A DNA stretch of 64,000 bases. Origin: Ignavibacteriota bacterium (GTDB lineage: Bacteria; Bacteroidota; Ignavibacteria; UBA10030; CAVZMI01). Every line of letters starts with the position of its first letter. Within the stretch, counting starts at the first letter, position 1. The stretch spans positions 448,001 to 512,000 of the forward strand of contig CAVZMI010000023.1 of NCBI GenBank assembly GCA_963776275.1. Reading direction: 5' to 3'. Below the pieces are notes generated by a model. The model saw only the letters and a list, made by a program, of their open reading frames with translations, ran no database searches and was not told the origin of the DNA. Shown in pieces: positions 1 to 64,000 of this stretch. The translations under genes were made by a program, and so were the position numbers.

Positions 1-437
1 AAGCGTATGAGAAACTCAAAGACATAATCGCCGGGCTCAATGCAGAGGAAATGCTTGCTAAACCCGCCCCAGGAAAATGGTGCATCCAGGAGATTCTCTT
101 TCATCTCATGGATAGCGAAATTGTGGCCGTCGAACGAATCAAACGGATCATAGCCGAGGAAAATCCGTTTCTTCCTTCATACGATCAGGAAAAATTTGCA
201 GCGCACCTTCAGTACACTGCACTCGATCCGAAAGGAGCCATCGTGACGTTCGGTATGCTCCGCGAAACCACAAGCGCTCTCCTCGCGATGCTGTCTGACG
301 AAACCTGGAATCGAAAAGGGAATCATGAACAACGAGGATCGATAACTCTCGTCGAATATTTTAGACTGATGGTGACGCACGGCGAAAAACATATCGATCA
401 GATTCTCGCAATCCGGAAGAACATTCTGCATAAATGA
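1..437 (+). CDS. DinB/YfiT-like (DinB_2) putative metalloenzyme, 5'-truncated by window edge
   Basis: PAPGKWCIQEILFHL..., H-x3-H near C-terminus (HGEKH); frame is open from base 3 up to the ATG at 51. Confidence 0.85.
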   Translation, partial: AYEKLKDIIAGLNAEEMLAKPAPGKWCIQEILFHLMDSEIVAVERIKRIIAEENPFLPSYDQEKFAAHLQYTALDPKGAIVTFGMLRETTSALLAMLSDETWNRKGNHEQRGSITLVEYFRLMVTHGEKHIDQILAIRKNILHK

Positions 438-584
438 CGCATCGGTTTTTCTATACTTGAGGATGATATTGAAATCTCGTATCTTCTCATCCGTCACCAG
501 TCTTTTCCATTCAATGGAGGGTTTGAGCATGCAATCTGTGTCTTTCTTTCTCCGTATCGTTTAACCAAAATAAAGGTTCTGCAA

Positions 585-914
585 ATGGATAAAAATCTCG
601 TCACAACCGCTTTTACAGTCGATGGATACAGAATCATAAGAAATTTAGGACTCGTCCGCGGTATCACGGTACGTTCGCGATCGATTTTCGGCACTATCGG
701 TGCGGCGTTCCAAACACTCGGCGGCGGTAATATTTCACTCTTTACTGAATTATGTGAGCGGGCCAGAGAAGAAGCATTCGAAGTAATGCTCCTACATGCT
801 CAGCAGATGGGAGCAAACGCCATTGTCGGAATGCGATACGATGCAAATAATGTCATGGACGGTGTAACAGAAGTTCTTGCATACGGGACAGCCGTCGTTG
901 TCGAAAAAATTTGA
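585..914 (+). CDS. ybjQ: YbjQ/UPF0145 family protein
   Basis: 109 aa, GLVRG...GG....[11 protein letters not shown]...[11 protein letters not shown]...EVLAYGTAV signature. Confidence 0.93.
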
Positions 915-936
915 TCATTTTGAATGGAATCATCCT

Positions 937-2655
937 ATGGATATTTCAAATAAGGCGGTTCTCGTTCTAGGCGGATGGGGCCTTGTCGGCTCGGCAATCT
1001 GCCGGAAGTTGATGCTGCATTCACCGAAGAGAATCATCGTCACCTCGCTGATGAAATCCGAAGCTCTGGAAGCCGTGGCGCAATTGCGCACCGAATATCC
1101 CAAGATGCGGAAGAATTTTTTTATCCCATGGTGGGGAAATATTTTTGTCCGTCATGAATTCAAGGATATGAACCGGGAAGAAATTCTTTCTGATCATAAA
1201 AACCGGATAAAATTCATCGAAGACATTATCGAGGAGCTCACCCCCGAGCTGTTCGAACGTTCGGCACTCTATCAGCTTCTGCTGAAGTATAAACCGGATA
1301 TCGTTATCGATTGTATCAATTCAGCGACAGCGATCGCCTATCAGGATATTTTTCAGGCTGCACGATCCGTTGTGCATGCACTTCATGAATCGGAGAAATC
1401 GAAAAAAACGGCCGACACGCTGTTCGAAGAAACCGAACGCCTTCTCTGCACACTCTATATCCCGCAGTTGATACGACACGTTCAAATTCTTTACCGGTCG
1501 ATGAACCTGGCGGGGACGAAGGTCTTCGTTAAAATCGGAACGAGCGGCACGGGCGGTATGGGATTGAATATCCCGTACACACACAGCGAAGAACGCCCTT
1601 CCCGTGTCCTTCTAAGCAAATCAGCTGTCGCAGGGGCGCATACGCTTCTTATGTTCCTGATGGGACGGACTCCCGATGCGCCGATCACCAAGGAAATCAA
1701 ACCTACGGCCGCAATAGCATGGAAAAAGATTGCCTTTGGAGAGGTGAAGAAACGCGGGAAAGCGGTTCCGCTTGTCGATTGTCCCGTTGAACATGGCGTA
1801 ACGCTGAAAGGAACGCTGAAGTTAAGGATGGACAATGCCGGACTGCCGGTGAACGAGACATTAAAGTCTGTTTTTATCGATACCGGCGAGAACGGCATTT
1901 TTTCACGCGGTGAGTTCGAAGCCATATCCACTCCCGGCCAGATGGAGTTTGTAACACCGGAGGAAATCGCCGAGGATGTGTTATTCGAAATTCGCGGCGG
2001 CAACACAGGACACGACATCATCAATGCTCTTGACAATGCGACGCTGGAACCGACATATCGGGCGGGTTTTCTTTTCAACAGCGCAATGAACAAGATGAAA
2101 CAGCTGGAGAAGGAACACAATGTGAGCAGTATTGCCTTTGAGATGCTCGGTCCGCCGCGATTATCAAAATTACTCCACGAGGCCAATCTCCTCAGGATCG
2201 GGTACAGTGACGTGAAATTGGTTCTCCAGACCGATGCACGGAATCTTTCGGCGAAACTATCCGAGATCGTTCAGACAAATTCCGATCTCCGGACGCAGAT
2301 CATTTCCATTGGAATTCCCATTCTCATGCCCGACGGAAAAACACTCCTCCGTGGAAATGAAATCAAGGTGCCTTCCCGACCGAGTAGGGAAGAGAACGAG
2401 CTGAAAATCACTTCGGCGGCAATCGATACCTGGGCGCACGACGGCTGGGTTGATCTTCGTCCTGAGAATATGAATACCTGGAAGAAGAGACTCTCTTTAA
2501 TTGTAAATGAGGTCATGAGCCTTTCAGAGACGGACACGAGTTCCCGGTTTATGCGGACGTCCGAGTACTGGGATCGGTTCCAATCCATCGATCCCGGGAA
2601 GATTGTCGGCTGGATATTCACGGAGGAAGAAAAAGGGCTGCGAATGAAGTCTTAA
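937..2655 (+). CDS. Large Rossmann-fold (short-chain dehydrogenase-like) protein of unknown function
   Basis: VLVLGGWGLVG dinucleotide-binding loop right after ATG 937 (preferred start); KIGTSGTGGMG motif. Confidence 0.7.
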   Translation: MDISNKAVLVLGGWGLVGSAICRKLMLHSPKRIIVTSLMKSEALEAVAQLRTEYPKMRKNFFIPWWGNIFVRHEFKDMNREEILSDHKNRIKFIEDIIEELTPELFERSALYQLLLKYKPDIVIDCINSATAIAYQDIFQAARSVVHALHESEKSKKTADTLFEETERLLCTLYIPQLIRHVQILYRSMNLAGTKVFVKIGTSGTGGMGLNIPYTHSEERPSRVLLSKSAVAGAHTLLMFLMGRTPDAPITKEIKPTAAIAWKKIAFGEVKKRGKAVPLVDCPVEHGVTLKGTLKLRMDNAGLPVNETLKSVFIDTGENGIFSRGEFEAISTPGQMEFVTPEEIAEDVLFEIRGGNTGHDIINALDNATLEPTYRAGFLFNSAMNKMKQLEKEHNVSSIAFEMLGPPRLSKLLHEANLLRIGYSDVKLVLQTDARNLSAKLSEIVQTNSDLRTQIISIGIPILMPDGKTLLRGNEIKVPSRPSREENELKITSAAIDTWAHDGWVDLRPENMNTWKKRLSLIVNEVMSLSETDTSSRFMRTSEYWDRFQSIDPGKIVGWIFTEEEKGLRMKS

Positions 2656-2876
2656 CTCTTTTACAAAAGAAAAATTTTAAAATATCAATGATGTCATTCC
2701 AGCGTGCCGACCGTGTCCTGCATTCATCGAGCCGGATTAGTCCTCTGTAAGAGAATTATCTATTTGACTGACAGTGGAATTTTTGCGGTATTCGAACCAA
2801 AGTACAGCCCGGCAATTCAATTCCGTAATAATAATTCACTTCTCTTCTTCAGAAAAAATCTATATCTTGTAGTGCT

Positions 2877-5800
2877 TTGAATTATTTTTATTACTCACAT
2901 AACTTTGGATACGCGATGGCGGTACCATCTTCAAAAACGATTCATTATCCAGTATACAGTCGTGTCCGATATTTATGCAAGACTATCATACTTATTCCGT
3001 GTATTTTTTTCTGTTTTACTTCAACCGGACGTGCGCAGGACTACCAAACTAAGAACGTCCTTATCCTTGTCGAAGGAAATACAGATCTGAAAAACCGTGC
3101 CATGGGCGACGGCCGTCAACTTGCAGCACTGATGGGACATTTTAATACCGTAACAACCGTTAAAGGAGTCAATCAATATACCCCAAATGAGCTCGAGATA
3201 TACGACATCACGTTCTACATCGGTTTCACTGCAACGAATTCTGTCCCGGCAAAATTCCTCAATGATGTTTTTTCCACTTCGAAAGATATTTTTTGGATCA
3301 ATACAGGATTCATTGATTTTTGCAGGCGATATCCCGTCCGAAAAAAATTCGGATTTTCAGTCGCTAATCTCGATTCGGTGAGCGTCTTTGACGAAGTACA
3401 GGTTGGCTCGAAAATGTTCGGAAAAGGGGAACCGATCACCGCGGTCATAGAGATTTCCGAACGGAATGCCGTGTCGATTCTTGCAACCGCGGTCTCATCA
3501 CGCCGCCACCGCGATACGCCCTATCTTGTCAAATCACGCAACCTTACTTTTATCGCAGATTCACCCTTTGCATCGGCTAGTGAAAGCGATCGTTACATAT
3601 ACTTCGCCGATTTACTGCACGATGTGCTGCAACAGCCACACGAGCAGTCACACTCGGCACTGTTACGTATCGAGGATGTTACCCCGCTGGATAATCCAGA
3701 TCGCTTGAGAGACATTGCCGATTTCCTTTCCGGACGCGATATCCCTTTTCTTGTGGGTGTGATTCCATTCTATGTCGATCCATCGGCAGGAATTCGTGTC
3801 AGTCTCTCCGATAAGCCCGACATGGTCGATGCTCTCAAGTATATGGTTAAGAACGGCGGCACTATTGTGATGCACGGTGTAACCCATCAATACAAAGGCA
3901 CCACTGCAGTCGATTTTGAATTCTGGGATGAGATGACGAATAAACCGATTAAAGATGAAACACCCGAATACATCGCACACAAACTCGAGACAGGCATTCA
4001 GGAATTCATGCGGAACGGTCTCAACCCTTTAATCTGGGAAACACCCCATTATACCGCCTCGTTCACGCTGTATTCGACGGTAGCAAAATATTTCAGTACA
4101 GCATGCGAACAACGCTTGTCGATAGAGGATTTTGATTACAGTCAGCAATTTCCATATGTAATTCAGAAGGATCTTTTCGGTCAACGTATTTATCCAGAAA
4201 ATCTAGGGTACGTCCCCCTCGATTCCAATAAGGATGTCAGCCGCGGGTACGTTGAGACAATCATTAAGAATGCAAAGATAAATCTTGCTGTTCGTGACGG
4301 ATTCGCCACCGCATTTTTTCACTCGTTTCTCGATATCGACTTGCTGGAGGAGCTCGTTAACGGTATCCAGAAAGCAGGCTACACATATATAGATCTGAGT
4401 GAACATGTAAACTGGGTCAAGACGAAAGATCGTATAATTCTCTCCGGAAATCAGGATTATACTCTCGAGCTCAACGATCAATACCTTCTTGAAACATATT
4501 ATGATCATAACGGCGAAATAAAAGACCAGAAGATCTCGGAGAAACGGATACTGGGAAAAGTTACAAAATCGATTATCCTTGAACCGGGCGAGTTCTACAA
4601 AGCGGAACCGACGGAATTCCGCGAACGCCCGGCAACGATTGTCGATAATGTTGTCCATCAGGCAGAAAAACTCTATGAATCGATATTTACATCCGAGGAA
4701 AGCTGGTCTGATGCCCGCGTGGCAATTCTCTGGAATCATTTTGCAAAAGGTGCGGCCTTTAACGATCAGGCCTCATTCGCTGAGGTGTTTCGGGCGGTAA
4801 ATATCAACGTCGATACAATTTTTGTCGGCCAGCCCATACATCTCTCTGCCTGTAATTTACTGATCGTCCCATACGCTTTTGTCGATTCATTGAAACACAC
4901 TGATTATGACATTCTCACCCAGTTCGTGAATCAAGGTGGAGACATCATTACCGATACACGAAACGATCTCGCGGAGGAGCTCGGCATTCAGTTTACGCCA
5001 ACACGTCTCCGTGTCAGCCACATACGCGATCGTTTTTTTCCCGAGGAACGAATTGCCTGGCAATATCCGGAGCTTGTGACGAAATTCGAAACATCGGATA
5101 TCGATGAAGTATTTTGTTCCGACGAGGTTACGGAGGCTCCTCTGGTCATCGGAAAAAAGGTGGGGAAAGGACGGTTCATTTTCTTTGCAACCCGTTTCGA
5201 TTCATATTCACAGTATGGCACAAGTCAATATCCATACTTGCTTGAATATGTCAGGAAATATTTCCATGTCCGCCCCATCGTCCGGCGCGATTTGCTCGAA
5301 GTCTATTTCGATCCGGGATTCAGGCACACCTACAGTATTGAACAACTGGTGAGACAATGGGTAAATTCCGGGATCCGGACCGTTCAAGTAGCAGGCTGGC
5401 ACGAGTATCCAAAATACACATATGATTATGAGCGATTGATACGCCTGGCCCATGCAAACGGTATCCTGGTATATCTCTGGATCGAACCGCCACAGGTGAG
5501 TCAGAAATTCTGGGCTGAACATCCCGAATGGCGTGAGAAGAACTATAAGATGGAAGATGTCCGTCCTTCGTGGCGCTATCCGGTTTCTTTGACCGATGAC
5601 AAATGCCTTGCGGCGATGGTGAACGAATATAAAAACCTTCTTGACCAATTCGACTGGGATGGTGTCAACCTTGCAGAATTATATTTTGAAGCAGCCAAGG
5701 GATTCGACGATGCAAAATATTTCACACCGATGCATCCTTCGGCACAAAAAGAGATTAAGAACAGATACGGAATCGATCTCACGGCAATTTTCAATCCGCA

Positions 5801-6917
5801 GTCTCCCTACTACTGGAAATCGAATCCCGCCGTGAAAAAAACTATTGTGGAATACCGCATCCAACGGTTGAAGGAGGTATACGAAACTTTTCTCTCGGTT
5901 ATTGCCGACTATGCAAAAGACAGAGAGGGATTCTCGACTCTGGTCACGGCTATGGATAGTCATGGATCGCCTGAACTTCGCGAGTATCTCGGCGTCGATA
6001 TAGGCATTATCCTGGAACTTCAGAAGAAATACCATTTTTCATTACAGGTCGAAGACCCGGAATACCTCTGGTCCACTTCACCGCTCCGATATATCGAAAT
6101 AGGAAAACGGTACAAATCGCTTGTCGAAGATTCAACGAAGCTCTACCTAGATCTGAACATCGGACCGTTCCGTAAAAAAGAAGCCGTGATTCCTTTCCCT
6201 ACATTGATCCAGACAGGCACCGAGAGTTTCCTGCTTGTGAAAGCGGCATCACTCGGCGCACAGCGTTCGACAATATATTCCGAAGCAAGCATTAATCCGC
6301 AAGATCTCGGCTTCATGGCCAATGCGTTGGCGGGCGAAGTGCAGTACAAACTGAATAACAACCGTTATGACGTTGAATCGCCATATTCTTTTACTCTCAA
6401 ACTTCCGACATCGATCCAGGAAGTAAGCGTCGACGGGATTCCAGTATCGCCGTTCCGCGACAATGTGTATATCATCCCTGCCGGTCGGCACAAGATTGAT
6501 CTCTCGCCCGAAGCGGTCACCTCATTTTCAACGCACGAGCTTCAGTCACGGATCATGTCGATTTCCGCCAATCTTCTCATTGTATCGTACGGATTACGCG
6601 ACGTTAAATTCACGTATGAATCGGATATGCGGACACTCGCGTCGTTCAACCGTACGCCGACTTCGGTCAGTGTCGATGGAAGGAAATATAATTTCATCGC
6701 TATGAAAGGAAACGACTGTTACACGATCTTTCTCCCTCCGGGAAAGCACTATGTCGAGCTTGTGGCAGGCGATCAATTTTCCTATGGAGTGAATCTGACG
6801 AGTCTCTGGTCATCGACCTTCATCGCCATATTCGGATTCATTGCAGTATCGTTATTAATTGTCATGTACATCTTTTTGAAAGTTATTAAACGTCAAAGCG
6901 AAATCACAAGAGCATAA
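2877..6917 (+). CDS. Exported DUF2334 (YdaL-like polysaccharide deacetylase) fused to a putative glycoside-hydrolase TIM barrel, with C-terminal TM anchor
   Basis: Signal peptide; LRIEDV, MHGVTHQ, WETPHY, YPENLGYV, FFHSFL (NodB-type deacetylase motifs); FDWDGVNLAELYFE GH-like region; terminal hydrophobic helix. True start may be a little downstream (2916). Confidence 0.75.
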   Translation: MNYFYYSHNFGYAMAVPSSKTIHYPVYSRVRYLCKTIILIPCIFFCFTSTGRAQDYQTKNVLILVEGNTDLKNRAMGDGRQLAALMGHFNTVTTVKGVNQYTPNELEIYDITFYIGFTATNSVPAKFLNDVFSTSKDIFWINTGFIDFCRRYPVRKKFGFSVANLDSVSVFDEVQVGSKMFGKGEPITAVIEISERNAVSILATAVSSRRHRDTPYLVKSRNLTFIADSPFASASESDRYIYFADLLHDVLQQPHEQSHSALLRIEDVTPLDNPDRLRDIADFLSGRDIPFLVGVIPFYVDPSAGIRVSLSDKPDMVDALKYMVKNGGTIVMHGVTHQYKGTTAVDFEFWDEMTNKPIKDETPEYIAHKLETGIQEFMRNGLNPLIWETPHYTASFTLYSTVAKYFSTACEQRLSIEDFDYSQQFPYVIQKDLFGQRIYPENLGYVPLDSNKDVSRGYVETIIKNAKINLAVRDGFATAFFHSFLDIDLLEELVNGIQKAGYTYIDLSEHVNWVKTKDRIILSGNQDYTLELNDQYLLETYYDHNGEIKDQKISEKRILGKVTKSIILEPGEFYKAEPTEFRERPATIVDNVVHQAEKLYESIFTSEESWSDARVAILWNHFAKGAAFNDQASFAEVFRAVNINVDTIFVGQPIHLSACNLLIVPYAFVDSLKHTDYDILTQFVNQGGDIITDTRNDLAEELGIQFTPTRLRVSHIRDRFFPEERIAWQYPELVTKFETSDIDEVFCSDEVTEAPLVIGKKVGKGRFIFFATRFDSYSQYGTSQYPYLLEYVRKYFHVRPIVRRDLLEVYFDPGFRHTYSIEQLVRQWVNSGIRTVQVAGWHEYPKYTYDYERLIRLAHANGILVYLWIEPPQVSQKFWAEHPEWREKNYKMEDVRPSWRYPVSLTDDKCLAAMVNEYKNLLDQFDWDGVNLAELYFEAAKGFDDAKYFTPMHPSAQKEIKNRYGIDLTAIFNPQSPYYWKSNPAVKKTIVEYRIQRLKEVYETFLSVIADYAKDREGFSTLVTAMDSHGSPELREYLGVDIGIILELQKKYHFSLQVEDPEYLWSTSPLRYIEIGKRYKSLVEDSTKLYLDLNIGPFRKKEAVIPFPTLIQTGTESFLLVKAASLGAQRSTIYSEASINPQDLGFMANALAGEVQYKLNNNRYDVESPYSFTLKLPTSIQEVSVDGIPVSPFRDNVYIIPAGRHKIDLSPEAVTSFSTHELQSRIMSISANLLIVSYGLRDVKFTYESDMRTLASFNRTPTSVSVDGRKYNFIAMKGNDCYTIFLPPGKHYVELVAGDQFSYGVNLTSLWSSTFIAIFGFIAVSLLIVMYIFLKVIKRQSEITRA

Positions 6918-6922
6918 TTTCT

Positions 6923-8198
6923 ATGTCGGTTCTTGAAGTCGATTTAAGTTTCCTGTTCGTTGTTGCAGTCATTCTTATCTGGTTTATGATAGCTTACCAG
7001 TTTATTCTGACTGTCTTTGGATATTTTAACTATCTAAAATCACTAAAAGAAAAATCGGCAATCGATACCGGAGTGATCGAATTTCCGACATGTTCTATTC
7101 TCATTCCTGCACATAACGAAGAAAAGGTGATCGGAGCGACAATCGAATCGATGCTTAAATTGAATTACCCGAAGGATAAGCTCGAGATCATTATTATCAA
7201 CGACGGGTCGAATGATTCCACAAAAGACATCATCAAACGATATGCTGCCCGCGATAGCCGGATCGCCCTTTTTAATGTACCGAAAGGAGAAGGAGGAAAA
7301 GGAAAATCACGAGCCCTCAATCTCGGCATTCAAAAGGCCCACTCGGACGTCATCGCCGTCTTCGACGCCGACAACACACCGGACCCTGAGTCGCTGAAAT
7401 ATCTTGTCGCCAACCTTATTATGAACCCGGAGCTCGGGGCTGTTCTGGGGAAATTCCGCACGGTGAACAAGAACCACAACATGCTCACAAAATTTATCAA
7501 CGTCGAAACGCTCAGTTTCCAATCGATGCTTCAGGCCGGACGGTGGCAGATGCATCATATCTCCACGCTGCCAGGAACAAACTATGTCATATGGAACAGT
7601 CTTATTAAAAAATTGAACGGGTGGGATGAAGAGGCGCTGACCGAGGACTCCGAACTAAGCATCCGCATATATCTTGAAGGATATAAAATCAAATATGTCC
7701 CCTATGCCATAACGTACGAGCAGGAACCGCAGAAATGGAATGTGTGGGTGAAACAGCGGATGCGGTGGGTGCCGGGGAAATAATTATGTTATCTCAAAAT
7801 TTTTTAAGAAAATCCCTCTTCTTAAAAACAAGCGGCTTGCGTTCGATCTTCTCTATACTCTTTTATTATATTACGTTTTCTTTGTTGCGATGATCATTTC
7901 CGATTTCCTTTTCATTATCGGTGCGCTTAACCTTGTCAGCATGGCGCTCCCCGGTCCATATACGGTGGTCTGGATCATGGCCTTTATCCTTTTTCTCTTC
8001 GAAATAATGTTGGCGATCTCCTATGATGACGAAGACAGCGTAAAGAAGATCGGCTTACTGGTTTTGATGTATATATCCTATTGCCAGCTCTGGATGTACA
8101 TCGTTATCAAGGCGATCTATCAGGAGTACATTAAAAAAGAGAAGCGGACATGGACGAAGACGGTGCGATTTGATGTTCCAACGGCCGGTGGTAAGTAG
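6923..8198 (+). CDS. GT2 processive glycosyltransferase (YdaM/IcaA-like); single +1 frameshift at ~7771
   Basis: IPAHNEE, DADN, EDSEL, QRMRW (QxxRW). Removing one base at 7768-7773 restores WVRGNN and joins ORFs 6923-7783 and 7890-8198 into ~424 aa. Confidence 0.9.
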
Positions 8199-8230
8199 AA
8201 GGGAAATAACCCACGCCTGTTCAGACAGCA

Positions 8231-8264
8231 AAGGCCCGGGAGAAATTATCTTCCAGGCTTTTTT
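8231..8264. terminator. Probable intrinsic terminator between convergent genes
   Basis: Imperfect GC hairpin AAGGCCCGGGAGA-AATTA-TCTTCCAGGCTT followed by a T run. Confidence 0.45.
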
Positions 8265-8283
8265 AATTTACTTCCCCTAAAAC

Positions 8284-9531
8284 TCACTCATACCGCAGCG
8301 ATTCGATCGGATCGAGGTTAGCGGCTTTCCATGCGGGGTACGTCCCGAAAACGATACCGACGATTGAACAGACGACAAGACCGATGACGACCCAATCATA
8401 GGGGATGATTGCGGGAACACTCATCAGCAGCGCCACTATGTTGCCGCCAAGCACACCGAGCACGATCCCGATTAGGCCTCCGAACTCGCAGAGGACGACG
8501 GCTTCGATCAGGAACTGAACGAGCACATTATTTTTTCTTGCACCGATCGCTTTTCTGATTCCGATTTCGCGTGTACGCTCGGTGACAGAGACGAGCATGA
8601 TGTTCATGATTCCCACGCCGGCCGCAAGCAGCGCAATAAAACTGATAAAACCGACGCCTATTTTCACATATTTTGTGAAATCGTTGAATTGTTTGATTAC
8701 CGAATCGTTCGAGAAAATTTCGAAATCATCGGCTCTTCCAGGTTCGACCTTCCGCTCCATACGAAGGATACCACGGACCTGTTCCATAGCATCCTCAAAG
8801 GTCTCGCGATCATTAGCCTGAACCATAATGTTGATCGATCGCAGTTTTCCATATCCCAGCATGAATGTTGTGATCGGCATAGCAACAAAATTATCCGAAT
8901 TCCCCCCCATCGAGGAACCCTGCGGTTCAATAACACCGACTACGGTATAGTTATCACCATCGATTTTTATTTCCTCGCCGATCGGGTCACCCTTCAGAAA
9001 GAGTTTTTTCACTACAGCGTCTCCCAGCACTATCACTTTCCGGGAAAGCTCGAGGTCCTGGGGCAATAGGGCGCGTCCGTCTTTTACGATCCAGTTATTC
9101 GTCGGAAACCCGCTTGGATCTTCACCCGCAACTCCGACGTTCGGATTCGTCTCAATATTCTTATATTTAACAATCTTTGCGCCCACCCAGGATTCCAATC
9201 CGACATATTTCGCCATCGTCGCTTTTTCTTTTACTGATAATCCCTGATCATATGTAATATCTTTTCGATTGCGGTATTTAAATCTCTCCATCGGTCCCCC
9301 ACCCATAAAAATCGGATATTTTTGGACCTGGAATGTATTGGCTCCGAGCTGGCTCAATCCGCTTTCAATGGAATTCTGAAGGACACCCATAGCGGTCATG
9401 ACAAGTATGATCGAGAAGACGCCGACGGCAATACCGAGCAGTGTTAGGATCAACCGGAGTTTATTCGTCCGTACGGCCGTAAGGGCCATGATCAGACTCT
9501 CTTTTATCTCGAGAATATAAACACTTGGCAT
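8284..9531 (-). CDS. ABC transporter permease, MacB/FtsX family
   Basis: LTLLGIAVGV N-terminal TM, GIMNIMLVSVTERTREIGIRKAIGA, C-terminal DPIESLRYE. Confidence 0.95.
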   Translation of the reverse strand: MPSVYILEIKESLIMALTAVRTNKLRLILTLLGIAVGVFSIILVMTAMGVLQNSIESGLSQLGANTFQVQKYPIFMGGGPMERFKYRNRKDITYDQGLSVKEKATMAKYVGLESWVGAKIVKYKNIETNPNVGVAGEDPSGFPTNNWIVKDGRALLPQDLELSRKVIVLGDAVVKKLFLKGDPIGEEIKIDGDNYTVVGVIEPQGSSMGGNSDNFVAMPITTFMLGYGKLRSINIMVQANDRETFEDAMEQVRGILRMERKVEPGRADDFEIFSNDSVIKQFNDFTKYVKIGVGFISFIALLAAGVGIMNIMLVSVTERTREIGIRKAIGARKNNVLVQFLIEAVVLCEFGGLIGIVLGVLGGNIVALLMSVPAIIPYDWVVIGLVVCSIVGIVFGTYPAWKAANLDPIESLRYE

Positions 9532-9558
9532 AAGTTTTTTATTTCACTTTAAAAAACG

Positions 9559-10782
9559 TTATTCATACCGTAGCGCATCGACAGGATCCATCTTTGCCGC
9601 ACGGTAAGCCGGTAAAAATCCGGAGACCACTCCTACAAGCAGAGAAATGACAAGAGCAATAATCACAACAGTAACCGGCATTGCAGTTGGTAGAACCTGG
9701 TCTATGATAAGCGACAGAGGAAAAGCGATGGCTACGCCGATGAGTCCGCCGATGAGACAGATCGTTGCCGACTCCATCAGAAATTGCAGCATGATTGTCC
9801 GTCGCTTGGCGCCGATTGCTTTTCGTATGCCTATTTCTTTGGTCCGTTCCGTCACCGACACATACATAATATTCATAATGCCGATCCCGCCCACAAAAAG
9901 TGAAAGACCGGTGATGAACAACCCGATTCCGGCAATGACGGCGCCGATTTGATCGAATGTCGCTTTAAGTATTTCCTGCTGATTAATGGCGAAATCGTCT
10001 TCCTTCGATGGAGGGACTTTGCGGACTTTTCGCATGATGCCGCGCAACTCTTCCTTCGCATCGTCGAGAAGCGATACATCTTTGACTTTCACACTGATCT
10101 GGATGCCGTGACGACTGCCGAACATCCGCAGCGTTTCCGAGATAGGTATAACGACGCGGTTATCCAGGCTGAAAAGTCCGAGGAAGCTTCCCTGTTTATC
10201 CAGTACACCGACAACTCTGTATCCGTTTCCATTGATGCGGATTGTTTTTCCGATCGGATCTTCACGGGTGAAAAAATTCTCCGAGATATCATAGCCGATT
10301 ACACAGACGGGCCGGCCTCCGTCGACTTCGGCGCTTGTCAAGAAACGACCGGTTAATATCGAGGCACCGGCGGTGACCGGATAATTTTCATTCGACCCTA
10401 TGATAAACACATTCTGGGAACTTAGGTTCCGATATTTAATTGTTCCCAGATCGCCGAAATTCGGCGAAACAGCAGAGGCGAGTGTCGCATTTTTTTCGAC
10501 CGCTCTCGCTTCTTTCATCCAGATTTCTTTTCGATTTCTGTATTTCCACCAATCTTCTCCGTGCATCCACGGCCATTTTTGAACATACAGCACATCGGCA
10601 CCGATGGACGAGATACTATTATTGAATGCGCGATCCAATCCCTCGATTGCGGTCCCCATCAGTGTGACCGAGACGATGCCGATTATGATGCCCAATGTCG
10701 TTAACACCGCCCGCATCCTATTGGCAAGGATGGCTCGAAAGGATATTGCCAATCCCTCCCGAAATTCCTCCAAGAAATACAT
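9559..10782 (-). CDS. ABC transporter permease, MacB/FtsX family (paralogue)
   Basis: GIMNIMYVSVTERTKEIGIRKAIGA, DPVDALRYE; start taken at ATG 10782 (MYFLEE). Confidence 0.95.
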   Translation of the reverse strand: MYFLEEFREGLAISFRAILANRMRAVLTTLGIIIGIVSVTLMGTAIEGLDRAFNNSISSIGADVLYVQKWPWMHGEDWWKYRNRKEIWMKEARAVEKNATLASAVSPNFGDLGTIKYRNLSSQNVFIIGSNENYPVTAGASILTGRFLTSAEVDGGRPVCVIGYDISENFFTREDPIGKTIRINGNGYRVVGVLDKQGSFLGLFSLDNRVVIPISETLRMFGSRHGIQISVKVKDVSLLDDAKEELRGIMRKVRKVPPSKEDDFAINQQEILKATFDQIGAVIAGIGLFITGLSLFVGGIGIMNIMYVSVTERTKEIGIRKAIGAKRRTIMLQFLMESATICLIGGLIGVAIAFPLSLIIDQVLPTAMPVTVVIIALVISLLVGVVSGFLPAYRAAKMDPVDALRYE

Positions 10783-10801
10783 TGATTCCCCGAGATACTG
10801 A

Positions 10802-11554
10802 TTATTTTCCTGCAGTTGATTCTTCTTGCTGTGCAACGACCTCACGGGCATTTACCCGTGCGCTCACAAAATCGTCGCTCTCAATCATTCCGTCACGGAT
10901 ACGTATAATGCGATGAGCATGGCGGGCGACATCCTCTTCGTGCGTCACAAGAATGATAGTATTCCCTTGTTCATGAAGTTCTTCGAGCAACATCATTATT
11001 TCCTGTCCGGTCTTTGTATCAAGGTTTCCGGTCGGTTCATCAGCCAGTATAATCGAAGGATTGTTTACCAGTGCACGGGCGACCGCGACACGCTGGCGTT
11101 GTCCGCCCGAAAGCTCATTCGGCTTATGAAGCATCCTGTCTCCGAGACCGACATGCTGAAGTGCTTCCTCAGCGAGCCGCCGCCGCTGTGTTGCCGGGAT
11201 ACCCGCGTAAATCAGCGGCAGCTCTACATTATGAAATGCATTGGAACGCGCAAGCAGGTTAAATGTCTGAAAAACAAATCCGATTTCTTTATTTCGGATT
11301 TTCGCCAGCTCATTGTCGTTCATCTCGCTGACATTGATCCCGTTAAGCTCATAGAGCCCCGATGTCGGTGTATCGAGACATCCGAGAATGTTCATCAACG
11401 TCGATTTCCCCGATCCCGACGGGCCCATGATAGCGACATATTCGTTTTTTTCTATCTGTAATGAGACGCCGTTGAGTGCGTGAACTACTTCGGCTCCCAT
11501 CTCATAGAATTTCGTAATCTGTTGAATTCTGATTAACATGGACTTCCTGTTCAT
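10802..11554 (-). CDS. ABC transporter ATP-binding protein (MacB/LolD type)
   Basis: Walker [33 protein letters not shown]. Confidence 0.96.
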
Positions 11555-12817
11555 TATTTTGTCGAAGCTGTAAATTTCTTCTGCTGGTTATCGACTTTCA
11601 ATTTTGAACCATCTTCGAGCTCGCGGTTGATAGCTTTGAAGCTTCCGGAGATAACCTCTTCTCCGCCTTTAAGTCCTTCGGTAATCTCGACGTATGTATC
11701 ATCGCTGATGCCGCGTTTGACCTTCGCCATTTTTGCTTTACCGTTATCGTTCAGGAATATCACCTCATCGACTTTTATTTCTTCCTTTTTCTTCCCATTA
11801 TTGATAGTGACGCCTTCGGGTTGTCCTTCTTCCGGTTTCTGTTCCATTTTCGGTGTACGTGTTGTCACACTCTGGATGGGAACAGCCAGAACATCATGGC
11901 GCGTATCGGTTTCAGTATCGGCAGTTACCGACATACCTGGACGTAACTCTATTCCCTTATCAAGAACACGAATCTTTACCTGAAAATTCACGACTTCCTC
12001 CTGCGTTCCGAGTCCTTTCGTCTTTGCCGCATTGCCGATTTCATAAACAATACCGACAAGCTTCTTCCCGGAGTAGGCGTCGACGGAGATACGAGAGGTA
12101 TCTCCGATTTTTACCTGAACGATATCGTTCTCATCAATATCGACCTGGGCTTCCATACTTTTTAAATCCGCGACAGTCATGATCTCCGTCCCCTGCATGA
12201 ACGAACTTCCGCTCGCACGCTCGCCGAGCCTGGAGATAAGGTTGCTTATCGTACCATCAATCGGTGAGTAGATTGTTGTTTTCCGGAGGCTTTCTTCCGC
12301 CTGGTTGAGCGCGGCTTTGGCAGACTCCCATTGCGCTTTCTGGACAGAATAGTTGGTTTTTGCCGTCTCAAGGTGCCTGATCGGATATAAGTTTCTTTTC
12401 AAAAAGTCCCTTCGCTCTGTTATAGTCGGCTTCAGCTTTTATCATGGTCGCTTCGCCGACAACCAGCATTGCTTTTTGCTGATCTCGTTGTGCGATATAA
12501 AAATCTGGTTTTACTTTAACGAGCAGGTCTCCCTTCTTCACCTTCTGTCCTTCTTTAACGGGCAGTGCGATGATTTCACCGGAGACTTCGGCATTTATTT
12601 TCACCTGGAGTTCAGGCTGTATTTTACCGGTTGCTGAAACGATCTGTGTGATCGTTCGTTTTTCGACTTTTTCAGTCTGGACGATAATGACCGTCTCACG
12701 TTTGCTTCCCAACACTACCAGCAATACCAGTGCAAGAACAACCACACCGATGATTGATAAAATAATCACTTTCTTTTTCGATTTGCGGCTTTTTGTACCA
12801 TTAGCCATGACACTCAT
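11554..12817 (-). CDS. Efflux periplasmic adaptor (MacA/HlyD family); single +1 frameshift at ~12375
   Basis: ATGKIQP...[13 protein letters not shown] and TIYSPIDG...LRPGMS halves join as ...SDQDLETAK... when one base of GGTGCC (12372-12377) is removed. Confidence 0.9.
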
Positions 12818-12835
12818 TACTCCTTTTCTATCGAA

Positions 12836-14176
12836 TTAGTACGGAATTGTTCCCACCGCTAGATCGACATTCTTCTTTGCGGTTATATAATTATAGACAG
12901 CGTTGACTTTATTCGACAATGCTGTTGAATAATTCGCATTCGCAGTCAGGAGATCCAGCAGCGTGCTCGCCCCCAGCCGATATTTCTCCTCCTGAATTTT
13001 TCGATCTTCATCTGCCGAGCGTACATTTTTTTGCGACACATCCACCTGTTTCATAGCGGCATCCAGATCGAGTAATGCTTTTTTAATGTCCACCTGAACC
13101 GACCGCTCTGTCTGCATCATTTGTGCTTCGGCGTTTTTGTATGATACTCGCGCTGTTTGAACCTGGTTATCAGTCTGAAATCCATTGAAGAGCGGAAGCG
13201 AAACATTGATCCCCCACGAGAGTGTACGGTTATCATTGAGTTTATTTATTTCAGACGCGCTTAATCCATATGAAACCGAACCGTTAACGGTGGGAAAGTA
13301 TCCGCTCTGAGCCATTGTAATGCTAGAGCTGGCGGCATTCATTTCTTCAATAGCACCCTTATAGTCGGGGCGAAGTGAGAGCGCCTGCTGAGTAAGCGCT
13401 TGAAAGTCTTTATATTGTGCATTCAATAAAGTAAATTCGGCGGTATCTACTTCTGCTTTTATCGTTGGATCAGAAAATTGATAGTTGTCATTCACATTCA
13501 ATCCGAGAAAAAGAATGATATCGGCTTTTGCCTTTTCAAAATTATTCTGTGCCTGTATCAGCACCAGTTCATCATTTCCGACTTGATATTGCTGGCGATA
13601 TACATCTGCAATCGCTCTTGCGCCAAGACGATTCATCTCGACAATCTGATCGAGCTGGCGTTGACTGCGCTTCCGATTATCTTCACTGACTCCTACAAGA
13701 GCATCATTTCGCAGGACATTAAGATAAAGCGATTGAGCCTGAAAAACCGTACTCTGTCTGACACGATATAAATTTTGCTCGGCGGCAACTGCATTCGATG
13801 TTGCCCGATTTACATTCGAGGTATTTTCAAAACCATTGAAAAGCGTCATATCGGCACTCACTGCCGTCCGAAAGTAATTGCTTGTCGATGTGTTCGGTAA
13901 AGGTACTGCAATGCCATTGAGAAATTGATACTCCGTGCGCGACTGTGATCGACTCCATGAACCATTTGCACCGACCGAGGGGAGAAGTGCCCCATAGGCT
14001 GCCCTTACATTGCTTTCTTGGCCGTCAGCAACATTCTTTTGTTGAATGACACTCAGATTACGTTCAAGTGCTATTTGTACGGCGGCATCAATTGAAACCA
14101 CCCGCGTTGTCTCCTGTGCAAAAGAAAATGATACCACGAAAAACAGTATAAATGTACTGCGAAGCATAGATTTCAT
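12836..14176 (-). CDS. TolC-family outer membrane efflux protein
   Basis: Signal peptide, duplicated OEP repeats (LLPSV/YFPTV, LFNGF twice), YRLGASTLLDLL; heads the efflux operon. Confidence 0.93.
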   Translation of the reverse strand: MKSMLRSTFILFFVVSFSFAQETTRVVSIDAAVQIALERNLSVIQQKNVADGQESNVRAAYGALLPSVGANGSWSRSQSRTEYQFLNGIAVPLPNTSTSNYFRTAVSADMTLFNGFENTSNVNRATSNAVAAEQNLYRVRQSTVFQAQSLYLNVLRNDALVGVSEDNRKRSQRQLDQIVEMNRLGARAIADVYRQQYQVGNDELVLIQAQNNFEKAKADIILFLGLNVNDNYQFSDPTIKAEVDTAEFTLLNAQYKDFQALTQQALSLRPDYKGAIEEMNAASSSITMAQSGYFPTVNGSVSYGLSASEINKLNDNRTLSWGINVSLPLFNGFQTDNQVQTARVSYKNAEAQMMQTERSVQVDIKKALLDLDAAMKQVDVSQKNVRSADEDRKIQEEKYRLGASTLLDLLTANANYSTALSNKVNAVYNYITAKKNVDLAVGTIPY

Positions 14177-14233
14177 AAGATTTTTCTCCAGTAGAATGAA
14201 ATTCTTCTATAATTAACGCGGTTATAAGGGAAA

Positions 14234-14249
14234 TGTTTCGCGTAAAACA
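14234..14249. promoter_or_regulatory. Candidate parS site
   Basis: TGTTTCGCGTAAAACA, 2 mismatches to the TGTTTCACGTGAAACA consensus; intergenic, ~11 kb from parB. Confidence 0.4.
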
Positions 14250-14341
14250 ATAATATACGAAAAATCGTGCTTAAAAACAATGTAACAATTCATCGTCCTA
14301 AACTTATTCCGACGGATAACTCATCATCGATTTATTATCCT

Positions 14342-15796
14342 CTACTTTCCGGAGGAATCGGAGTTGAGAATTGTATCTTTGATTCTCAGTAAAAATTCGA
14401 GAGCGGCATCATGCTCATTGGGAATTATCCCGTCAAGAATCGCATTCTCAATTGCTGTCTTAAGTTTTCCGATAATAGGACCTGGCGCAAGACCGCACAC
14501 CTGCATAATCTCATCGCCTTTCACAGGCGGCTGCCAATTCCTAATCCGATCCTTCTCTTCGACCTCTCTCATCTTCGCATAGACCCGGTCATAGTTGGCG
14601 GTATATTGCGCCACCAGCATCGGATTTTTTGACGTGATATCCGCTTTACAGAGAATCATAAGATCATCGACTTCATTTCCCGCTTCGAAGAGAAGCCGAC
14701 GCACAGCAGAATCCGTCACGCCGTCGTCGACGAGTGCCATCGGACGCAGGTGAAGCCGCACAAGTTTTTCAACGTAGGAAAGCGGTTCGAGCGGTAACCG
14801 CAGACGATGGAAAATTCCCTTTTGCATCCGTGCGCCGATTTCTTCATGTCCATAAAACGACCATCCGATCCCCTCGCGGAACATCTTCGTACGCGGTTTT
14901 GCAATATCATGAACCAAAGCGGCAAATCGGAGCCAGACATTGTCCGTCACGGTACTGATATTATCGACTACCTTGAGCGTATGAAGCAATACATCCTTGT
15001 GATAGTATTTCCGTCCATCGTCGGGGCTCGTACCAATGTCGTCCCGCTGATCCACTCCCGCCATTGTGTCGACCTCGGGAAGAACGATCTTCATCAATCC
15101 GCTCTCGTACATTAATTTGAGACCCAGCGAAGGCCGTTCGCTCTTCATGAGTTTTAAAAATTCGTCGGTGATGCGTTCCTGCGAAACGATTGTAATTCGG
15201 TCTGTCATTCTCGCGATTGCAGCAAAGGTCTCTACGTCAATTGAAAATCCGAGCTGTGCTGCGAACCGGACGGCCCTCATCATCCGGAGTGGGTCGTCAC
15301 CAAAGGTCTGCATTGGTTCGAGTGGAGTGCGGAGTATTTTTCGTTCGATGTCGCTTTTACCGTCAAATGGATCCTCAACCTCGCCATAACGTGATTCATT
15401 AAGCGATGCTGCAAGTGCATTGACTGTGAAATCACGCCGTGCAAGATCATCGGCGAGACTCCCTCCTTCGACATCGGGCTTTCGTGACGATTCACTGTAA
15501 CTCTCTTTCCGTGCACCTACAAATTCTATAATGCGATCGTCCAGCGGCAGCATCGCCGTGCCAAATTTTTCATAGACGATAATGTTTTTACGTTTCAATA
15601 CCGAGGCGACTTTTTTCGCAAAGGCGACCCCATCACCAACTACGACAATATCGATATCTTTGACCTCTCTTCCGAGAAGCAGATCGCGTACATATCCGCC
15701 GACGACAAATGCTTCTACACCCAGCTCGTCGGCAATACCGCCGATGCGTTTGAGAATCGGATCGGAAAGAGATAATATTTCAGGTTTTTCGTTCAT
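14342..15796 (-). CDS. cca: CCA tRNA nucleotidyltransferase with HD domain
   Basis: VGGYVRDLLL..DIDIVV, RRDFTVNA, DDPLRMMRAVRF, HDIAKP; start taken at MNEKPE. Confidence 0.93.
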   Translation of the reverse strand: MNEKPEILSLSDPILKRIGGIADELGVEAFVVGGYVRDLLLGREVKDIDIVVVGDGVAFAKKVASVLKRKNIIVYEKFGTAMLPLDDRIIEFVGARKESYSESSRKPDVEGGSLADDLARRDFTVNALAASLNESRYGEVEDPFDGKSDIERKILRTPLEPMQTFGDDPLRMMRAVRFAAQLGFSIDVETFAAIARMTDRITIVSQERITDEFLKLMKSERPSLGLKLMYESGLMKIVLPEVDTMAGVDQRDDIGTSPDDGRKYYHKDVLLHTLKVVDNISTVTDNVWLRFAALVHDIAKPRTKMFREGIGWSFYGHEEIGARMQKGIFHRLRLPLEPLSYVEKLVRLHLRPMALVDDGVTDSAVRRLLFEAGNEVDDLMILCKADITSKNPMLVAQYTANYDRVYAKMREVEEKDRIRNWQPPVKGDEIMQVCGLAPGPIIGKLKTAIENAILDGIIPNEHDAALEFLLRIKDTILNSDSSGK

Positions 15797-15807
15797 GATG
15801 CTTCTCC

Positions 15808-15963
15808 CCACGGCTTACGCCGTGGGTTAAGGTCTTGCGCCCTACGGAACTTGTCAGTGATGTAATGCTTTTTTTTCAACAGCCGGGTTACCGAGTAGTC
15901 CTGTTACGCGATAGTGGAACAGGAACGTCCTTTGACTAGCTCAGGACAAGTATCGAGGTAACC
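15808..15963. repeat. REP-like palindromes plus a copy of the 51-bp bipartite element carrying nested hairpins
   Basis: CCCACGGC-TTAC-GCCGTGGG hairpin; AGCCGGGTTACCGAGT(15881)...TATCGAGGTAACC(15963) enclosing CCTGTT..AACAGG and TCCTTTGACTAGCTCAGGACAAG. Confidence 0.7.
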
Positions 15964-16006
15964 ATATTAAAACCGCGAGTACAGAATACTTGGAGAAAAT
16001 ATTTCA

Positions 16007-17026
16007 TCAGCTTACTTGATCAATGACTTTTCTATATTTTAATTGTTGTTTTTCAATTGACGCTATGATTTCCTGTGCGACTTCAAGTGCCCGTTTTCCG
16101 TCTTGTGCACTCACCACAGGCACTGTATCATCAATTATTGACTGAAGAAAAAGTTCGAGTTCATATTGTAATGCATTCACTTTTTTGGGCTTTGGCCGCT
16201 CATAGACAATGTTTCTCTTAACCGGTCCAGAATCGATCTGTCCAAGAAGTCTGGTTGCTTTTACCGAGCGATCGTTCGAATCGACAAGGCGAAATATCTC
16301 CACAGTTCCTCCGGAGAAATCGATCGAAATGTAGGCGTTACTCTGGAAGAGCCGCATCTTCCTCATTGCGCGCTGCGAAATCCGGCTTGCGGTCACATTC
16401 GCGACGCAGCCGTTTGCAAACTGGATTCGTGCGTTTGCGATATCGATGTTTTCCGACACAATACCCACACCGCTTGCATCGATTTTCTCGACCGGTGCTT
16501 TCACAAGGCTGAGTATGATATCAATATCGTGAATCATCAGATCAAGTACGACTGCGACATCGGTCCCGCGTGGTTTGAATTGTGCCATCCGGTGCGACTC
16601 GATGAATAGAGGATCAAGATTCATATGTTCTACAGAAAGAATAGCAGGATTGAATCGTTCAATATGCCCGATTTGAACTTTCTTCCTTGTACGCTCGGAT
16701 TCGGCGATTAGCAATTCGGCTTCCTTCACGGTCTTCGTGATGGGCTTTTCAATAAACAGATGAAGTCCTTTCCTGAGCGCTTGCAGAGCGATATCCAAAT
16801 GCGTTGAGGTCGGAGTCGCAATACTAACTGCATTTACAGCAGTGTATAATTCGTCGATTGTCGCAAATGAACGTACCCGGAATTCTTTTGCCACAGAACA
16901 AGCCCGCTCTGCATTGATGTCATAGACACCGATAAATTCTGCGGTCTTAATCGACGAGTACATTTTTGCGTGAAGGGAACCGAGATGCCCTACTCCGACA
17001 ACGCCGACTTTTACTTTGCCGTCCAT
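16007..17026 (-). CDS. Gfo/Idh/MocA oxidoreductase (GnnA-like, possible UDP-GlcNAc 3-dehydrogenase)
   Basis: VVGVGHLG, EKP, GHIERFNP, DLMIHDID, TASRIS. Confidence 0.88.
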   Translation of the reverse strand: MDGKVKVGVVGVGHLGSLHAKMYSSIKTAEFIGVYDINAERACSVAKEFRVRSFATIDELYTAVNAVSIATPTSTHLDIALQALRKGLHLFIEKPITKTVKEAELLIAESERTRKKVQIGHIERFNPAILSVEHMNLDPLFIESHRMAQFKPRGTDVAVVLDLMIHDIDIILSLVKAPVEKIDASGVGIVSENIDIANARIQFANGCVANVTASRISQRAMRKMRLFQSNAYISIDFSGGTVEIFRLVDSNDRSVKATRLLGQIDSGPVKRNIVYERPKPKKVNALQYELELFLQSIIDDTVPVVSAQDGKRALEVAQEIIASIEKQQLKYRKVIDQVS

Positions 17027-17035
17027 AAAAACACC

Positions 17036-18574
17036 TTACTCTTTTTTCAGAAATGCTTTCGGTTGGGCGTTATGCCGCACCTTATATACTGTATAATATA
17101 TTACATGAAAGTCTGATGTCCTCATCCCGTAGAATGCACGATGAAAAAGCGGGACGAGATCCTCGTCCATGAGGCGCTCCGCCACAAAAGCCCGATCGAT
17201 AACGTAATCGGGAATACATGATGAAAAATAAAGTCTTTTTACCATAATGTCGTCGTAGGTATGTCCCTGACGTCTGAGCTTTATCATTTCCGGTGTAACC
17301 ACTCCCATTGGATCACATATCTTCCTATGTGAATAATAGCCGATGACGCCGGCATCCGGAACCGTGACTGTTGCATCCGGCGATGTGTTGTTCTCGAGCC
17401 ACGAGGCGATGTACTGAAATACATCTTCGGTCCCCTGGGCGATATCCCGCATATACGGCTGGACGGAGCGGCGATAGACGAATTGGTTCTGGATCAAGAC
17501 CATCGCCGTCAAAATAATAAAGATATTATAATCGAGTCTTTGAAACAAATTATATTCTTCATGAATATTTTTCATCCCCCAGAATCCAAGTATCGTGATA
17601 AAAGGGATGATCAGCAGCAGCGAGCGCTGCGCAATAGCTGTCCCGCAACTCAGAAAAAATACCGACAATATAATGACCCAGCCGGCGGGCAGCACAAGCA
17701 TCCGCAATTCAGTTCGTTCAGATGCCGTCTGTTTCCGGCTTTTTCGGACTGCGATGATAAGTCCGATTAAAAAGAACAGAGCAGTAACGGCATCCGATTC
17801 ACCAATGTACGCGGCAAAAGCTGTTAATCCCCGAAGGTTTCCGGCAGTACCCCCATCCGCAAAAAAAGAATTCGAAAGTACCGTTCCGAATGTCCGGAGC
17901 GCAAAAATATACCAGGGAAGGACGACAAGACAAAATGCAAGAAGTGATAAGCTGACGGTTTTAATAACCCGCCTCCGCTCAATGGTATTGAAAAAGATAT
18001 CGGCAATGATAATAACGATAAAGACGACCGCCTCCGGCCTGACGAGTGCCAGCAATCCTGCGATGACGGAGCCGATGACGTACTCGTTCCGCATGCAATA
18101 CCAGGCGGCTAGCAATGCTAAAAATACCGCCAGTGAAGTTTCCAGTCCGCTCGACGACCACTGAAGGAATGATATGTTCATCGAAAAAGCGAGCATTGCC
18201 AGAAGCGCAAGAATTCTATGACGGAGTATTTCATTTGCGAGCAGGGAAAAAACAATAAGTCCGAGAGATGCAATAAATAGATCGAGCGCCTTGGTACCGA
18301 GTGCGACGTCGATAGAAAAAAAGTTCTCGCATGAAATCAGAAGCGTCCAGAGCGGACTCGTAACGCCATATGACGGCTCATGCGGATTAAATGAGAAACC
18401 TCCTCCATTAGCGATATTCCGGGCATACTGGAGATAAACATATGTCTCATCCGGTGTATAATAAAAATGAGCTATTGATGCACCGAAGAAAATCAAAACG
18501 ATCGCCGCAAGTCCGAAAACGAGCAGCCGTTTTTGTGATGGTGTATATTCGGATTCTTCGATTGATGTATTCAT
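17036..18574 (-). CDS. Polytopic membrane protein, GT-C (ArnT/PMT-like) glycosyltransferase
   Basis: DETYVYLQYARN, G.TSPLW, SGLET, RPE motifs; many TM helices; DAGVIGYYS soluble tail. Confidence 0.7.
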   Translation of the reverse strand: MNTSIEESEYTPSQKRLLVFGLAAIVLIFFGASIAHFYYTPDETYVYLQYARNIANGGGFSFNPHEPSYGVTSPLWTLLISCENFFSIDVALGTKALDLFIASLGLIVFSLLANEILRHRILALLAMLAFSMNISFLQWSSSGLETSLAVFLALLAAWYCMRNEYVIGSVIAGLLALVRPEAVVFIVIIIADIFFNTIERRRVIKTVSLSLLAFCLVVLPWYIFALRTFGTVLSNSFFADGGTAGNLRGLTAFAAYIGESDAVTALFFLIGLIIAVRKSRKQTASERTELRMLVLPAGWVIILSVFFLSCGTAIAQRSLLLIIPFITILGFWGMKNIHEEYNLFQRLDYNIFIILTAMVLIQNQFVYRRSVQPYMRDIAQGTEDVFQYIASWLENNTSPDATVTVPDAGVIGYYSHRKICDPMGVVTPEMIKLRRQGHTYDDIMVKRLYFSSCIPDYVIDRAFVAERLMDEDLVPLFHRAFYGMRTSDFHVIYYTVYKVRHNAQPKAFLKKE

Positions 18575-19227
18575 AAAGGAAACGTGTCTTTAATCCATAT
18601 AAGAAGTTCCTCGGCAGAATAAAACACCATATCGGGCTGCATCGCCAGCACCTCCGGTTTCATATACGAATCCCACACAACGGCAGCCGTTTTTACTCCT
18701 ACGGAATGCGCTGCCTTCATATCAGAAACTGAATCGCCTACCATCAATACTTCTTCATTACTCAGACCGTACTTCTCCATGATTTTGGAAATTCCTTCCG
18801 AGGAAGGCTTATGATTGACGACATCGGAACCCGTAACAAGCATATCGAAATGTTTAAGTATACCGGACAGCTCTAGTGTAATCGTTGTTGTCCGAATTCC
18901 TTTCCCCGTAAACACTGCCAGTATCATTCCCAGTTTCTTAAGATGCTCGAGCATCTCAACAACACCGGGATACAGAGGGGCAAGGGAGGCATGCTGTTCT
19001 GCGTAGTATGCATAATAGTCTTCACATGCCGCTGAAGCAATTTCTTTGCCGAGCATCTTCTCGATGCATACTTCCTCCGGTGAACCGAAGAGCGCTATTA
19101 TTTCCGGTTCAGAAAATGTTTTATGAAGGTATTTTTGCGCTATGTGGTTGAAAGTGTCGAAAATGAGCTTGTTCGTCTGGGCCAGAGTCCCGTCAATGTC
19201 AAAAATAACGCATCGCAGTTTGTTCAC
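18571..19227 (-). CDS. HAD-family hydrolase (PpaX/Gph-like)
   Basis: FDIDGTL motif I, KP motif, MVGDSVSD motif IV. Confidence 0.92.
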   Translation of the reverse strand: MNKLRCVIFDIDGTLAQTNKLIFDTFNHIAQKYLHKTFSEPEIIALFGSPEEVCIEKMLGKEIASAACEDYYAYYAEQHASLAPLYPGVVEMLEHLKKLGMILAVFTGKGIRTTTITLELSGILKHFDMLVTGSDVVNHKPSSEGISKIMEKYGLSNEEVLMVGDSVSDMKAAHSVGVKTAAVVWDSYMKPEVLAMQPDMVFYSAEELLIWIKDTFPL

Positions 19228-19329
19228 TAAGCCCTCATTAGTAGTTAAAATATCTTAAATATACGAAAGGGCAAGCCGAGGTACAAGGAGTTGAGAGAGA
19301 GGGCAAGAACCTATTGAGATGGCTATCTC

Positions 19330-19510
19330 TAAGGAAAAATTAAAAAGTAAAAAGGAAAAAGGGGTAGAAAAATAAGAAAAGGAGTTATTCCGATTCTGCT
19401 TGTGCTTTAACATATTTTTCACTTTTTCCTTTTTCCTTTTTCCTTTTTCCTTTATCTTAATCTCGACCCCTCGACTCTCCCGACTGCGTCGGGATCGCTC
19501 GGGGTAAACC
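19330..19510. repeat. Low-complexity inverted AAAAGG/CCTTTT tracts and REP-like hairpin
   Basis: AAAAAGGAAAAAGG ... TTTTTCCTTTTTCCTTTTTCC arms; CCCGACTGCGTCGGG hairpin inside CCCTCGACT...CGCTCGGGG. Confidence 0.55.
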
Positions 19511-19532
19511 TCAACCTGCTCCTGGAGGCTTT

Positions 19533-20705
19533 CTGACAAATCGTGTTTTACTAAAAAAAGGCCATGATGCCCGCCTGCTTGCCGGCCATCTCTGGGTTTT
19601 CAGCAATGAGATTCATTCCATTGAAGGGAGTCCGGTGGTAGGTGATGTGGTCGATGTCCGCCGGATCGACGGAAAATTTATCGGGCGGGGTTTTTATCAT
19701 CCCCATTCATTAATAACTGTCCGGCTCGTCACGCGGACTGATGAGGAAATTACTCCCGCTCTCTTCACGCAGCGAATTTCCTCGGCTCTCTCGCTCCGCA
19801 AAAAAATCTATCCGGCATCGAACACATACCGGCTGGTGCACGGGGAAAGCGATTTCCTCCCCGGGTTGATCATCGACAGGTTCAACGACCTCTTTTCAAT
19901 CCAGACTTTTTCTGCGGGTGTAGATCATTGGCTCGATCAAATAGTCAAGATCCTTATCGGAATGTTACAACCGCAGGCAATTATCGAACGGAATGAATCG
20001 GCGTTACGAACACTCGAAGGGCTGCCGGCCCGCACCGGGATACTATATGGTGCGGAATCATCCACAACAATCGATATTGATGGAATTAAATACGCCATTG
20101 ATGTGTTAGAAGGACAGAAGACGGGTTTTTACCTTGATCAGCGCGAAAATCGAAAAAGTCTTCGAAAATATACGGAAGGATCAACGGTACTCGATTGCTT
20201 TTGTAACGACGGTGGATTCGCATTAAACGCCGCCGCTGCCGGAGCATCAAATATAGAGGGGGTAGACAGCTCGGACAGCGCAATTACGCGTGCGAGGATG
20301 AACGCGGAAACAAATGGGTACAGCACCCGATGCATATTCCATATCGGCGACGTATTCGAAACACTCAGAAATTTTATCGATCAAGGTCGGTTATTTGATG
20401 TTGTTGTTCTCGATCCCCCGTCATTCACAAAGAGCCGGAAAACCGTCAATACGGCCAAACGGGGCTATGCTGAGATCAATACGAATGCGATGAAAATTTT
20501 ATCACAAGGCGGGATGCTTGCAACTTCCTCATGTTCTCACCATATTACAGAAGAGACTTTTATGGATATTATCAAGGAGAGTGCGGTTGCTGCCGGACGG
20601 CAAATCCAACTCCTTGAATGGCATGGAGCGGCTCCCGACCATCCGGTGCTCCCGGCAATGCCTGAGACACAGTATTTAAAATTCGGAATTTTTAGAATCC
20701 TATAA
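19533..20705 (+). CDS. rlmI: 23S rRNA m5C1962 methyltransferase (RlmI family)
   Basis: PUA domain GHLWVFSNEI upstream of the listed GTG, HGESDFLPGLIID, GQKTGFYLDQREN, LDPPSF, SSCS; GGAGG then in-frame CTG at 19533. Confidence 0.88.
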   Translation: MTNRVLLKKGHDARLLAGHLWVFSNEIHSIEGSPVVGDVVDVRRIDGKFIGRGFYHPHSLITVRLVTRTDEEITPALFTQRISSALSLRKKIYPASNTYRLVHGESDFLPGLIIDRFNDLFSIQTFSAGVDHWLDQIVKILIGMLQPQAIIERNESALRTLEGLPARTGILYGAESSTTIDIDGIKYAIDVLEGQKTGFYLDQRENRKSLRKYTEGSTVLDCFCNDGGFALNAAAAGASNIEGVDSSDSAITRARMNAETNGYSTRCIFHIGDVFETLRNFIDQGRLFDVVVLDPPSFTKSRKTVNTAKRGYAEINTNAMKILSQGGMLATSSCSHHITEETFMDIIKESAVAAGRQIQLLEWHGAAPDHPVLPAMPETQYLKFGIFRIL

Positions 20706-20725
20706 GAGAATTCGAGAAAAACAAA

Positions 20726-21427
20726 ATGCGAAAACTGATAGTAACAGGATTTCTGATTTTACTTGGAGTCATAGGAAGCACGACTCCTTCGAATGCCCGG
20801 GGTCCAGACTCGACGATGGTGTTTGCCAATCCTAATAATCCTCTCATCACAACGGATACATCATCATACACGAACGTCTATGGACTCGATATTCTTTTTT
20901 CAAATAATGGATTTGGCGTCGGCTTTTTCCTTCGTAAGGAATATAGCCGTACTTTCCAGGGATTTATATCGCTGGCAATCTCAGAAGCAAAAGATGAACA
21001 GGAAGTTGAGTACTATGATCCATATACGTATCAATCCTATGTCCCCGGAAAAGTGAACCGGTTCCTCGTATTTCCGTTGACTGTCGGTATTCAGTACAGA
21101 CTCTTTGAAGATGAAATCCTCGACACTTTCCGTCCTTATATATCCGGAGGAATCGGACCTGCAATTGTGCTCTCGAGTCCTTATGAAAAGGAATTCTTCA
21201 GCAGTCTGAGTTATGCTCAGGCGCACTACACGTTCAATGCTTATATCGGAGGCGGAGCGTTTTTCGGGAGTGATAAGATAAACATCATGGGAGTGAGTTT
21301 TCGTTATTATTTCATCCCGGTATTCAATGGAATCCCCAGTCTGGTGGATGCTAATTCTGGCCTTGTGACAAAGAAAAAAGAATTCGGCGGATTCTTTATC
21401 TCTCTGAATTTTGGCTCAAGCTTTTAG
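20726..21427 (+). CDS. Outer-membrane beta-barrel-like exported protein
   Basis: Signal peptide, alternating aromatic/Gly strands (RPYISGGIG), C-terminal Phe. Confidence 0.65.
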   Translation: MRKLIVTGFLILLGVIGSTTPSNARGPDSTMVFANPNNPLITTDTSSYTNVYGLDILFSNNGFGVGFFLRKEYSRTFQGFISLAISEAKDEQEVEYYDPYTYQSYVPGKVNRFLVFPLTVGIQYRLFEDEILDTFRPYISGGIGPAIVLSSPYEKEFFSSLSYAQAHYTFNAYIGGGAFFGSDKINIMGVSFRYYFIPVFNGIPSLVDANSGLVTKKKEFGGFFISLNFGSSF

Positions 21428-21454
21428 CGGTTCGGGTCCAGATATAGCTCCTCC

Positions 21455-21910
21455 ATATGCCACCCTTACAGGATTCTATTTTCCCAAAAGCTATTTCTAT
21501 AAACATAACGCCCCTACGGGGTTTTGTAAATATTGAATTATGCCTACGACCTGTAGAGAATTACGACCTGTCCGCCGGAGCGGCTTGCCCACCGGAGTTA
21601 CACGAAGGCGGGAGCGAAGGCGGAGTCGAGAATGCAGAATGATTTGAATGACGACCCCAACGGGGTCGGATATTAGAGCGGCGGACGAAGTCCGCCGTTA
21701 TGGGGAGAAAAGAGATTTAGAACCCTGAAAGGGTGAGATATCAAAAAACACAAATGAGGTATTTTACCCTTACAGGGTAACATTATTTTTCTTTTTTTTG
21801 TTGGGGTTCGTGGTGAGTGAGTCCCGATTACTTGTCCCAAGCTTGTCGAGGGATATCGGGACGAGTCGAACCACAAGCCCCAACCTTCTCTATGTGACCC
21901 CTTTGGGGTC
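21455..21910. repeat. Dense cluster of REP-like short palindromes
   Basis: CCCCTACGGGG, GACCCCAACGGGGTC, GGCGGACGAAGTCCGCC, ACCCTGAAAGGGT, ACCCTTACAGGGT, CTTGTCCCAAGCTTGTCGAGGGA, GACCCCTTTGGGGTC. Confidence 0.7.
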
Positions 21911-21913
21911 ATC

Positions 21914-22218
21914 AGCCAGGTGACCGAGTTAGGTCGCCATAGAAAGAGCCATATCGAGGCAACCACAGAGAAGAGATTTTATAAAGTCCGGAATAGCCAG
22001 GTGACCGAGTTAGGTCGCCATAGAAAGAGCCATATCGAGGCAACCGCTTTAGAGTTGCCATTTTTTGAGGTTACCTCGATATGGCTATTGAATTTGCTAA
22101 TTGACTTGGTAACCTGGCTATTGCATTCTCATCCGGATATCAACAGCCAGGTGGCCGAGTTAAATTGCGATATATTAAGCCACCCTTCGATGTACTCAGG
22201 GTGAATATCGAGGCCACC
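21914..22218. repeat. Four copies of a 51-bp bipartite element (2 identical direct, 1 inverted, 1 with a 23-bp insertion)
   Basis: AGCCAGGTGACCGAGTT-N16-AGCCATATCGAGGCAACC at 21914-21964 and 21995-22045; inverted copy 22069-22119; interrupted copy 22145-22218. Confidence 0.85.
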
Positions 22219-22289
22219 GCTTTCCAAGAGAAAAATTTAAGAATAATCCGAGTTAGCCTAAGAGGATCAGAGGGATGGAGAGTTTTGGA

Positions 22290-22877
22290 TTATTTCATCT
22301 TCTGCACTTCCAAATAGCGATAGCAGTCGACGAGGTGATCGTTGACCATTCCAGCGGCCTGCATGAAAGAATAGCAGATCGTAGGCCCTACAAATGTAAA
22401 TCCCCTGCTCTTCATATCCCTGCTCATCGTTTCTGCCTCTCGTGATGTTGCCGGAAGCTGCGACAGTCTCCGGTATCGATGTACCAGCATTTTCCCATCC
22501 GTAAATTGCCAGATGTATGAGTCGAACGATCCGAATTCTTGCCGGACCTTCAAAAAATGCCGTGCGTTCGATATTGTAGCTTTGATCTTGAGGCGATTCC
22601 TCACGATGCCTGGATTTGCCAGAAGCCGTTGAACATCTTTTATTGTATACCGGGCAATTCGCGCCGGATCAAAATTGTGAAATGCTTTTCGAAAATTTTC
22701 CCGTTTCTTCAGCACTATTTCCCAGCTCAAGCCGGCCTGGACAGCATCGAGAATCATGAATTCGAAAAGTTTCCTGTCTTCATGAATCGGAACACCCCAC
22801 TCATGATCGTGATAGTCTATCATCAGGGGATTACTGGAAGTCCACCCGCACCTCTTTTTTCCATCAGAGAATACCAT
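22290..22877 (-). CDS. tag: DNA-3-methyladenine glycosylase I
   Basis: RCGW, YHDHEWG, QAGLSW, IVRNRLKI, FVGPTICYSFMQAAGMVNDHLVDC. Confidence 0.96.
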   Translation of the reverse strand: MVFSDGKKRCGWTSSNPLMIDYHDHEWGVPIHEDRKLFEFMILDAVQAGLSWEIVLKKRENFRKAFHNFDPARIARYTIKDVQRLLANPGIVRNRLKIKATISNARHFLKVRQEFGSFDSYIWQFTDGKMLVHRYRRLSQLPATSREAETMSRDMKSRGFTFVGPTICYSFMQAAGMVNDHLVDCYRYLEVQKMK

Positions 22878-22896
22878 TCTATTATTTCCATCAATT

Positions 22897-23444
22897 CTAC
22901 TGAAATAAAATCTTTACAATGAACAATGCCCCCAACGCCCCGGCAAGATCGGCCATGAGTCCGGCCGGAACGGCATGACGCGTAGTCTTGATATTTGCAG
23001 CACCAAAATAAACTGCGAGGACATAGAATGTTGTTTCTGAACTTCCATAAATCGTTGAGACCAGGACTCCAACGAACGAATCGGTCCGTAGGTTTTCATG
23101 ATGTCGGTCATTAAACCGAGTGATCCGCTTCCCGAGAGAGGTCGCATTAATACCATCGGCAATGCTTCCGCCGGCATACCGATGAGTCGTGTAACTGGAT
23201 CGAGCAGCATCACCAGAAAATCGAGCGCCCCGCTTGCACGAAATATTCCGATGGCAACGAGCATACCGACTAAATACGGAATGATCCGCAGTGCAACGTT
23301 GAAACCTTCTTTTGCCCCGTCGATAAACACATCATAGACTTTCACCCGCTTGAAAAATGCATAGAGAAGGAATACAACTATGATGAGTGGAATTGCAAGG
23401 GCCGCAACAAGACCGATAATGGAACGGAAGAGATCGACCATCAC
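22897..23444 (-). CDS. spmB: SpmB-like nucleoside-recognition (Gate) membrane protein; -1 frameshift at ~23082
   Basis: VYDVFIDGAKEG, RPLSGSGS; second frame continues DSFVG...GSSETTFYVLAVYFGA...TRHA to TAG at 22897. Confidence 0.88.
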
Positions 23445-24502
23445 TTTATCCCCCCTTCATCTTTTATTGTTATTTCCCGGAATGCTTTTTCCTCTTCTTC
23501 GGTGAGTTCGATCTGCTTCCGAAATACCGGAAGACGCTGGAGTAATTTCGCCGTTGCAATGCCAACAATGGTTGCACACGACGCACCGAAGATCGACGTA
23601 CCAATAATCACCGCCGGGTTGGCCGAGCCTATGCCGACACGAATTGCCAGTGCGGTCGCAGGAATCAGTGTCAGCCCCCCCGTGTTGATTGCTAAAAACG
23701 TTACCATTGCATTTGTGGCAACGCCCTTCTTTCGATTTAAGGTATTCAACTCATCCATCGCTTTCAAGCCAAACGGTGTAGCGGCGTTGCTCAGCCCCAA
23801 CATATTCGCGGCAATATTCATGACCATCGCAGCCATCGCCGGATGGTTTTCAGGAACATCCGGAAAGAGGCGCGTCATAATCGGAGAAAGCCCCCGTGTT
23901 ATTAACCCGGCGAGACCGGCTACCTCTGCGACTTTCATAATGCCAAGCCATAGTGCCATGACGCCGACCAGCCCAAGAGCAATCGTTACGGCAATATTTG
24001 CGTATTCTAAAACCGCCTGAGTCACCGCGCGAATCCTTACCAGGGTTATAGATTCAAAAACAATAGACGCCTGATGTCCTGTCCCCCCGCCGGAATGTAG
24101 TACAATTTTTCCGTTCAATTTGTCTTTTACACCGGCAGCCTTTGCCATTTTCTGCCACCATAGGTGAGATTTTTCCGAGAGAAGAAGCTGGAATGTACCG
24201 GTCCCATCTCCCATTAAGGTGACAGACGCCGGTTGTATAATAAAAGTTGTATCATCCCGACCTGGTTGAGGCCCGGATGCCGAGGAGAGACGATAAAAAT
24301 CCGAAAAACGAGTGAAGGGAAGAATAATAAGACAAGGTCGTGATTGACAGGGTTGTGCAAGCGTATCGTGATCGGTAAATCGGACAGCCACTTCGAGAGC
24401 TTCACCGTTCCGGTATGTGTTCCGGACTTGATCGTTGATATCGCTGCCAACTGCAACTGCAATTCCCAGAACGATGAGTCCGATCCAGATGTAGTTTAAC
24501 AT
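23441..24502 (-). CDS. spmA: SpmA-like nucleoside-recognition (Gate) membrane protein
   Basis: MLNYIW, LWLGIMKVAE, LFPDVP..HPA, ANMLGLSNAATPFGLKAM. Confidence 0.9.
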   Translation of the reverse strand: MLNYIWIGLIVLGIAVAVGSDINDQVRNTYRNGEALEVAVRFTDHDTLAQPCQSRPCLIILPFTRFSDFYRLSSASGPQPGRDDTTFIIQPASVTLMGDGTGTFQLLLSEKSHLWWQKMAKAAGVKDKLNGKIVLHSGGGTGHQASIVFESITLVRIRAVTQAVLEYANIAVTIALGLVGVMALWLGIMKVAEVAGLAGLITRGLSPIMTRLFPDVPENHPAMAAMVMNIAANMLGLSNAATPFGLKAMDELNTLNRKKGVATNAMVTFLAINTGGLTLIPATALAIRVGIGSANPAVIIGTSIFGASCATIVGIATAKLLQRLPVFRKQIELTEEEEKAFREITIKDEGGIK

Positions 24503-24539
24503 TGTCTCACCCTGTTTTTTCCTACTCTTGCGCCAAGGG

Positions 24540-24699
24540 TCGTCAGACTTCGACGAACTCTGTCGAGCGCATAAGCCTATGGTTTAGTGTTCTTATACCC
24601 GACAGCCGTGGAAGAGTCCTCTGTGTTCTCTGTGGTAATCTTTAACAAAGATAAAATATAACCACAGAGGTCACAAAGGAAAAAATGAGAACACAGAGT
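24540..24699. repeat. REP-like palindromes and CTCTGTG/CACAGAG inverted arms
   Basis: TCGACGAACTCTGTCGA; CTCTGTGTTCTCTGTGGT ... ACCACAGAGG ... GAGAACACAGAG. Confidence 0.5.
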
Positions 24700-25290
24700 T
24701 TAAAAAGAAACCTTGAAGTTGATTGCTATTCCTGTCGGCTGTGGAAATGGCTGCAGCATCACCTTCGAATTTTTATTAAAATCGAACAAGCTTGCATCGA
24801 CGAACGCATCGAGAATGTTGATAGCATATAAAAGGCCGAGATACCAGGCAAAACCATCGCGCTCGTCGCGGTAAAACTCACGAATGGTCAGCAGGCGGCT
24901 GTTTCCATTTCGTTGAGTCGGAGTGATACTTGCGTTATATTGATCGCGGTAATCACGATAGAGGTTATCGGTCTGGATCCATTCATATACGAACCATCCG
25001 CCGATTCCGAGTATAACCGGAGTTTTCCAGTATGATTCGTTATATATCTGACCGGCACCGGGAAGAACAGCCGAGAGCCCCATTGCAAGAATCGTCGATT
25101 TTGTCTGATGATAGGGTGCAGAGAGCGAATCTTCCACTCCAGACACTTTCACCGTATCACCCTGAATATAAGGAGATGTGAGAGAAATAAGGGGAGAACG
25201 GAACGTCGCCTTCTCGACTGTGTCTTGTGCGCTGAGCGGAGCGGCACCAGTCAGAAATATCACAAGCGCTATAGGGATTATTTTCCTCAT
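24700..25290 (-). CDS. DUF5683-family exported/membrane protein
   Basis: SAVLPGAGQIYN..YWK.P and NILDAFVDASL motifs; usual position downstream of parB in FCB bacteria. Confidence 0.8.
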   Translation of the reverse strand: MRKIIPIALVIFLTGAAPLSAQDTVEKATFRSPLISLTSPYIQGDTVKVSGVEDSLSAPYHQTKSTILAMGLSAVLPGAGQIYNESYWKTPVILGIGGWFVYEWIQTDNLYRDYRDQYNASITPTQRNGNSRLLTIREFYRDERDGFAWYLGLLYAINILDAFVDASLFDFNKNSKVMLQPFPQPTGIAINFKVSF

Positions 25291-25293
25291 AGA

Positions 25294-25677
25294 TTAGAGG
25301 ACGGCAATGACCTCAATTTCGACGCTGACATCCCGGGGAAGCCGTACAACCTGGATGGCACTCCGTGCCGGGCTGTTCGTCCCAAAATATTCTCCGTACA
25401 CTTCATTCATCGCTGTAAAATCTTTCATGTCTGTCAAGAACACCGTTGTTTTTACCACGTTGGCATATGAAGCTCCGGCTTCATGGAGTATCGTACCGAT
25501 ATTTTCACAGACCTGGCGTGTCTGGGCCTTGATATCTCCGATAATGACGGCATTTGTCGCCGGATCGATCGGAATCTGACCGGCGAGAAAAAGCATCTTC
25601 CCCGATGCTTCTATTGCCTGATTGTAAGGCCCGATCGGAAGTGGCGCCTTCGGTGTTTTAATGACAATTTTTCCCAT
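25294..25677 (-). CDS. ridA: RidA/YjgF enamine deaminase
   Basis: [39 protein letters not shown]. Confidence 0.95.
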
Positions 25678-25679
25678 AC

Positions 25680-26603
25680 TTATATATTTCTTTTTTCAAG
25701 ATCGGAAATGAGCTCGACAATCCTTTCGAGATCATCCTGAGAATAATATTCTATCGTGATTTCCCCTTTTCCTGTCGGGTGAGATTTGATCTGGACTTTA
25801 GTACCCAGAGCATGACGAAGCCGTGATTCCATATTCCTGATTCCACCATCGGCCGGTGAAAGTGTGGCGGGTGTCCCTTTCCGTGGAACCGGTATTTTAT
25901 TTCCGATCGTGCGAACAAGTTCTTCCACTCTTCTTACCGACAATCCCTGCCGGGTGATGCGATGCCAGATCTTCAATTGTACGGCTTCGTTTGGTAATGC
26001 AATGAGCGCGCGGGCATGTCCCATACTGATCTCTTCTCGCCGGAGACTCAATTGAACTTGGGCGGGAAGTTTTAATAGTCTCAGAAAATTAGTTACCGTT
26101 GTCCGGTCTTTCCCTATTTTTTGGGCAACAAGTTCCTGTGTGAGATCACATTCATCAATCAACCGCTGATAGGAGATCGCCACTTCAATCGGATTCAGGT
26201 GCTCACGCTGGAGGTTTTCGACCAGCGCCAGCTCGAGCATTTCTTCATCTCTTTTTACTTCGACGATATAGGCGGGGATCGTTTTCAGTCCGATCTCCTG
26301 AGATGCACGTACACGCCGTTCACCCGAAATAAGACCATAATTACCGTCAGCTGTCCGACGTACGGTAATCGGTTGTATGACTCCTTTCTCGCGGATCGAG
26401 CGTTTCAAATCCTCTTGCGCTTCAACATTGAAATCCAATCGAGGTTGAAACGGGTTGGGCTTGATGCGATCAAGTTCAATGCTTGCAATGATGTTTGTCT
26501 GTTCTGAATCATCCCTGCGTACTTCAGGCGCGGTACGCGGTTCTTCGGGTGTCGATCGCTGGAGTAAAGCACTCAATCCCTTTCCTAAGACCGTTTTGCT
26601 CAT
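25680..26603 (-). CDS. parB: Chromosome partitioning protein ParB
   Basis: LGKGLSAL N-terminus, NPFQPR, GERRVRA CTP-binding box, ENLQRE, HTH. Confidence 0.96.
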
Positions 26604-27403
26604 AGAGTATGCTGTTCTCCGATCTTCGTTTGGGTAAGATGATTGTTATGAGTGAGAATTTCTTTCGCGAGCTCCATATAATTTCTGGTACCGCTTGAGA
26701 CCGCATCATAAAGAATAATCGGCTTTCCAAAACTCGGAGCTTCGCTCAAGCGGACATTCCGATTGATAATCGTATGAAAAACCTTTTCACCAAAATATTT
26801 CTTCACTTCCTCCACAATTTGATTCGAGAGACGTAATCGACTGTCGAACATAGTCATGAGAACACCCTCGATTGCCAACGAAGGATTTAATCCCTTTTTT
26901 ATGATATTGATAGTATTGAGAAGCTGACTGAGACCTTCCAGCGCGTAATATTCACATTGAACGGGGATTAGAACGGTATCAGCAGACGTCAATGCATTAA
27001 GCGTAAGAAGTCCAAGAGAAGGCGGACAATCAATAATAATATATTTATAGGTATTACGGACCTTTTCGAGGGCATGCCTGAGCAGAAGTTCGCGTTCGGG
27101 TAATTCTACAAATTCGACCTCTGCGCCGACGAGATTCACATTTGATGGGAGAACCGAAAGGTATGGGACGGCAGTCTCAACAATAACATTCGCGGGTTCT
27201 TCCCCGCCGAGAAGGACTTCATATATCGATTTTCCATCGTTTTTTTTATCGATCCCCACGCCGCTTGTGGCATTCGCCTGCGGATCAATATCGACAAGTA
27301 AAGTAGAAAATTCCGCTACGGAAAGGCACGCGGCAAGGTTGACCGCTGTCGTCGTTTTCCCAACTCCTCCTTTTTGGTTCGTTATTGTTATAATCTTCCC
27401 CAA
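26600..27403 (-). CDS. parA: Chromosome partitioning ATPase ParA/Soj
   Basis: [43 protein letters not shown]; start taken at TTG 27403 after GGAG. Confidence 0.96.
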
Positions 27404-27603
27404 TACGGACTCCAACAAAATTTCACCATAGTTAAACCGACGGTAATTATCATTTCTCCCCACCAAGGAAAAATCAGACATGTATCGCTCAGCCGGTATA
27501 ATCTGGAGTGGTGGGACCTTTTATGAATCCTCCGCAGAGATGGCGTGAAACCGTGTGAAACAAATATAAATCAATTTTTAAGGGATTGCAATCAAAATAT
27601 TAG

Positions 27604-27737
27604 TTATCAACAGCTTATCAACGACTTTTTTAAAGGTTAATTTCGAAACCACAAATACTAATTTTTATTCTAAAGACGATGAAATTTGCTGTCCCTGAGA
27701 ACTGGTAATTATCAACACCCTTCACCAGTTATCCACA
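27604..27737 (+). promoter_or_regulatory. DnaA-box cluster (candidate oriC or DnaA-controlled parAB promoter)
   Basis: TTATCAACA 27604, TTATCAACG 27615, TTATCAACA 27709, perfect TTATCCACA 27729 in an AT-rich intergenic region upstream of parA. Confidence 0.6.
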
Positions 27738-27826
27738 TCATACCGTCTTCAAAATAATACAGGAGGAGTTAAATTCTACTTGTCCTATTTGACGGTTGAC
27801 TTAGAATTATAGCCCGTTATTGGCAA

Positions 27827-28447
27827 TCATGCTCCAACCAGCACCACGATTAATTCTCTGGTTCCGTGCATCCCTTTAACGAGGATTTTTTCAATATCTG
27901 CCGTACGGCTTGGTCCGGTAATAAACGTCAACGAGCTTGCTTTATGCATCCAATCAACATCAGATTTCTGAAGATGGGCAAAATATTCTTCAAGCGTCGA
28001 AACGCATTGCCCCGGACGTGCGATGACACAATGCGTCCGTGTAACAAGCGACAAGACTTTCTTTTTATTCTCGCCTCCCGATAGAATGACGGTCCCGGTC
28101 TCGGCAATAAGTGCATCACAAGTCGTTATTCCTCCCTCACTCTGAACAGGCTCTCCCTCAAGAGAAAAACCTTCGTACGGGATATCATGAAGATACGGCG
28201 TCGATTCCACACAGACTCGATCCAACGTTGAAAATATTTGAGACAGAATTACCGGCAATTCTTTTTTTGTACAACGGACCATCCTTCCACCGACTTTTTC
28301 AAGCGCATCGTTGAATTGTTTATGCAGCATTTCATACGACTCGGGATTCGACTGTTGCAGCGATTTTTCTCTTTCGATTGTTTCATAATCCACCGCAGTG
28401 AGATTCCGACGGATCCGGCTTATAATATTTTCACGTGTTGAGTTCAT
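27827..28447 (-). CDS. lutC: Lactate utilization protein C (LUD domain)
   Basis: IAETGTV, ITGPSRTADIE..LV.GMHG. Confidence 0.92.
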   Translation of the reverse strand: MNSTRENIISRIRRNLTAVDYETIEREKSLQQSNPESYEMLHKQFNDALEKVGGRMVRCTKKELPVILSQIFSTLDRVCVESTPYLHDIPYEGFSLEGEPVQSEGGITTCDALIAETGTVILSGGENKKKVLSLVTRTHCVIARPGQCVSTLEEYFAHLQKSDVDWMHKASSLTFITGPSRTADIEKILVKGMHGTRELIVVLVGA

Positions 28448-28453
28448 TGATTT

Positions 28454-29854
28454 TTAATCATTCTTTATTTGTTGACTTTCCCACCATTCATGAAACGATT
28501 CGTTCGCTGGTAGGGGGAAATCGCGCGTCACCGACCACGCCGGAACAGACAGCGACCCTTTTCTTTTCCATAACCGTGCGATAATGCGTGAAGATCGAAG
28601 TGCCAGACGGTAGAGAAACTCGCTCATCATGACAGTTTTCCACACCGAAAAGACAAATCGCTCAACGAGAGGAGACAGGCGTTTTTCAATTACCCGACTT
28701 CGCTGATAGAGGAGAAGATGGTGTATATTAATTTTCACGGGACAGATTTCAGAACAGCTCCCGCAGAGCGATGAGGCGAACGGAAGCGACGTTGCCTGTT
28801 CAATCGGATATAATGATGGAGTGAGAATCGATCCGATCGGTCCGGTATATACCGAACCATATGCATGTCCGCCGACATTCTGAAACACCGGACATGTATT
28901 TGAACAGGCGCCGCACCTGATGCAGTACAACACCTCGCGCATGACAGAATCGCCTACTATCGCACTCCGGTTGTTATCCACCAGAATAACTATTATCTCA
29001 TCCGGTCCATTTGTATCTTGAGACTTTCGAGGCGATTGAATTACCGAAACGTAGCTCGTCATTAGCTGACCTGTGGCGCTCCGCGGCAATAGTTTCAAAA
29101 ACAGCGGAAGATCCGAAATCGCCGGAAGGATTTTTTCTATCCCGGTGATGACGATGTGCGTTTTCGGTAATGTCGTCACGAAGCGTGCGTTTCCTTCATT
29201 TTCAATAATGACAATCGAGCCTGTATCAGCAATAAGGAAATTCGCTCCCGAGATTCCCATTTGAGCCGAAAAAAATTTTTCTCGCAGGATCTTCCTCGCA
29301 ATTCCTGTCAGCTCGCCGGGATCATCTGTGTATTCCGTGTTGAGTTTTGATGAAAAAAGCTCCCCTATTTGCGATCGCGAGAGATGGAGCGCCGGTGCCG
29401 TAATATGCGACGGCGGCTCGTCGTTCAATTGTACAATATATTCACCCAGATCAGTCTCGACAACTTCAATGTTCTGCTTTTCGAGATATTTATTCAGTCC
29501 GATTTCCTCAGTAACCATAGACTTAGATTTTACAACAAGCCGGGCATTTCTTTTTCGTGCTATCAGCGCAACAAGCTCATTTGCTTCATCGGCGGTCTCG
29601 GCCCAGAGTACTTTTACACCGTGCGACACTGCATTGCGTTCGAACTCCTCCAGATATTGTGCAAGATGTCCTATCACATGGCGCTTGACGGAATATGCAC
29701 GATTTCGAAGCTCTTCCCAATTTGTCATTTCATCGACTACCGCAGCACGGGCGGCCAAAGCGTAATGTGTCGCGTTGAGCAGGTTCTTCCGAAGCTGTTT
29801 ATCGTGAAGCTTCTCTTTCGAATCCACTTTGAATTTGTTCACGTTCAGATGCAT
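28454..29854 (-). CDS. lutB: Lactate utilization Fe-S protein B
   Basis: VKSKSMVTEEI, ETDLGEYI, CIRCGACSNTCPV, SSLCGSCSEICPV. Confidence 0.95.
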   Translation of the reverse strand: MHLNVNKFKVDSKEKLHDKQLRKNLLNATHYALAARAAVVDEMTNWEELRNRAYSVKRHVIGHLAQYLEEFERNAVSHGVKVLWAETADEANELVALIARKRNARLVVKSKSMVTEEIGLNKYLEKQNIEVVETDLGEYIVQLNDEPPSHITAPALHLSRSQIGELFSSKLNTEYTDDPGELTGIARKILREKFFSAQMGISGANFLIADTGSIVIIENEGNARFVTTLPKTHIVITGIEKILPAISDLPLFLKLLPRSATGQLMTSYVSVIQSPRKSQDTNGPDEIIVILVDNNRSAIVGDSVMREVLYCIRCGACSNTCPVFQNVGGHAYGSVYTGPIGSILTPSLYPIEQATSLPFASSLCGSCSEICPVKINIHHLLLYQRSRVIEKRLSPLVERFVFSVWKTVMMSEFLYRLALRSSRIIARLWKRKGSLSVPAWSVTRDFPLPANESFHEWWESQQIKND

Positions 29855-29857
29855 GGT

Positions 29858-30571
29858 TTATTGTCGCGCAAGAATTTCGGTCAGATGAATTGATTTTACC
29901 CTACTACTATGCCGGCGGAGATACCCCTCGATGTTCATCAGGCAACTCGAGTCATTAGCTACGACATACCGCGCACCACTCTTTTCAATAGCAGCGACTT
30001 TTTGTTCGACCATTACCGTCGAAAGTTCCGGAAACTTCACTGCAAATGTCCCCCCGAAACCACAGCAGCGTGTACTGTCTTCCATTTCAACGAATTCGAG
30101 TCCCTTAACATTCCGCAGCAGAATCCGCGGTTCATCTTTTATACCAAGTTCGTGAAGTAGATGACATGCATCATGATAAGTAACCCTTTCCTCAAATCGG
30201 GCTCCGACATCGTAGATTTTGAGAATTTTTACCAGAAATTCCGAAAACTCGAACGTACGTGCGCATAATGCTTTCTGATCTTCGCTCAGTCCCCCTTCGA
30301 AAAGCTCATTGTAAAGATTCCGAACCATTCCGACACATGAACCGGAAGGAGCGACAATATACTGACTCCGGTCAAAGACCTTCATCCACCGGGCGGCTAC
30401 AGCGCGAGCATCGTGACGGTATCCAGTGTTCATCGCCGGTTGCCCGCAACAGGTTTGTGATGTTCTATAGTCGACCTCCACGCCTATACGCCGTAAGATT
30501 TCAACCATAGCAATTCCCGTGGCAGGGTAAAAAGAATCGACCAGACAGGGTATGAATAGTGTGACGCGCAT
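29858..30571 (-). CDS. lutA: Lactate utilization protein A (CCG domains)
   Basis: QTCCGQP, PSGSC, YHDACH, CCGFGGTF. Confidence 0.95.
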   Translation of the reverse strand: MRVTLFIPCLVDSFYPATGIAMVEILRRIGVEVDYRTSQTCCGQPAMNTGYRHDARAVAARWMKVFDRSQYIVAPSGSCVGMVRNLYNELFEGGLSEDQKALCARTFEFSEFLVKILKIYDVGARFEERVTYHDACHLLHELGIKDEPRILLRNVKGLEFVEMEDSTRCCGFGGTFAVKFPELSTVMVEQKVAAIEKSGARYVVANDSSCLMNIEGYLRRHSSRVKSIHLTEILARQ

Positions 30572-30599
30572 GAGAGATTAAAAAGAAAAAGCTTTGTCG

Positions 30600-31157
30600 T
30601 TATTTAGACGCTTTTCTGTCAAAGCCGGCTTCCTCACGATATTTTTGATAGCAGTCAGGACATAGTCCATGAGAAAACTGCGCCTGGGTATGTGTCGCGA
30701 TATATTCCCCAACCTGTTTCCAATATTCTTCGTCATCACGAATTTTTTTGCATCTCGCGCAAATGGGGATTAGCCCCCATAATGTCTACACATTACTGAG
30801 AGCGTCTTTGAGTTCTTTTGAAAGTGACCGTTCTTTTACAAGCAATTGATAGTATGAGATCGAGAACGAGAGAAAAGCCAGCAGTCGTATTCCCGTGTTC
30901 CAATACCCATAGAGAATGTGGCTGTATTGACGGCCGGAATATTGGTCGGAGATAAACCAGACAATCGCGCTCAAAAAAGAAATACTGATGGAGTACCTTA
31001 GACCCAGCAGCCGGGCGGCCAAGGCAACAGGAATGAAATAAAAAATAAAAAATCCGAATTCCCACCCGGTTAAATTATCCACAACACCGAGGGCGAGTAC
31101 ACTCATAAAGATGACAATAAATATTATGATGCGTCGTATAGAATTTTTCTCAATCAT
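30600..31157 (-). pseudogene. DUF4118-like membrane sensor with C-terminal Cys-rich PICxxCKKIRDD domain, interrupted by an in-frame TAG at 30786-30788
   Basis: 4-TM N-terminus (FYFIPV); past the TAG the same frame reads TLWGLIPICARCKKIRDDEEYW...SHGLCPDC to TAA at 30600. Confidence 0.7.
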
Positions 31158-31258
31158 ATCCTTACCCTCTCTTGCCTAAAAGAATGCCTGGCAACATCAT
31201 AGTAAGAAGTCGGCTGAACCATTGTTTCATGGCATCTCATGGAGAAAATCGATTATCA

Positions 31259-32221
31259 TCACACTGCTTCAATCGTCGATGGCGGTTTCGTTGTTATGTT
31301 ATATGTGACACTGACAACACCGGGCACCTTGCGGACAATCTCACGGGAAAGCTTCGCAAGCATTTTGAAGGAAAGCCGCGTCGGTGTTGCTGTCCGTGCG
31401 TCGACGCTTTCCCAGCAGCGTACTTCGATCTGCTGACCGAAATCGCGTTTGCCGTCGCGCATCCCGGTTACACGGTCTTCATGAAGAATGGCCATGTATT
31501 GAAATGCACCGGTCCCCTTGAGCATTTTTTCAACAATGACGGTCGCTTTACGAACTGTTTCAATGCGATCCGGTGTTACTTCGCCGATTACACGCGCCGA
31601 GAGCGCCGGCCCCGGAAAAGGAATGCGTTTGAAGATCCCCTGTGGAAGCCCGAGTGCTTTACCGACTTTCCTCACACCATCCTTACGAAGCTGAATCAGT
31701 GGCTCGATGATACGGTATCCGAAAGTTTCCTGCGGGTCGATGCCGAGCTGCTCGAAAACATTATGTTGCCGCTTGATGCCTGCGATGGTCTCATCGACAT
31801 CGGTAAGGATTGTTCCCTGGAGAAGATATTTCGCCGCACTATCCCTGACAATTCGGCCAAAGACGTTTTTATAAAAAGTCTGGGTTATCGCCTCACGCTT
31901 TGCTTCCGGATCTGTAATTCCTTTGAGCGCAGCGAAGAATTCTGCACGTGCATCGACCACTTCCACTTCTACGCCGAGCTTTTTGAAAATATTAACGACC
32001 TGTTCGGGTTCACCCTCACGCATGAGTCCGTTCTGGATGAAGACTGTCTTCAAATGTTTTCCCAGTGCCCGATGTCCGAGCATCGTAACCGTCGACGAAT
32101 CGACACCGCCCGAAAGTGCATTGATTACCATCCCGTCACCGACGGCATTTTTAATTTCTTCCACCTTATCATTAATGAAACTCCTGGTGTTAAGGGCCCT
32201 GGCTGTGATTTCTTTAATCAT
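31259..32221 (-). CDS. Stand-alone GMP synthase ATP-pyrophosphatase subunit (subunit B-like), no glutaminase domain
   Basis: LSGGVDSS PP-loop, DPEAKR, QGTI..D, PFPGPAL, KPPSTIE; AAAGGAGG before ATG 32221. Confidence 0.88.
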   Translation of the reverse strand: MIKEITARALNTRSFINDKVEEIKNAVGDGMVINALSGGVDSSTVTMLGHRALGKHLKTVFIQNGLMREGEPEQVVNIFKKLGVEVEVVDARAEFFAALKGITDPEAKREAITQTFYKNVFGRIVRDSAAKYLLQGTILTDVDETIAGIKRQHNVFEQLGIDPQETFGYRIIEPLIQLRKDGVRKVGKALGLPQGIFKRIPFPGPALSARVIGEVTPDRIETVRKATVIVEKMLKGTGAFQYMAILHEDRVTGMRDGKRDFGQQIEVRCWESVDARTATPTRLSFKMLAKLSREIVRKVPGVVSVTYNITTKPPSTIEAV

Positions 32222-32374
32222 ATGGCAACCTCCTTTACATTTGCTATTACCATTCCAATTAATTGTTTGAACAGTATCTTGAGAAAATTTTTCGCAAAAA
32301 GCAAAAAATGCGATATTACCACATCGGTCGAATATCTTTGAGGTACTATGCTCCTTCATTTATATACGATGAAG

Positions 32375-32450
32375 CAGTCCCGCTTCGACGAGCGTCCGCC
32401 TCGTCGAGACCGACGGCAGTCGGGCGAGACGGGAAGCGAGGCGAGACAGC
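32375..32450. repeat. GC-rich REP-like nested hairpin
   Basis: CCCGCTTCGACGAG-CGTCCGC-CTCGTCGAG..CCGACGGCAGTCGG..GAGACGGG. Confidence 0.5.
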
Positions 32451-32536
32451 TTTGCTGTAATTAAATATTCATAGGGATACTAACAATTCGATGATACCCA
32501 AGGTCGTGATTGTAAACAACCTTATGTGAGATTTTT

Positions 32537-35158
32537 TTATTCTAAGAAGCAGACAGCATGCTGGTGTTGCGGATCGGCTACAACTTTTGCAAATGCACCA
32601 CGAACCGTCTGAGGCACATCGATTAACTGAAGAATCGGCTCATACTCACCGGCTTGAGGAAACAAGTCAAGCAGAACATTCTGAGCCGTGCTAAAGAATT
32701 CCCCTTGAAATTCCGTTGCAGAACTATCAGGATAGACCGGTAAATAAATGATCTGACCTTCAACCAAATCCTGAAAGAAATGTGTACCATACGATACTTC
32801 GGGCACGTGGCCGGCTTCTTCTAAGGCTACCTCGACCAATACCGACGCATTATCGATATCGGAGTAGGTCACATTGACACCCAGATTGATATTGCCGCTC
32901 CCCCATCGACCCGGTCCCATCATGATGATTTTATTCTCCTTGATTTCCTGATGGCGGTTGATTTGCCCGACCATGCGGCCGAGTTTCTTTTTTAACTCGA
33001 GAGAAGTCAGATGGCTGTAGCATTGGGGATCGATGTAAAGGATATAGCGGATTTTCTCGACAATACCGCCGCAGATCATGCGCTGTGAACGAAACAGAAT
33101 CTGACGCCGCTCAAGGTTTTCCGGTAATGAGACGTTTGCCTGTGAACCGGGTAACATCAGCGGACGGCATTGCAGGAGATTTATATGGACGCGATCGTCT
33201 GAGTCCACAGAGGCTGTAAACTCCGTATCTACCGGTTGTCCGTACGCCTTCTCCAGTATAGTTAAAATTTTTCCCATCAGCGGCACAAAATCTGTACGGC
33301 CGAGCAGGTTATTAAATGTCAGCACCCACTGTCCTGCATCCCCTTCAACCATCCAGGAGATAGGATCATAGGGATGGTTGTCGCGCATAAGCGAGACAAG
33401 CAAATGTAAATTTGGGTATTTGTTGTCGGCCAAAACATCAACAAGGTCTCTGCTGGAAAACTGATTCGCTTCTATATCGAGTAGGTCCACCTGGTGTTGA
33501 GAGTATTTAGCGATCTTGGCCCCCACTTCCGGGCGCAACGATGGATGGCTGATGGCGATCATGCGGGGGTAATCCGAACCGATACGCTCTACCGCACGAG
33601 TACCCAGTCCGAATACCAGTCGGATCATTCCTTTCCTCGAATCGATGCGGTCATTCCAGGCGTAGAGATTATGCGAATAGGCGACTCCTGCGAGCGACGG
33701 GAAAAAGAAGTGCCGGTACGGCATACCAGATACCCGCTGTACCAGGATAGCCATCTGTTCATCGTTTTCGCCTAACCCGCGTTTTCTACGGTAGGAAAGA
33801 GCATCAGGGTTGAGAGCGCTTGCATATACTTGTTTGACAGCTTCCATAAAAGCTGCAAGGCGTGCATCGGGATCACCCTGGTTGGCACAAAAAACACTGC
33901 GATACTTACCGGCAAACGCGTTCCCAAAACTATCTTCCAGCAAACTACTGGATCGAATAATGATCGGCGCCTGGCCGTAGTAGTCGAGCATCATGCGAAA
34001 TTGTTCTATAATCGCTGCCGGAAAATCGCCGGCGAGAAAACGCTCTTCCACTTCTTTAAATTCTTCGATTGAAATTTCTGAACTCCGCGTCAATCGCAAG
34101 CGGAGCCGAAAAAGATCGTTGTTGATAAGAAAAGTAAAAAAGACATCCGAGCCGATGTAGAACGAGTCGTGGTCTTCAAGCCGTTCGGAAAATTCCATTC
34201 CGCTTTTCTCTTTTTCTGCCAGTAAAATTCGCCGCGCCAGCAACATGCCGGCTGCTTTACCGCCAACGCGTCCGGATCCGATAAGACGGTTCCGTATGGC
34301 AAATAGATCTGCCAGTGTAAAATATTGTTCTGCTAGCCGATTAAAGAAAGGATGCTGACCAATGAGGAGACGGCAAAATTCTTGCTTCAATGCCAGTTGT
34401 TCCGGATCTTTTTCGTCAAGGCCGGTGGAAGAATCTCTGTAGTGCATTAGCTTTTGGTACACACTTTCCCAGGGAGCCAGAGATTGTATCACATCGCCCA
34501 AGGGCAATTGTTGAGACGAAGTTAAAACTTCCGACGCCGTACGACTATGTGCAAGTGGTATCCATTTATCACCGTCGACGATATGAGGCAAAAACATTTG
34601 CGGCGAGTACCGATCCCAAACCTTGATGGGATGAAGATACATCTGGCCTTTGGCGTGATAGATATCCAGCAGGATTTGTGTCGTATCGCGAATACGGGCA
34701 ACAGAATGATGTGCATGCTTGCCGCGTGTCAGAGCAAAGTAGGTTACCGTGCCCAGTTCAAACAGGTATGGACATGTCACCTGGAAAAAATTCGCGAGCG
34801 ATTCATCGGTCGCCCATTCTACCACCAGAGTAGATAAATTATCGAAGACATAGAAAACCCTGGGGCCGTGGGCTTCGATGAGTTGATGAACTTCCCGGGT
34901 AAAAGAATCAAAGCCCAGGCCCGGATTAAGCTCGATTGTTTCCAGTCCCGGACGCGGTGCCAGGACGGGCGGGTGAGAGGCAAATCGTATATAAACCAGC
35001 GGCCAGTGTTCATCAATAGCAGCCTTTGCAAAAGGCTCAACGAAGTGACGATAGTCTTCGAGGCGATCAACCTGTAAGACGACATTGTCGCCCAGCCTGA
35101 TTCCCTGCAGAACCTCATCCAGGGCAGTAATTCCGCTATGAACTGCATTAGAAATCAT
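32537..35158 (-). CDS. PEP/pyruvate-binding (PPDK_N, ATP-grasp) domain protein with degenerate KaiC/RAD55-like N-terminus
   Basis: SGITALDEVLQG start; GGKAAG, IRSSSLLEDS..FAGKY, MAILVQ, GLGTRAV, LLQCRP, GPGRWGS, SYGTHFFQDL. Confidence 0.85.
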   Translation of the reverse strand: MISNAVHSGITALDEVLQGIRLGDNVVLQVDRLEDYRHFVEPFAKAAIDEHWPLVYIRFASHPPVLAPRPGLETIELNPGLGFDSFTREVHQLIEAHGPRVFYVFDNLSTLVVEWATDESLANFFQVTCPYLFELGTVTYFALTRGKHAHHSVARIRDTTQILLDIYHAKGQMYLHPIKVWDRYSPQMFLPHIVDGDKWIPLAHSRTASEVLTSSQQLPLGDVIQSLAPWESVYQKLMHYRDSSTGLDEKDPEQLALKQEFCRLLIGQHPFFNRLAEQYFTLADLFAIRNRLIGSGRVGGKAAGMLLARRILLAEKEKSGMEFSERLEDHDSFYIGSDVFFTFLINNDLFRLRLRLTRSSEISIEEFKEVEERFLAGDFPAAIIEQFRMMLDYYGQAPIIIRSSSLLEDSFGNAFAGKYRSVFCANQGDPDARLAAFMEAVKQVYASALNPDALSYRRKRGLGENDEQMAILVQRVSGMPYRHFFFPSLAGVAYSHNLYAWNDRIDSRKGMIRLVFGLGTRAVERIGSDYPRMIAISHPSLRPEVGAKIAKYSQHQVDLLDIEANQFSSRDLVDVLADNKYPNLHLLVSLMRDNHPYDPISWMVEGDAGQWVLTFNNLLGRTDFVPLMGKILTILEKAYGQPVDTEFTASVDSDDRVHINLLQCRPLMLPGSQANVSLPENLERRQILFRSQRMICGGIVEKIRYILYIDPQCYSHLTSLELKKKLGRMVGQINRHQEIKENKIIMMGPGRWGSGNINLGVNVTYSDIDNASVLVEVALEEAGHVPEVSYGTHFFQDLVEGQIIYLPVYPDSSATEFQGEFFSTAQNVLLDLFPQAGEYEPILQLIDVPQTVRGAFAKVVADPQHQHAVCFLE

Positions 35159-35311
35159 ACTATTATATTCTCAAGTCAACAAATTACCCTTATTAATGGA
35201 AATGGGGTTGTATCTCTGTCTCCTAGTATTCATTTTATTATTTCTTACATAAAAAACAAGTGACTTGAGTAAAAAAGAATGGAGTAAAAAGGGGGATAGA
35301 AAATGTGACTG

Positions 35312-35918
35312 TCACTCCAGCACCTTCAACATTTCGCTCGCAATAAGGCGGTTTCCCTCATCGTTCATATGAACACTATCGTAGGTCAGGATACCGGCTT
35401 CTTTATTGTCAGGATTATTCGTTTTGAGGTACTTGACAAATGCTTTTCGCAAATCGCAAATAGTGCTGCCCATTTCCCATGCCACACTCCGGCAGATTTC
35501 GGAATATTCATCGAGCTGCATATCAAGCTGATTGCTGCCGTCCCATTTCTCGCCTATAACACTTGGAGTACAGAGAATAACCCGACCGCCGGTATGCTGG
35601 ATTTTCGCAATGACTTCCTTCAGGCCCGATATATAGATATCTTTTGGTGTGCCGCTTAGTCCGGGAGTAATAGTATGCCAGAACGTCGTTGATCCCGATA
35701 TAAACGAAAACGATATCCGGTTTCTTTGCAATCACATCCCGATCGACTCGCATCTGAAGGTCTGTCACCTTGTTGCCGCCGATACCCGCCCCAATAATCT
35801 CAACCGAAGGCCACTTTTTCATCAGCTGGTTTTTTATAAGCGTGATGTACCCTTCGGGTTGCAGCCCTAATTCAGTAATTGAATCGCCAAAGAATATGAT
35901 TCTGCCGGCACTTTTCAA
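35312..35918 (-). CDS. SGNH/GDSL hydrolase; +1 frameshift at ~35683
   Basis: FFGDSIT, GIGGN, GIND(VWH) and D.VHMN motifs split over ORFs 35523-35918 and 35312-35731. Confidence 0.85.
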
Positions 35919-36082
35919 GGAACTTTTCCTTCAATGCAACTGGCAAGTACCTGTCGAAAAAAATGGTTGTTAAAAATTCAGATGAACCAGGACCGATTCC
36001 TTTCTTTTGCAGATTCACATTCCCATTGAACGTATGATATTAACCTATATCAAATCCTTACCAAAACTGCTTGAAGACCTGT

Positions 36083-36511
36083 CTAAATTGAAGTGCCGAC
36101 ACCCTGACTTCCGGATACAGGATTGAAGAGTTTTATTGTCTCGTTATTCAGCAGCACCCAGATACTATAGACCCCTAATATCGTACCGAGTGGAACGCGC
36201 ACCAGGTTAAAGAACGAGATAACAAGGAGGAGAATTCTCGCCCATTCCTTACGCTTGAGCACACCTATCGCCCCTATGATTCCCAAGATAGAGAATGAAA
36301 TAATAATTATTGCTACAATCAAGAGAATGAGCGGTATGATATTCAACACTTCGATGGGAATCTCGTGCGGTTTGATGGAACCTGATCTGATAAGAAAATC
36401 GAAAAGACCTCCAAACCCCATTGCAATAACAATGAGAACCATTGCGACGATAATAGCCAGACCGCGGTAGACGATGTTAAGAACTCCGACCAGTGTAATG
36501 TGTTTTTCCAT
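36083..36511 (-). CDS. Small 3-4 TM membrane protein
   Basis: Hydrophobic helices, WAR, VPLGTILGVYSIWVL. Confidence 0.75.
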   Translation of the reverse strand: MEKHITLVGVLNIVYRGLAIIVAMVLIVIAMGFGGLFDFLIRSGSIKPHEIPIEVLNIIPLILLIVAIIIISFSILGIIGAIGVLKRKEWARILLLVISFFNLVRVPLGTILGVYSIWVLLNNETIKLFNPVSGSQGVGTSI

Positions 36512-36586
36512 TTTTTCTCCTTTTAGGATGTCATTAAGATAATCGCTTCCAAATTCATATTTCTATACGCATTCATTCAGAGAAAG

Positions 36587-37537
36587 TTATACCCTCATAT
36601 TGTTTATCGCTTGAATAACCTCTTGCGAGGAAATATCACGAATCGTCCTTCCCGGCGCAGGCCGCAGAACAGTACACTGCTGTCCCAGAGGTCGAAATTT
36701 GCGATAGTTCCATTCTACATCCGGAAATAATGCCACCTGTGGAATGTTAAACGCAGAAGCAATATGGACAATCGACGTATCGGGAGTGACGACAAGATGT
36801 GCATGGGGCATTAATGCGATGACATCATCGATTGCAGGGGAACTGAACAGCGTAATATCCGGAATATCTCTGAGAAGAGTCCCGGCATTTTTTCGATCTC
36901 TCGGATGAAAGACGATTAAAACCTTATATCCCCGGGACAAACAGTATCTAGCCGATTCTTTCCATTTTTCGACCGGCCAGTATCTCGACTCATCCCCAGC
37001 GGATATATTGAGCAGTATCCTCTTTGAATCCCCAGCACCGATATGAAACACGACTCTTTGTTCTGCGCGTGAATCGATAAATAATTCCGGCGTGAGGTTG
37101 TGTAAACCTTGAATGCCTAGATGTTCAAGGGTGCGAAGATTGCGCTCCACCGCATGAAGTCCGGAAAAATCTTCCTGAGATGGGATCCCGGTTGTAAATC
37201 TTTTTTCACCTGCCCTGTTATATCCGATGGAATTCTTCGCTCCTCCAATTCGTGCAAGAAACGATCCCTCCCTCGAATAATGATCCTTCGGATCAATCCA
37301 CCAATCATAATGCTCAAGCTGCAAACGAATAATCAGTGCCGCGAGTGAAAATGGATCTTTTCTGTACACGATGATTTTTTGCAGCCGCGGATTATTCTTC
37401 ACGACAGGAACACCATGCCGCGACACGAGGATGTGAATTCGTGCCCCGGGCATCGCCTCTGAGATAGCGCGAAACATCGGCGTTGTGAGGATAGCATCGC
37501 CGATGCGGCCTATCTGGACAATAAGGATCTTCATCAA
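36587..37537 (-). CDS. Glycosyltransferase family 9 (LPS heptosyltransferase-like)
   Basis: RIGDAILTTP, RYWP, TPDTSIVHIASAF. Confidence 0.92.
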   Translation of the reverse strand: MMKILIVQIGRIGDAILTTPMFRAISEAMPGARIHILVSRHGVPVVKNNPRLQKIIVYRKDPFSLAALIIRLQLEHYDWWIDPKDHYSREGSFLARIGGAKNSIGYNRAGEKRFTTGIPSQEDFSGLHAVERNLRTLEHLGIQGLHNLTPELFIDSRAEQRVVFHIGAGDSKRILLNISAGDESRYWPVEKWKESARYCLSRGYKVLIVFHPRDRKNAGTLLRDIPDITLFSSPAIDDVIALMPHAHLVVTPDTSIVHIASAFNIPQVALFPDVEWNYRKFRPLGQQCTVLRPAPGRTIRDISSQEVIQAINNMRV

Positions 37538-37802
37538 AATATTGCGCTTCTATTCAACGTATCAACATCATTTTCTTCGTCTCGATGTATGAGCCGACTT
37601 TCAACCGATAGAAATAGTATAAAATAAAAACCCTGTGGATGTCGAATTTAACGATAGTTGTATAATGAATATTTTCCTGAATAGCAAGTCTTTCATCTTT
37701 TGAGTATAAGGGCGATCATTGCGTCAAATCGGGTTTCGGGAAGATACTCTATGAACTTCTGAATGGCGTTTATAACTTATTGGACTTTCAATTTCACTGT
37801 TT

Positions 37803-38408
37803 TTATTTCTCACTGAGCAGTTTTTGAATTTCATTTTCAAACATACTCTGTGTATGATACCCCTGAAGCACGTTTCGTACGATCCCTTTCCTGTCGATCA
37901 CAAATGTCGTGGGGATTGCCTCGAAATTTCCGTAATTCATAACAACCTCATACGATGCCATCAACTGTGGATAATTCATTCCGGCACTTTTCACAAAATT
38001 TTTAACGATGCGGGGGCCATTCTCATCAAGCGATACTCCGATAAATGTAAATCCTTTTTTCTCATATTTTTTCTGCAATAGAATAAATGCGGGGATCTCA
38101 ACCCGGCATGGCGGGCACCAAGTTGCCCAAAAATTGAGGATAATAACCTTACCCTTAAATTCCGAGAATGACATGGCCTTTCCATCAAGATTGTTAAGTA
38201 CAAACTCCGGGGCCGGTTGTCCTATAAGCGAACCTGTCGATGGCTGCGTCGCAGCCAGCATGTTAATTCTAATAAAAAAAATGACAAGAAATATGCTTAT
38301 CACCATCAGTGCGGAGTGTTTATGTATTCCTCTCTGCTGCATATCCTTCATAGACATACAACCCTTCGATAATAGACTTTTCAACGCGTTCATCTGCAAC
38401 CTATGCAA
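37803..38408 (-). CDS. TlpA/ResA thiol-disulfide oxidoreductase
   Basis: LNFWATWCPPC, IPTTFVID; N-terminal TM (true start probably downstream of 38408). Confidence 0.92.
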   Translation of the reverse strand: MHRLQMNALKSLLSKGCMSMKDMQQRGIHKHSALMVISIFLVIFFIRINMLAATQPSTGSLIGQPAPEFVLNNLDGKAMSFSEFKGKVIILNFWATWCPPCRVEIPAFILLQKKYEKKGFTFIGVSLDENGPRIVKNFVKSAGMNYPQLMASYEVVMNYGNFEAIPTTFVIDRKGIVRNVLQGYHTQSMFENEIQKLLSEK

Positions 38409-38628
38409 TTCCGCATGAACCGCCGCAGCATTCGGAAGAACATGGCGGCATATCGGATTCGCTTTTTTTACCCGCTCCCGACCTACCTACATTGGTTGTC
38501 GACATTAAACGGCTATAGTGCGTCGACCGACAGTCCGGGCAAACAATATCATCGATCACTTCACGAGAGAGATGTAATATCTCATATTTCGATCCGCATT
38601 CATTGCATTTATATTCGTATATTGGCAT
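38401..38628 (-). CDS. FmdB-family zinc-ribbon protein
   Basis: MPIYEYKCNECG...CPDC...RLMS, Cys-rich tail CSSECCGGSC. Confidence 0.9.
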   Translation of the reverse strand: MPIYEYKCNECGSKYEILHLSREVIDDIVCPDCRSTHYSRLMSTTNVGRSGAGKKSESDMPPCSSECCGGSCGIA

Positions 38629-38632
38629 AATA

Positions 38633-39074
38633 TTATGATACTATTGAAATCGATGGTTTAACTTCAACAGGTGTATTAATTGAATTCGCAATCACACATC
38701 CTTCATGCGCTTCGCGTACAATTTGTGCGACATCGGCTTCCGTAACGCTCCCCTTCACGTTAATTCTCGGCAGTATCCGGGCACTTACAAATCGATAATT
38801 GCCTTCGACGAAATCGAGCGTCGCTTCTGCTTCGCTTTTATACGAAATCAGGATAATCCCTTTCCGGAGAAGGGAAGCGACAAAGGTATTCATCAGGCAA
38901 ATATTCAGTGCCGCCACGAAGAGATCTTCAGGAGTCCAGACATTTGGAACTCCTTTAAATTCAGGTGGACTCGCCACCGAGATATCGGGTTTTCCCTCTC
39001 CTCGCAGAAGACCGGTGCGTTCCCCGGTTCCATTGCACCTTTGTTTTATATTGAAACACTTTATACTTCTTCAT
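38633..39074 (-). CDS. OsmC/Ohr-like (SACOL1771-type) protein; +1 frameshift at ~39029
   Basis: PPEFKG..WTPEDLF.A....C and AHEGCVIANS; N-terminus MKKYKVFQYKTKVQWTGER restored by removing one base. Confidence 0.85.
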
Positions 39075-39129
39075 TGGTTCCATATCGATTCATATCCTTT
39101 ATTATACATTGGTTTTGTGAACTAAAGAG

Positions 39130-39393
39130 TCACCCATGGGAATGTGAAAGATTTTTCCCGGATTTTGACCGTTCCTTTTTAAGTGACTTCAGCAAGAGTT
39201 TCTGAACAGCAGGAGGAACCGGTCCGGTTGTATAACTACGATACAGCTTTACCGTTTCTTTCATTGAAGCGAGATAGGCGCTGCAGTCCGGGCATTCGGC
39301 AAGATGGCGGTGTATTTCGATGCAGCGCGGAGAATCGACATCGGCATCGAGATTGTCACAGATGAAACGGAGCACTTGAGTACACTTCTTCAT
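39130..39393 (-). CDS. Zinc-finger anti-sigma factor (zf-HC2/ZAS)
   Basis: C....FI.D.LD...C..I..HLAECPDC (HxxxCxxC); starts directly after the sigma stop. Confidence 0.85.
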   Translation of the reverse strand: MKKCTQVLRFICDNLDADVDSPRCIEIHRHLAECPDCSAYLASMKETVKLYRSYTTGPVPPAVQKLLLKSLKKERSKSGKNLSHSHG

Positions 39394-39394
39394 G

Positions 39395-39988
39395 CTACTT
39401 CCCCATATACGGGTCGAGCTGATTTCTGAGAAAAATCCGTGCGCGGCGCAGACGCGATTTAACAGCCGGAATGCTGAGATGAAGAATCCTTGCCGTTTCT
39501 GCAGCAGACTGTTCTTCGACATCACGCAAGATAAACACCACTCTGTATTCCATCGGTAGTTTTTGAATCGCACGATCAAGATGCTCTTTCAACTCATGGT
39601 TCATGACACCGGCGATCGGCGAATCATTCCAGGTGCCGCTATGTTCACCCGGTTCTTCATGATCCGGAAATTCGGAATCGAGTGAAATCGATTCATCGTC
39701 CAACCTCCTGCGGCGATGTTTCATCAGGCAGTTATTTGCAACGATACTGTAAAGCCACGTTGAGAATTTCGATCGACCGTCGAACTGGTCGAGCTTCCTG
39801 TAGACATTCACGAAGGTATCCTGTAACGTCTCGGCTGCTTTGTCCTTATTCCGGCAGACTTTGAAAGCAAATCCGTATACTATCTGTTCATACCGGCGCA
39901 CAAGTAGTGTAAATGCCTTTTCGTCACCCCTGCGTGCCCGTTCAATAAGGATCAGATCTCCGGCAGTATTATCCCGTTGCGTCGTCAT
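39395..39988 (-). CDS. ECF sigma-70 factor
   Basis: GD..AF..LV.RY, FDGRSKFSTWLY.I, LP.EYR.VF.LRD, VKSRL.RAR. Confidence 0.95.
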   Translation of the reverse strand: MTTQRDNTAGDLILIERARRGDEKAFTLLVRRYEQIVYGFAFKVCRNKDKAAETLQDTFVNVYRKLDQFDGRSKFSTWLYSIVANNCLMKHRRRRLDDESISLDSEFPDHEEPGEHSGTWNDSPIAGVMNHELKEHLDRAIQKLPMEYRVVFILRDVEEQSAAETARILHLSIPAVKSRLRRARIFLRNQLDPYMGK

Positions 39989-40043
39989 ATAATATGATGC
40001 AACAATTCTATAAAAGATTCAATATGCCTTAATACAATTTCTA

Positions 40044-41246
40044 TTAACGACATCGTATTATAATGATTGATATTTCTGCCGGTGCCTGAAAGCGAAAAGG
40101 CGCCCCTGTCAGGCCGATGCCATTCGTCACACTGACAAGCATAGATCCGACATTGTAAAAACCTTTAACATATGGGGTCTCGATTCTAGACAGAATAATC
40201 GGCCACCATGGAAGTCCGAGTACGACTTGCCCGCCATGTGTATGACCGCTTAAAAACAGGTTGTATCTGTGCTGCGAGGCGCTGTCGACAAGCCACCGCA
40301 CGGCCGAGTGAGTGAACAGGATTTGGAGATCGGCAGAATCTGTTCCCTGTTTTGAAAATATCGATGGAGCCGCCCATCGCCCGTAGAAATTATTAATCCC
40401 GAAAAGTTTTATATTTGACATTCCAGCACGAATCGTCGATACCGAGTCTTCGAGAACGATCACACCATTCTCACGAAGATGCTTCGTCACCTGTTCCGCA
40501 TCCGCCCACGCGTCATGATTTCCCAGGCAGGCATAAGTTCCGTACTTCGCATTCATTTTGCCGATGACTCGGGCACCTTGTTGAATATATTTTGTCCCTG
40601 CCGTTACGATATCTCCGGTAAAAATTATCAGATCGGGTTGGAGTGCCTGGACTTTCTGAATAGCATCAGTAAATATTGTGCCACTCGTGCGATCATCCAC
40701 CTGAATATCGCTTACATGGACAATCCGAAATCCATCCAATGATTTCGGAAGCTCCGGAATAATATATTCTTTTATTGAAATCCGGACCGATGATGTATCG
40801 CTTATGATCTTCACCAGAACGTAGCAAATCATAGGCACGGTGAATGCGATGATAATTCTACCCTGCAGGTGGAGCCACCGCTCCTTTGAGTGTCTGTACA
40901 GCCAGTATAGGAACATTCTTAAAAGATCGGTGAGAATAAATGCGATCCCGAGTTGTGCCGTGCAAACAAGACCGTACCAGTAGGGATAGATAAAGATAAA
41001 ATCGATGACTCTTATCTGGCCCAGGGCAACTCCCACAGCCCATGGACGATCAATAAAATAAGCGGCCAGAAGCAATAGAGGAACGCAGAACAACCAAGCA
41101 GCGATGATAAAAAGGATTTTTTTTACTCTGCGTCGCTGAAATTGAAATCCATAGACAAGAGCGTTTGTGAGTTTCTTCCCGACATACCAGTATAAAAACA
41201 GAAAGGGAACCGCAAGGACAAGATGCAGATAGATCGGCCAGGGCAT
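40044..41246 (-). CDS. Membrane-anchored metallophosphoesterase (YkuE-like)
   Basis: 4 N-terminal TMs; SDIQ, TGD, GNHD, SGHTHGGQ. Confidence 0.9.
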   Translation of the reverse strand: MPWPIYLHLVLAVPFLFLYWYVGKKLTNALVYGFQFQRRRVKKILFIIAAWLFCVPLLLLAAYFIDRPWAVGVALGQIRVIDFIFIYPYWYGLVCTAQLGIAFILTDLLRMFLYWLYRHSKERWLHLQGRIIIAFTVPMICYVLVKIISDTSSVRISIKEYIIPELPKSLDGFRIVHVSDIQVDDRTSGTIFTDAIQKVQALQPDLIIFTGDIVTAGTKYIQQGARVIGKMNAKYGTYACLGNHDAWADAEQVTKHLRENGVIVLEDSVSTIRAGMSNIKLFGINNFYGRWAAPSIFSKQGTDSADLQILFTHSAVRWLVDSASQHRYNLFLSGHTHGGQVVLGLPWWPIILSRIETPYVKGFYNVGSMLVSVTNGIGLTGAPFRFQAPAEISIIIIRCR

Positions 41247-41455
41247 AGAATAAGGTTGATAATGGTTATAGAAAAAAACAAGTCTTTAAATATACCAAAC
41301 AGAGAGGAAAAAATCAGTAGGAAAAATATGATGTGATTCCAAAAGGATTGAATAGATATCGTTCGGCAACCTTCGATAAAGGCATGCCCTATGTTCTGCT
41401 GACAATTTCTCCGCGGAGGTTTGCGGTTCCGCTGTCGTAAACATATGAGTATATT

Positions 41456-41833
41456 TTATGAATCCAGCCCCACATCAACGATTGGCAGATCCCAGTGTGC
41501 AAGCAGGATCTCGAACCGCCGCTGTTCTTCCTTCTGAAATGTCTTCTGATCCGGGTACAATTTTCTCTTCAGGGCACTTTCATCGAATCCGGAATCCAGC
41601 ATCTGAATATTTTTCCATACAATCGTAATCCTGTAATCCCAACGTCCATCTTCGGTGGCATGAAAGCGCGGCCTCGCGGCCGTGATCTGTAAAATTTGAC
41701 CCATTTCCATTCGTTTTTGCAGCACCGGGTAATGGTTTTTCTTGAATAGCCGGATGAATTCATCCGCGTACCCCCATCGGGCTTTATAATAATATTCCAC
41801 GGTGTATGGTTTGTTGTTTTCGTGTAATTTCAT
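41456..41833 (-). CDS. Conserved hypothetical protein (dimeric alpha/beta-barrel-like)
   Basis: 125-aa ORF with GGAG RBS; EYYYK..WG...EF..LF.KNH.P, RWDYR, AHWD. Confidence 0.65.
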   Translation of the reverse strand: MKLHENNKPYTVEYYYKARWGYADEFIRLFKKNHYPVLQKRMEMGQILQITAARPRFHATEDGRWDYRITIVWKNIQMLDSGFDESALKRKLYPDQKTFQKEEQRRFEILLAHWDLPIVDVGLDS

Positions 41834-41855
41834 TGCGTTATTTTTCTCCTTATCC

Positions 41856-42317
41856 TTAATTATTCTTCCGGTTGCCCTCGACTATTCCTTCCAGCAGTAA
41901 TAATCTATTACGGAGAGATTCATTGGTGATCTCGACGCTCTCGTTCTCCGTATCCACTACATAAATAAACACCCACGTCCCGGTTAATTCCGACGGCTGG
42001 ACAAAATTTCCCTTCAACTCCATTTTCCCACTGAGTGTCGAATCTATTACATTATACAAACCTGACAGAGTATCGTCAGCAGTGACTGTGATATGATAGA
42101 CAGTGTCTCTAAAATTATACCGTACGACCTCTAAATTTATCTGATGTGGATTAGATGAGAGGGTTGCGAAAAATATTTTATCTCCACCGCCTGCTCTCGT
42201 AAATGATAATTTTTGAAATGTTACGGAATATTCTGAGTCGATACCGTTGTCACAGCCGGATGCAATAAAAAAGATAAATATCAATGATGCAACGATTATC
42301 GCCTTGTGGCTTTTCAT
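41856..42317 (-). CDS. Hypothetical lipoprotein
   Basis: Signal peptide ending in lipobox ASGC. Confidence 0.65.
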   Translation of the reverse strand: MKSHKAIIVASLIFIFFIASGCDNGIDSEYSVTFQKLSFTRAGGGDKIFFATLSSNPHQINLEVVRYNFRDTVYHITVTADDTLSGLYNVIDSTLSGKMELKGNFVQPSELTGTWVFIYVVDTENESVEITNESLRNRLLLLEGIVEGNRKNN

Positions 42318-42331
42318 GTGAACCTCGTTTA

Positions 42332-43513
42332 TTATTTCAACACCAACATTTTCCTTATCCGGCTCGACTCTCCACAGCGCAGTTCATAGAAATAAATTCC
42401 CGAAGAAAGATCTCTCGAATGAAATTCAACTGAATACGCACCTGTCGCCTGAACTCCTTCTACCAATTTCCGCACTTCACGTCCTAGGAGATCATAAATC
42501 GTTAAAGATACAAAAACCGATTGGGGTATTGAATACTGAATGGTTGTTGTCGGATTGAACGGATTCGGGTAATTCTGAAGCAGTGTAAATCCTTCCTGCT
42601 TAGATTCATAATTATCACCCCTTACGGCAACCACCTGTGATTTGTTCTTGGAAAATACCCATGGAAGGAGAAATTGATTTGTATAGGCACTATCCCAGAC
42701 GCTGTGGCCGACATTTTCATATTCGGAATAGAGAAGATTTGCCCCGGCATTTATTGAATCGGCGAGCTCGATGTCGTTCATACCGCTACAATCACCGTTT
42801 TTGCAGTGCGTATACACAACATGCCGTCCCGACTTTTCAAGCGCTGCAATCATTACACGAGAATATATGACCGGCACGGTGTTATCGATGGCGCCGTGGA
42901 AATTCCATATGGGGATATGTTTAATGATTTCGACCTTTGTCGTATCTCCGAGACCGCACAAAGGAACCGCCGCAGCAAACCGGTTCGGATACCGGACAAT
43001 CATATCCCAGGTTCCGAGTCCCCCCATCGAAAGGCCAGTGATATAAATCCGGTTGGTATCGACTGAAAACTCCCGTATGAGCGAATCTAGAATATCGTTC
43101 ACCGTAAGCAATTCATTGCTGATCGGAGTATTATCGACAAGATAAGATGCCTCTGTCCAGCTTATGTTCGTCCAGTTATGATAGATCGGGCATTGCGGTA
43201 CGACGATCAAGCAGGGCCATTGCATCTGATTCGAATCCAGAGCCCAGACTGTTGCCATATGGTTTTTTTTCACAGCCTCGTCGTTATCTCCCCGTTCACC
43301 CGCACCATGCAGGCAAAGGACAAGGGGGTAATGCACCAGGGAATCATAATTATCAGGTTTGAATACATGATACGGGAGTGTCGTACTTCCGAATGTATGA
43401 TGCCGTTTCTGGAATTTTAAAAGGATCTCATCCACTGTTTGAGCTTGATTGGTGCCGAAGAATAAAATTATCATGAATAACAACAGGTGCATTACTTTTA
43501 AGGGAGTCATCAT
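42332..43513 (-). CDS. Secreted alpha/beta hydrolase (esterase/peptidase) with T9SS-type C-terminal sorting domain
   Basis: LHGAGERG, GLSMGG nucleophile elbow, HGAID, H; QNYPNPFNPTT...SSGIYFY...KMLVLK. Confidence 0.88.
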   Translation of the reverse strand: MMTPLKVMHLLLFMIILFFGTNQAQTVDEILLKFQKRHHTFGSTTLPYHVFKPDNYDSLVHYPLVLCLHGAGERGDNDEAVKKNHMATVWALDSNQMQWPCLIVVPQCPIYHNWTNISWTEASYLVDNTPISNELLTVNDILDSLIREFSVDTNRIYITGLSMGGLGTWDMIVRYPNRFAAAVPLCGLGDTTKVEIIKHIPIWNFHGAIDNTVPVIYSRVMIAALEKSGRHVVYTHCKNGDCSGMNDIELADSINAGANLLYSEYENVGHSVWDSAYTNQFLLPWVFSKNKSQVVAVRGDNYESKQEGFTLLQNYPNPFNPTTTIQYSIPQSVFVSLTIYDLLGREVRKLVEGVQATGAYSVEFHSRDLSSGIYFYELRCGESSRIRKMLVLK

Positions 43514-43577
43514 AATTTTTCTTTTTCCTGATAATCGTCATATGAGAGCACACGACGGAACTCCGATATTTTATTGA

Positions 43578-44030
43578 TTACAACTCCCTGTAGACATCGA
43601 CGAGATGGATCAGATCACTCTCTCCCTGCGGTACACCGGCTGTGCACCGGACTACATAGTGATTATTCGGCAAATTTCCGAATTCGGCGTGTATCATGTA
43701 CGTACAAATACATCTGCAAAGGTGTTGCGCAGTATCGACAACAGCCACAACAATTGTATCTGTTCCGGCAGTGGAAGTAACGGTGAACCGGTTTGAGTCG
43801 GGACAACAATTGCCTCTCACCGAGAAATCAATAATAAGCTTATCAATAAACGTATAGATGAAAACAGAATCTGAAACAGTCGGCTTTTGCAGGCTATGCT
43901 CCCCACACTTGCCGTACTGATAGGAAAATGAAACGGGGCCCTGTGTTTCAGGGTTAGCCGATTTTTCCTTGCATGAAAAGCAAAGAAGGGCAGTCAATCC
44001 CACGGCTATCACTAACACTGGTTTGTTCAT
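43578..44030 (-). CDS. Cys-rich lipoprotein, copy 2
   Basis: FSC lipobox, NCCPDSNRF, CRCIC; start at MNKPVL after GGAGG. Confidence 0.75.
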   Translation of the reverse strand: MNKPVLVIAVGLTALLCFSCKEKSANPETQGPVSFSYQYGKCGEHSLQKPTVSDSVFIYTFIDKLIIDFSVRGNCCPDSNRFTVTSTAGTDTIVVAVVDTAQHLCRCICTYMIHAEFGNLPNNHYVVRCTAGVPQGESDLIHLVDVYREL

Positions 44031-44085
44031 TGAAATCCCTCCCCGTGATTTGACAGAACGATTAATAAAATCTTCAACGCTTAGC

Positions 44086-44538
44086 TTATTTATTTCGATA
44101 TACATACGCAAGATGAATCAAGTTGATCCCTCCTTGCGGTTTTCCGATTGTACACCGAACTAGATAGTGATCATTCGGTAGATTTTCAAATTCGGCATGG
44201 ATCATATACGGACAATCACAATTGCAGAGATCTTGTGCGGAATCAATTACTGCTACAACGATCGTATCAATACCTGAGGCAGAAGAAACACTGAACCGGT
44301 TTGAATCCGGACAGCAGTTAGCGGTCACCGAGAAATCAATGATCAGCTTATCATTAAAAGTATACGTGAATATTGAATCTGAAATACCTGTCTTTGAAAG
44401 AACCCCTTTCATACATTTGCTGGACTGAAATGAAAATGAGCCGGGATTCTGAGTTTCAGGATTAGCCGATTTTTCCTTGCATGAGAAGCAAAGAAAGGTA
44501 ATCAATCCGATGGTTGTCACTAACACCGGTTTAATCAT
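44086..44538 (-). CDS. Cys-rich lipoprotein, copy 1
   Basis: FSC lipobox, NCCPDSNRF, CNCDC; same 453-bp length as its neighbour. Confidence 0.75.
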   Translation of the reverse strand: MIKPVLVTTIGLITFLCFSCKEKSANPETQNPGSFSFQSSKCMKGVLSKTGISDSIFTYTFNDKLIIDFSVTANCCPDSNRFSVSSASGIDTIVVAVIDSAQDLCNCDCPYMIHAEFENLPNDHYLVRCTIGKPQGGINLIHLAYVYRNK

Positions 44539-44669
44539 GGGAGTCTTCCCCCTTTTAATTCCGAAGATATTGCAATCTATGTAAAAACTTATCGGTTGAG
44601 AAGAAATTCGCGCTGCTGCTCTGGTTGTGCTGTCTATTCAGTCAGCAGACTCTACTCGGATTGTAAATG

Positions 44670-44828
44670 TTACTGTTTTCTAAATCCACGTGAAAGTCCG
44701 CCTAGTAAAACCAATGCAACGGCAAAAATGCATCCGCTGGCTATTGGAGTGATAGTTCCAGTAACCAACAATATCGCGAGTATAATGCAAATCACCAGAA
44801 AGAGAAAACCTGCTGTTTTCCGAGACAT
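44670..44828 (-). CDS. Small 2-TM protein (52 aa), below the ORF-track cutoff
   Basis: MSRKTAGFLFLVICIILAILLVTGTITPIASGCIFAVALVLLGGLSRGFRKQ read on the minus strand. Confidence 0.55.
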   Translation of the reverse strand: MSRKTAGFLFLVICIILAILLVTGTITPIASGCIFAVALVLLGGLSRGFRKQ

Positions 44829-45027
44829 GGAATAATTCTTCTTATGTTACAATCTCCAAGCACAATATGAGTTTGTTCTCATGATTTACGGATTTTGCAC
44901 TCTTCCGGTTTCAAATACTTATAGACTAAAACACAATCCCCGCGATAATTAGAAAAGATAACAATAGGCTCCAGCGACTCATTGATTATTTCATATCATT
45001 ACTTCAATCGAGATTCCTTAGGTTTTA

Positions 45028-46678
45028 TCATCTCAGCACACTTAACGGTAGATTTCTATCAAATGTCGTTTTACTGATCTGAGGATTTTGTTTTCCTCCT
45101 GTAAGAGTTGAAACCGACGTACGAAGGTAATCAACGATCTCACCAAGTGTGACGATGCCGTCGTTGTTCGCGTCGGCCGGGATAGCTTTCATTACACGTC
45201 CCTCGGTATCTGTGATCTTCCCGCCGAGTCCGGCAACCAGGAAATATGTGAATAATCCGTGCTCCCAGTAGACCCATCCTTCGCGCGAGATTTCTCCTTC
45301 GGAGCTTGAGGTGATTGAGAGGAGTCCGGGTTTCGACCGGCCAAGCTCCTGCAGATACCGGTTGATGAGATTTTTATCGGTATCTAGCGATCGCCGCCCG
45401 ATAAAAAAAACATTCACGTTGCCGCTGAAACATGCATCTGAAAAAACAATCACACGCTCGGCAGGAATTATTTTCGTCACGGCATTTTGAATTTCTTTCA
45501 TCGCCACAGCGGTTTTTTCGAGATCGCGAAGCCTGGTGTCGCTCATCAGGAAATACGATTGATCACGGCTGAGCGACGATCCGTGTCCCGAGAAGAAGAT
45601 CATTACCAAATCCTCTCGTTTCGTTTTTGCCAGGAACGAGAAGAGCGCTTCCGTAAAATTTTTTCGCGTCGCCTGCTCGTTGAGAAGGACTAGAATATGG
45701 TCGTCGTTAAAGGCGCCGCCGTTCGGGCTTTTAAGAAAATCGGCAAAAGCCTGCGCATCACGGTGGGCGTAGCGCAATTGCGGGATAGTCGTATCACTAT
45801 ACGCACTGACACCGACGATAACTGCCCAGCGAGAACCGACGGAATATTTCATCCGTTGGATCGTCAGCTTCCGGGTCGATGAATTCCTCATCCGGTCGGC
45901 TGCAGTTACTATTATAGTATCCAGACCTTCATGTAATGGAACACGCTGCACAGTCGTCAAAAACGTTCGGACCGAATCTATACGAATCGGTGTATCATTG
46001 AGAGATAATAATGCCACTCCGCTCGAATCACGAGACCGCTATTTCTACAGAACAGACAGAATCGGTTGTCACAATATAATCGGTACCGCGGTTTGTTTTA
46101 AGTGCTATCTCGGGTCCCGAAGTATCGACTCCTGCAACAATATTTTTGGGGAGCGTACGCATACGGAGATGTTCCTCGGCAAATTCTCCAAATATACTCA
46201 TGGCGCGCAACCGTTTGAGGAACACCGATGCCGAATCATCGACGACCATGGCCCCGTCGTTCCTTTTTCGGACGCGGATCTCGGTAAATTTTTCGGTGCT
46301 GGCAAAAAGAATCAGCTCTTCTTCACCAAAGGGAGACCGCACTTCGAACAGCGTGGGCAGCTGATATGTCCGGTCTTCCTGAATATAGTCGCTTGTATCC
46401 CGCATATTTGGAACCAGCTGTAAAGTATATCCAGCCGCATCCTGATACAATACCCGGACATAGCACGGCTTTGTCGCCCGGACATACACCCGGAAACGAT
46501 CTCCTTCGGTATACCGAACCATCTGAGAATCGGTCGTCATTGTTGAGAGAAGCGGATTCCTGTCGGTCGATAGGTGGACACTAAGCGCCTGTCCGAATGC
46601 AGCCGAACTTAAGAGCAGAAACATCAGCACTCTGGAGAGGATCACTGAGAAAAATAGATTATTCGATTGCGATTTCAT
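45028..46678 (-). CDS. Exported DUF4384 + Ig-like + caspase-family (peptidase C14) protease; +1 frameshift at ~46033
   Basis: Signal peptide ...SAAFG; GDRFRVYV....CYVRVLYQDAAG...LVPN (DUF4384); RWAVIVGVS.Y, LRYA..DA, FSGHG, SDAC, HGLFTY; ORFs join as AVRDSSGV, ~549 aa. Confidence 0.85.
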
Positions 46679-48587
46679 ATACCGGGATCTCCTCATCAAG
46701 TCCTTTGACCTTGATTTTTTTACACTGAACCATCCGTACATGAGGGGAAGTTTCTCGGTAGGTTTCTTCCGATAGTAAAATTCCTTCTGGGGGTGCATAC
46801 ATCTCGAGCCGTTGGGCAAGGTTCACATTTGCACCGAGTACCGTGTAATCCATTCTGCGTTCTGTTCCCATATTACCGACAATGACCTCGCCGGTATGGA
46901 TACCGATTCGAATTTTCAAGGATAGTCGGCCCTCGGGTTCCCATTGTTCTTTCAACGCCCGGCATTGCCGCTGCATTTCACGTGCCGCATGAACAGCATT
47001 AAGCGCATGATTCTCTACTCTTACCGGATCACCGAAAAAAACCATCAGACCATCGCCGATGTATTTATCGATTGTCCCTTCATGCTGAAAAACAATTCCA
47101 GCCATTGCATCAAAATATTCATTGAGCGTACGTTTTATTTCTTCCGGTGAACGACTCGAACAATAGGGAGTAAATCCGACGATATCGCTGAAAAGAATCG
47201 TGAGCCTGCGTTTTTCTCCGAGCGACAGTAGATCGGGCTGATCGACGATTTTCCGGACGACAGCCGGACTAAAATAACGCTCCAGTGTTTGCCGTAGGAA
47301 TTGTCTCTCTCTTTGCTCGCTGAGAGTCCTGAGAATCACAAGACCTCCACACACCATCACCAGGCTGAGAAGACCCGGAAGAGTAAGAAAAAGCACACGA
47401 TAAAAAAGAAACGCATAGACGCACGTAGCGACATGCAAAAGGACACAAATTCCGAAAAGGCCGAGTAGCACCAACGGACGAACACGGGAAGAAAACAGGG
47501 TGAGAAGCGCCACAAGAAGAACCGCCAGACCGATACTCATCCAGAAAGGTGCTGGGCGAAGAAAATTTTCGGTGAGTATTGAATTGACCACCATACTGTG
47601 AATTCCGACCAGAGGAAATTTATTTTCAAGCGGCGTCGGTCCGATATCGGAACTTCCGGTAGCAGTCTCGCCCACGAAGACAAGGGCGCCGGCAAATTCG
47701 CCTTCAATATCAGCGCGCGTTTCGGGATTTGTGGCATTATCGATGATGTTCGTAAACGAGTAATGAGCTAGATCCTTCCAGTGTCCCGGAAAATTCAGTA
47801 ATATTCTTCCCCGGTCATCGATCGGGACAACAATGTTTTTGCTATTTCCACCGGTAAAAGATGCTCCGTGAAGGATGATCGAAGAACCGAAATTAACGGT
47901 GATGCTATCGGGCGGGACCTGCAGATAGTCGCACACAATCCTGAACGCCAGACTCGGATAATACGCTCCGTTGAAACTCATCAGCAGCGGCATGCGGCGG
48001 TACACTCCGTCAGGGTCGGCCTCTGCATTAATGAAACCGATGCCTTTACTTGCGCTGAGCAGCGCCGGCATACTGGCAACCACCGGTGTCGAGCCGATCA
48101 GCGGATTTCCTTTCCGTGCGACACGGATCGACCATTTTGTGCTGTCAACGATTTGAACACGCCGGTTTTCCCCCCTTTGAACGACCGACGGATTATCCGA
48201 AGGTGTAAATGCAATTGCATTGAACATCATGCCGGCCGAACGGGCTGAGGCAATAAACGTCGAATCATCATGCGCAAAACCGGGTCGTGCAAAAATGATG
48301 TCGAATGCCACGCTTTGCGCACCGGCGCGTTTGAGAAACGAGAGAAGATCGGCGTAGAAAGCACGGCTCCAGACGTACCGATCCACACGCGCCATCGACG
48401 CATCGTCGATATTGACATGGGCGATATTTTCATCGATCGGTTCGGGGCCGGACCAGGCATACCGGAGCTGAAACAGCAGATCGCTTGTGCGATCTTCCCA
48501 GCCTCCGACCGTCGCGGGGAAAAGGAACAATGCACCATGAACGAGAATCAGTACCATTAGAGCCAGAATAAGCGACGAGATTCTCAA
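46659..48587 (-). CDS. CHASE2-domain class III adenylate cyclase
   Basis: IDD.S, WSRA.YA, FDIIF, DPDGVYRR (CHASE2); 3 TMs; FSDIVGFT, IDKYIGDG, GIHTG, DYTVLG..VNLAQRLE. Start uncertain (TTG 48587 chosen). Confidence 0.92.
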   Translation of the reverse strand: MRISSLILALMVLILVHGALFLFPATVGGWEDRTSDLLFQLRYAWSGPEPIDENIAHVNIDDASMARVDRYVWSRAFYADLLSFLKRAGAQSVAFDIIFARPGFAHDDSTFIASARSAGMMFNAIAFTPSDNPSVVQRGENRRVQIVDSTKWSIRVARKGNPLIGSTPVVASMPALLSASKGIGFINAEADPDGVYRRMPLLMSFNGAYYPSLAFRIVCDYLQVPPDSITVNFGSSIILHGASFTGGNSKNIVVPIDDRGRILLNFPGHWKDLAHYSFTNIIDNATNPETRADIEGEFAGALVFVGETATGSSDIGPTPLENKFPLVGIHSMVVNSILTENFLRPAPFWMSIGLAVLLVALLTLFSSRVRPLVLLGLFGICVLLHVATCVYAFLFYRVLFLTLPGLLSLVMVCGGLVILRTLSEQRERQFLRQTLERYFSPAVVRKIVDQPDLLSLGEKRRLTILFSDIVGFTPYCSSRSPEEIKRTLNEYFDAMAGIVFQHEGTIDKYIGDGLMVFFGDPVRVENHALNAVHAAREMQRQCRALKEQWEPEGRLSLKIRIGIHTGEVIVGNMGTERRMDYTVLGANVNLAQRLEMYAPPEGILLSEETYRETSPHVRMVQCKKIKVKGLDEEIPVYEIAIE

Positions 48588-48594
48588 CCTGGCC

Positions 48595-49278
48595 TTACCG
48601 ATGCTCGATCGTGATCGTCCTGATGTAGAGTCCTGTGGCTTCAACTTCTGTCGCGAATTGGGATAGATCAACGCGGTCAACTTCTTTTTCATCGCCGATA
48701 CCACGGACATTTCCGGCAATGGCAATCGGCTTTTCAGCCATTGAAGTGAATTTCCGATACTGTTTCCGATATGAATTGATTTGTTGAATTACCTCTTGTG
48801 TCACCTTCTTTGCTGTTTGTTCATCCTGTTTCTTCAAGCTGACAAGCAGTTTCTCGAGTGCTGACAACCGTTCACCCGAGGCAATTATATAAAATGTTTC
48901 TCGCCCGGTATTCGAATCGAGTGAATACCAGAGTCGTCCGCGCGGCATGGTATAGGAAACATCGGTGGAGACCGATGTCCCGATTTCTTGCGACGAGTAT
49001 GGGAAGAGAAGCGTCATTCCCCCGCGCGAATCCTGAAACATCACATAGATATAGCAGCGTGAGAGCGGTTGGATCAGCATTTTAAACGAATCTCCGGTGT
49101 ATAGTACCGTATCACGTTGGATATTGATAATCGCTTTCTTGCCGTCCACCGACATTTTCCCCACTAGCGCCCACCGGAAGGAAATCTGGCGAGGCGTTTC
49201 CTGTGCAATAAGCAGAGAGATGCAGAATATTGCGAAGAGCGCTAATAACATGAATCTTTTTGATATGATCATTGTCAC
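48595..49278 (-). CDS. Exported DUF4384-domain protein
   Basis: Signal peptide; LYTGDSFK......CYIYVMFQDSRG...LLFP...WY.LD...GRETFYIIAS. Confidence 0.78.
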   Translation of the reverse strand: MTMIISKRFMLLALFAIFCISLLIAQETPRQISFRWALVGKMSVDGKKAIINIQRDTVLYTGDSFKMLIQPLSRCYIYVMFQDSRGGMTLLFPYSSQEIGTSVSTDVSYTMPRGRLWYSLDSNTGRETFYIIASGERLSALEKLLVSLKKQDEQTAKKVTQEVIQQINSYRKQYRKFTSMAEKPIAIAGNVRGIGDEKEVDRVDLSQFATEVEATGLYIRTITIEHR

Positions 49279-49376
49279 CTCTTCATTTATTTCAATATTT
49301 TTAAAATCAAACCACCGACCACACGAAGAATTCGAAAACGGTTTTGGAGTACCTGAACATACGTAATAATAGTCGT

Positions 49377-51926
49377 TTATGGCACTAAAGTCATTGGCAG
49401 ATTTCGGTCATACGCACCGCTGGCGAATGGATGCTGCTGCGCCTTCGTCGCACGTCGTACATTCTCGTTCACATAATCGAGCAGTTCGCCAAGACGTACG
49501 ATATGATCTTTGTCGTAGTCTGCTTCACCTTTCAAACCCTGCAGAAGGTAATATGTAAAGACGCCGTGTCCTCCGCCCCATTGGTTTCCTTCCTGAGATT
49601 TTTCTTTTGCTTCAGCAGCACTGAAGGTGCAGATGCTCGGATCTGTACGTGAAAGATCTGCAAGGAATTCATTAATGAGTTCGGAGGTTGCCAATCCCCG
49701 CGATGCTATATCGCCGCCGATCCCGGCGCTGTGACATGCATCGGCAAAAACAATCACTTTATTTGATTTGACGTAATATTTTATCGCATCCTGGATTTCC
49801 TGCATCCTGACAGCGGTCGCTCCCGGCCTCGATATATCCGAATCATACGCGAGCAAATACGGGACATTGGGCCGTGTGGGATCCGGCACGCCGTGTCCGG
49901 CAAAATAAATAATCACAACGTCATCTTCGATGGGGTTTTTTAAAAAATCGGTGATCGCCCCGCGTATATTGACCGTCGTGGCTTCCTTATTTGTCAGTTT
50001 CAGCACATTATTTTTTGAAATCCCACCTCCGCCTTTCTCACGGGATGAGACAAGAAGCTCATAGAAATCTTCGGCATCACGATGTGCATAACGTAACGTT
50101 GGGATATTTGTGTCACGATAATCGGATACACCGATAACAACGGCCCAGTACTGACCCCGGAACACTTTTTCGTTCGGTCTCTTTTCCTCGACAATATAAT
50201 TTACTTCTCGTTTTACATCGAGCGTTGTCCGCGCGATATTCCGGTACTTATCGATCGCTTCGATTTCAATGTGATTCGTTCCGAGTGTAAGCAGTGCCTC
50301 ACTGCTGAACTGCACTCCCCCTTCAATCGGTGAAAGATTTGCTTCGATGTTATTGACTCTCACGACTGCAACACCGTTTGCATCTTTGGCAACACCCTTA
50401 ATCGCTATCGATGATTCCTTTATCGAAATAACTGTGTCGTTCTTCGCTATGCCAATTCCGCGCTGGGCAATCACCTGAGGTTCAAGCAGAACGATCGTCG
50501 GCGGAATAATATCTTTCGCGGGATGAAGATCGCCAGCTGCTGCACCCGGGACGACTCCTATTCCAGGCTGAATTCCAGCCCCCTCGGTTTTCTGTTCGGT
50601 CTTTTGGGCGAGACCCCCTTTTCTCACAGTTATGAATTGATCTGTCACGCCTCCGATTTGATCGCAGACTTCGATAAAATGAGTTTTCAGTGTGTTGTCA
50701 ATCCGTATGGTCGATCTGAACTTGACCCCTCCACTTTTCATGCCGTACTGTCGGGATTCAGCATCTGTGAGTGGAACGAGGGGAAGTTCATTATTATCGA
50801 ATATCACATCGGCAATTCCAAGATCGCCTGACGTAATGCCGGTAAGGGTCAGCGAATCAGAGAGTGTTTCAAAGTCGACCGATGCAGAAGCAGCGACTTT
50901 TTCCGGAAGTGCAGGTTCGATGATTCGAATAGCCGCCAAAATAGGCTGCCGATTTTGTCCGAGTCCTTCAACATTCCATACCTTCACGGTTTTATCGGCT
51001 GAACCTGTAACAAATTTTTTCCCGTCTTTACTCACGGCAAGCGATGTCACAGGCGCGGTATGCGCCATCGGGAGTGTTATTGTCGATTTTTTAAATAGAT
51101 CGATAACAGCGATTTTCCCATCCTTCGTAGGCAAGAGAACATATTTTCCATCGGGTGTGATTTCCAAAAAATGATTTCCGGAAGAACGGCCTTTATATTG
51201 AGAAAGAATCTGTTGTGTAACAAGATCCCAATGAAGAATGGTGTTATTTCCATCGGCAGATACGAGCTGGAGACCGTCGGATGAAAAAGCGCACGCCGCA
51301 ATATAGGAATTATGTCCGCGGAGTGTACCAACCTGCATATTCCGATTCAGATGAATCAATGCAATCGAATGATCATCCAGTCCGCACGCGATAAAATGTC
51401 CATTGGGTGAAAACTCGATTGTCGTTACATTCCCCGCCAATGACACAACACCGATTTCTTTTTGGGTAGTTGCGCGATAAAAACGGATAGTCTTATCGTT
51501 CAAAGCCACCCCAAAGACGCGCGCATCGGGCGAGAGTGCAAGTGCGGTTACCCGTGACGGCATCGAATACATCCTGTCGTACCGGGTCGATGATGTCGCC
51601 GATAATGTTGTATAGACAACCGAACTGCTTTTTCCTGTATTCGTACTCATAAGAACTACTCGTTCATTGGCATTCGAAACGGCTAGAGAATATTTCACAT
51701 CGGTCAGAGTCTGGACGACACTGTCACGGAGCAGATCCCATACTTTCAATGTTGCATCCCAATCGCGCGTGATTAACGTCGTACCGTTAGAACTCAATGA
51801 AAGAAACTCGATACCGGCATTTTGCTGCCCGAGTGTCTCTAGAAGGGTGATTACCGGCTGTGCTTCAATGGTAGCTGCCATCACCACTAATAACACAGCA
51901 ACCAACAGCCATCGTGAATGTTTCAT
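49377..51926 (-). CDS. Exported WD40 + Ig-like + caspase-family (peptidase C14) protease
   Basis: Signal peptide MKHSRWLL...IEA; GH...WD repeats; YWAVVIGVSDY, YFAGHG, FADACHSA, GHGVFTYYLL.GL.G.AD. Confidence 0.92.
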   Translation of the reverse strand: MKHSRWLLVAVLLVVMAATIEAQPVITLLETLGQQNAGIEFLSLSSNGTTLITRDWDATLKVWDLLRDSVVQTLTDVKYSLAVSNANERVVLMSTNTGKSSSVVYTTLSATSSTRYDRMYSMPSRVTALALSPDARVFGVALNDKTIRFYRATTQKEIGVVSLAGNVTTIEFSPNGHFIACGLDDHSIALIHLNRNMQVGTLRGHNSYIAACAFSSDGLQLVSADGNNTILHWDLVTQQILSQYKGRSSGNHFLEITPDGKYVLLPTKDGKIAVIDLFKKSTITLPMAHTAPVTSLAVSKDGKKFVTGSADKTVKVWNVEGLGQNRQPILAAIRIIEPALPEKVAASASVDFETLSDSLTLTGITSGDLGIADVIFDNNELPLVPLTDAESRQYGMKSGGVKFRSTIRIDNTLKTHFIEVCDQIGGVTDQFITVRKGGLAQKTEQKTEGAGIQPGIGVVPGAAAGDLHPAKDIIPPTIVLLEPQVIAQRGIGIAKNDTVISIKESSIAIKGVAKDANGVAVVRVNNIEANLSPIEGGVQFSSEALLTLGTNHIEIEAIDKYRNIARTTLDVKREVNYIVEEKRPNEKVFRGQYWAVVIGVSDYRDTNIPTLRYAHRDAEDFYELLVSSREKGGGGISKNNVLKLTNKEATTVNIRGAITDFLKNPIEDDVVIIYFAGHGVPDPTRPNVPYLLAYDSDISRPGATAVRMQEIQDAIKYYVKSNKVIVFADACHSAGIGGDIASRGLATSELINEFLADLSRTDPSICTFSAAEAKEKSQEGNQWGGGHGVFTYYLLQGLKGEADYDKDHIVRLGELLDYVNENVRRATKAQQHPFASGAYDRNLPMTLVP

Positions 51927-51936
51927 TTTCGTATTC

Positions 51937-54900
51937 CTATCGTACAAGAGCCATTTTCTTTGTGATACTCATACCGTTCACATTAAGGCTATAGAAATAA
52001 ACTCCCGAAGCCAGACCCGACGCATTCACCATCACATCATAATATCCTGCAGGCTGATCGCTATCGACAAGCTTTATTGCTTCCTGGCCGACAATAGTAT
52101 AGAGAATTAGGGTGACGTGTCCCGGTTCGGGAATCTGGTACCTGATCAACGTCGATGGATTAAACGGATTCGGATAATTTTGAGCCAGTGCATACTTGGC
52201 CGGAATAGTACTCGCACCACCTGTCATTTGAGTGACATAATAGCGTTCGCCGACAATAAGTTCAAGCAAGCGAGTCCCGTCAGCCGAATATATGTCACGG
52301 AATGATTGCTGCCGCATATCGTACAGGGCATCTCGCGCCCGATCGAATAAAAATACTCCATAACGGCTGGGTATATGTTGTAGATTTTTTAATTCAAGCC
52401 GAACCATCGTGTGCGGCGCATCCCGCAATTCCAGATCCCATGTCAATCCATTCTCAATCGACGGCCTTATATCGGCTGCGAGACGATCAGAGATATCCGG
52501 GCTTTTCGGATTCGGGAAAAAGAGCGAGACGGTATTCGGCATCGCAGGTGGTTCATATACAACATAGGCATTATTCTTTTCAGAGACTTTTGTATTCACG
52601 CCAAAGTATGTGATCTTATCGAATGATACATCGTCCGATGCGATAATTTGTCCTACCCATTCATTATCATCCCGGCCTCCGGAATCCAGTGCATTTTCCG
52701 CGTTTTGAAAATATCTATAAACAGAATTCGGTTCATCACTGCACGTGGTTGAGAGCTTTTGTAGAACTGCATCGGGATTTTTCAATTTGAGAAGGCATGT
52801 ATCGGTGACATGGATCGCCAGTCCTTCCCACGGTCTGAATCCCGCCGATGTTCCAAAATCCCAACCGCTTTGCGAGCCTGATCCGGAGTAGTAGAAGGAA
52901 GACGTCGTAAGATTATTGACTGCTGGTAAGAGTTCCAAATCCGACAGTGCCAGTTGATAAGGGAAAAGATCGCCGACAATATTCCATCCGGGTTCGAGCC
53001 TGGCACCGGGTACACGAAGATAGCCCAACGATAAGGCACCGCCCAGGGTATTCCGAAGTTTTATGCTCTTCGATGTAATGAGCATGTATGCATGACCGAT
53101 CTGGAGATCAAAATCATTTGTTGTACTCCACTCATCATATACGGCCGTTTTAATGAAGCGGAACAATCTCCATTCCGATCCGTTTGTTCCTAATGAATTT
53201 TGACCGGAGAAAAAGTGCGATACCTTTTGATCGCCGAGTCCGACTGGTACTGAAAAAAGCCGATAATCTGTTTGGTTCGTCCCGCTGTGCGTGGAAGACG
53301 AAAACTTGTCAGCCGCAACGGTAATCACAATCGGATTGAATTGATCTTCTGCGACTCCATTCCACACACTCGTATTCCCGCTTAGATCGGAGGCAACGAT
53401 GCGGTAATCTATCCCGTCGGTTGTTACCGCGGCATCCGGTATTGTCGCCGACGGAGGCGTCATTCCCCGATTGAATGCAGTCCGCTGCCAAGCACCCTTT
53501 CCTGTCCGGTAATCAACATAAAAATCCTGTACTCCGCCTGGATCGGAAACATCTGCGACGATAGTAATAGCATTTCCGGGTAGCTTGACAACGGGCACAC
53601 TCACGTTCGATATCACCGGCGGGGTATTATCGACAACAGCAGTTCCTCGGATAATTGTTTGAGCTACAGGTTTCGTCAGATCATTACTATAGAGCAGTAA
53701 CATTCCATATCTCAAACCATCCGATTTCGGTGACCAGCGAAGTGTCACCTGCTGATTGCCGCCACCGGTTATAGAAATAGGGTAGACAACACTTACGAGT
53801 TTAAATTCTGATGCGCTGCCAGTCGACATTTGCACCCGGATTGAATCGACCCGGAGATCAACCGATCCGGTATTTTGAATTGAGAAATTCTGGTCAGCAT
53901 CCAGACCTGCAATGACGGTGCCAAATGAAATAGTATCTTGTACGGCAATTTTGGTCCTTGTACCCCAGTTCCATGAATGAACACCTGAGCCGATGGTCTT
54001 GACAGATCATTAGAATAGAGTATCAGTACGCCGTTTAATACCCCTCCTGATTTCGGCGACCAGCGGAGCGTCACCTGTCGACTAACACCACTTGTAATAA
54101 TGAAAGGATATACTACGCTAACGAGTTGTAAATCCGAAATATTGCCGGCGGATAGCTGCACCTTCATCGAATCGATGTGAAGATCGCTCGATCCTATATT
54201 CTGAATCGTGAGATTCTGGTCAGCATCCAGACCTGTAATGACGGTGCCAAACGAAATAGTATCCTGAACGGCAATTTTGGGTCCTTGAACCGCAGTCCCG
54301 CGAACAACCACTTGAGCTATCGATTTTGTTGGATCATTATTATACAGTATCAACATTCCATTTCTCAGACCCGCTGATTTCGGTGTCCAACGAAGTGTTA
54401 TCTTTTCATTGACACCATTTTTAATAATAAGTGGATAGACTACATTCAGAAGCTGGAATTCCGATACATCGCCTGTGGTCATCTGCAGCCGTATCGAATC
54501 AACATGGAGATCACTCGATCCTATATTCTGAATCGTAAGATTCAGATCGGAATATAGACCAACCATGACAGTCCCCAATGGAAGTGTATCCTGAACGGCA
54601 ATTTTTGGTCACTTGGAGTCCGATCCCTTGAAGTGGAACAGATGCTATTTCGAGTGTCGGATCATTACTATAGAGTAAGAGATTTGCATCACGGACACCC
54701 CCCGTGGTTGGTGCGAAATGGAGTGTTAATGTTGTAGTCTCGTCTTGTTGTAATAAAATGCTTATAGCTGCATTTGAAATTGAGAAATCGTTTGGATTTG
54801 CACCACCGATCCGTATTGAATCGATCTGTAGCGCTTCCCCTCCTACATTTTGTATCGTAATAGATTGATTGTCAGATGCACCGACGTTAACGCTTTTGAA

Positions 54901-56772
54901 TTGGACTCTTATCGGTGGAGAAATCACCGGGAACGTAGGGATCCCCCGCCAGACACCACTGCCGTCGGTTCCGGCAAAAATCATCCCATTAGATGTAAAG
55001 CCGAACGACCAAATAAACACACTTGTTAAATCCTGATTTGTCCGATACCAGCTAAGTCCATTATCATCGGAAATATAAACCCCGTCATTCGAAGTTCCAC
55101 AGAAAATGAACCCTCGAGGCCCCATTTCAAATATGTTGATATCAGGTCCGCTCAATACCTGTACCCATGAATCGCCATTATCCGTAGATCGAAAGATGCC
55201 GATATTAGTTCCAACCAGAAGTACGTTTGTTGTCTTTGTCAAAGGAAAAGATGACAGATTCCAAAGAATTTTCGTCGTGATGCCTGTCCCAACTTGTGTC
55301 CAGGTATTACCGTCGTTGGTTGACCTATAGATACTAAAAGCGCTATCAATTAAAAAAAGTGCGCCTGATTGAGTTACTGTGAACGAATAGATATACCCTG
55401 TTGCAAGTGTAGATGATATTGATGTCCATGTTTTTCCGGTATCGGAACTTCGATAAACCCCGCCCGTACTTTGTGCATACATTATACCTACTGTATTCAT
55501 CGTGATAATACATACTGTATGATCGTCTGAAGGAATGCCATTGTTACTCGCAGTCCATGTATCACCATTATCGGTTGAGAAATATACACCTCTTCCTGTT
55601 CCTGCAAATAGTGAACCATTAGGATGCACCATGATGGAATAAATCGTAGTAGTTCTGATCTCGTTGCCGACGTGAAGCCAGTTCTTTCCATAATCGGTTG
55701 TATGATATAATCCATTGTATGGAGAGCCGGCAAAGAGACCTCCTATCGACTGATGCTTGAGGGAATAAATAGCGGTACCGGTTAATCCATAATTCTGCTC
55801 TGTCCAGCTTGCCCCGTTATTTGTCGAACGATAAATCCCAATCCCGAGGAAGCCTGCATATACTGCGCCTGTTTTATCGAGGACGAAAGAACGAGTATTT
55901 GGTGCAGGAACACTTGCACTCATGGGAGTCCAATTCCCTCCACCATCAGTTGATGCTAATACTCCGTTCAAATCTGTTCCTGCATAGATCGTTCCGTCAA
56001 TCGGATTGCGACAAAGTGCGACTACCTTCAGACCGTCCATTATCAATCCACTCAGTATACATGTATTACCATCATCAACGGATAGATACATACCATCGGA
56101 GGCACCGACATAGATAATATTGAGCGTTGGATGAACGATAATCGAATAGCAGATTTTCCCGGCGATGAGATTCCCTGACGGGTACCACGTTTCACCATAA
56201 TCAGAAGAGCGGAACATACCACTGCTTGTCCCGGCAACGATTGCTCCCGAGTGGGATTGTGCGAGTGAAAGAACATTGAGATCCGTTAAACCCAGGTTGA
56301 CCGAAATCCAAGATGTGCCATAATCGACTGACCGATATATGCCATCTGAAGTCCCGGCGAAAAGAACTCCACCCGGGATGACGAGGATCGCTTGTACGCT
56401 CACATCCGCGATATCGGTTGTTGATATTAGACTCCAGCTTGTTCCCTGGTCATACGAGCGATATATTCCCGAGTAATTTGTGCCGGCATAAAGTATTCCC
56501 GTAGTATTATCCACGGCAAGTGACCTGACATACGTATTTTCTATCCCGATATTTACCGGTTGCCAAGTTGTCGCCTGATCAAGAGAGTGAAAAACTCCAT
56601 TTCCGTATGTGCCTGCATAGACGATTCCAAGATAATCATCAACTGCAAGCGCACGAACCGTGCCGCCGTACGGACCATTTGTCTTTTCCCATCGGATTTG
56701 TGAAAAAACAGACGGTGAAAGAAAAACTAATAAACCAAGTATAAGAATAAACCGTGGCCCTGCGTGTCTCAT
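51937..56772 (-). CDS. Large secreted protein: BNR/sortilin-type beta-propellers + 4 ASH (choice-of-anchor D) Ig repeats + T9SS-type C-terminal domain; compensating frameshifts at ~54610 and ~53955
   Basis: Many S.D.G.TW Asp-box repeats; four IQN.G...L.IDSI..L.W/F.P...L.LYSND repeats; QNYPNPFNP...SGVYFY...KKMALVR; three ORFs join into ~1611 aa. Confidence 0.85.
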
Positions 56773-56861
56773 TGCACTAACCTTATAATATCATTGCGAT
56801 TAAAACATCGGATTTATTTCCTGACTTTACGGATCGTGGACTGTATGCAAAATATCCTCCA

Positions 56862-57551
56862 TCATGGCAAATTTGGTGGTTCAGGAAGCTTCGTCGGTCC
56901 TTCTGTTCCTCCACCCCCCTTACTTCCACTAATGAGAACCGCCGCCAGCACTCCACCACCGACGACAACACCGCCGATAATCCAGTAGATTGTTGAATTT
57001 GATTCTGCCTCCTTTTTTACTTCTGGTTTTTGCGGAGGCTGTTCCTGCTTTTCTTTTGTCGTCAGGGGCGTTAGAGGCTTCATTCCTTCAGCCGTCTTTG
57101 CCAGAAGATCGGCAAGAATACCTTTATATTGCGAATAGAGCGTTACACTCCCTTCTAGGTAGTCCATTGTTTGTTCGTAAATCACGCGTGACTGGGTAAC
57201 ATTTACGAGACTGACTTTCAGCGTGTAGCCGGTTTCGACTTGTGTCACAACTCCGAATACTACTGCATCGAGTCCGATCTGTTTCCCAACCAAGGCGGCA
57301 GTATTTGCATCCTCGACGACCGGGAAAGATCCTTCTGCCAATTCGTCAATCAATGCCGCCCGATCCTTGATCACCAGTTTCCCATCGACAGCAAGTGTAG
57401 CAGCAAAAAGATCGGAAAAACGATCGGCGATAAGCTGCGACGTGTTGACAGGTTTAAACGGACAAACGCCAATGGTAACATCGACGAGTTGTTGACCATA
57501 TATAAGAGATGTAAAGAAAAAAAATACAAAAGAAGCGCGAAGAATTTTCAT
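56862..57551 (-). CDS. Exported CsgG/FlgO/TolB-N-like protein with C-terminal Gly-rich TM and Pro-rich tail
   Basis: Signal peptide; IGVCPF, DR..L...L.E, A..VGK.IG.D.VV.G.V; tail YWIIGGVVVGGGVLAAVL...KLPEPPNLP; GAGGAG before ATG 57551. Confidence 0.72.
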   Translation of the reverse strand: MKILRASFVFFFFTSLIYGQQLVDVTIGVCPFKPVNTSQLIADRFSDLFAATLAVDGKLVIKDRAALIDELAEGSFPVVEDANTAALVGKQIGLDAVVFGVVTQVETGYTLKVSLVNVTQSRVIYEQTMDYLEGSVTLYSQYKGILADLLAKTAEGMKPLTPLTTKEKQEQPPQKPEVKKEAESNSTIYWIIGGVVVGGGVLAAVLISGSKGGGGTEGPTKLPEPPNLP

Positions 57552-57791
57552 GCGTACACTCCTCGGCATAATAGTACGGGAAGACCGCTCATTGTTAATG
57601 TTATGAGAATCTGGAAGAAAATCAAGCCTCTTCATATGCCTATGCGTAATTGTTTTTTCCTGACCCATTCCGTATCTTGGAAAAACCTTATATGCTCCGA
57701 AACCTGCGGGTTGACCGATATTCAGGTTCCGTTGCACGTACCGGAAACGTAGGATGACAGACAGGTACCTTGAATATATGGAGACAATATT

Positions 57792-58964
57792 TTGTTCGAA
57801 AAACCATCATATCCGCGTTTAATCTTTGTCGACTATTTGCGATTTGCAGCAGTGTTATTCATGCTGCAGGGACACACGTTCGATGCCCTTCTTCAACCAA
57901 CAACAAAGGTAATTTATTCATATAAAATTTTTAATCTGTTCCACGGACTTACAGCGCCCATGTTTCTGTTCAGTGCCGGATTTGCATTTGCAGTCTCTTC
58001 AATCCGGCACATCGATCAGTATATTCAATATTCCCCGAAACTAGAAAAACGTTTTCTTCGATACATTGCGCTGCTGGGTATCGGATACTTACTTCACCTT
58101 CCGTATTTCTCACTTCAAAAACTTTTTTATGAGACTGCGTCGTGGGAATTTGAACAGCTCTGGAATGTCGATACGCTTCAGTGTATCGGAGTAAGCCTTA
58201 TTCTTCTGCAGACGCTTGTATTCGTTCTTAAAGACGAAAAGAAGTATCTTGTCGTGACGAGCTTCTTGGCCGGATTCGCGATTCTTCTTGCGCCGCTCAT
58301 GTGGAACCTGCCTCGGGTGAATTGGCTTCATCCCGCACTCGTTTCATATATCAATGGTGAATACGGGAGCTTTTTCCCGATGTTCCCCTGGTTTGGATTC
58401 ATCGCATTCGGTTCGGTTGTCGGACAACTCTTTTTACTTGCTACCAAAGCTAAACAGCCGGAACGCTTTGTTCTCTTAATGATGATCGTCGGGGCGAGTA
58501 TGATCCTGGCTGGACTTATCCTGGTACATTTACACATTCCTTTCTATCCAATACACGATTGGTACAAGACAAATCCTCTCTATAGTATGATCCGACTGGG
58601 TATGATTATGTTGTTCTGCGGAATGCTCTGGTATGGTGAACAACACAGCCGTAAGTATTTGCATGAGACGACAAAAAAGAAGATACGCCCGCTACAAATG
58701 CTAGGTCGCGAATCGTTAATGATTTACGTTGCCCATCTTATTGTTCTATACGGCTCACCGCTCAATCATGGTGCCGGATATTATTTAGGCACGACGCTGA
58801 ATCTCTGGCAAAGCACGTTTGTATTCGGAATCCTCTTTTTTACAATGCTTCTTCTGGCAATTGCCTGGCATACATTAAAGAAGCGCTATTCTATGCACAT
58901 ACGGTTTGTTTTGTTTGCGACAACAGTATCGTTGATAATGCTCTTTGTCACGAGAGAATATTAA
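57792..58964 (+). CDS. DUF1624 / acyltransferase-3-like membrane protein (HGSNAT-type)
   Basis: RL..VD.LR..AV.FM.QGH, APMFLF.AG, FPMFPW, GRESL.IY..H; ~10 TMs. Confidence 0.85.
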   Translation: MFEKPSYPRLIFVDYLRFAAVLFMLQGHTFDALLQPTTKVIYSYKIFNLFHGLTAPMFLFSAGFAFAVSSIRHIDQYIQYSPKLEKRFLRYIALLGIGYLLHLPYFSLQKLFYETASWEFEQLWNVDTLQCIGVSLILLQTLVFVLKDEKKYLVVTSFLAGFAILLAPLMWNLPRVNWLHPALVSYINGEYGSFFPMFPWFGFIAFGSVVGQLFLLATKAKQPERFVLLMMIVGASMILAGLILVHLHIPFYPIHDWYKTNPLYSMIRLGMIMLFCGMLWYGEQHSRKYLHETTKKKIRPLQMLGRESLMIYVAHLIVLYGSPLNHGAGYYLGTTLNLWQSTFVFGILFFTMLLLAIAWHTLKKRYSMHIRFVLFATTVSLIMLFVTREY

Positions 58965-60907
58965 ATTTCTTCTTTCCGTATTGTTTCAAGCGCTTCGATC
59001 GACCGGCGTCCTATTTTCAGAGTCTCATTTGTGATCTGCGCAATATTGTGTATCACACTGCGGAGGCGTTCAACGAGAAGTTGATAAATCAGATTCTGGA
59101 GTGTTTCATCAAGAAGACGAGTCTGTGTATTGTACAATTCCAATACTTTTATTTCTGTTGATCCGAGTCCTTTAAGAATTGTCGTACGAATTGATTTCCT
59201 CACCTTTTCTTTCTTCAAATGGAATTTTACACCTAAACTTGACAGTAAGCCGTTGATGATCATCTTTGAAATCGGTTGTGTATACGCAAGCGAAACCGAT
59301 GTCACAATGGAACCGGGTTGAAAACCCTGCACACTCGATTCGCACTGTTGTTCGATCTGTCTAATCAAATGCCGGGTAATCAGGTTTGTCAGCACATTCC
59401 GAAAATCCTTTCCTATTTCTATTTGGTGTCCGTTATCTTCTGTCTGTTCCTTGATGTGTTCTACGTGCTGACGGCAGTCTTCGAGAATACGATGACATTC
59501 CTGGTGGACGTCCGCTTTCCACCGCTGGAGCGCATTGTTCAGTCGTTCACGCAGCTCCTCGCGGATTTCTACCTCGAATTTCATCGTAATCGATTCTGTT
59601 GTCGATTGTTGATTACGAAGCACATGGTTTACACCGGTGTCGGAAAAAATTTCATCTAAAGCAAGATCGACCCTGATACGCCGGTGCTGGATGAAATTGT
59701 GTAGTGCGTCGCGTTCGGCCTCGGCATGAGTCATCACAGCCGTGTGAAATTGATGGAGACTATAGGAAACATTCCGTAGAAACATTAGCACACGATCGAG
59801 AGTGGATCGAAGAGTGTGGAGATCCGCCATGCTTTCCCTGATAACATTCTCGGTGTGATTGAGCGGATTCAGAATCCGGAGCTCCTTTCCTTCATCGGCA
59901 ATAATATGGAGGACCCTGTCGATCAGTTGATGGATATTGCTATCTTTCTGCTGCTCGAGTCCCTGTTTGCGATCTCCATGATGTTCCATATCAAGTCCGA
60001 TTCGGGCCAGACGGGCTGAGATAGGAACGATATCCAGGCTTTTCATTAGTTCTACGACACCATATTTCGGATTACGCAGCGTAGCTTCAACATATTTTAC
60101 CATCTCTGTAATATCGCGTTTTTTCAACGGGATACGTGCATCCGTATCGATGTCTTTCGCCATATCGCACTGAGTGATGACGAATAGAATTCTCTTTTTC
60201 TCGCCGTATAGATCTTCTTTAATGTTCCGGAACTCGCTACCGCGAAGAACTGCATCGCTATTGGACAGAAATAAAACAAGGTCGGCTTTTTTAACATAGG
60301 AGACAGCCAGTTCATGATTCCGCGGTGAAATCGATCCGATACCCGGCAGATCTACAACCCGGAGGGTCTCGACATCGCACCACTGGATTTCTTTCGTGGT
60401 TTCTGTAGGTTTCACTTCAAACTCTTCAAGACGTATCTGCGATCCATCAGAGAGTACCGCATGAAACAACAGCAGATCCTGTTTCAGGCCATGCACTTTT
60501 TTGCCGACAAGAAGATTCGCAAGGTAGCTCTTTCCGGAATTTACCTTCCCGAATATTACAATGCGGAACCGATCGGCATTTTCATGATAATCCATGAAAT
60601 CATCATGCAGAAGTTCGATCGGAGCAAGAATATGGTGATGAAGCTCTTCAATCGCCACCGGAAGAAAATTTTTCAACCATTCATCATCCCGATGTTCTTT
60701 ATCCGGTTCTAGAGTTCCAATATTGTATTGACAAGCCTCACACATACGTCGCAGTGCAGTGACATACATATCCTTTGCCATTTCGATACTGTGAAGAACC
60801 TGCAGATACCTTTTGGTGGACGACCGGAAATATGATCGGAATGAATAGAGTTTATTGGTGAGCATTGAAGTCATTCCGGAGTGATTGAAATTTATTGAGT
60901 GCCGCAT
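58961..60907 (-). CDS. Dynamin-like/TRAFAC GTPase with long helical C-terminus
   Basis: G1 GKVNSGKS, G2 PTETT, G3 DLPG, G4 TQCD, G5 ISAR; helical stalk. True start probably a little downstream of 60907. Confidence 0.82.
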   Translation of the reverse strand: MRHSINFNHSGMTSMLTNKLYSFRSYFRSSTKRYLQVLHSIEMAKDMYVTALRRMCEACQYNIGTLEPDKEHRDDEWLKNFLPVAIEELHHHILAPIELLHDDFMDYHENADRFRIVIFGKVNSGKSYLANLLVGKKVHGLKQDLLLFHAVLSDGSQIRLEEFEVKPTETTKEIQWCDVETLRVVDLPGIGSISPRNHELAVSYVKKADLVLFLSNSDAVLRGSEFRNIKEDLYGEKKRILFVITQCDMAKDIDTDARIPLKKRDITEMVKYVEATLRNPKYGVVELMKSLDIVPISARLARIGLDMEHHGDRKQGLEQQKDSNIHQLIDRVLHIIADEGKELRILNPLNHTENVIRESMADLHTLRSTLDRVLMFLRNVSYSLHQFHTAVMTHAEAERDALHNFIQHRRIRVDLALDEIFSDTGVNHVLRNQQSTTESITMKFEVEIREELRERLNNALQRWKADVHQECHRILEDCRQHVEHIKEQTEDNGHQIEIGKDFRNVLTNLITRHLIRQIEQQCESSVQGFQPGSIVTSVSLAYTQPISKMIINGLLSSLGVKFHLKKEKVRKSIRTTILKGLGSTEIKVLELYNTQTRLLDETLQNLIYQLLVERLRSVIHNIAQITNETLKIGRRSIEALETIRKEEI

Positions 60908-61865
60908 TGATCCGTTGCATTCGTGAATTTACAGCTGAGGACTTCCTTTCAAAATACTTCTGCGCATTGTCATACACCATTTGAATATTCCCGCTAACCG
61001 ATTGTACGAATGCGTCGCTCATGAGCTTCTGGACCTCGAGCAATCCACTGACCACAGCCGGCACACCATCATCGTCCGACATCCCACGTTCAGCCGCGAG
61101 GGCTCGAAGTCGTTCGATCGCTCTCTCTTCAAATTTTATCCGAAGAATGGGTACAATCAAAACCGACCCTGTCTTCTTGTCGAACCATTCAGAAAGTGAT
61201 GCCAGTGCTTCGTCGATTTGTTCTGATAGCTGACGGGCGAGATTATGAATCTCGGTCTGTTTAACAACGACTGTAGCGAATTCTCTCGAGATTTTTATCC
61301 CGGGTGCTGTCGTCAAGGTTTCCCGCTCGGCAAAGGTTTCTGCATTTGGAATTCGGTCTGTAAAGAAATTTTTTATGCGGTTTTGACAGGTATTGACAAC
61401 TTCATTGATATCGCGCTGGCGATCATTCCACGATTGCCGTAATTCTTCAAGTGTTGTCGTTTCTTTTTCAAGCTGTGTCTGCTCTTTCTGGAGTGCATCG
61501 AGAACATTGTCAATATATGAAATGAACAAATAGGCTGCAGTGCGGATTTTCAACTGGGCGCCGCGATCGCGGATGGTCTCGATAATGAAATACTGCAGTT
61601 CTCGCAAACCACTTGCCTGGATTTTCCGGGCATTTCCCTCACGTATACCTTCAAGAGCAAATCGGGCCGAGAAAATCAAGAATGTAGGTTTCCGTACTCC
61701 AAGAGCATGGATTTGTTTTACGAGCGCTTTCCGTACAATCTCGTAGTTTGGAACATATTCTTTCTTCTGCAGTATCCCGCGACGACGGAGTAAATATATT
61801 CCGATAATTCCGAATTGGAGAATTACAAGAATTACTAGCAGGATAACAAGTGTAGAGGTTTCCAT
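60852..61865 (-). CDS. C-terminal part of a dynamin-like GTPase (N-terminal TM, G5 FSAR motif, coiled-coil stalk)
   Basis: TM LVILLVILVILQFGIIGIYLL+RRR; FSARFAL...SGL.EL...I....G..LKI parallels ISARLA...SNI.QL...I..EGKELRI in the neighbouring GTPase. Confidence 0.7.
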   Translation of the reverse strand: METSTLVILLVILVILQFGIIGIYLLRRRGILQKKEYVPNYEIVRKALVKQIHALGVRKPTFLIFSARFALEGIREGNARKIQASGLRELQYFIIETIRDRGAQLKIRTAAYLFISYIDNVLDALQKEQTQLEKETTTLEELRQSWNDRQRDINEVVNTCQNRIKNFFTDRIPNAETFAERETLTTAPGIKISREFATVVVKQTEIHNLARQLSEQIDEALASLSEWFDKKTGSVLIVPILRIKFEERAIERLRALAAERGMSDDDGVPAVVSGLLEVQKLMSDAFVQSVSGNIQMVYDNAQKYFERKSSAVNSRMQRINAALNKFQSLRNDFNAHQ

Positions 61866-61895
61866 GTATAAAAGAATCTCTGTTTTTGCCTGATA

Positions 61896-62426
61896 TCAGT
61901 CATCTCTTTTCTTATTGAGAACATATACAACATCTTTTGCTGGTATAAGATGGTCACGGAGAAATATCTGGGTTACCGCGTCAAGATCTCCCTCCTTATC
62001 GGAGAAGAGGAACACGACAAGGTCGGCAAGGTGCAGTTCTTTAAGCAACATTGCTTCGTCGCGAGTATCTTCAATAGAATCTATTCCCGGTGTGTCGACG
62101 ATTGAAATTCCATTCCACTCTTTCTTTGAAACACGATCGGTTTTCCGGACAGCTCCGGTCGGGAAAAATTCATCCTGCTCGATGACCGCGTTGGCCGTGG
62201 AACTTTTTCCTGCCTTACTGACCCCGGCGAATAAAACGCTTAATGTGTTTTCCTTAACTCCCGCATACGTTTTTTCGACCAATCGAAAATCGTCGATAAG
62301 ATTCGGAGGGATAACTTCTGCATAAGTGGCCACCGCATCCCATACTGAGGTTTTCAGTGCATTAATACTACCGAATGCAATACCAATGCTACTTAGAATA
62401 TGTTTTACTTCCGCCTCGAAGTTCAC
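61896..62426 (-). CDS. N-terminal part of a dynamin-like GTPase (G1-G4), ending at TGA in frame with the next ORF
   Basis: GVSKAGKSS, PTGAVRKT, DTPG, VLNKKRD. Confidence 0.8.
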   Translation of the reverse strand: MNFEAEVKHILSSIGIAFGSINALKTSVWDAVATYAEVIPPNLIDDFRLVEKTYAGVKENTLSVLFAGVSKAGKSSTANAVIEQDEFFPTGAVRKTDRVSKKEWNGISIVDTPGIDSIEDTRDEAMLLKELHLADLVVFLFSDKEGDLDAVTQIFLRDHLIPAKDVVYVLNKKRDD

Positions 62427-62572
62427 CTGTGCTCCATGTCGTGGATACCAATGGTGATAAGATAATTGTGGATGGAAAAATATTTACAATAATTCGAGAG
62501 AAGTATAGCAAGAATTTGAACTGAAATCAAGCGAGTGGAGATACGACCTTCAAGGTCTTCTCTGATATCGGG

Positions 62573-64000
62573 TTAATGTACGGTTTCCTGGATGAATATA
62601 ACTTTGGGAAATTTTTCGTTCGACTCAATATTGAAGAGATCTAGATCGAGTACTGCCGCGATTCGATACTCTTTCTCTACGGCTTTTGAGAGCGCATCGA
62701 GCGCTTCATTATCTTTATGGTATATTGCATATGCGCGAGCAAGTGCGTATTGGAATGTCGGGTTATCGGGATTTGCCTTCGCAACGTGCTGTACTTCAGC
62801 AAAACCATCGGCAAATTTTCCCAGGCGCATGGTACTGAGACCCATCATCATACGGGCTTGTGCATCGTTGGTATTTCTGTCAAGTGCCGTAGATGCATTT
62901 TTCTTTGCTTTTTCCAGATACTGATCCCCCTCAAGCCGTCTTCCGATTCCCTGATAGATCCGACCCAGACGATAAAGTATAAAATAGTCATCTGGTGATT
63001 TCGCAAGGAGGGTAAGGTACGTAGAAATTGCCAGATCGTTCATATCAGCACGATTGAACGCGTCGGCCATAAGGTACATTGTTGTTTCATAAATGTGATG
63101 TGATTGAATGCTGATCGCCCGTTTATAGTCTTGCGTTGCTTCTTTGAACCTCTGCTGAAAATGATTATTAAGGGCTGAAGCCAACCAAGCCCGGTACGAA
63201 TGCGGATTGAGTGTAGTTGCAGAACGGATATGGTCGTCTGCTGTTGAAAAATCATTGAAAACGATCGATGCGATTGCCAGCTCCGCGTGAGCATCAGCAT
63301 TGCTCGATGAAATTTGCAGCGCTTCGATTGCGGAGGTGCGTGCTTCAGAAAATCTTGCTGTCAGCCTGTAGAATGTCGCACGATCCACAATCCCGATAAC
63401 CGATTGGGAATTCAGCTCAATCGCTTTTTGAGCTGCAACAAATGCTCGATTTCCGATGTTGTTATTAGCACTTCCAAGGATTTCGCAACTATCGAGAAGC
63501 ACATATGCGAGCCATCCATAGGCATCTGCAAAGTGTGTATCACTTGTGATTGATGCTTCGAACGCAGTGATTGCACTGCTGATTGAGTTTCCTTCAATGC
63601 TGGATATTCCCTGGAAAAATTGCCCGATGGCATCGCGGCGGGAACTCGAGGACACTACAGGAAGTCCATCGAGCTCGCTGGAGAGTTCAAATGTTTCGGC
63701 AACCGCTGTGCGGAGATCCTTTCGAAGTTGTGTAAGTGATTCTAGCCGTCCCACAACTATAATATTTGATAGTTGCCGTAATGAATCTGCAATATCTAGA
63801 GTGACTTCAACCTGGTTTTTATCAAATTTCACTTTCCCTGAAATCAAGTGAGTTGCATGCATCTCCTGGAGATATTGAGAAGGCGATTTGTCCGTTCCAT
63901 TGGCAGAAATCAATGGATCGCTAACCTGAACATGGGGAATAACCGCGAGGTCGCTTGCTAAAAGAACTGCAAGTCCTTGTCCGATTCCTTCGTCGGCTCC
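62573..64000 (-). CDS. TolB-like/FlgO + TPR-repeat protein, 5'-truncated by window edge
   Basis: Frame open to base 64000 (GIGQGLAVLLASDLAVIPHVQV); multiple TPRs (KAIELNSQS, YRLGRIY, YALARAYA...A...L.KAV). Confidence 0.8.
   Translation of the reverse strand, partial: GADEGIGQGLAVLLASDLAVIPHVQVSDPLISANGTDKSPSQYLQEMHATHLISGKVKFDKNQVEVTLDIADSLRQLSNIIVVGRLESLTQLRKDLRTAVAETFELSSELDGLPVVSSSSRRDAIGQFFQGISSIEGNSISSAITAFEASITSDTHFADAYGWLAYVLLDSCEILGSANNNIGNRAFVAAQKAIELNSQSVIGIVDRATFYRLTARFSEARTSAIEALQISSSNADAHAELAIASIVFNDFSTADDHIRSATTLNPHSYRAWLASALNNHFQQRFKEATQDYKRAISIQSHHIYETTMYLMADAFNRADMNDLAISTYLTLLAKSPDDYFILYRLGRIYQGIGRRLEGDQYLEKAKKNASTALDRNTNDAQARMMMGLSTMRLGKFADGFAEVQHVAKANPDNPTFQYALARAYAIYHKDNEALDALSKAVEKEYRIAAVLDLDLFNIESNEKFPKVIFIQETVH

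Follow-up and report, generated by a model that had tools for sequence, protein, structure and literature searches.

Conserved linkage of an exported caspase homologue, a small DUF4384 protein, and a CHASE2 adenylate cyclase in an Ignavibacteriota bacterium

The 64,000-nucleotide stretch of an Ignavibacteriota genome analyzed here (the window) contains a minus-strand gene cluster whose conserved part is a unit of three genes, encoding in order a WD40-Ig-caspase, a DUF4384 protein of ~230 aa, and a CHASE2 class III adenylate cyclase. The joint retention of these genes in many related bacteria suggests that extracytoplasmic protein cutting may switch the sensor. A first-pass annotation had proposed a six-gene system with a two-protease cascade started by a surface propeller; this proposal was not supported in that form, since the three accessory genes (propeller protein, CsgG-like protein, and second caspase) are absent from the other 17 orthologous loci, and two of them are frame-broken in the window. 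Literature searches returned no description of a caspase/DUF4384/CHASE2-cyclase module.

Gene content of the cluster and the three core genes

Pfam matches recovered all of the domains named in the first-pass annotation (C14, WD40, DUF4384, CHASE2-cyclase, and propeller/Ig/T9SS). With open reading frames (ORFs) called under table 11, Peptidase_C14 (PF00656; 60.3 and 66 bits against a cut-off of 21.4) matched 45028-46017 and part of 49377-51947, the latter together with WD40, and DUF4384 (PF14326; 41.3 and 60.1 bits, cut-off 27) matched 46028-46819 and 48595-49278. CHASE2 and Guanylate_cyc both fell in 46659-48725, and the BNR/Sortilin propeller, ASH-type Ig domains, and T9SS tail all lay within 51937-56772. 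FecR had no Pfam match in any ORF of the cluster. The annotation had counted six packed genes; the domains are there, but two of the six genes are interrupted in the window, the ~1600-aa propeller gene at two single-base indels and the DUF4384-Ig-caspase gene at one, and both genes are intact in a relative with 94.4% nucleotide identity to the window (L006). Judged by eye and with a hydrophobicity scan, all extracytoplasmic components carry N-terminal export signals, including both C14 proteases, as had been claimed.

The first core gene (49377..51947, minus strand) encodes an 856-aa protein with a signal-like N-terminal segment (MKHSRWLLVAVLLVVMAATIEA|QP), a WD40 propeller (Pfam E 4e-31), an Ig-like region, and an orthocaspase-type Peptidase C14 domain (E 2.9e-16). 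Its dyad consists of a His within AGHG and a Cys within DACHS; the second protease has SGHG and DACFS, so that both dyads are kept, as first described. GHG (His/Cys dyad) and D-x-C, the Asp of which we take to line the S1 pocket, are conserved in 23/23 aligned caspases. In a phmmer search of the PDB, the His and Cys and the GHG and D-x-C-H-S-G motifs of the core caspase aligned with those of Arabidopsis metacaspase-4 (6w8s, E 1.6e-5). A hydrophobic N terminus was found in 18 of 19 operon caspases, the remaining one being truncated by a contig end.

The second core gene (48595..49278, minus strand) encodes a small exported protein of 227 aa (Pfam DUF4384, E 1.7e-10), consisting of a signal peptide, the DUF4384 beta-sandwich, a helical hairpin, a flexible loop, and a C-terminal beta-hairpin. 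An N-terminal hydrophobic signal was present in 21/21 of these small proteins. The AF2 model is confident overall (pLDDT 85.7), and residues 188 to 195 (pLDDT below 50) form its sole low-confidence loop. This loop holds the G-N-[VI]-R-G part of a longer motif, P-x-x-I-[GA]-G-N-[VI]-R-G, which reads PIAIAGNVRG in the window (aa 184-193; 48700..48729, minus strand); G189 and R192 are invariant in an alignment of 19 small DUF4384 proteins. Its conservation and predicted flexibility mark the loop as a candidate site of protease cleavage or of contact with CHASE2. Two more distant loci, L058 and L060, also keep the G-N-V-R-G loop; in both, the small protein lies upstream of a CHASE2 cyclase and no caspase is encoded inside about 9 kb, so that CHASE2, or a protease other than the caspase, may be what the loop serves.

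The third core gene (46659..48725, minus strand) encodes a protein of up to 688 aa in which a CHASE2 receptor is fused to a class III (IIIb-type) adenylate cyclase; the start is uncertain, as the longest ORF runs into the DUF4384 gene. Pfam matches were strong for CHASE2 (PF05226; 168.6 bits, E 2.4e-49) and for the cyclase (PF00211, Guanylate_cyc; 102.5 bits, E 2.7e-29). Hydrophobic segments read from the sequence give a fitting topology, with TM1, an ectodomain at about residues 71 to 394, three TM helices, and a cytoplasmic cyclase. The metal Asp residues and Lys noted earlier are indeed kept: IDKYIGD is present, and D514, K554, D558, T628, N635, and R639 are invariant across 18 sequences. 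We take these to comprise the two metal Asp residues, the substrate Lys with an Asp/Thr, and the transition-state Asn and Arg. The closest solved structures are adenylate cyclase domains (6fht, 2w01, and 3r5g). All three core genes are under purifying selection, with window-versus-L006 dN/dS values of 0.063 for the DUF4384 protein (the lowest of the cluster), 0.11 for the cyclase, and 0.14 to 0.18 for the caspase, which we count in favor of the functional reading preferred below.

Conservation of the three-gene unit

The co-occurrence of C14 protease, DUF4384 protein, and CHASE2 cyclase that the first-pass annotation had predicted was found well beyond the window. In a search of 401 Bacteroidota genomes, all 17 other genomes with a close cyclase orthologue had the genes arranged as caspase, DUF4384, CHASE2-cyclase, each adjoining or overlapping the next; L006 also has the unit. 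It recurs in one Kiritimatiellae metagenome-assembled genome (MAG), in which the caspase has a different architecture, a caspase-CsgG fusion, and both the caspase and the small protein have lipoboxes. Among 80 metagenome loci found using the small protein, CHASE2 lay within 1.5 kb downstream of it in 58 of the 59 loci having at least 1,200 nt downstream (the exception being L140), and a caspase lay just upstream in 51 of the 55 having at least 1,200 nt upstream (missing in 4). Many of the loci counted are closely related, some being identical contigs, so the counts overstate independence.

Distribution of the unit is narrow and patchy. The small protein occurs in 15 of 251 genomes searched in the class, in all 15 of them as a single copy beside the cyclase, and in 1 of 301 genomes in the phylum of the Kiritimatiellae MAG. 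It is carried by 19 of the best 29 CHASE2-cyclase loci and missing from 10, and a branch with SH-aLRT 99 in a quick tree separates the 20 linked cyclases from the rest. The window genome's two other CHASE2 proteins have no neighboring caspase or small DUF4384 protein. No fused DUF4384-CHASE2 protein was found, which is weak evidence, and the best 150 profile matches of the small protein were all 139 to 293 aa long. Flanking genes are housekeeping genes that vary between genomes; TPR genes flank many of the loci.

Lineage-specific accessory genes

Three exported proteins were added to the operon in the window's lineage and lie outside the conserved unit; they were seen only in the window and a near-identical relative (L006/L066). 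The largest (51937..56772, minus strand) comprises a BNR/Sortilin-type propeller, about four ASH/“choice-of-anchor D” Ig domains (choice_anch_D, E 1.2e-51), and a T9SS C-terminal sorting domain, and its gene overlaps the core caspase gene by 11 nt at the 3′ end. The sorting domain scores above cut-off in the intact 1,611-aa L006 protein (TIGR04183, 31.4 bits versus 23) and below it in the window ORF (Por_Secre_tail, 23.3 bits versus 27). An exported DUF4384-Ig-like-Peptidase C14 protein, the second caspase (45028..46678, minus strand), is intact at 596 aa in L006.

The third (56862..57551, minus strand) is a 229-aa exported protein. Its N-terminal signal lacks a lipobox Cys and is followed by an alpha/beta domain, a linker rich in Pro, Glu, and Lys, and, at the C terminus, a hydrophobic helix. 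The protein falls in no curated family, possibly being CsgG/LptE/TolB_N-like, and the CsgG/FlgO-like label given to it earlier is weakly supported. There was no Pfam match at E≤0.01, and TolB_N, LptE, and DUF3280 matched weakly (E 0.013 to 0.033). A custom HMM linked it weakly (E 1e-4 to 4e-5) to a 173-aa protein adjoining another CHASE2 cyclase in locus L061, and that protein matches CsgG (E 1.6e-5, 24.8 bits versus 20.8).

Relative to L006, the propeller gene has a +1 insertion near 54609-54614 and a −1 deletion near 53952-53959, leaving three ORFs (54511-56772, 53793-54578, and 51937-53835), and the second caspase gene has a +1 insertion at about 46033, leaving two (46028-46819 and 45028-46017). 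It is conceivable, if somewhat doubtful, that this accessory part is decaying and that both genes are recent pseudogenes and not assembly errors. The three frame-breaking indels were seen only in the window, whereas the frames stay open in the assembly of the relative and in contigs from two public runs, and the insertion at 46033 lies outside any repeat or homopolymer. Against decay, the corrected frames contain no stops, and dN/dS is 0.23 to 0.28 for the propeller gene and 0.19 and 0.08 for the N-terminal and caspase parts of the second caspase gene, so that any inactivation would be very recent. Moreover, the two propeller-gene indels cancel each other and fall at the same QGPKIAVQD boundary of near-identical tandem Ig repeats, where assembler slip could do likewise. 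Among public runs, none with the window's own strain was found, and the best holder had 0.24 of the words at about 5% differences.

Possible function and relation to known systems

In Sinorhizobium meliloti, the CHASE2 adenylate cyclases CyaD1/CyaD2/CyaK, which act with outer-membrane NsrA, likewise fuse a CHASE2 ectodomain to a class III cyclase, and their cAMP output responds, aided by an envelope accessory protein, to a proteinaceous signal (PMC13001267). That accessory is a beta-barrel, whereas the one in the window, from a different phylum, is predicted to be a small soluble DUF4384 protein together with an exported caspase. Caspase-family proteases are also coupled genetically to CHASE2 sensors in metacaspase-CHASE2 and EACC2-caspase-CHASE2 fusions (Trichodesmium erythraeum, PMC3501461; PMC8195603; PMC7475262), but in these the protease is cytoplasmic and is the CHASE2 output, while in the window it is encoded separately, is exported, and belongs to the sensing side of a system whose output is a cyclase. 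The first-pass annotation had also likened the cluster to cyanobacterial CHAT-DUF928-CHASE2 neighborhoods; this parallel is not supported in that form, the one related case found being a WD40/CHASE2/DUF928 cluster in Nostoc punctiforme (PMC5587647).

The window caspase has the GHG and D-x-C-H-S-G motifs in common with bacterial orthocaspases/metacaspases (Peptidase C14B; Arabidopsis MC4, 6w8s), whose recorded accessory domains include WD40 and DUF4384 (PMC7475262); the predicted proteases of the window differ in being exported, in having an Ig-like spacer, and in sharing an operon with a receptor cyclase. The type III-E CRISPR “Craspase” similarly pairs a caspase-like protease, Csx29, with a substrate, Csx30, whose C-terminal domain is in some variants a DUF4384, described as “often fused to protease domains,” and cleavage of a linker releases a signaling fragment (bioRxiv 10.1101/2022.08.17.504292). 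Craspase is unlike the window module in being cytoplasmic and RNA guided, with a CHAT-type protease and a sigma factor output, and the DUF4384 parts are likened by domain name.

We postulate that the three core genes form an extracytoplasmic sensory module, in which an exported WD40-Ig-orthocaspase and a small exported DUF4384 protein accompany an inner-membrane receptor whose periplasm-facing CHASE2 domain would control the cytoplasmic class III adenylate cyclase. N-terminal signals and CHASE2 topology support the placement of protease, DUF4384 protein, and CHASE2 in one extracytoplasmic compartment. The DUF4384 protein would be the periplasmic partner of CHASE2, and an envelope or external cue might recruit or activate the caspase via its WD40 propeller. 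The caspase would then cleave this partner in the exposed G-N-[VI]-R-G loop, just after the invariant Arg, and the cut would alter the action of the partner, or of a released C-terminal piece, on CHASE2 and so change cAMP synthesis. Orthocaspases cleave after basic residues (PMC6426788), and this preference together with the invariant Arg in a loop predicted to be disordered makes a candidate cut site; the basic P1 (Arg/Lys) specificity of the operon caspase is assumed, borrowed from other orthocaspases. We favor this reading tentatively, giving somewhat less than an even chance to processing of the DUF4384 protein by the protease, with the DUF4384 protein in turn pairing with CHASE2 and gating the synthesis of cAMP. 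Gene linkage, export signals, and intact catalytic residues are observed, whereas binding, cleavage, and the way in which the output would change are inferred. The first-pass annotation had likewise conjectured that the caspase cuts DUF4384 and that CHASE2 senses it.

The DUF4384 protein could instead partner CHASE2 constitutively in the periplasm, or serve as its ligand-binding subunit, with no proteolytic gating, as secreted FecR-domain proteins may do for other CHASE2 receptors. The caspase would then have other proteins of the envelope or the exterior as its targets, supplying sensed peptides, or would merely turn the partner over. We consider this unlikely, even though DUF4384 is tied more tightly to CHASE2 than to the caspase (58/59 versus 51/55) and the pair survives without a nearby caspase in L058 and L060. 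Published CHASE2 clusters offer a parallel: a Campylobacterota CHASE2-cyclase four-gene cluster (PMC9239204) and the Burkholderia “BiofilmReg” operon (PMC5192318) also have a secreted partner gene directly beside the CHASE2 receptor gene. Those clusters, with secreted FecR-domain (and TPR/LysM) proteins, are conserved across genomes and described by comparative genomics only, and TPR genes stand beside many loci in the present set. The cluster in the window differs in having no FecR match, in having as partner a DUF4384 protein with a helical hairpin and conserved loop, and in including a C14 protease in the unit. What argues against a bystander caspase is its presence in 17/17 close orthologous loci and, in another architecture, at the Kiritimatiellae locus, and the invariant Arg within a disordered loop, which suits a cut site.

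It is less probable still that the cyclase and the exported protease/DUF4384 pair simply share a physiological program (e.g., surface remodeling, predation, or biofilm formation) with no physical coupling, or that cAMP acts upstream in controlling the operon. Elsewhere in the window genome, another large locus, on contig C26 (about 8.8 to 43.8 kb), contains six exported-type caspases, two DUF4384 proteins, and no CHASE2, so caspase/DUF4384 sets do work without a cyclase. That locus also encodes FGE-sulfatase, LPP20/FlgO-like proteins, and giant FG-GAP proteins. Mere coexpression fits poorly with the fixed gene order and short DUF4384/cyclase overlaps across about 40%-identity distances, or with the occurrence of the small protein, with its C-terminal extension, once per genome and only beside this cyclase clade. 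A defense role, with an envelope-sensing Pycsar-like cyclase making a cyclic nucleotide alarm and caspases as effectors, is very improbable: the cyclase matches PADLOC PycC models (best E 8.9e-32), the caspases match the PADLOC “caspase” model, and the protease domain draws the NCBIfam label “caspase, EACC1-associated type” below cut-off (87.9 versus 140 bits), but PycC models are class III cyclase homologues, so that match is expected, PADLOC models found no Pycsar effector or other defense family among the six proteins, the Lys/Thr specificity pair matches that of adenylate cyclases, the caspases are exported rather than cytoplasmic, and the flanks are housekeeping genes that differ between genomes.

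The proteolytic reading can be sharpened into a bacterial “protease-activated receptor,” in which the exported caspase would cut a DUF4384 pro-ligand at G-N-V-R|G and the freed or rearranged C-terminal piece would be a direct agonist or antagonist of CHASE2. We give this stricter version a low probability. If true, a CHASE2 domain would have a defined ligand for the first time, and an exported caspase homologue of bacteria would, also for the first time, have a physiological role.

Conservation of a three-gene core

The cluster comprises nine ORFs on the minus strand at 45028-57551 (translation table 11). By Pfam, they encode an exported 229-aa protein without a family match (56862-57551); a BNR/Sortilin-type propeller, ASH/HYDIN-type Ig domains and a T9SS tail, spread over three consecutive ORFs (54511-56772, 53793-54578 and 51937-53835); an 856-aa WD40-Ig-Peptidase_C14 protein, hereafter the caspase (49377-51947); a 227-aa DUF4384 protein, hereafter the small protein (48595-49278); a 688-aa protein with CHASE2 and Guanylate_cyc domains (46659-48725); and DUF4384 and Peptidase_C14 domains over two ORFs (46028-46819 and 45028-46017). 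The first-pass annotation had described six genes; the domains it named and the catalytic motifs it cited (AGHG/DACHS, SGHG/DACFS and IDKYIGD) are present in the window, but two of the six genes are interrupted by frame breaks. A promoter/terminator consensus scan of 44300-58000 did not rise above shuffled sequences (32 versus 24.1 ± 4.8 and 9 versus 12.5 ± 3.9).

Using the cyclase as a query against 401 genomes of the same phylum, we found 16 full-length orthologues (E ≤ 1e-129, 36 to 43% identity) and one split copy, all confined to two families of the window's order. Loci were annotated with about 9 kb of flank each, using home-made HMMs and Pfam. In all 17, a WD40-Ig-caspase of about 800 aa is followed by a DUF4384 protein of about 230 aa and then by the CHASE2 cyclase, which bears out the suggested co-occurrence of Peptidase_C14, DUF4384 and CHASE2 cyclase. 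The flanks differ from locus to locus (TPR proteins, squalene/phytoene synthases, housekeeping genes), and neither the T9SS propeller gene nor the 229-aa protein nor the second, downstream caspase was detected within them at any of the 17 loci. The six-gene cascade proposed earlier therefore reduces to its three-gene core: the conserved unit is a three-gene module, and the remaining genes are lineage-specific additions.

Two more distant cyclases (L058 and L060, about 30% identity) retain the small protein upstream, with no caspase within the roughly 9 kb of flank fetched, and ten other CHASE2-cyclase loci (L032 to L041) have neither partner. A quick maximum likelihood tree separates the 20 linked cyclases from the others by a single branch (SH-aLRT, 99). 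In another Bacteroidota family (L061:8953-14236; also L032 and L033), a CHASE2 cyclase precedes first a CsgG-like protein of 173 aa, which weakly resembles the 229-aa protein of the window, and then an 826-aa CsgG-like/TPR protein.

The association also holds when approached from the small protein. A metagenome scan with an alignment of 19 small DUF4384 proteins retained 80 of 142 relatives; where at least 1,200 nt of downstream sequence was available, CHASE2 lay within 1.5 kb in 58 of 59 loci, and where the same length was available upstream, 51 of 55 had a caspase there. These tallies overlap with the genome set, as several loci are the same contigs, and many of the loci are related to one another. 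At L065, L067 and L082, a TPR gene takes the upstream place (verified for L082). L140 (L140:1781-5665) has two tandem small DUF4384 genes and no CHASE2, divergent to a gene for a cNMP-binding-GAF-histidine kinase, possibly a cyclic-nucleotide reader linked to this family. Within the window's class, 15 of 251 genomes (9 of 119 genera) encode the small protein, as a single copy beside the cyclase. Among 1.84 billion representatives, a profile of the protein had 263 matches at E ≤ 1e-30; the best 150 of these are all 139 to 293 aa long and include no fusions. A separate search, weak as evidence, found no fused relatives of greater length.

A contig of a Kiritimatiellae MAG (L007) carries a caspase-CsgG fusion, a DUF4384 protein and a CHASE2 cyclase 39% identical to the window's, so that CsgG-like domains occur here too. 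The DUF4384 and cyclase genes share 8 nt, and lipoboxes are present in both exported proteins. This is the only out-of-phylum copy; a search of 300 further genomes from that MAG's phylum did not recover the small protein. The locus may reflect horizontal transfer or mis-binning, the latter possible for a 16.5-kb contig because the MAG is listed at 11.1 Mb.

Frame breaks and an intact relative

A scan of genome contigs identified a Bacteroidota MAG locus (L006) whose cyclase is 96% identical to the window's and whose genes are unbroken (1,611, 856, 243, 688 and 596 aa). The two DNAs are 94.4% identical across 14.6 kb, and the comparison places three coding indels specifically in the window: +1 near 54609-54614, -1 near 53952-53959 and +1 at 46033. 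The first two cancel each other, and both fall in the tandem Ig repeats, at the same boundary ("QGPKIAVQD"). Because L066, a metagenome contig, matches L006 exactly, it is no independent comparator. In public runs, only a diverged relative strain was found (shares of 0.24 and 0.06); its contigs lack the indels at three of three sites in one run and at the single covered site in another. The dN/dS ratio against L006 (Nei-Gojobori) is 0.06 to 0.28 for all segments, those beyond the breaks included, and the corrected frames of the broken genes contain no stop codons. The breaks thus either arose very recently or stem from assembly errors.

Two other segments of the window were observed in passing. 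At 43578-44538, two small ORFs in tandem (150 and 177 aa, without family) correspond to a single ORF in L006, and BLAST shows the segment to be duplicated relative to L006 14198-14613. At 60852-62426, the N-terminal part of a dynamin-family GTPase (176 aa) and a 337-aa ORF share a frame with a stop between them; these pieces adjoin a 648-aa dynamin-like gene (58961-60907) and may represent a second bacterial dynamin-like gene interrupted by a nonsense mutation.

Protein anatomy and a possible mechanism

All 21 small proteins and 18 of 19 caspases have a hydrophobic segment at the N-terminus, followed by small residues; the one remaining caspase is truncated by a contig end. From these segments, we infer that both proteins are exported. 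The caspases can be aligned with Arabidopsis metacaspase-4, and all 23 retain GHG and D-x-C. Cyclase residues D514, K554, D558, T628, N635 and R639 are invariant, and the closest solved structures to this domain are adenylate cyclase domains.

The small protein is under strong purifying selection. Its model (pLDDT 85.7) shows a beta-sandwich, then a helical hairpin and, after one low-confidence loop (188-195), a C-terminal hairpin modelled with confidence. Two invariant residues of the loop, G189 and R192, belong to the motif P-x-x-I-[GA]-G-N-[VI]-R-G. Foldseek against the PDB gave no match to this model at E ≤ 0.001. A wide VIA search (best Z, 6.8) matched only generic Ig-like sandwiches, such as S-layer, macroglobulin MG, filamin and Pycsar AGS-C domains, and led to no family assignment. 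Foldseek likewise found no match to the CHASE2 ectodomain model (pLDDT 85.4), and its top VIA hits, Mur ligase C-terminal domains (Z, 5.4), were uninformative. A complex prediction for the ectodomain (71-394) and the mature small protein (26-227), both supplied as alignments, scored 0.00 without controls and is neutral either way.

Given a shared compartment and inheritance as a unit, functional coupling of the caspase, the DUF4384 protein and the CHASE2 cyclase is very likely. How they are coupled is a more tentative matter. We speculate, at somewhat less than even confidence, that the caspase would cut the DUF4384 protein at its Arg-containing loop and that the latter would be the partner of CHASE2, such that its cleavage would alter cAMP synthesis. 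The proposal draws on three published observations: basic specificity in orthocaspases (PMC6426788), DUF4384 as the C-terminal domain of some Csx30 substrates (bioRxiv 10.1101/2022.08.17.504292) and a signal of protein type for S. meliloti CHASE2 cyclases (PMC13001267). The main observation against the proposal is that the loop is retained at loci without a nearby caspase.

The window's genome also encodes a second, larger minus-strand caspase/DUF4384 locus outside the window (contig C26, about 8843-43779; L001 to L003), with six caspases that carry signal segments and are linked to PDZ, CARDB, Ig and TPR domains, two DUF4384 proteins, an FGE-sulfatase protein, several LPP20/FlgO-like proteins and giant FG-GAP/fn3 proteins (1,546 to 1,781 aa); no CHASE2 was found there. 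The genome's two other CHASE2 proteins, both on contig C6, have no caspase/DUF4384 neighbors: one is a CHASE2-cyclase-TPR protein preceded by a 935-aa protein without family (L005:3786-8840), and the other a CHASE2 sigma-54 activator with an M23 peptidase gene upstream (L004:6442-9171).

Relation to known systems and implications

CHASE2 is a widespread sensor domain of cyclases, kinases and c-di-GMP enzymes. We know of no ligand reported for it, nor, to our knowledge, is a function known for exported bacterial caspase homologues or for DUF4384. Published systems include CHASE2 receptors adjoining secreted FecR-domain proteins (PMC9239204, PMC5192318), NsrA-dependent CHASE2 cyclases (PMC13001267) and caspase-CHASE2 fusions (PMC3501461, PMC8195603, PMC7475262); in the fusions the protease is cytoplasmic, whereas here it is predicted to be exported. 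Our literature search found no description of an exported caspase-DUF4384-CHASE2 cyclase unit, although supplementary tables, which lay outside the search, might list such operons. Searches pairing CHASE2 with DUF4384 returned nothing on gene neighborhoods, those joining orthocaspase with adenylate cyclase found none, and those joining CHASE2, periplasmic protease and cAMP found nothing relevant; the 2012 survey of metacaspase operons (PMC3501461) nowhere uses the word "cyclase". The module is a variant of the CHASE2-plus-secreted-partner theme, with a protease component for which we found no described counterpart.

A fixed-order three-gene unit with a small partner bearing an invariant Arg loop offers a direct experimental handle. 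If the coupling holds, proteolysis on the outside of the cell would be a new way to switch a bacterial receptor, and caspase-family proteases would be tied to second-messenger signaling rather than to cell death.
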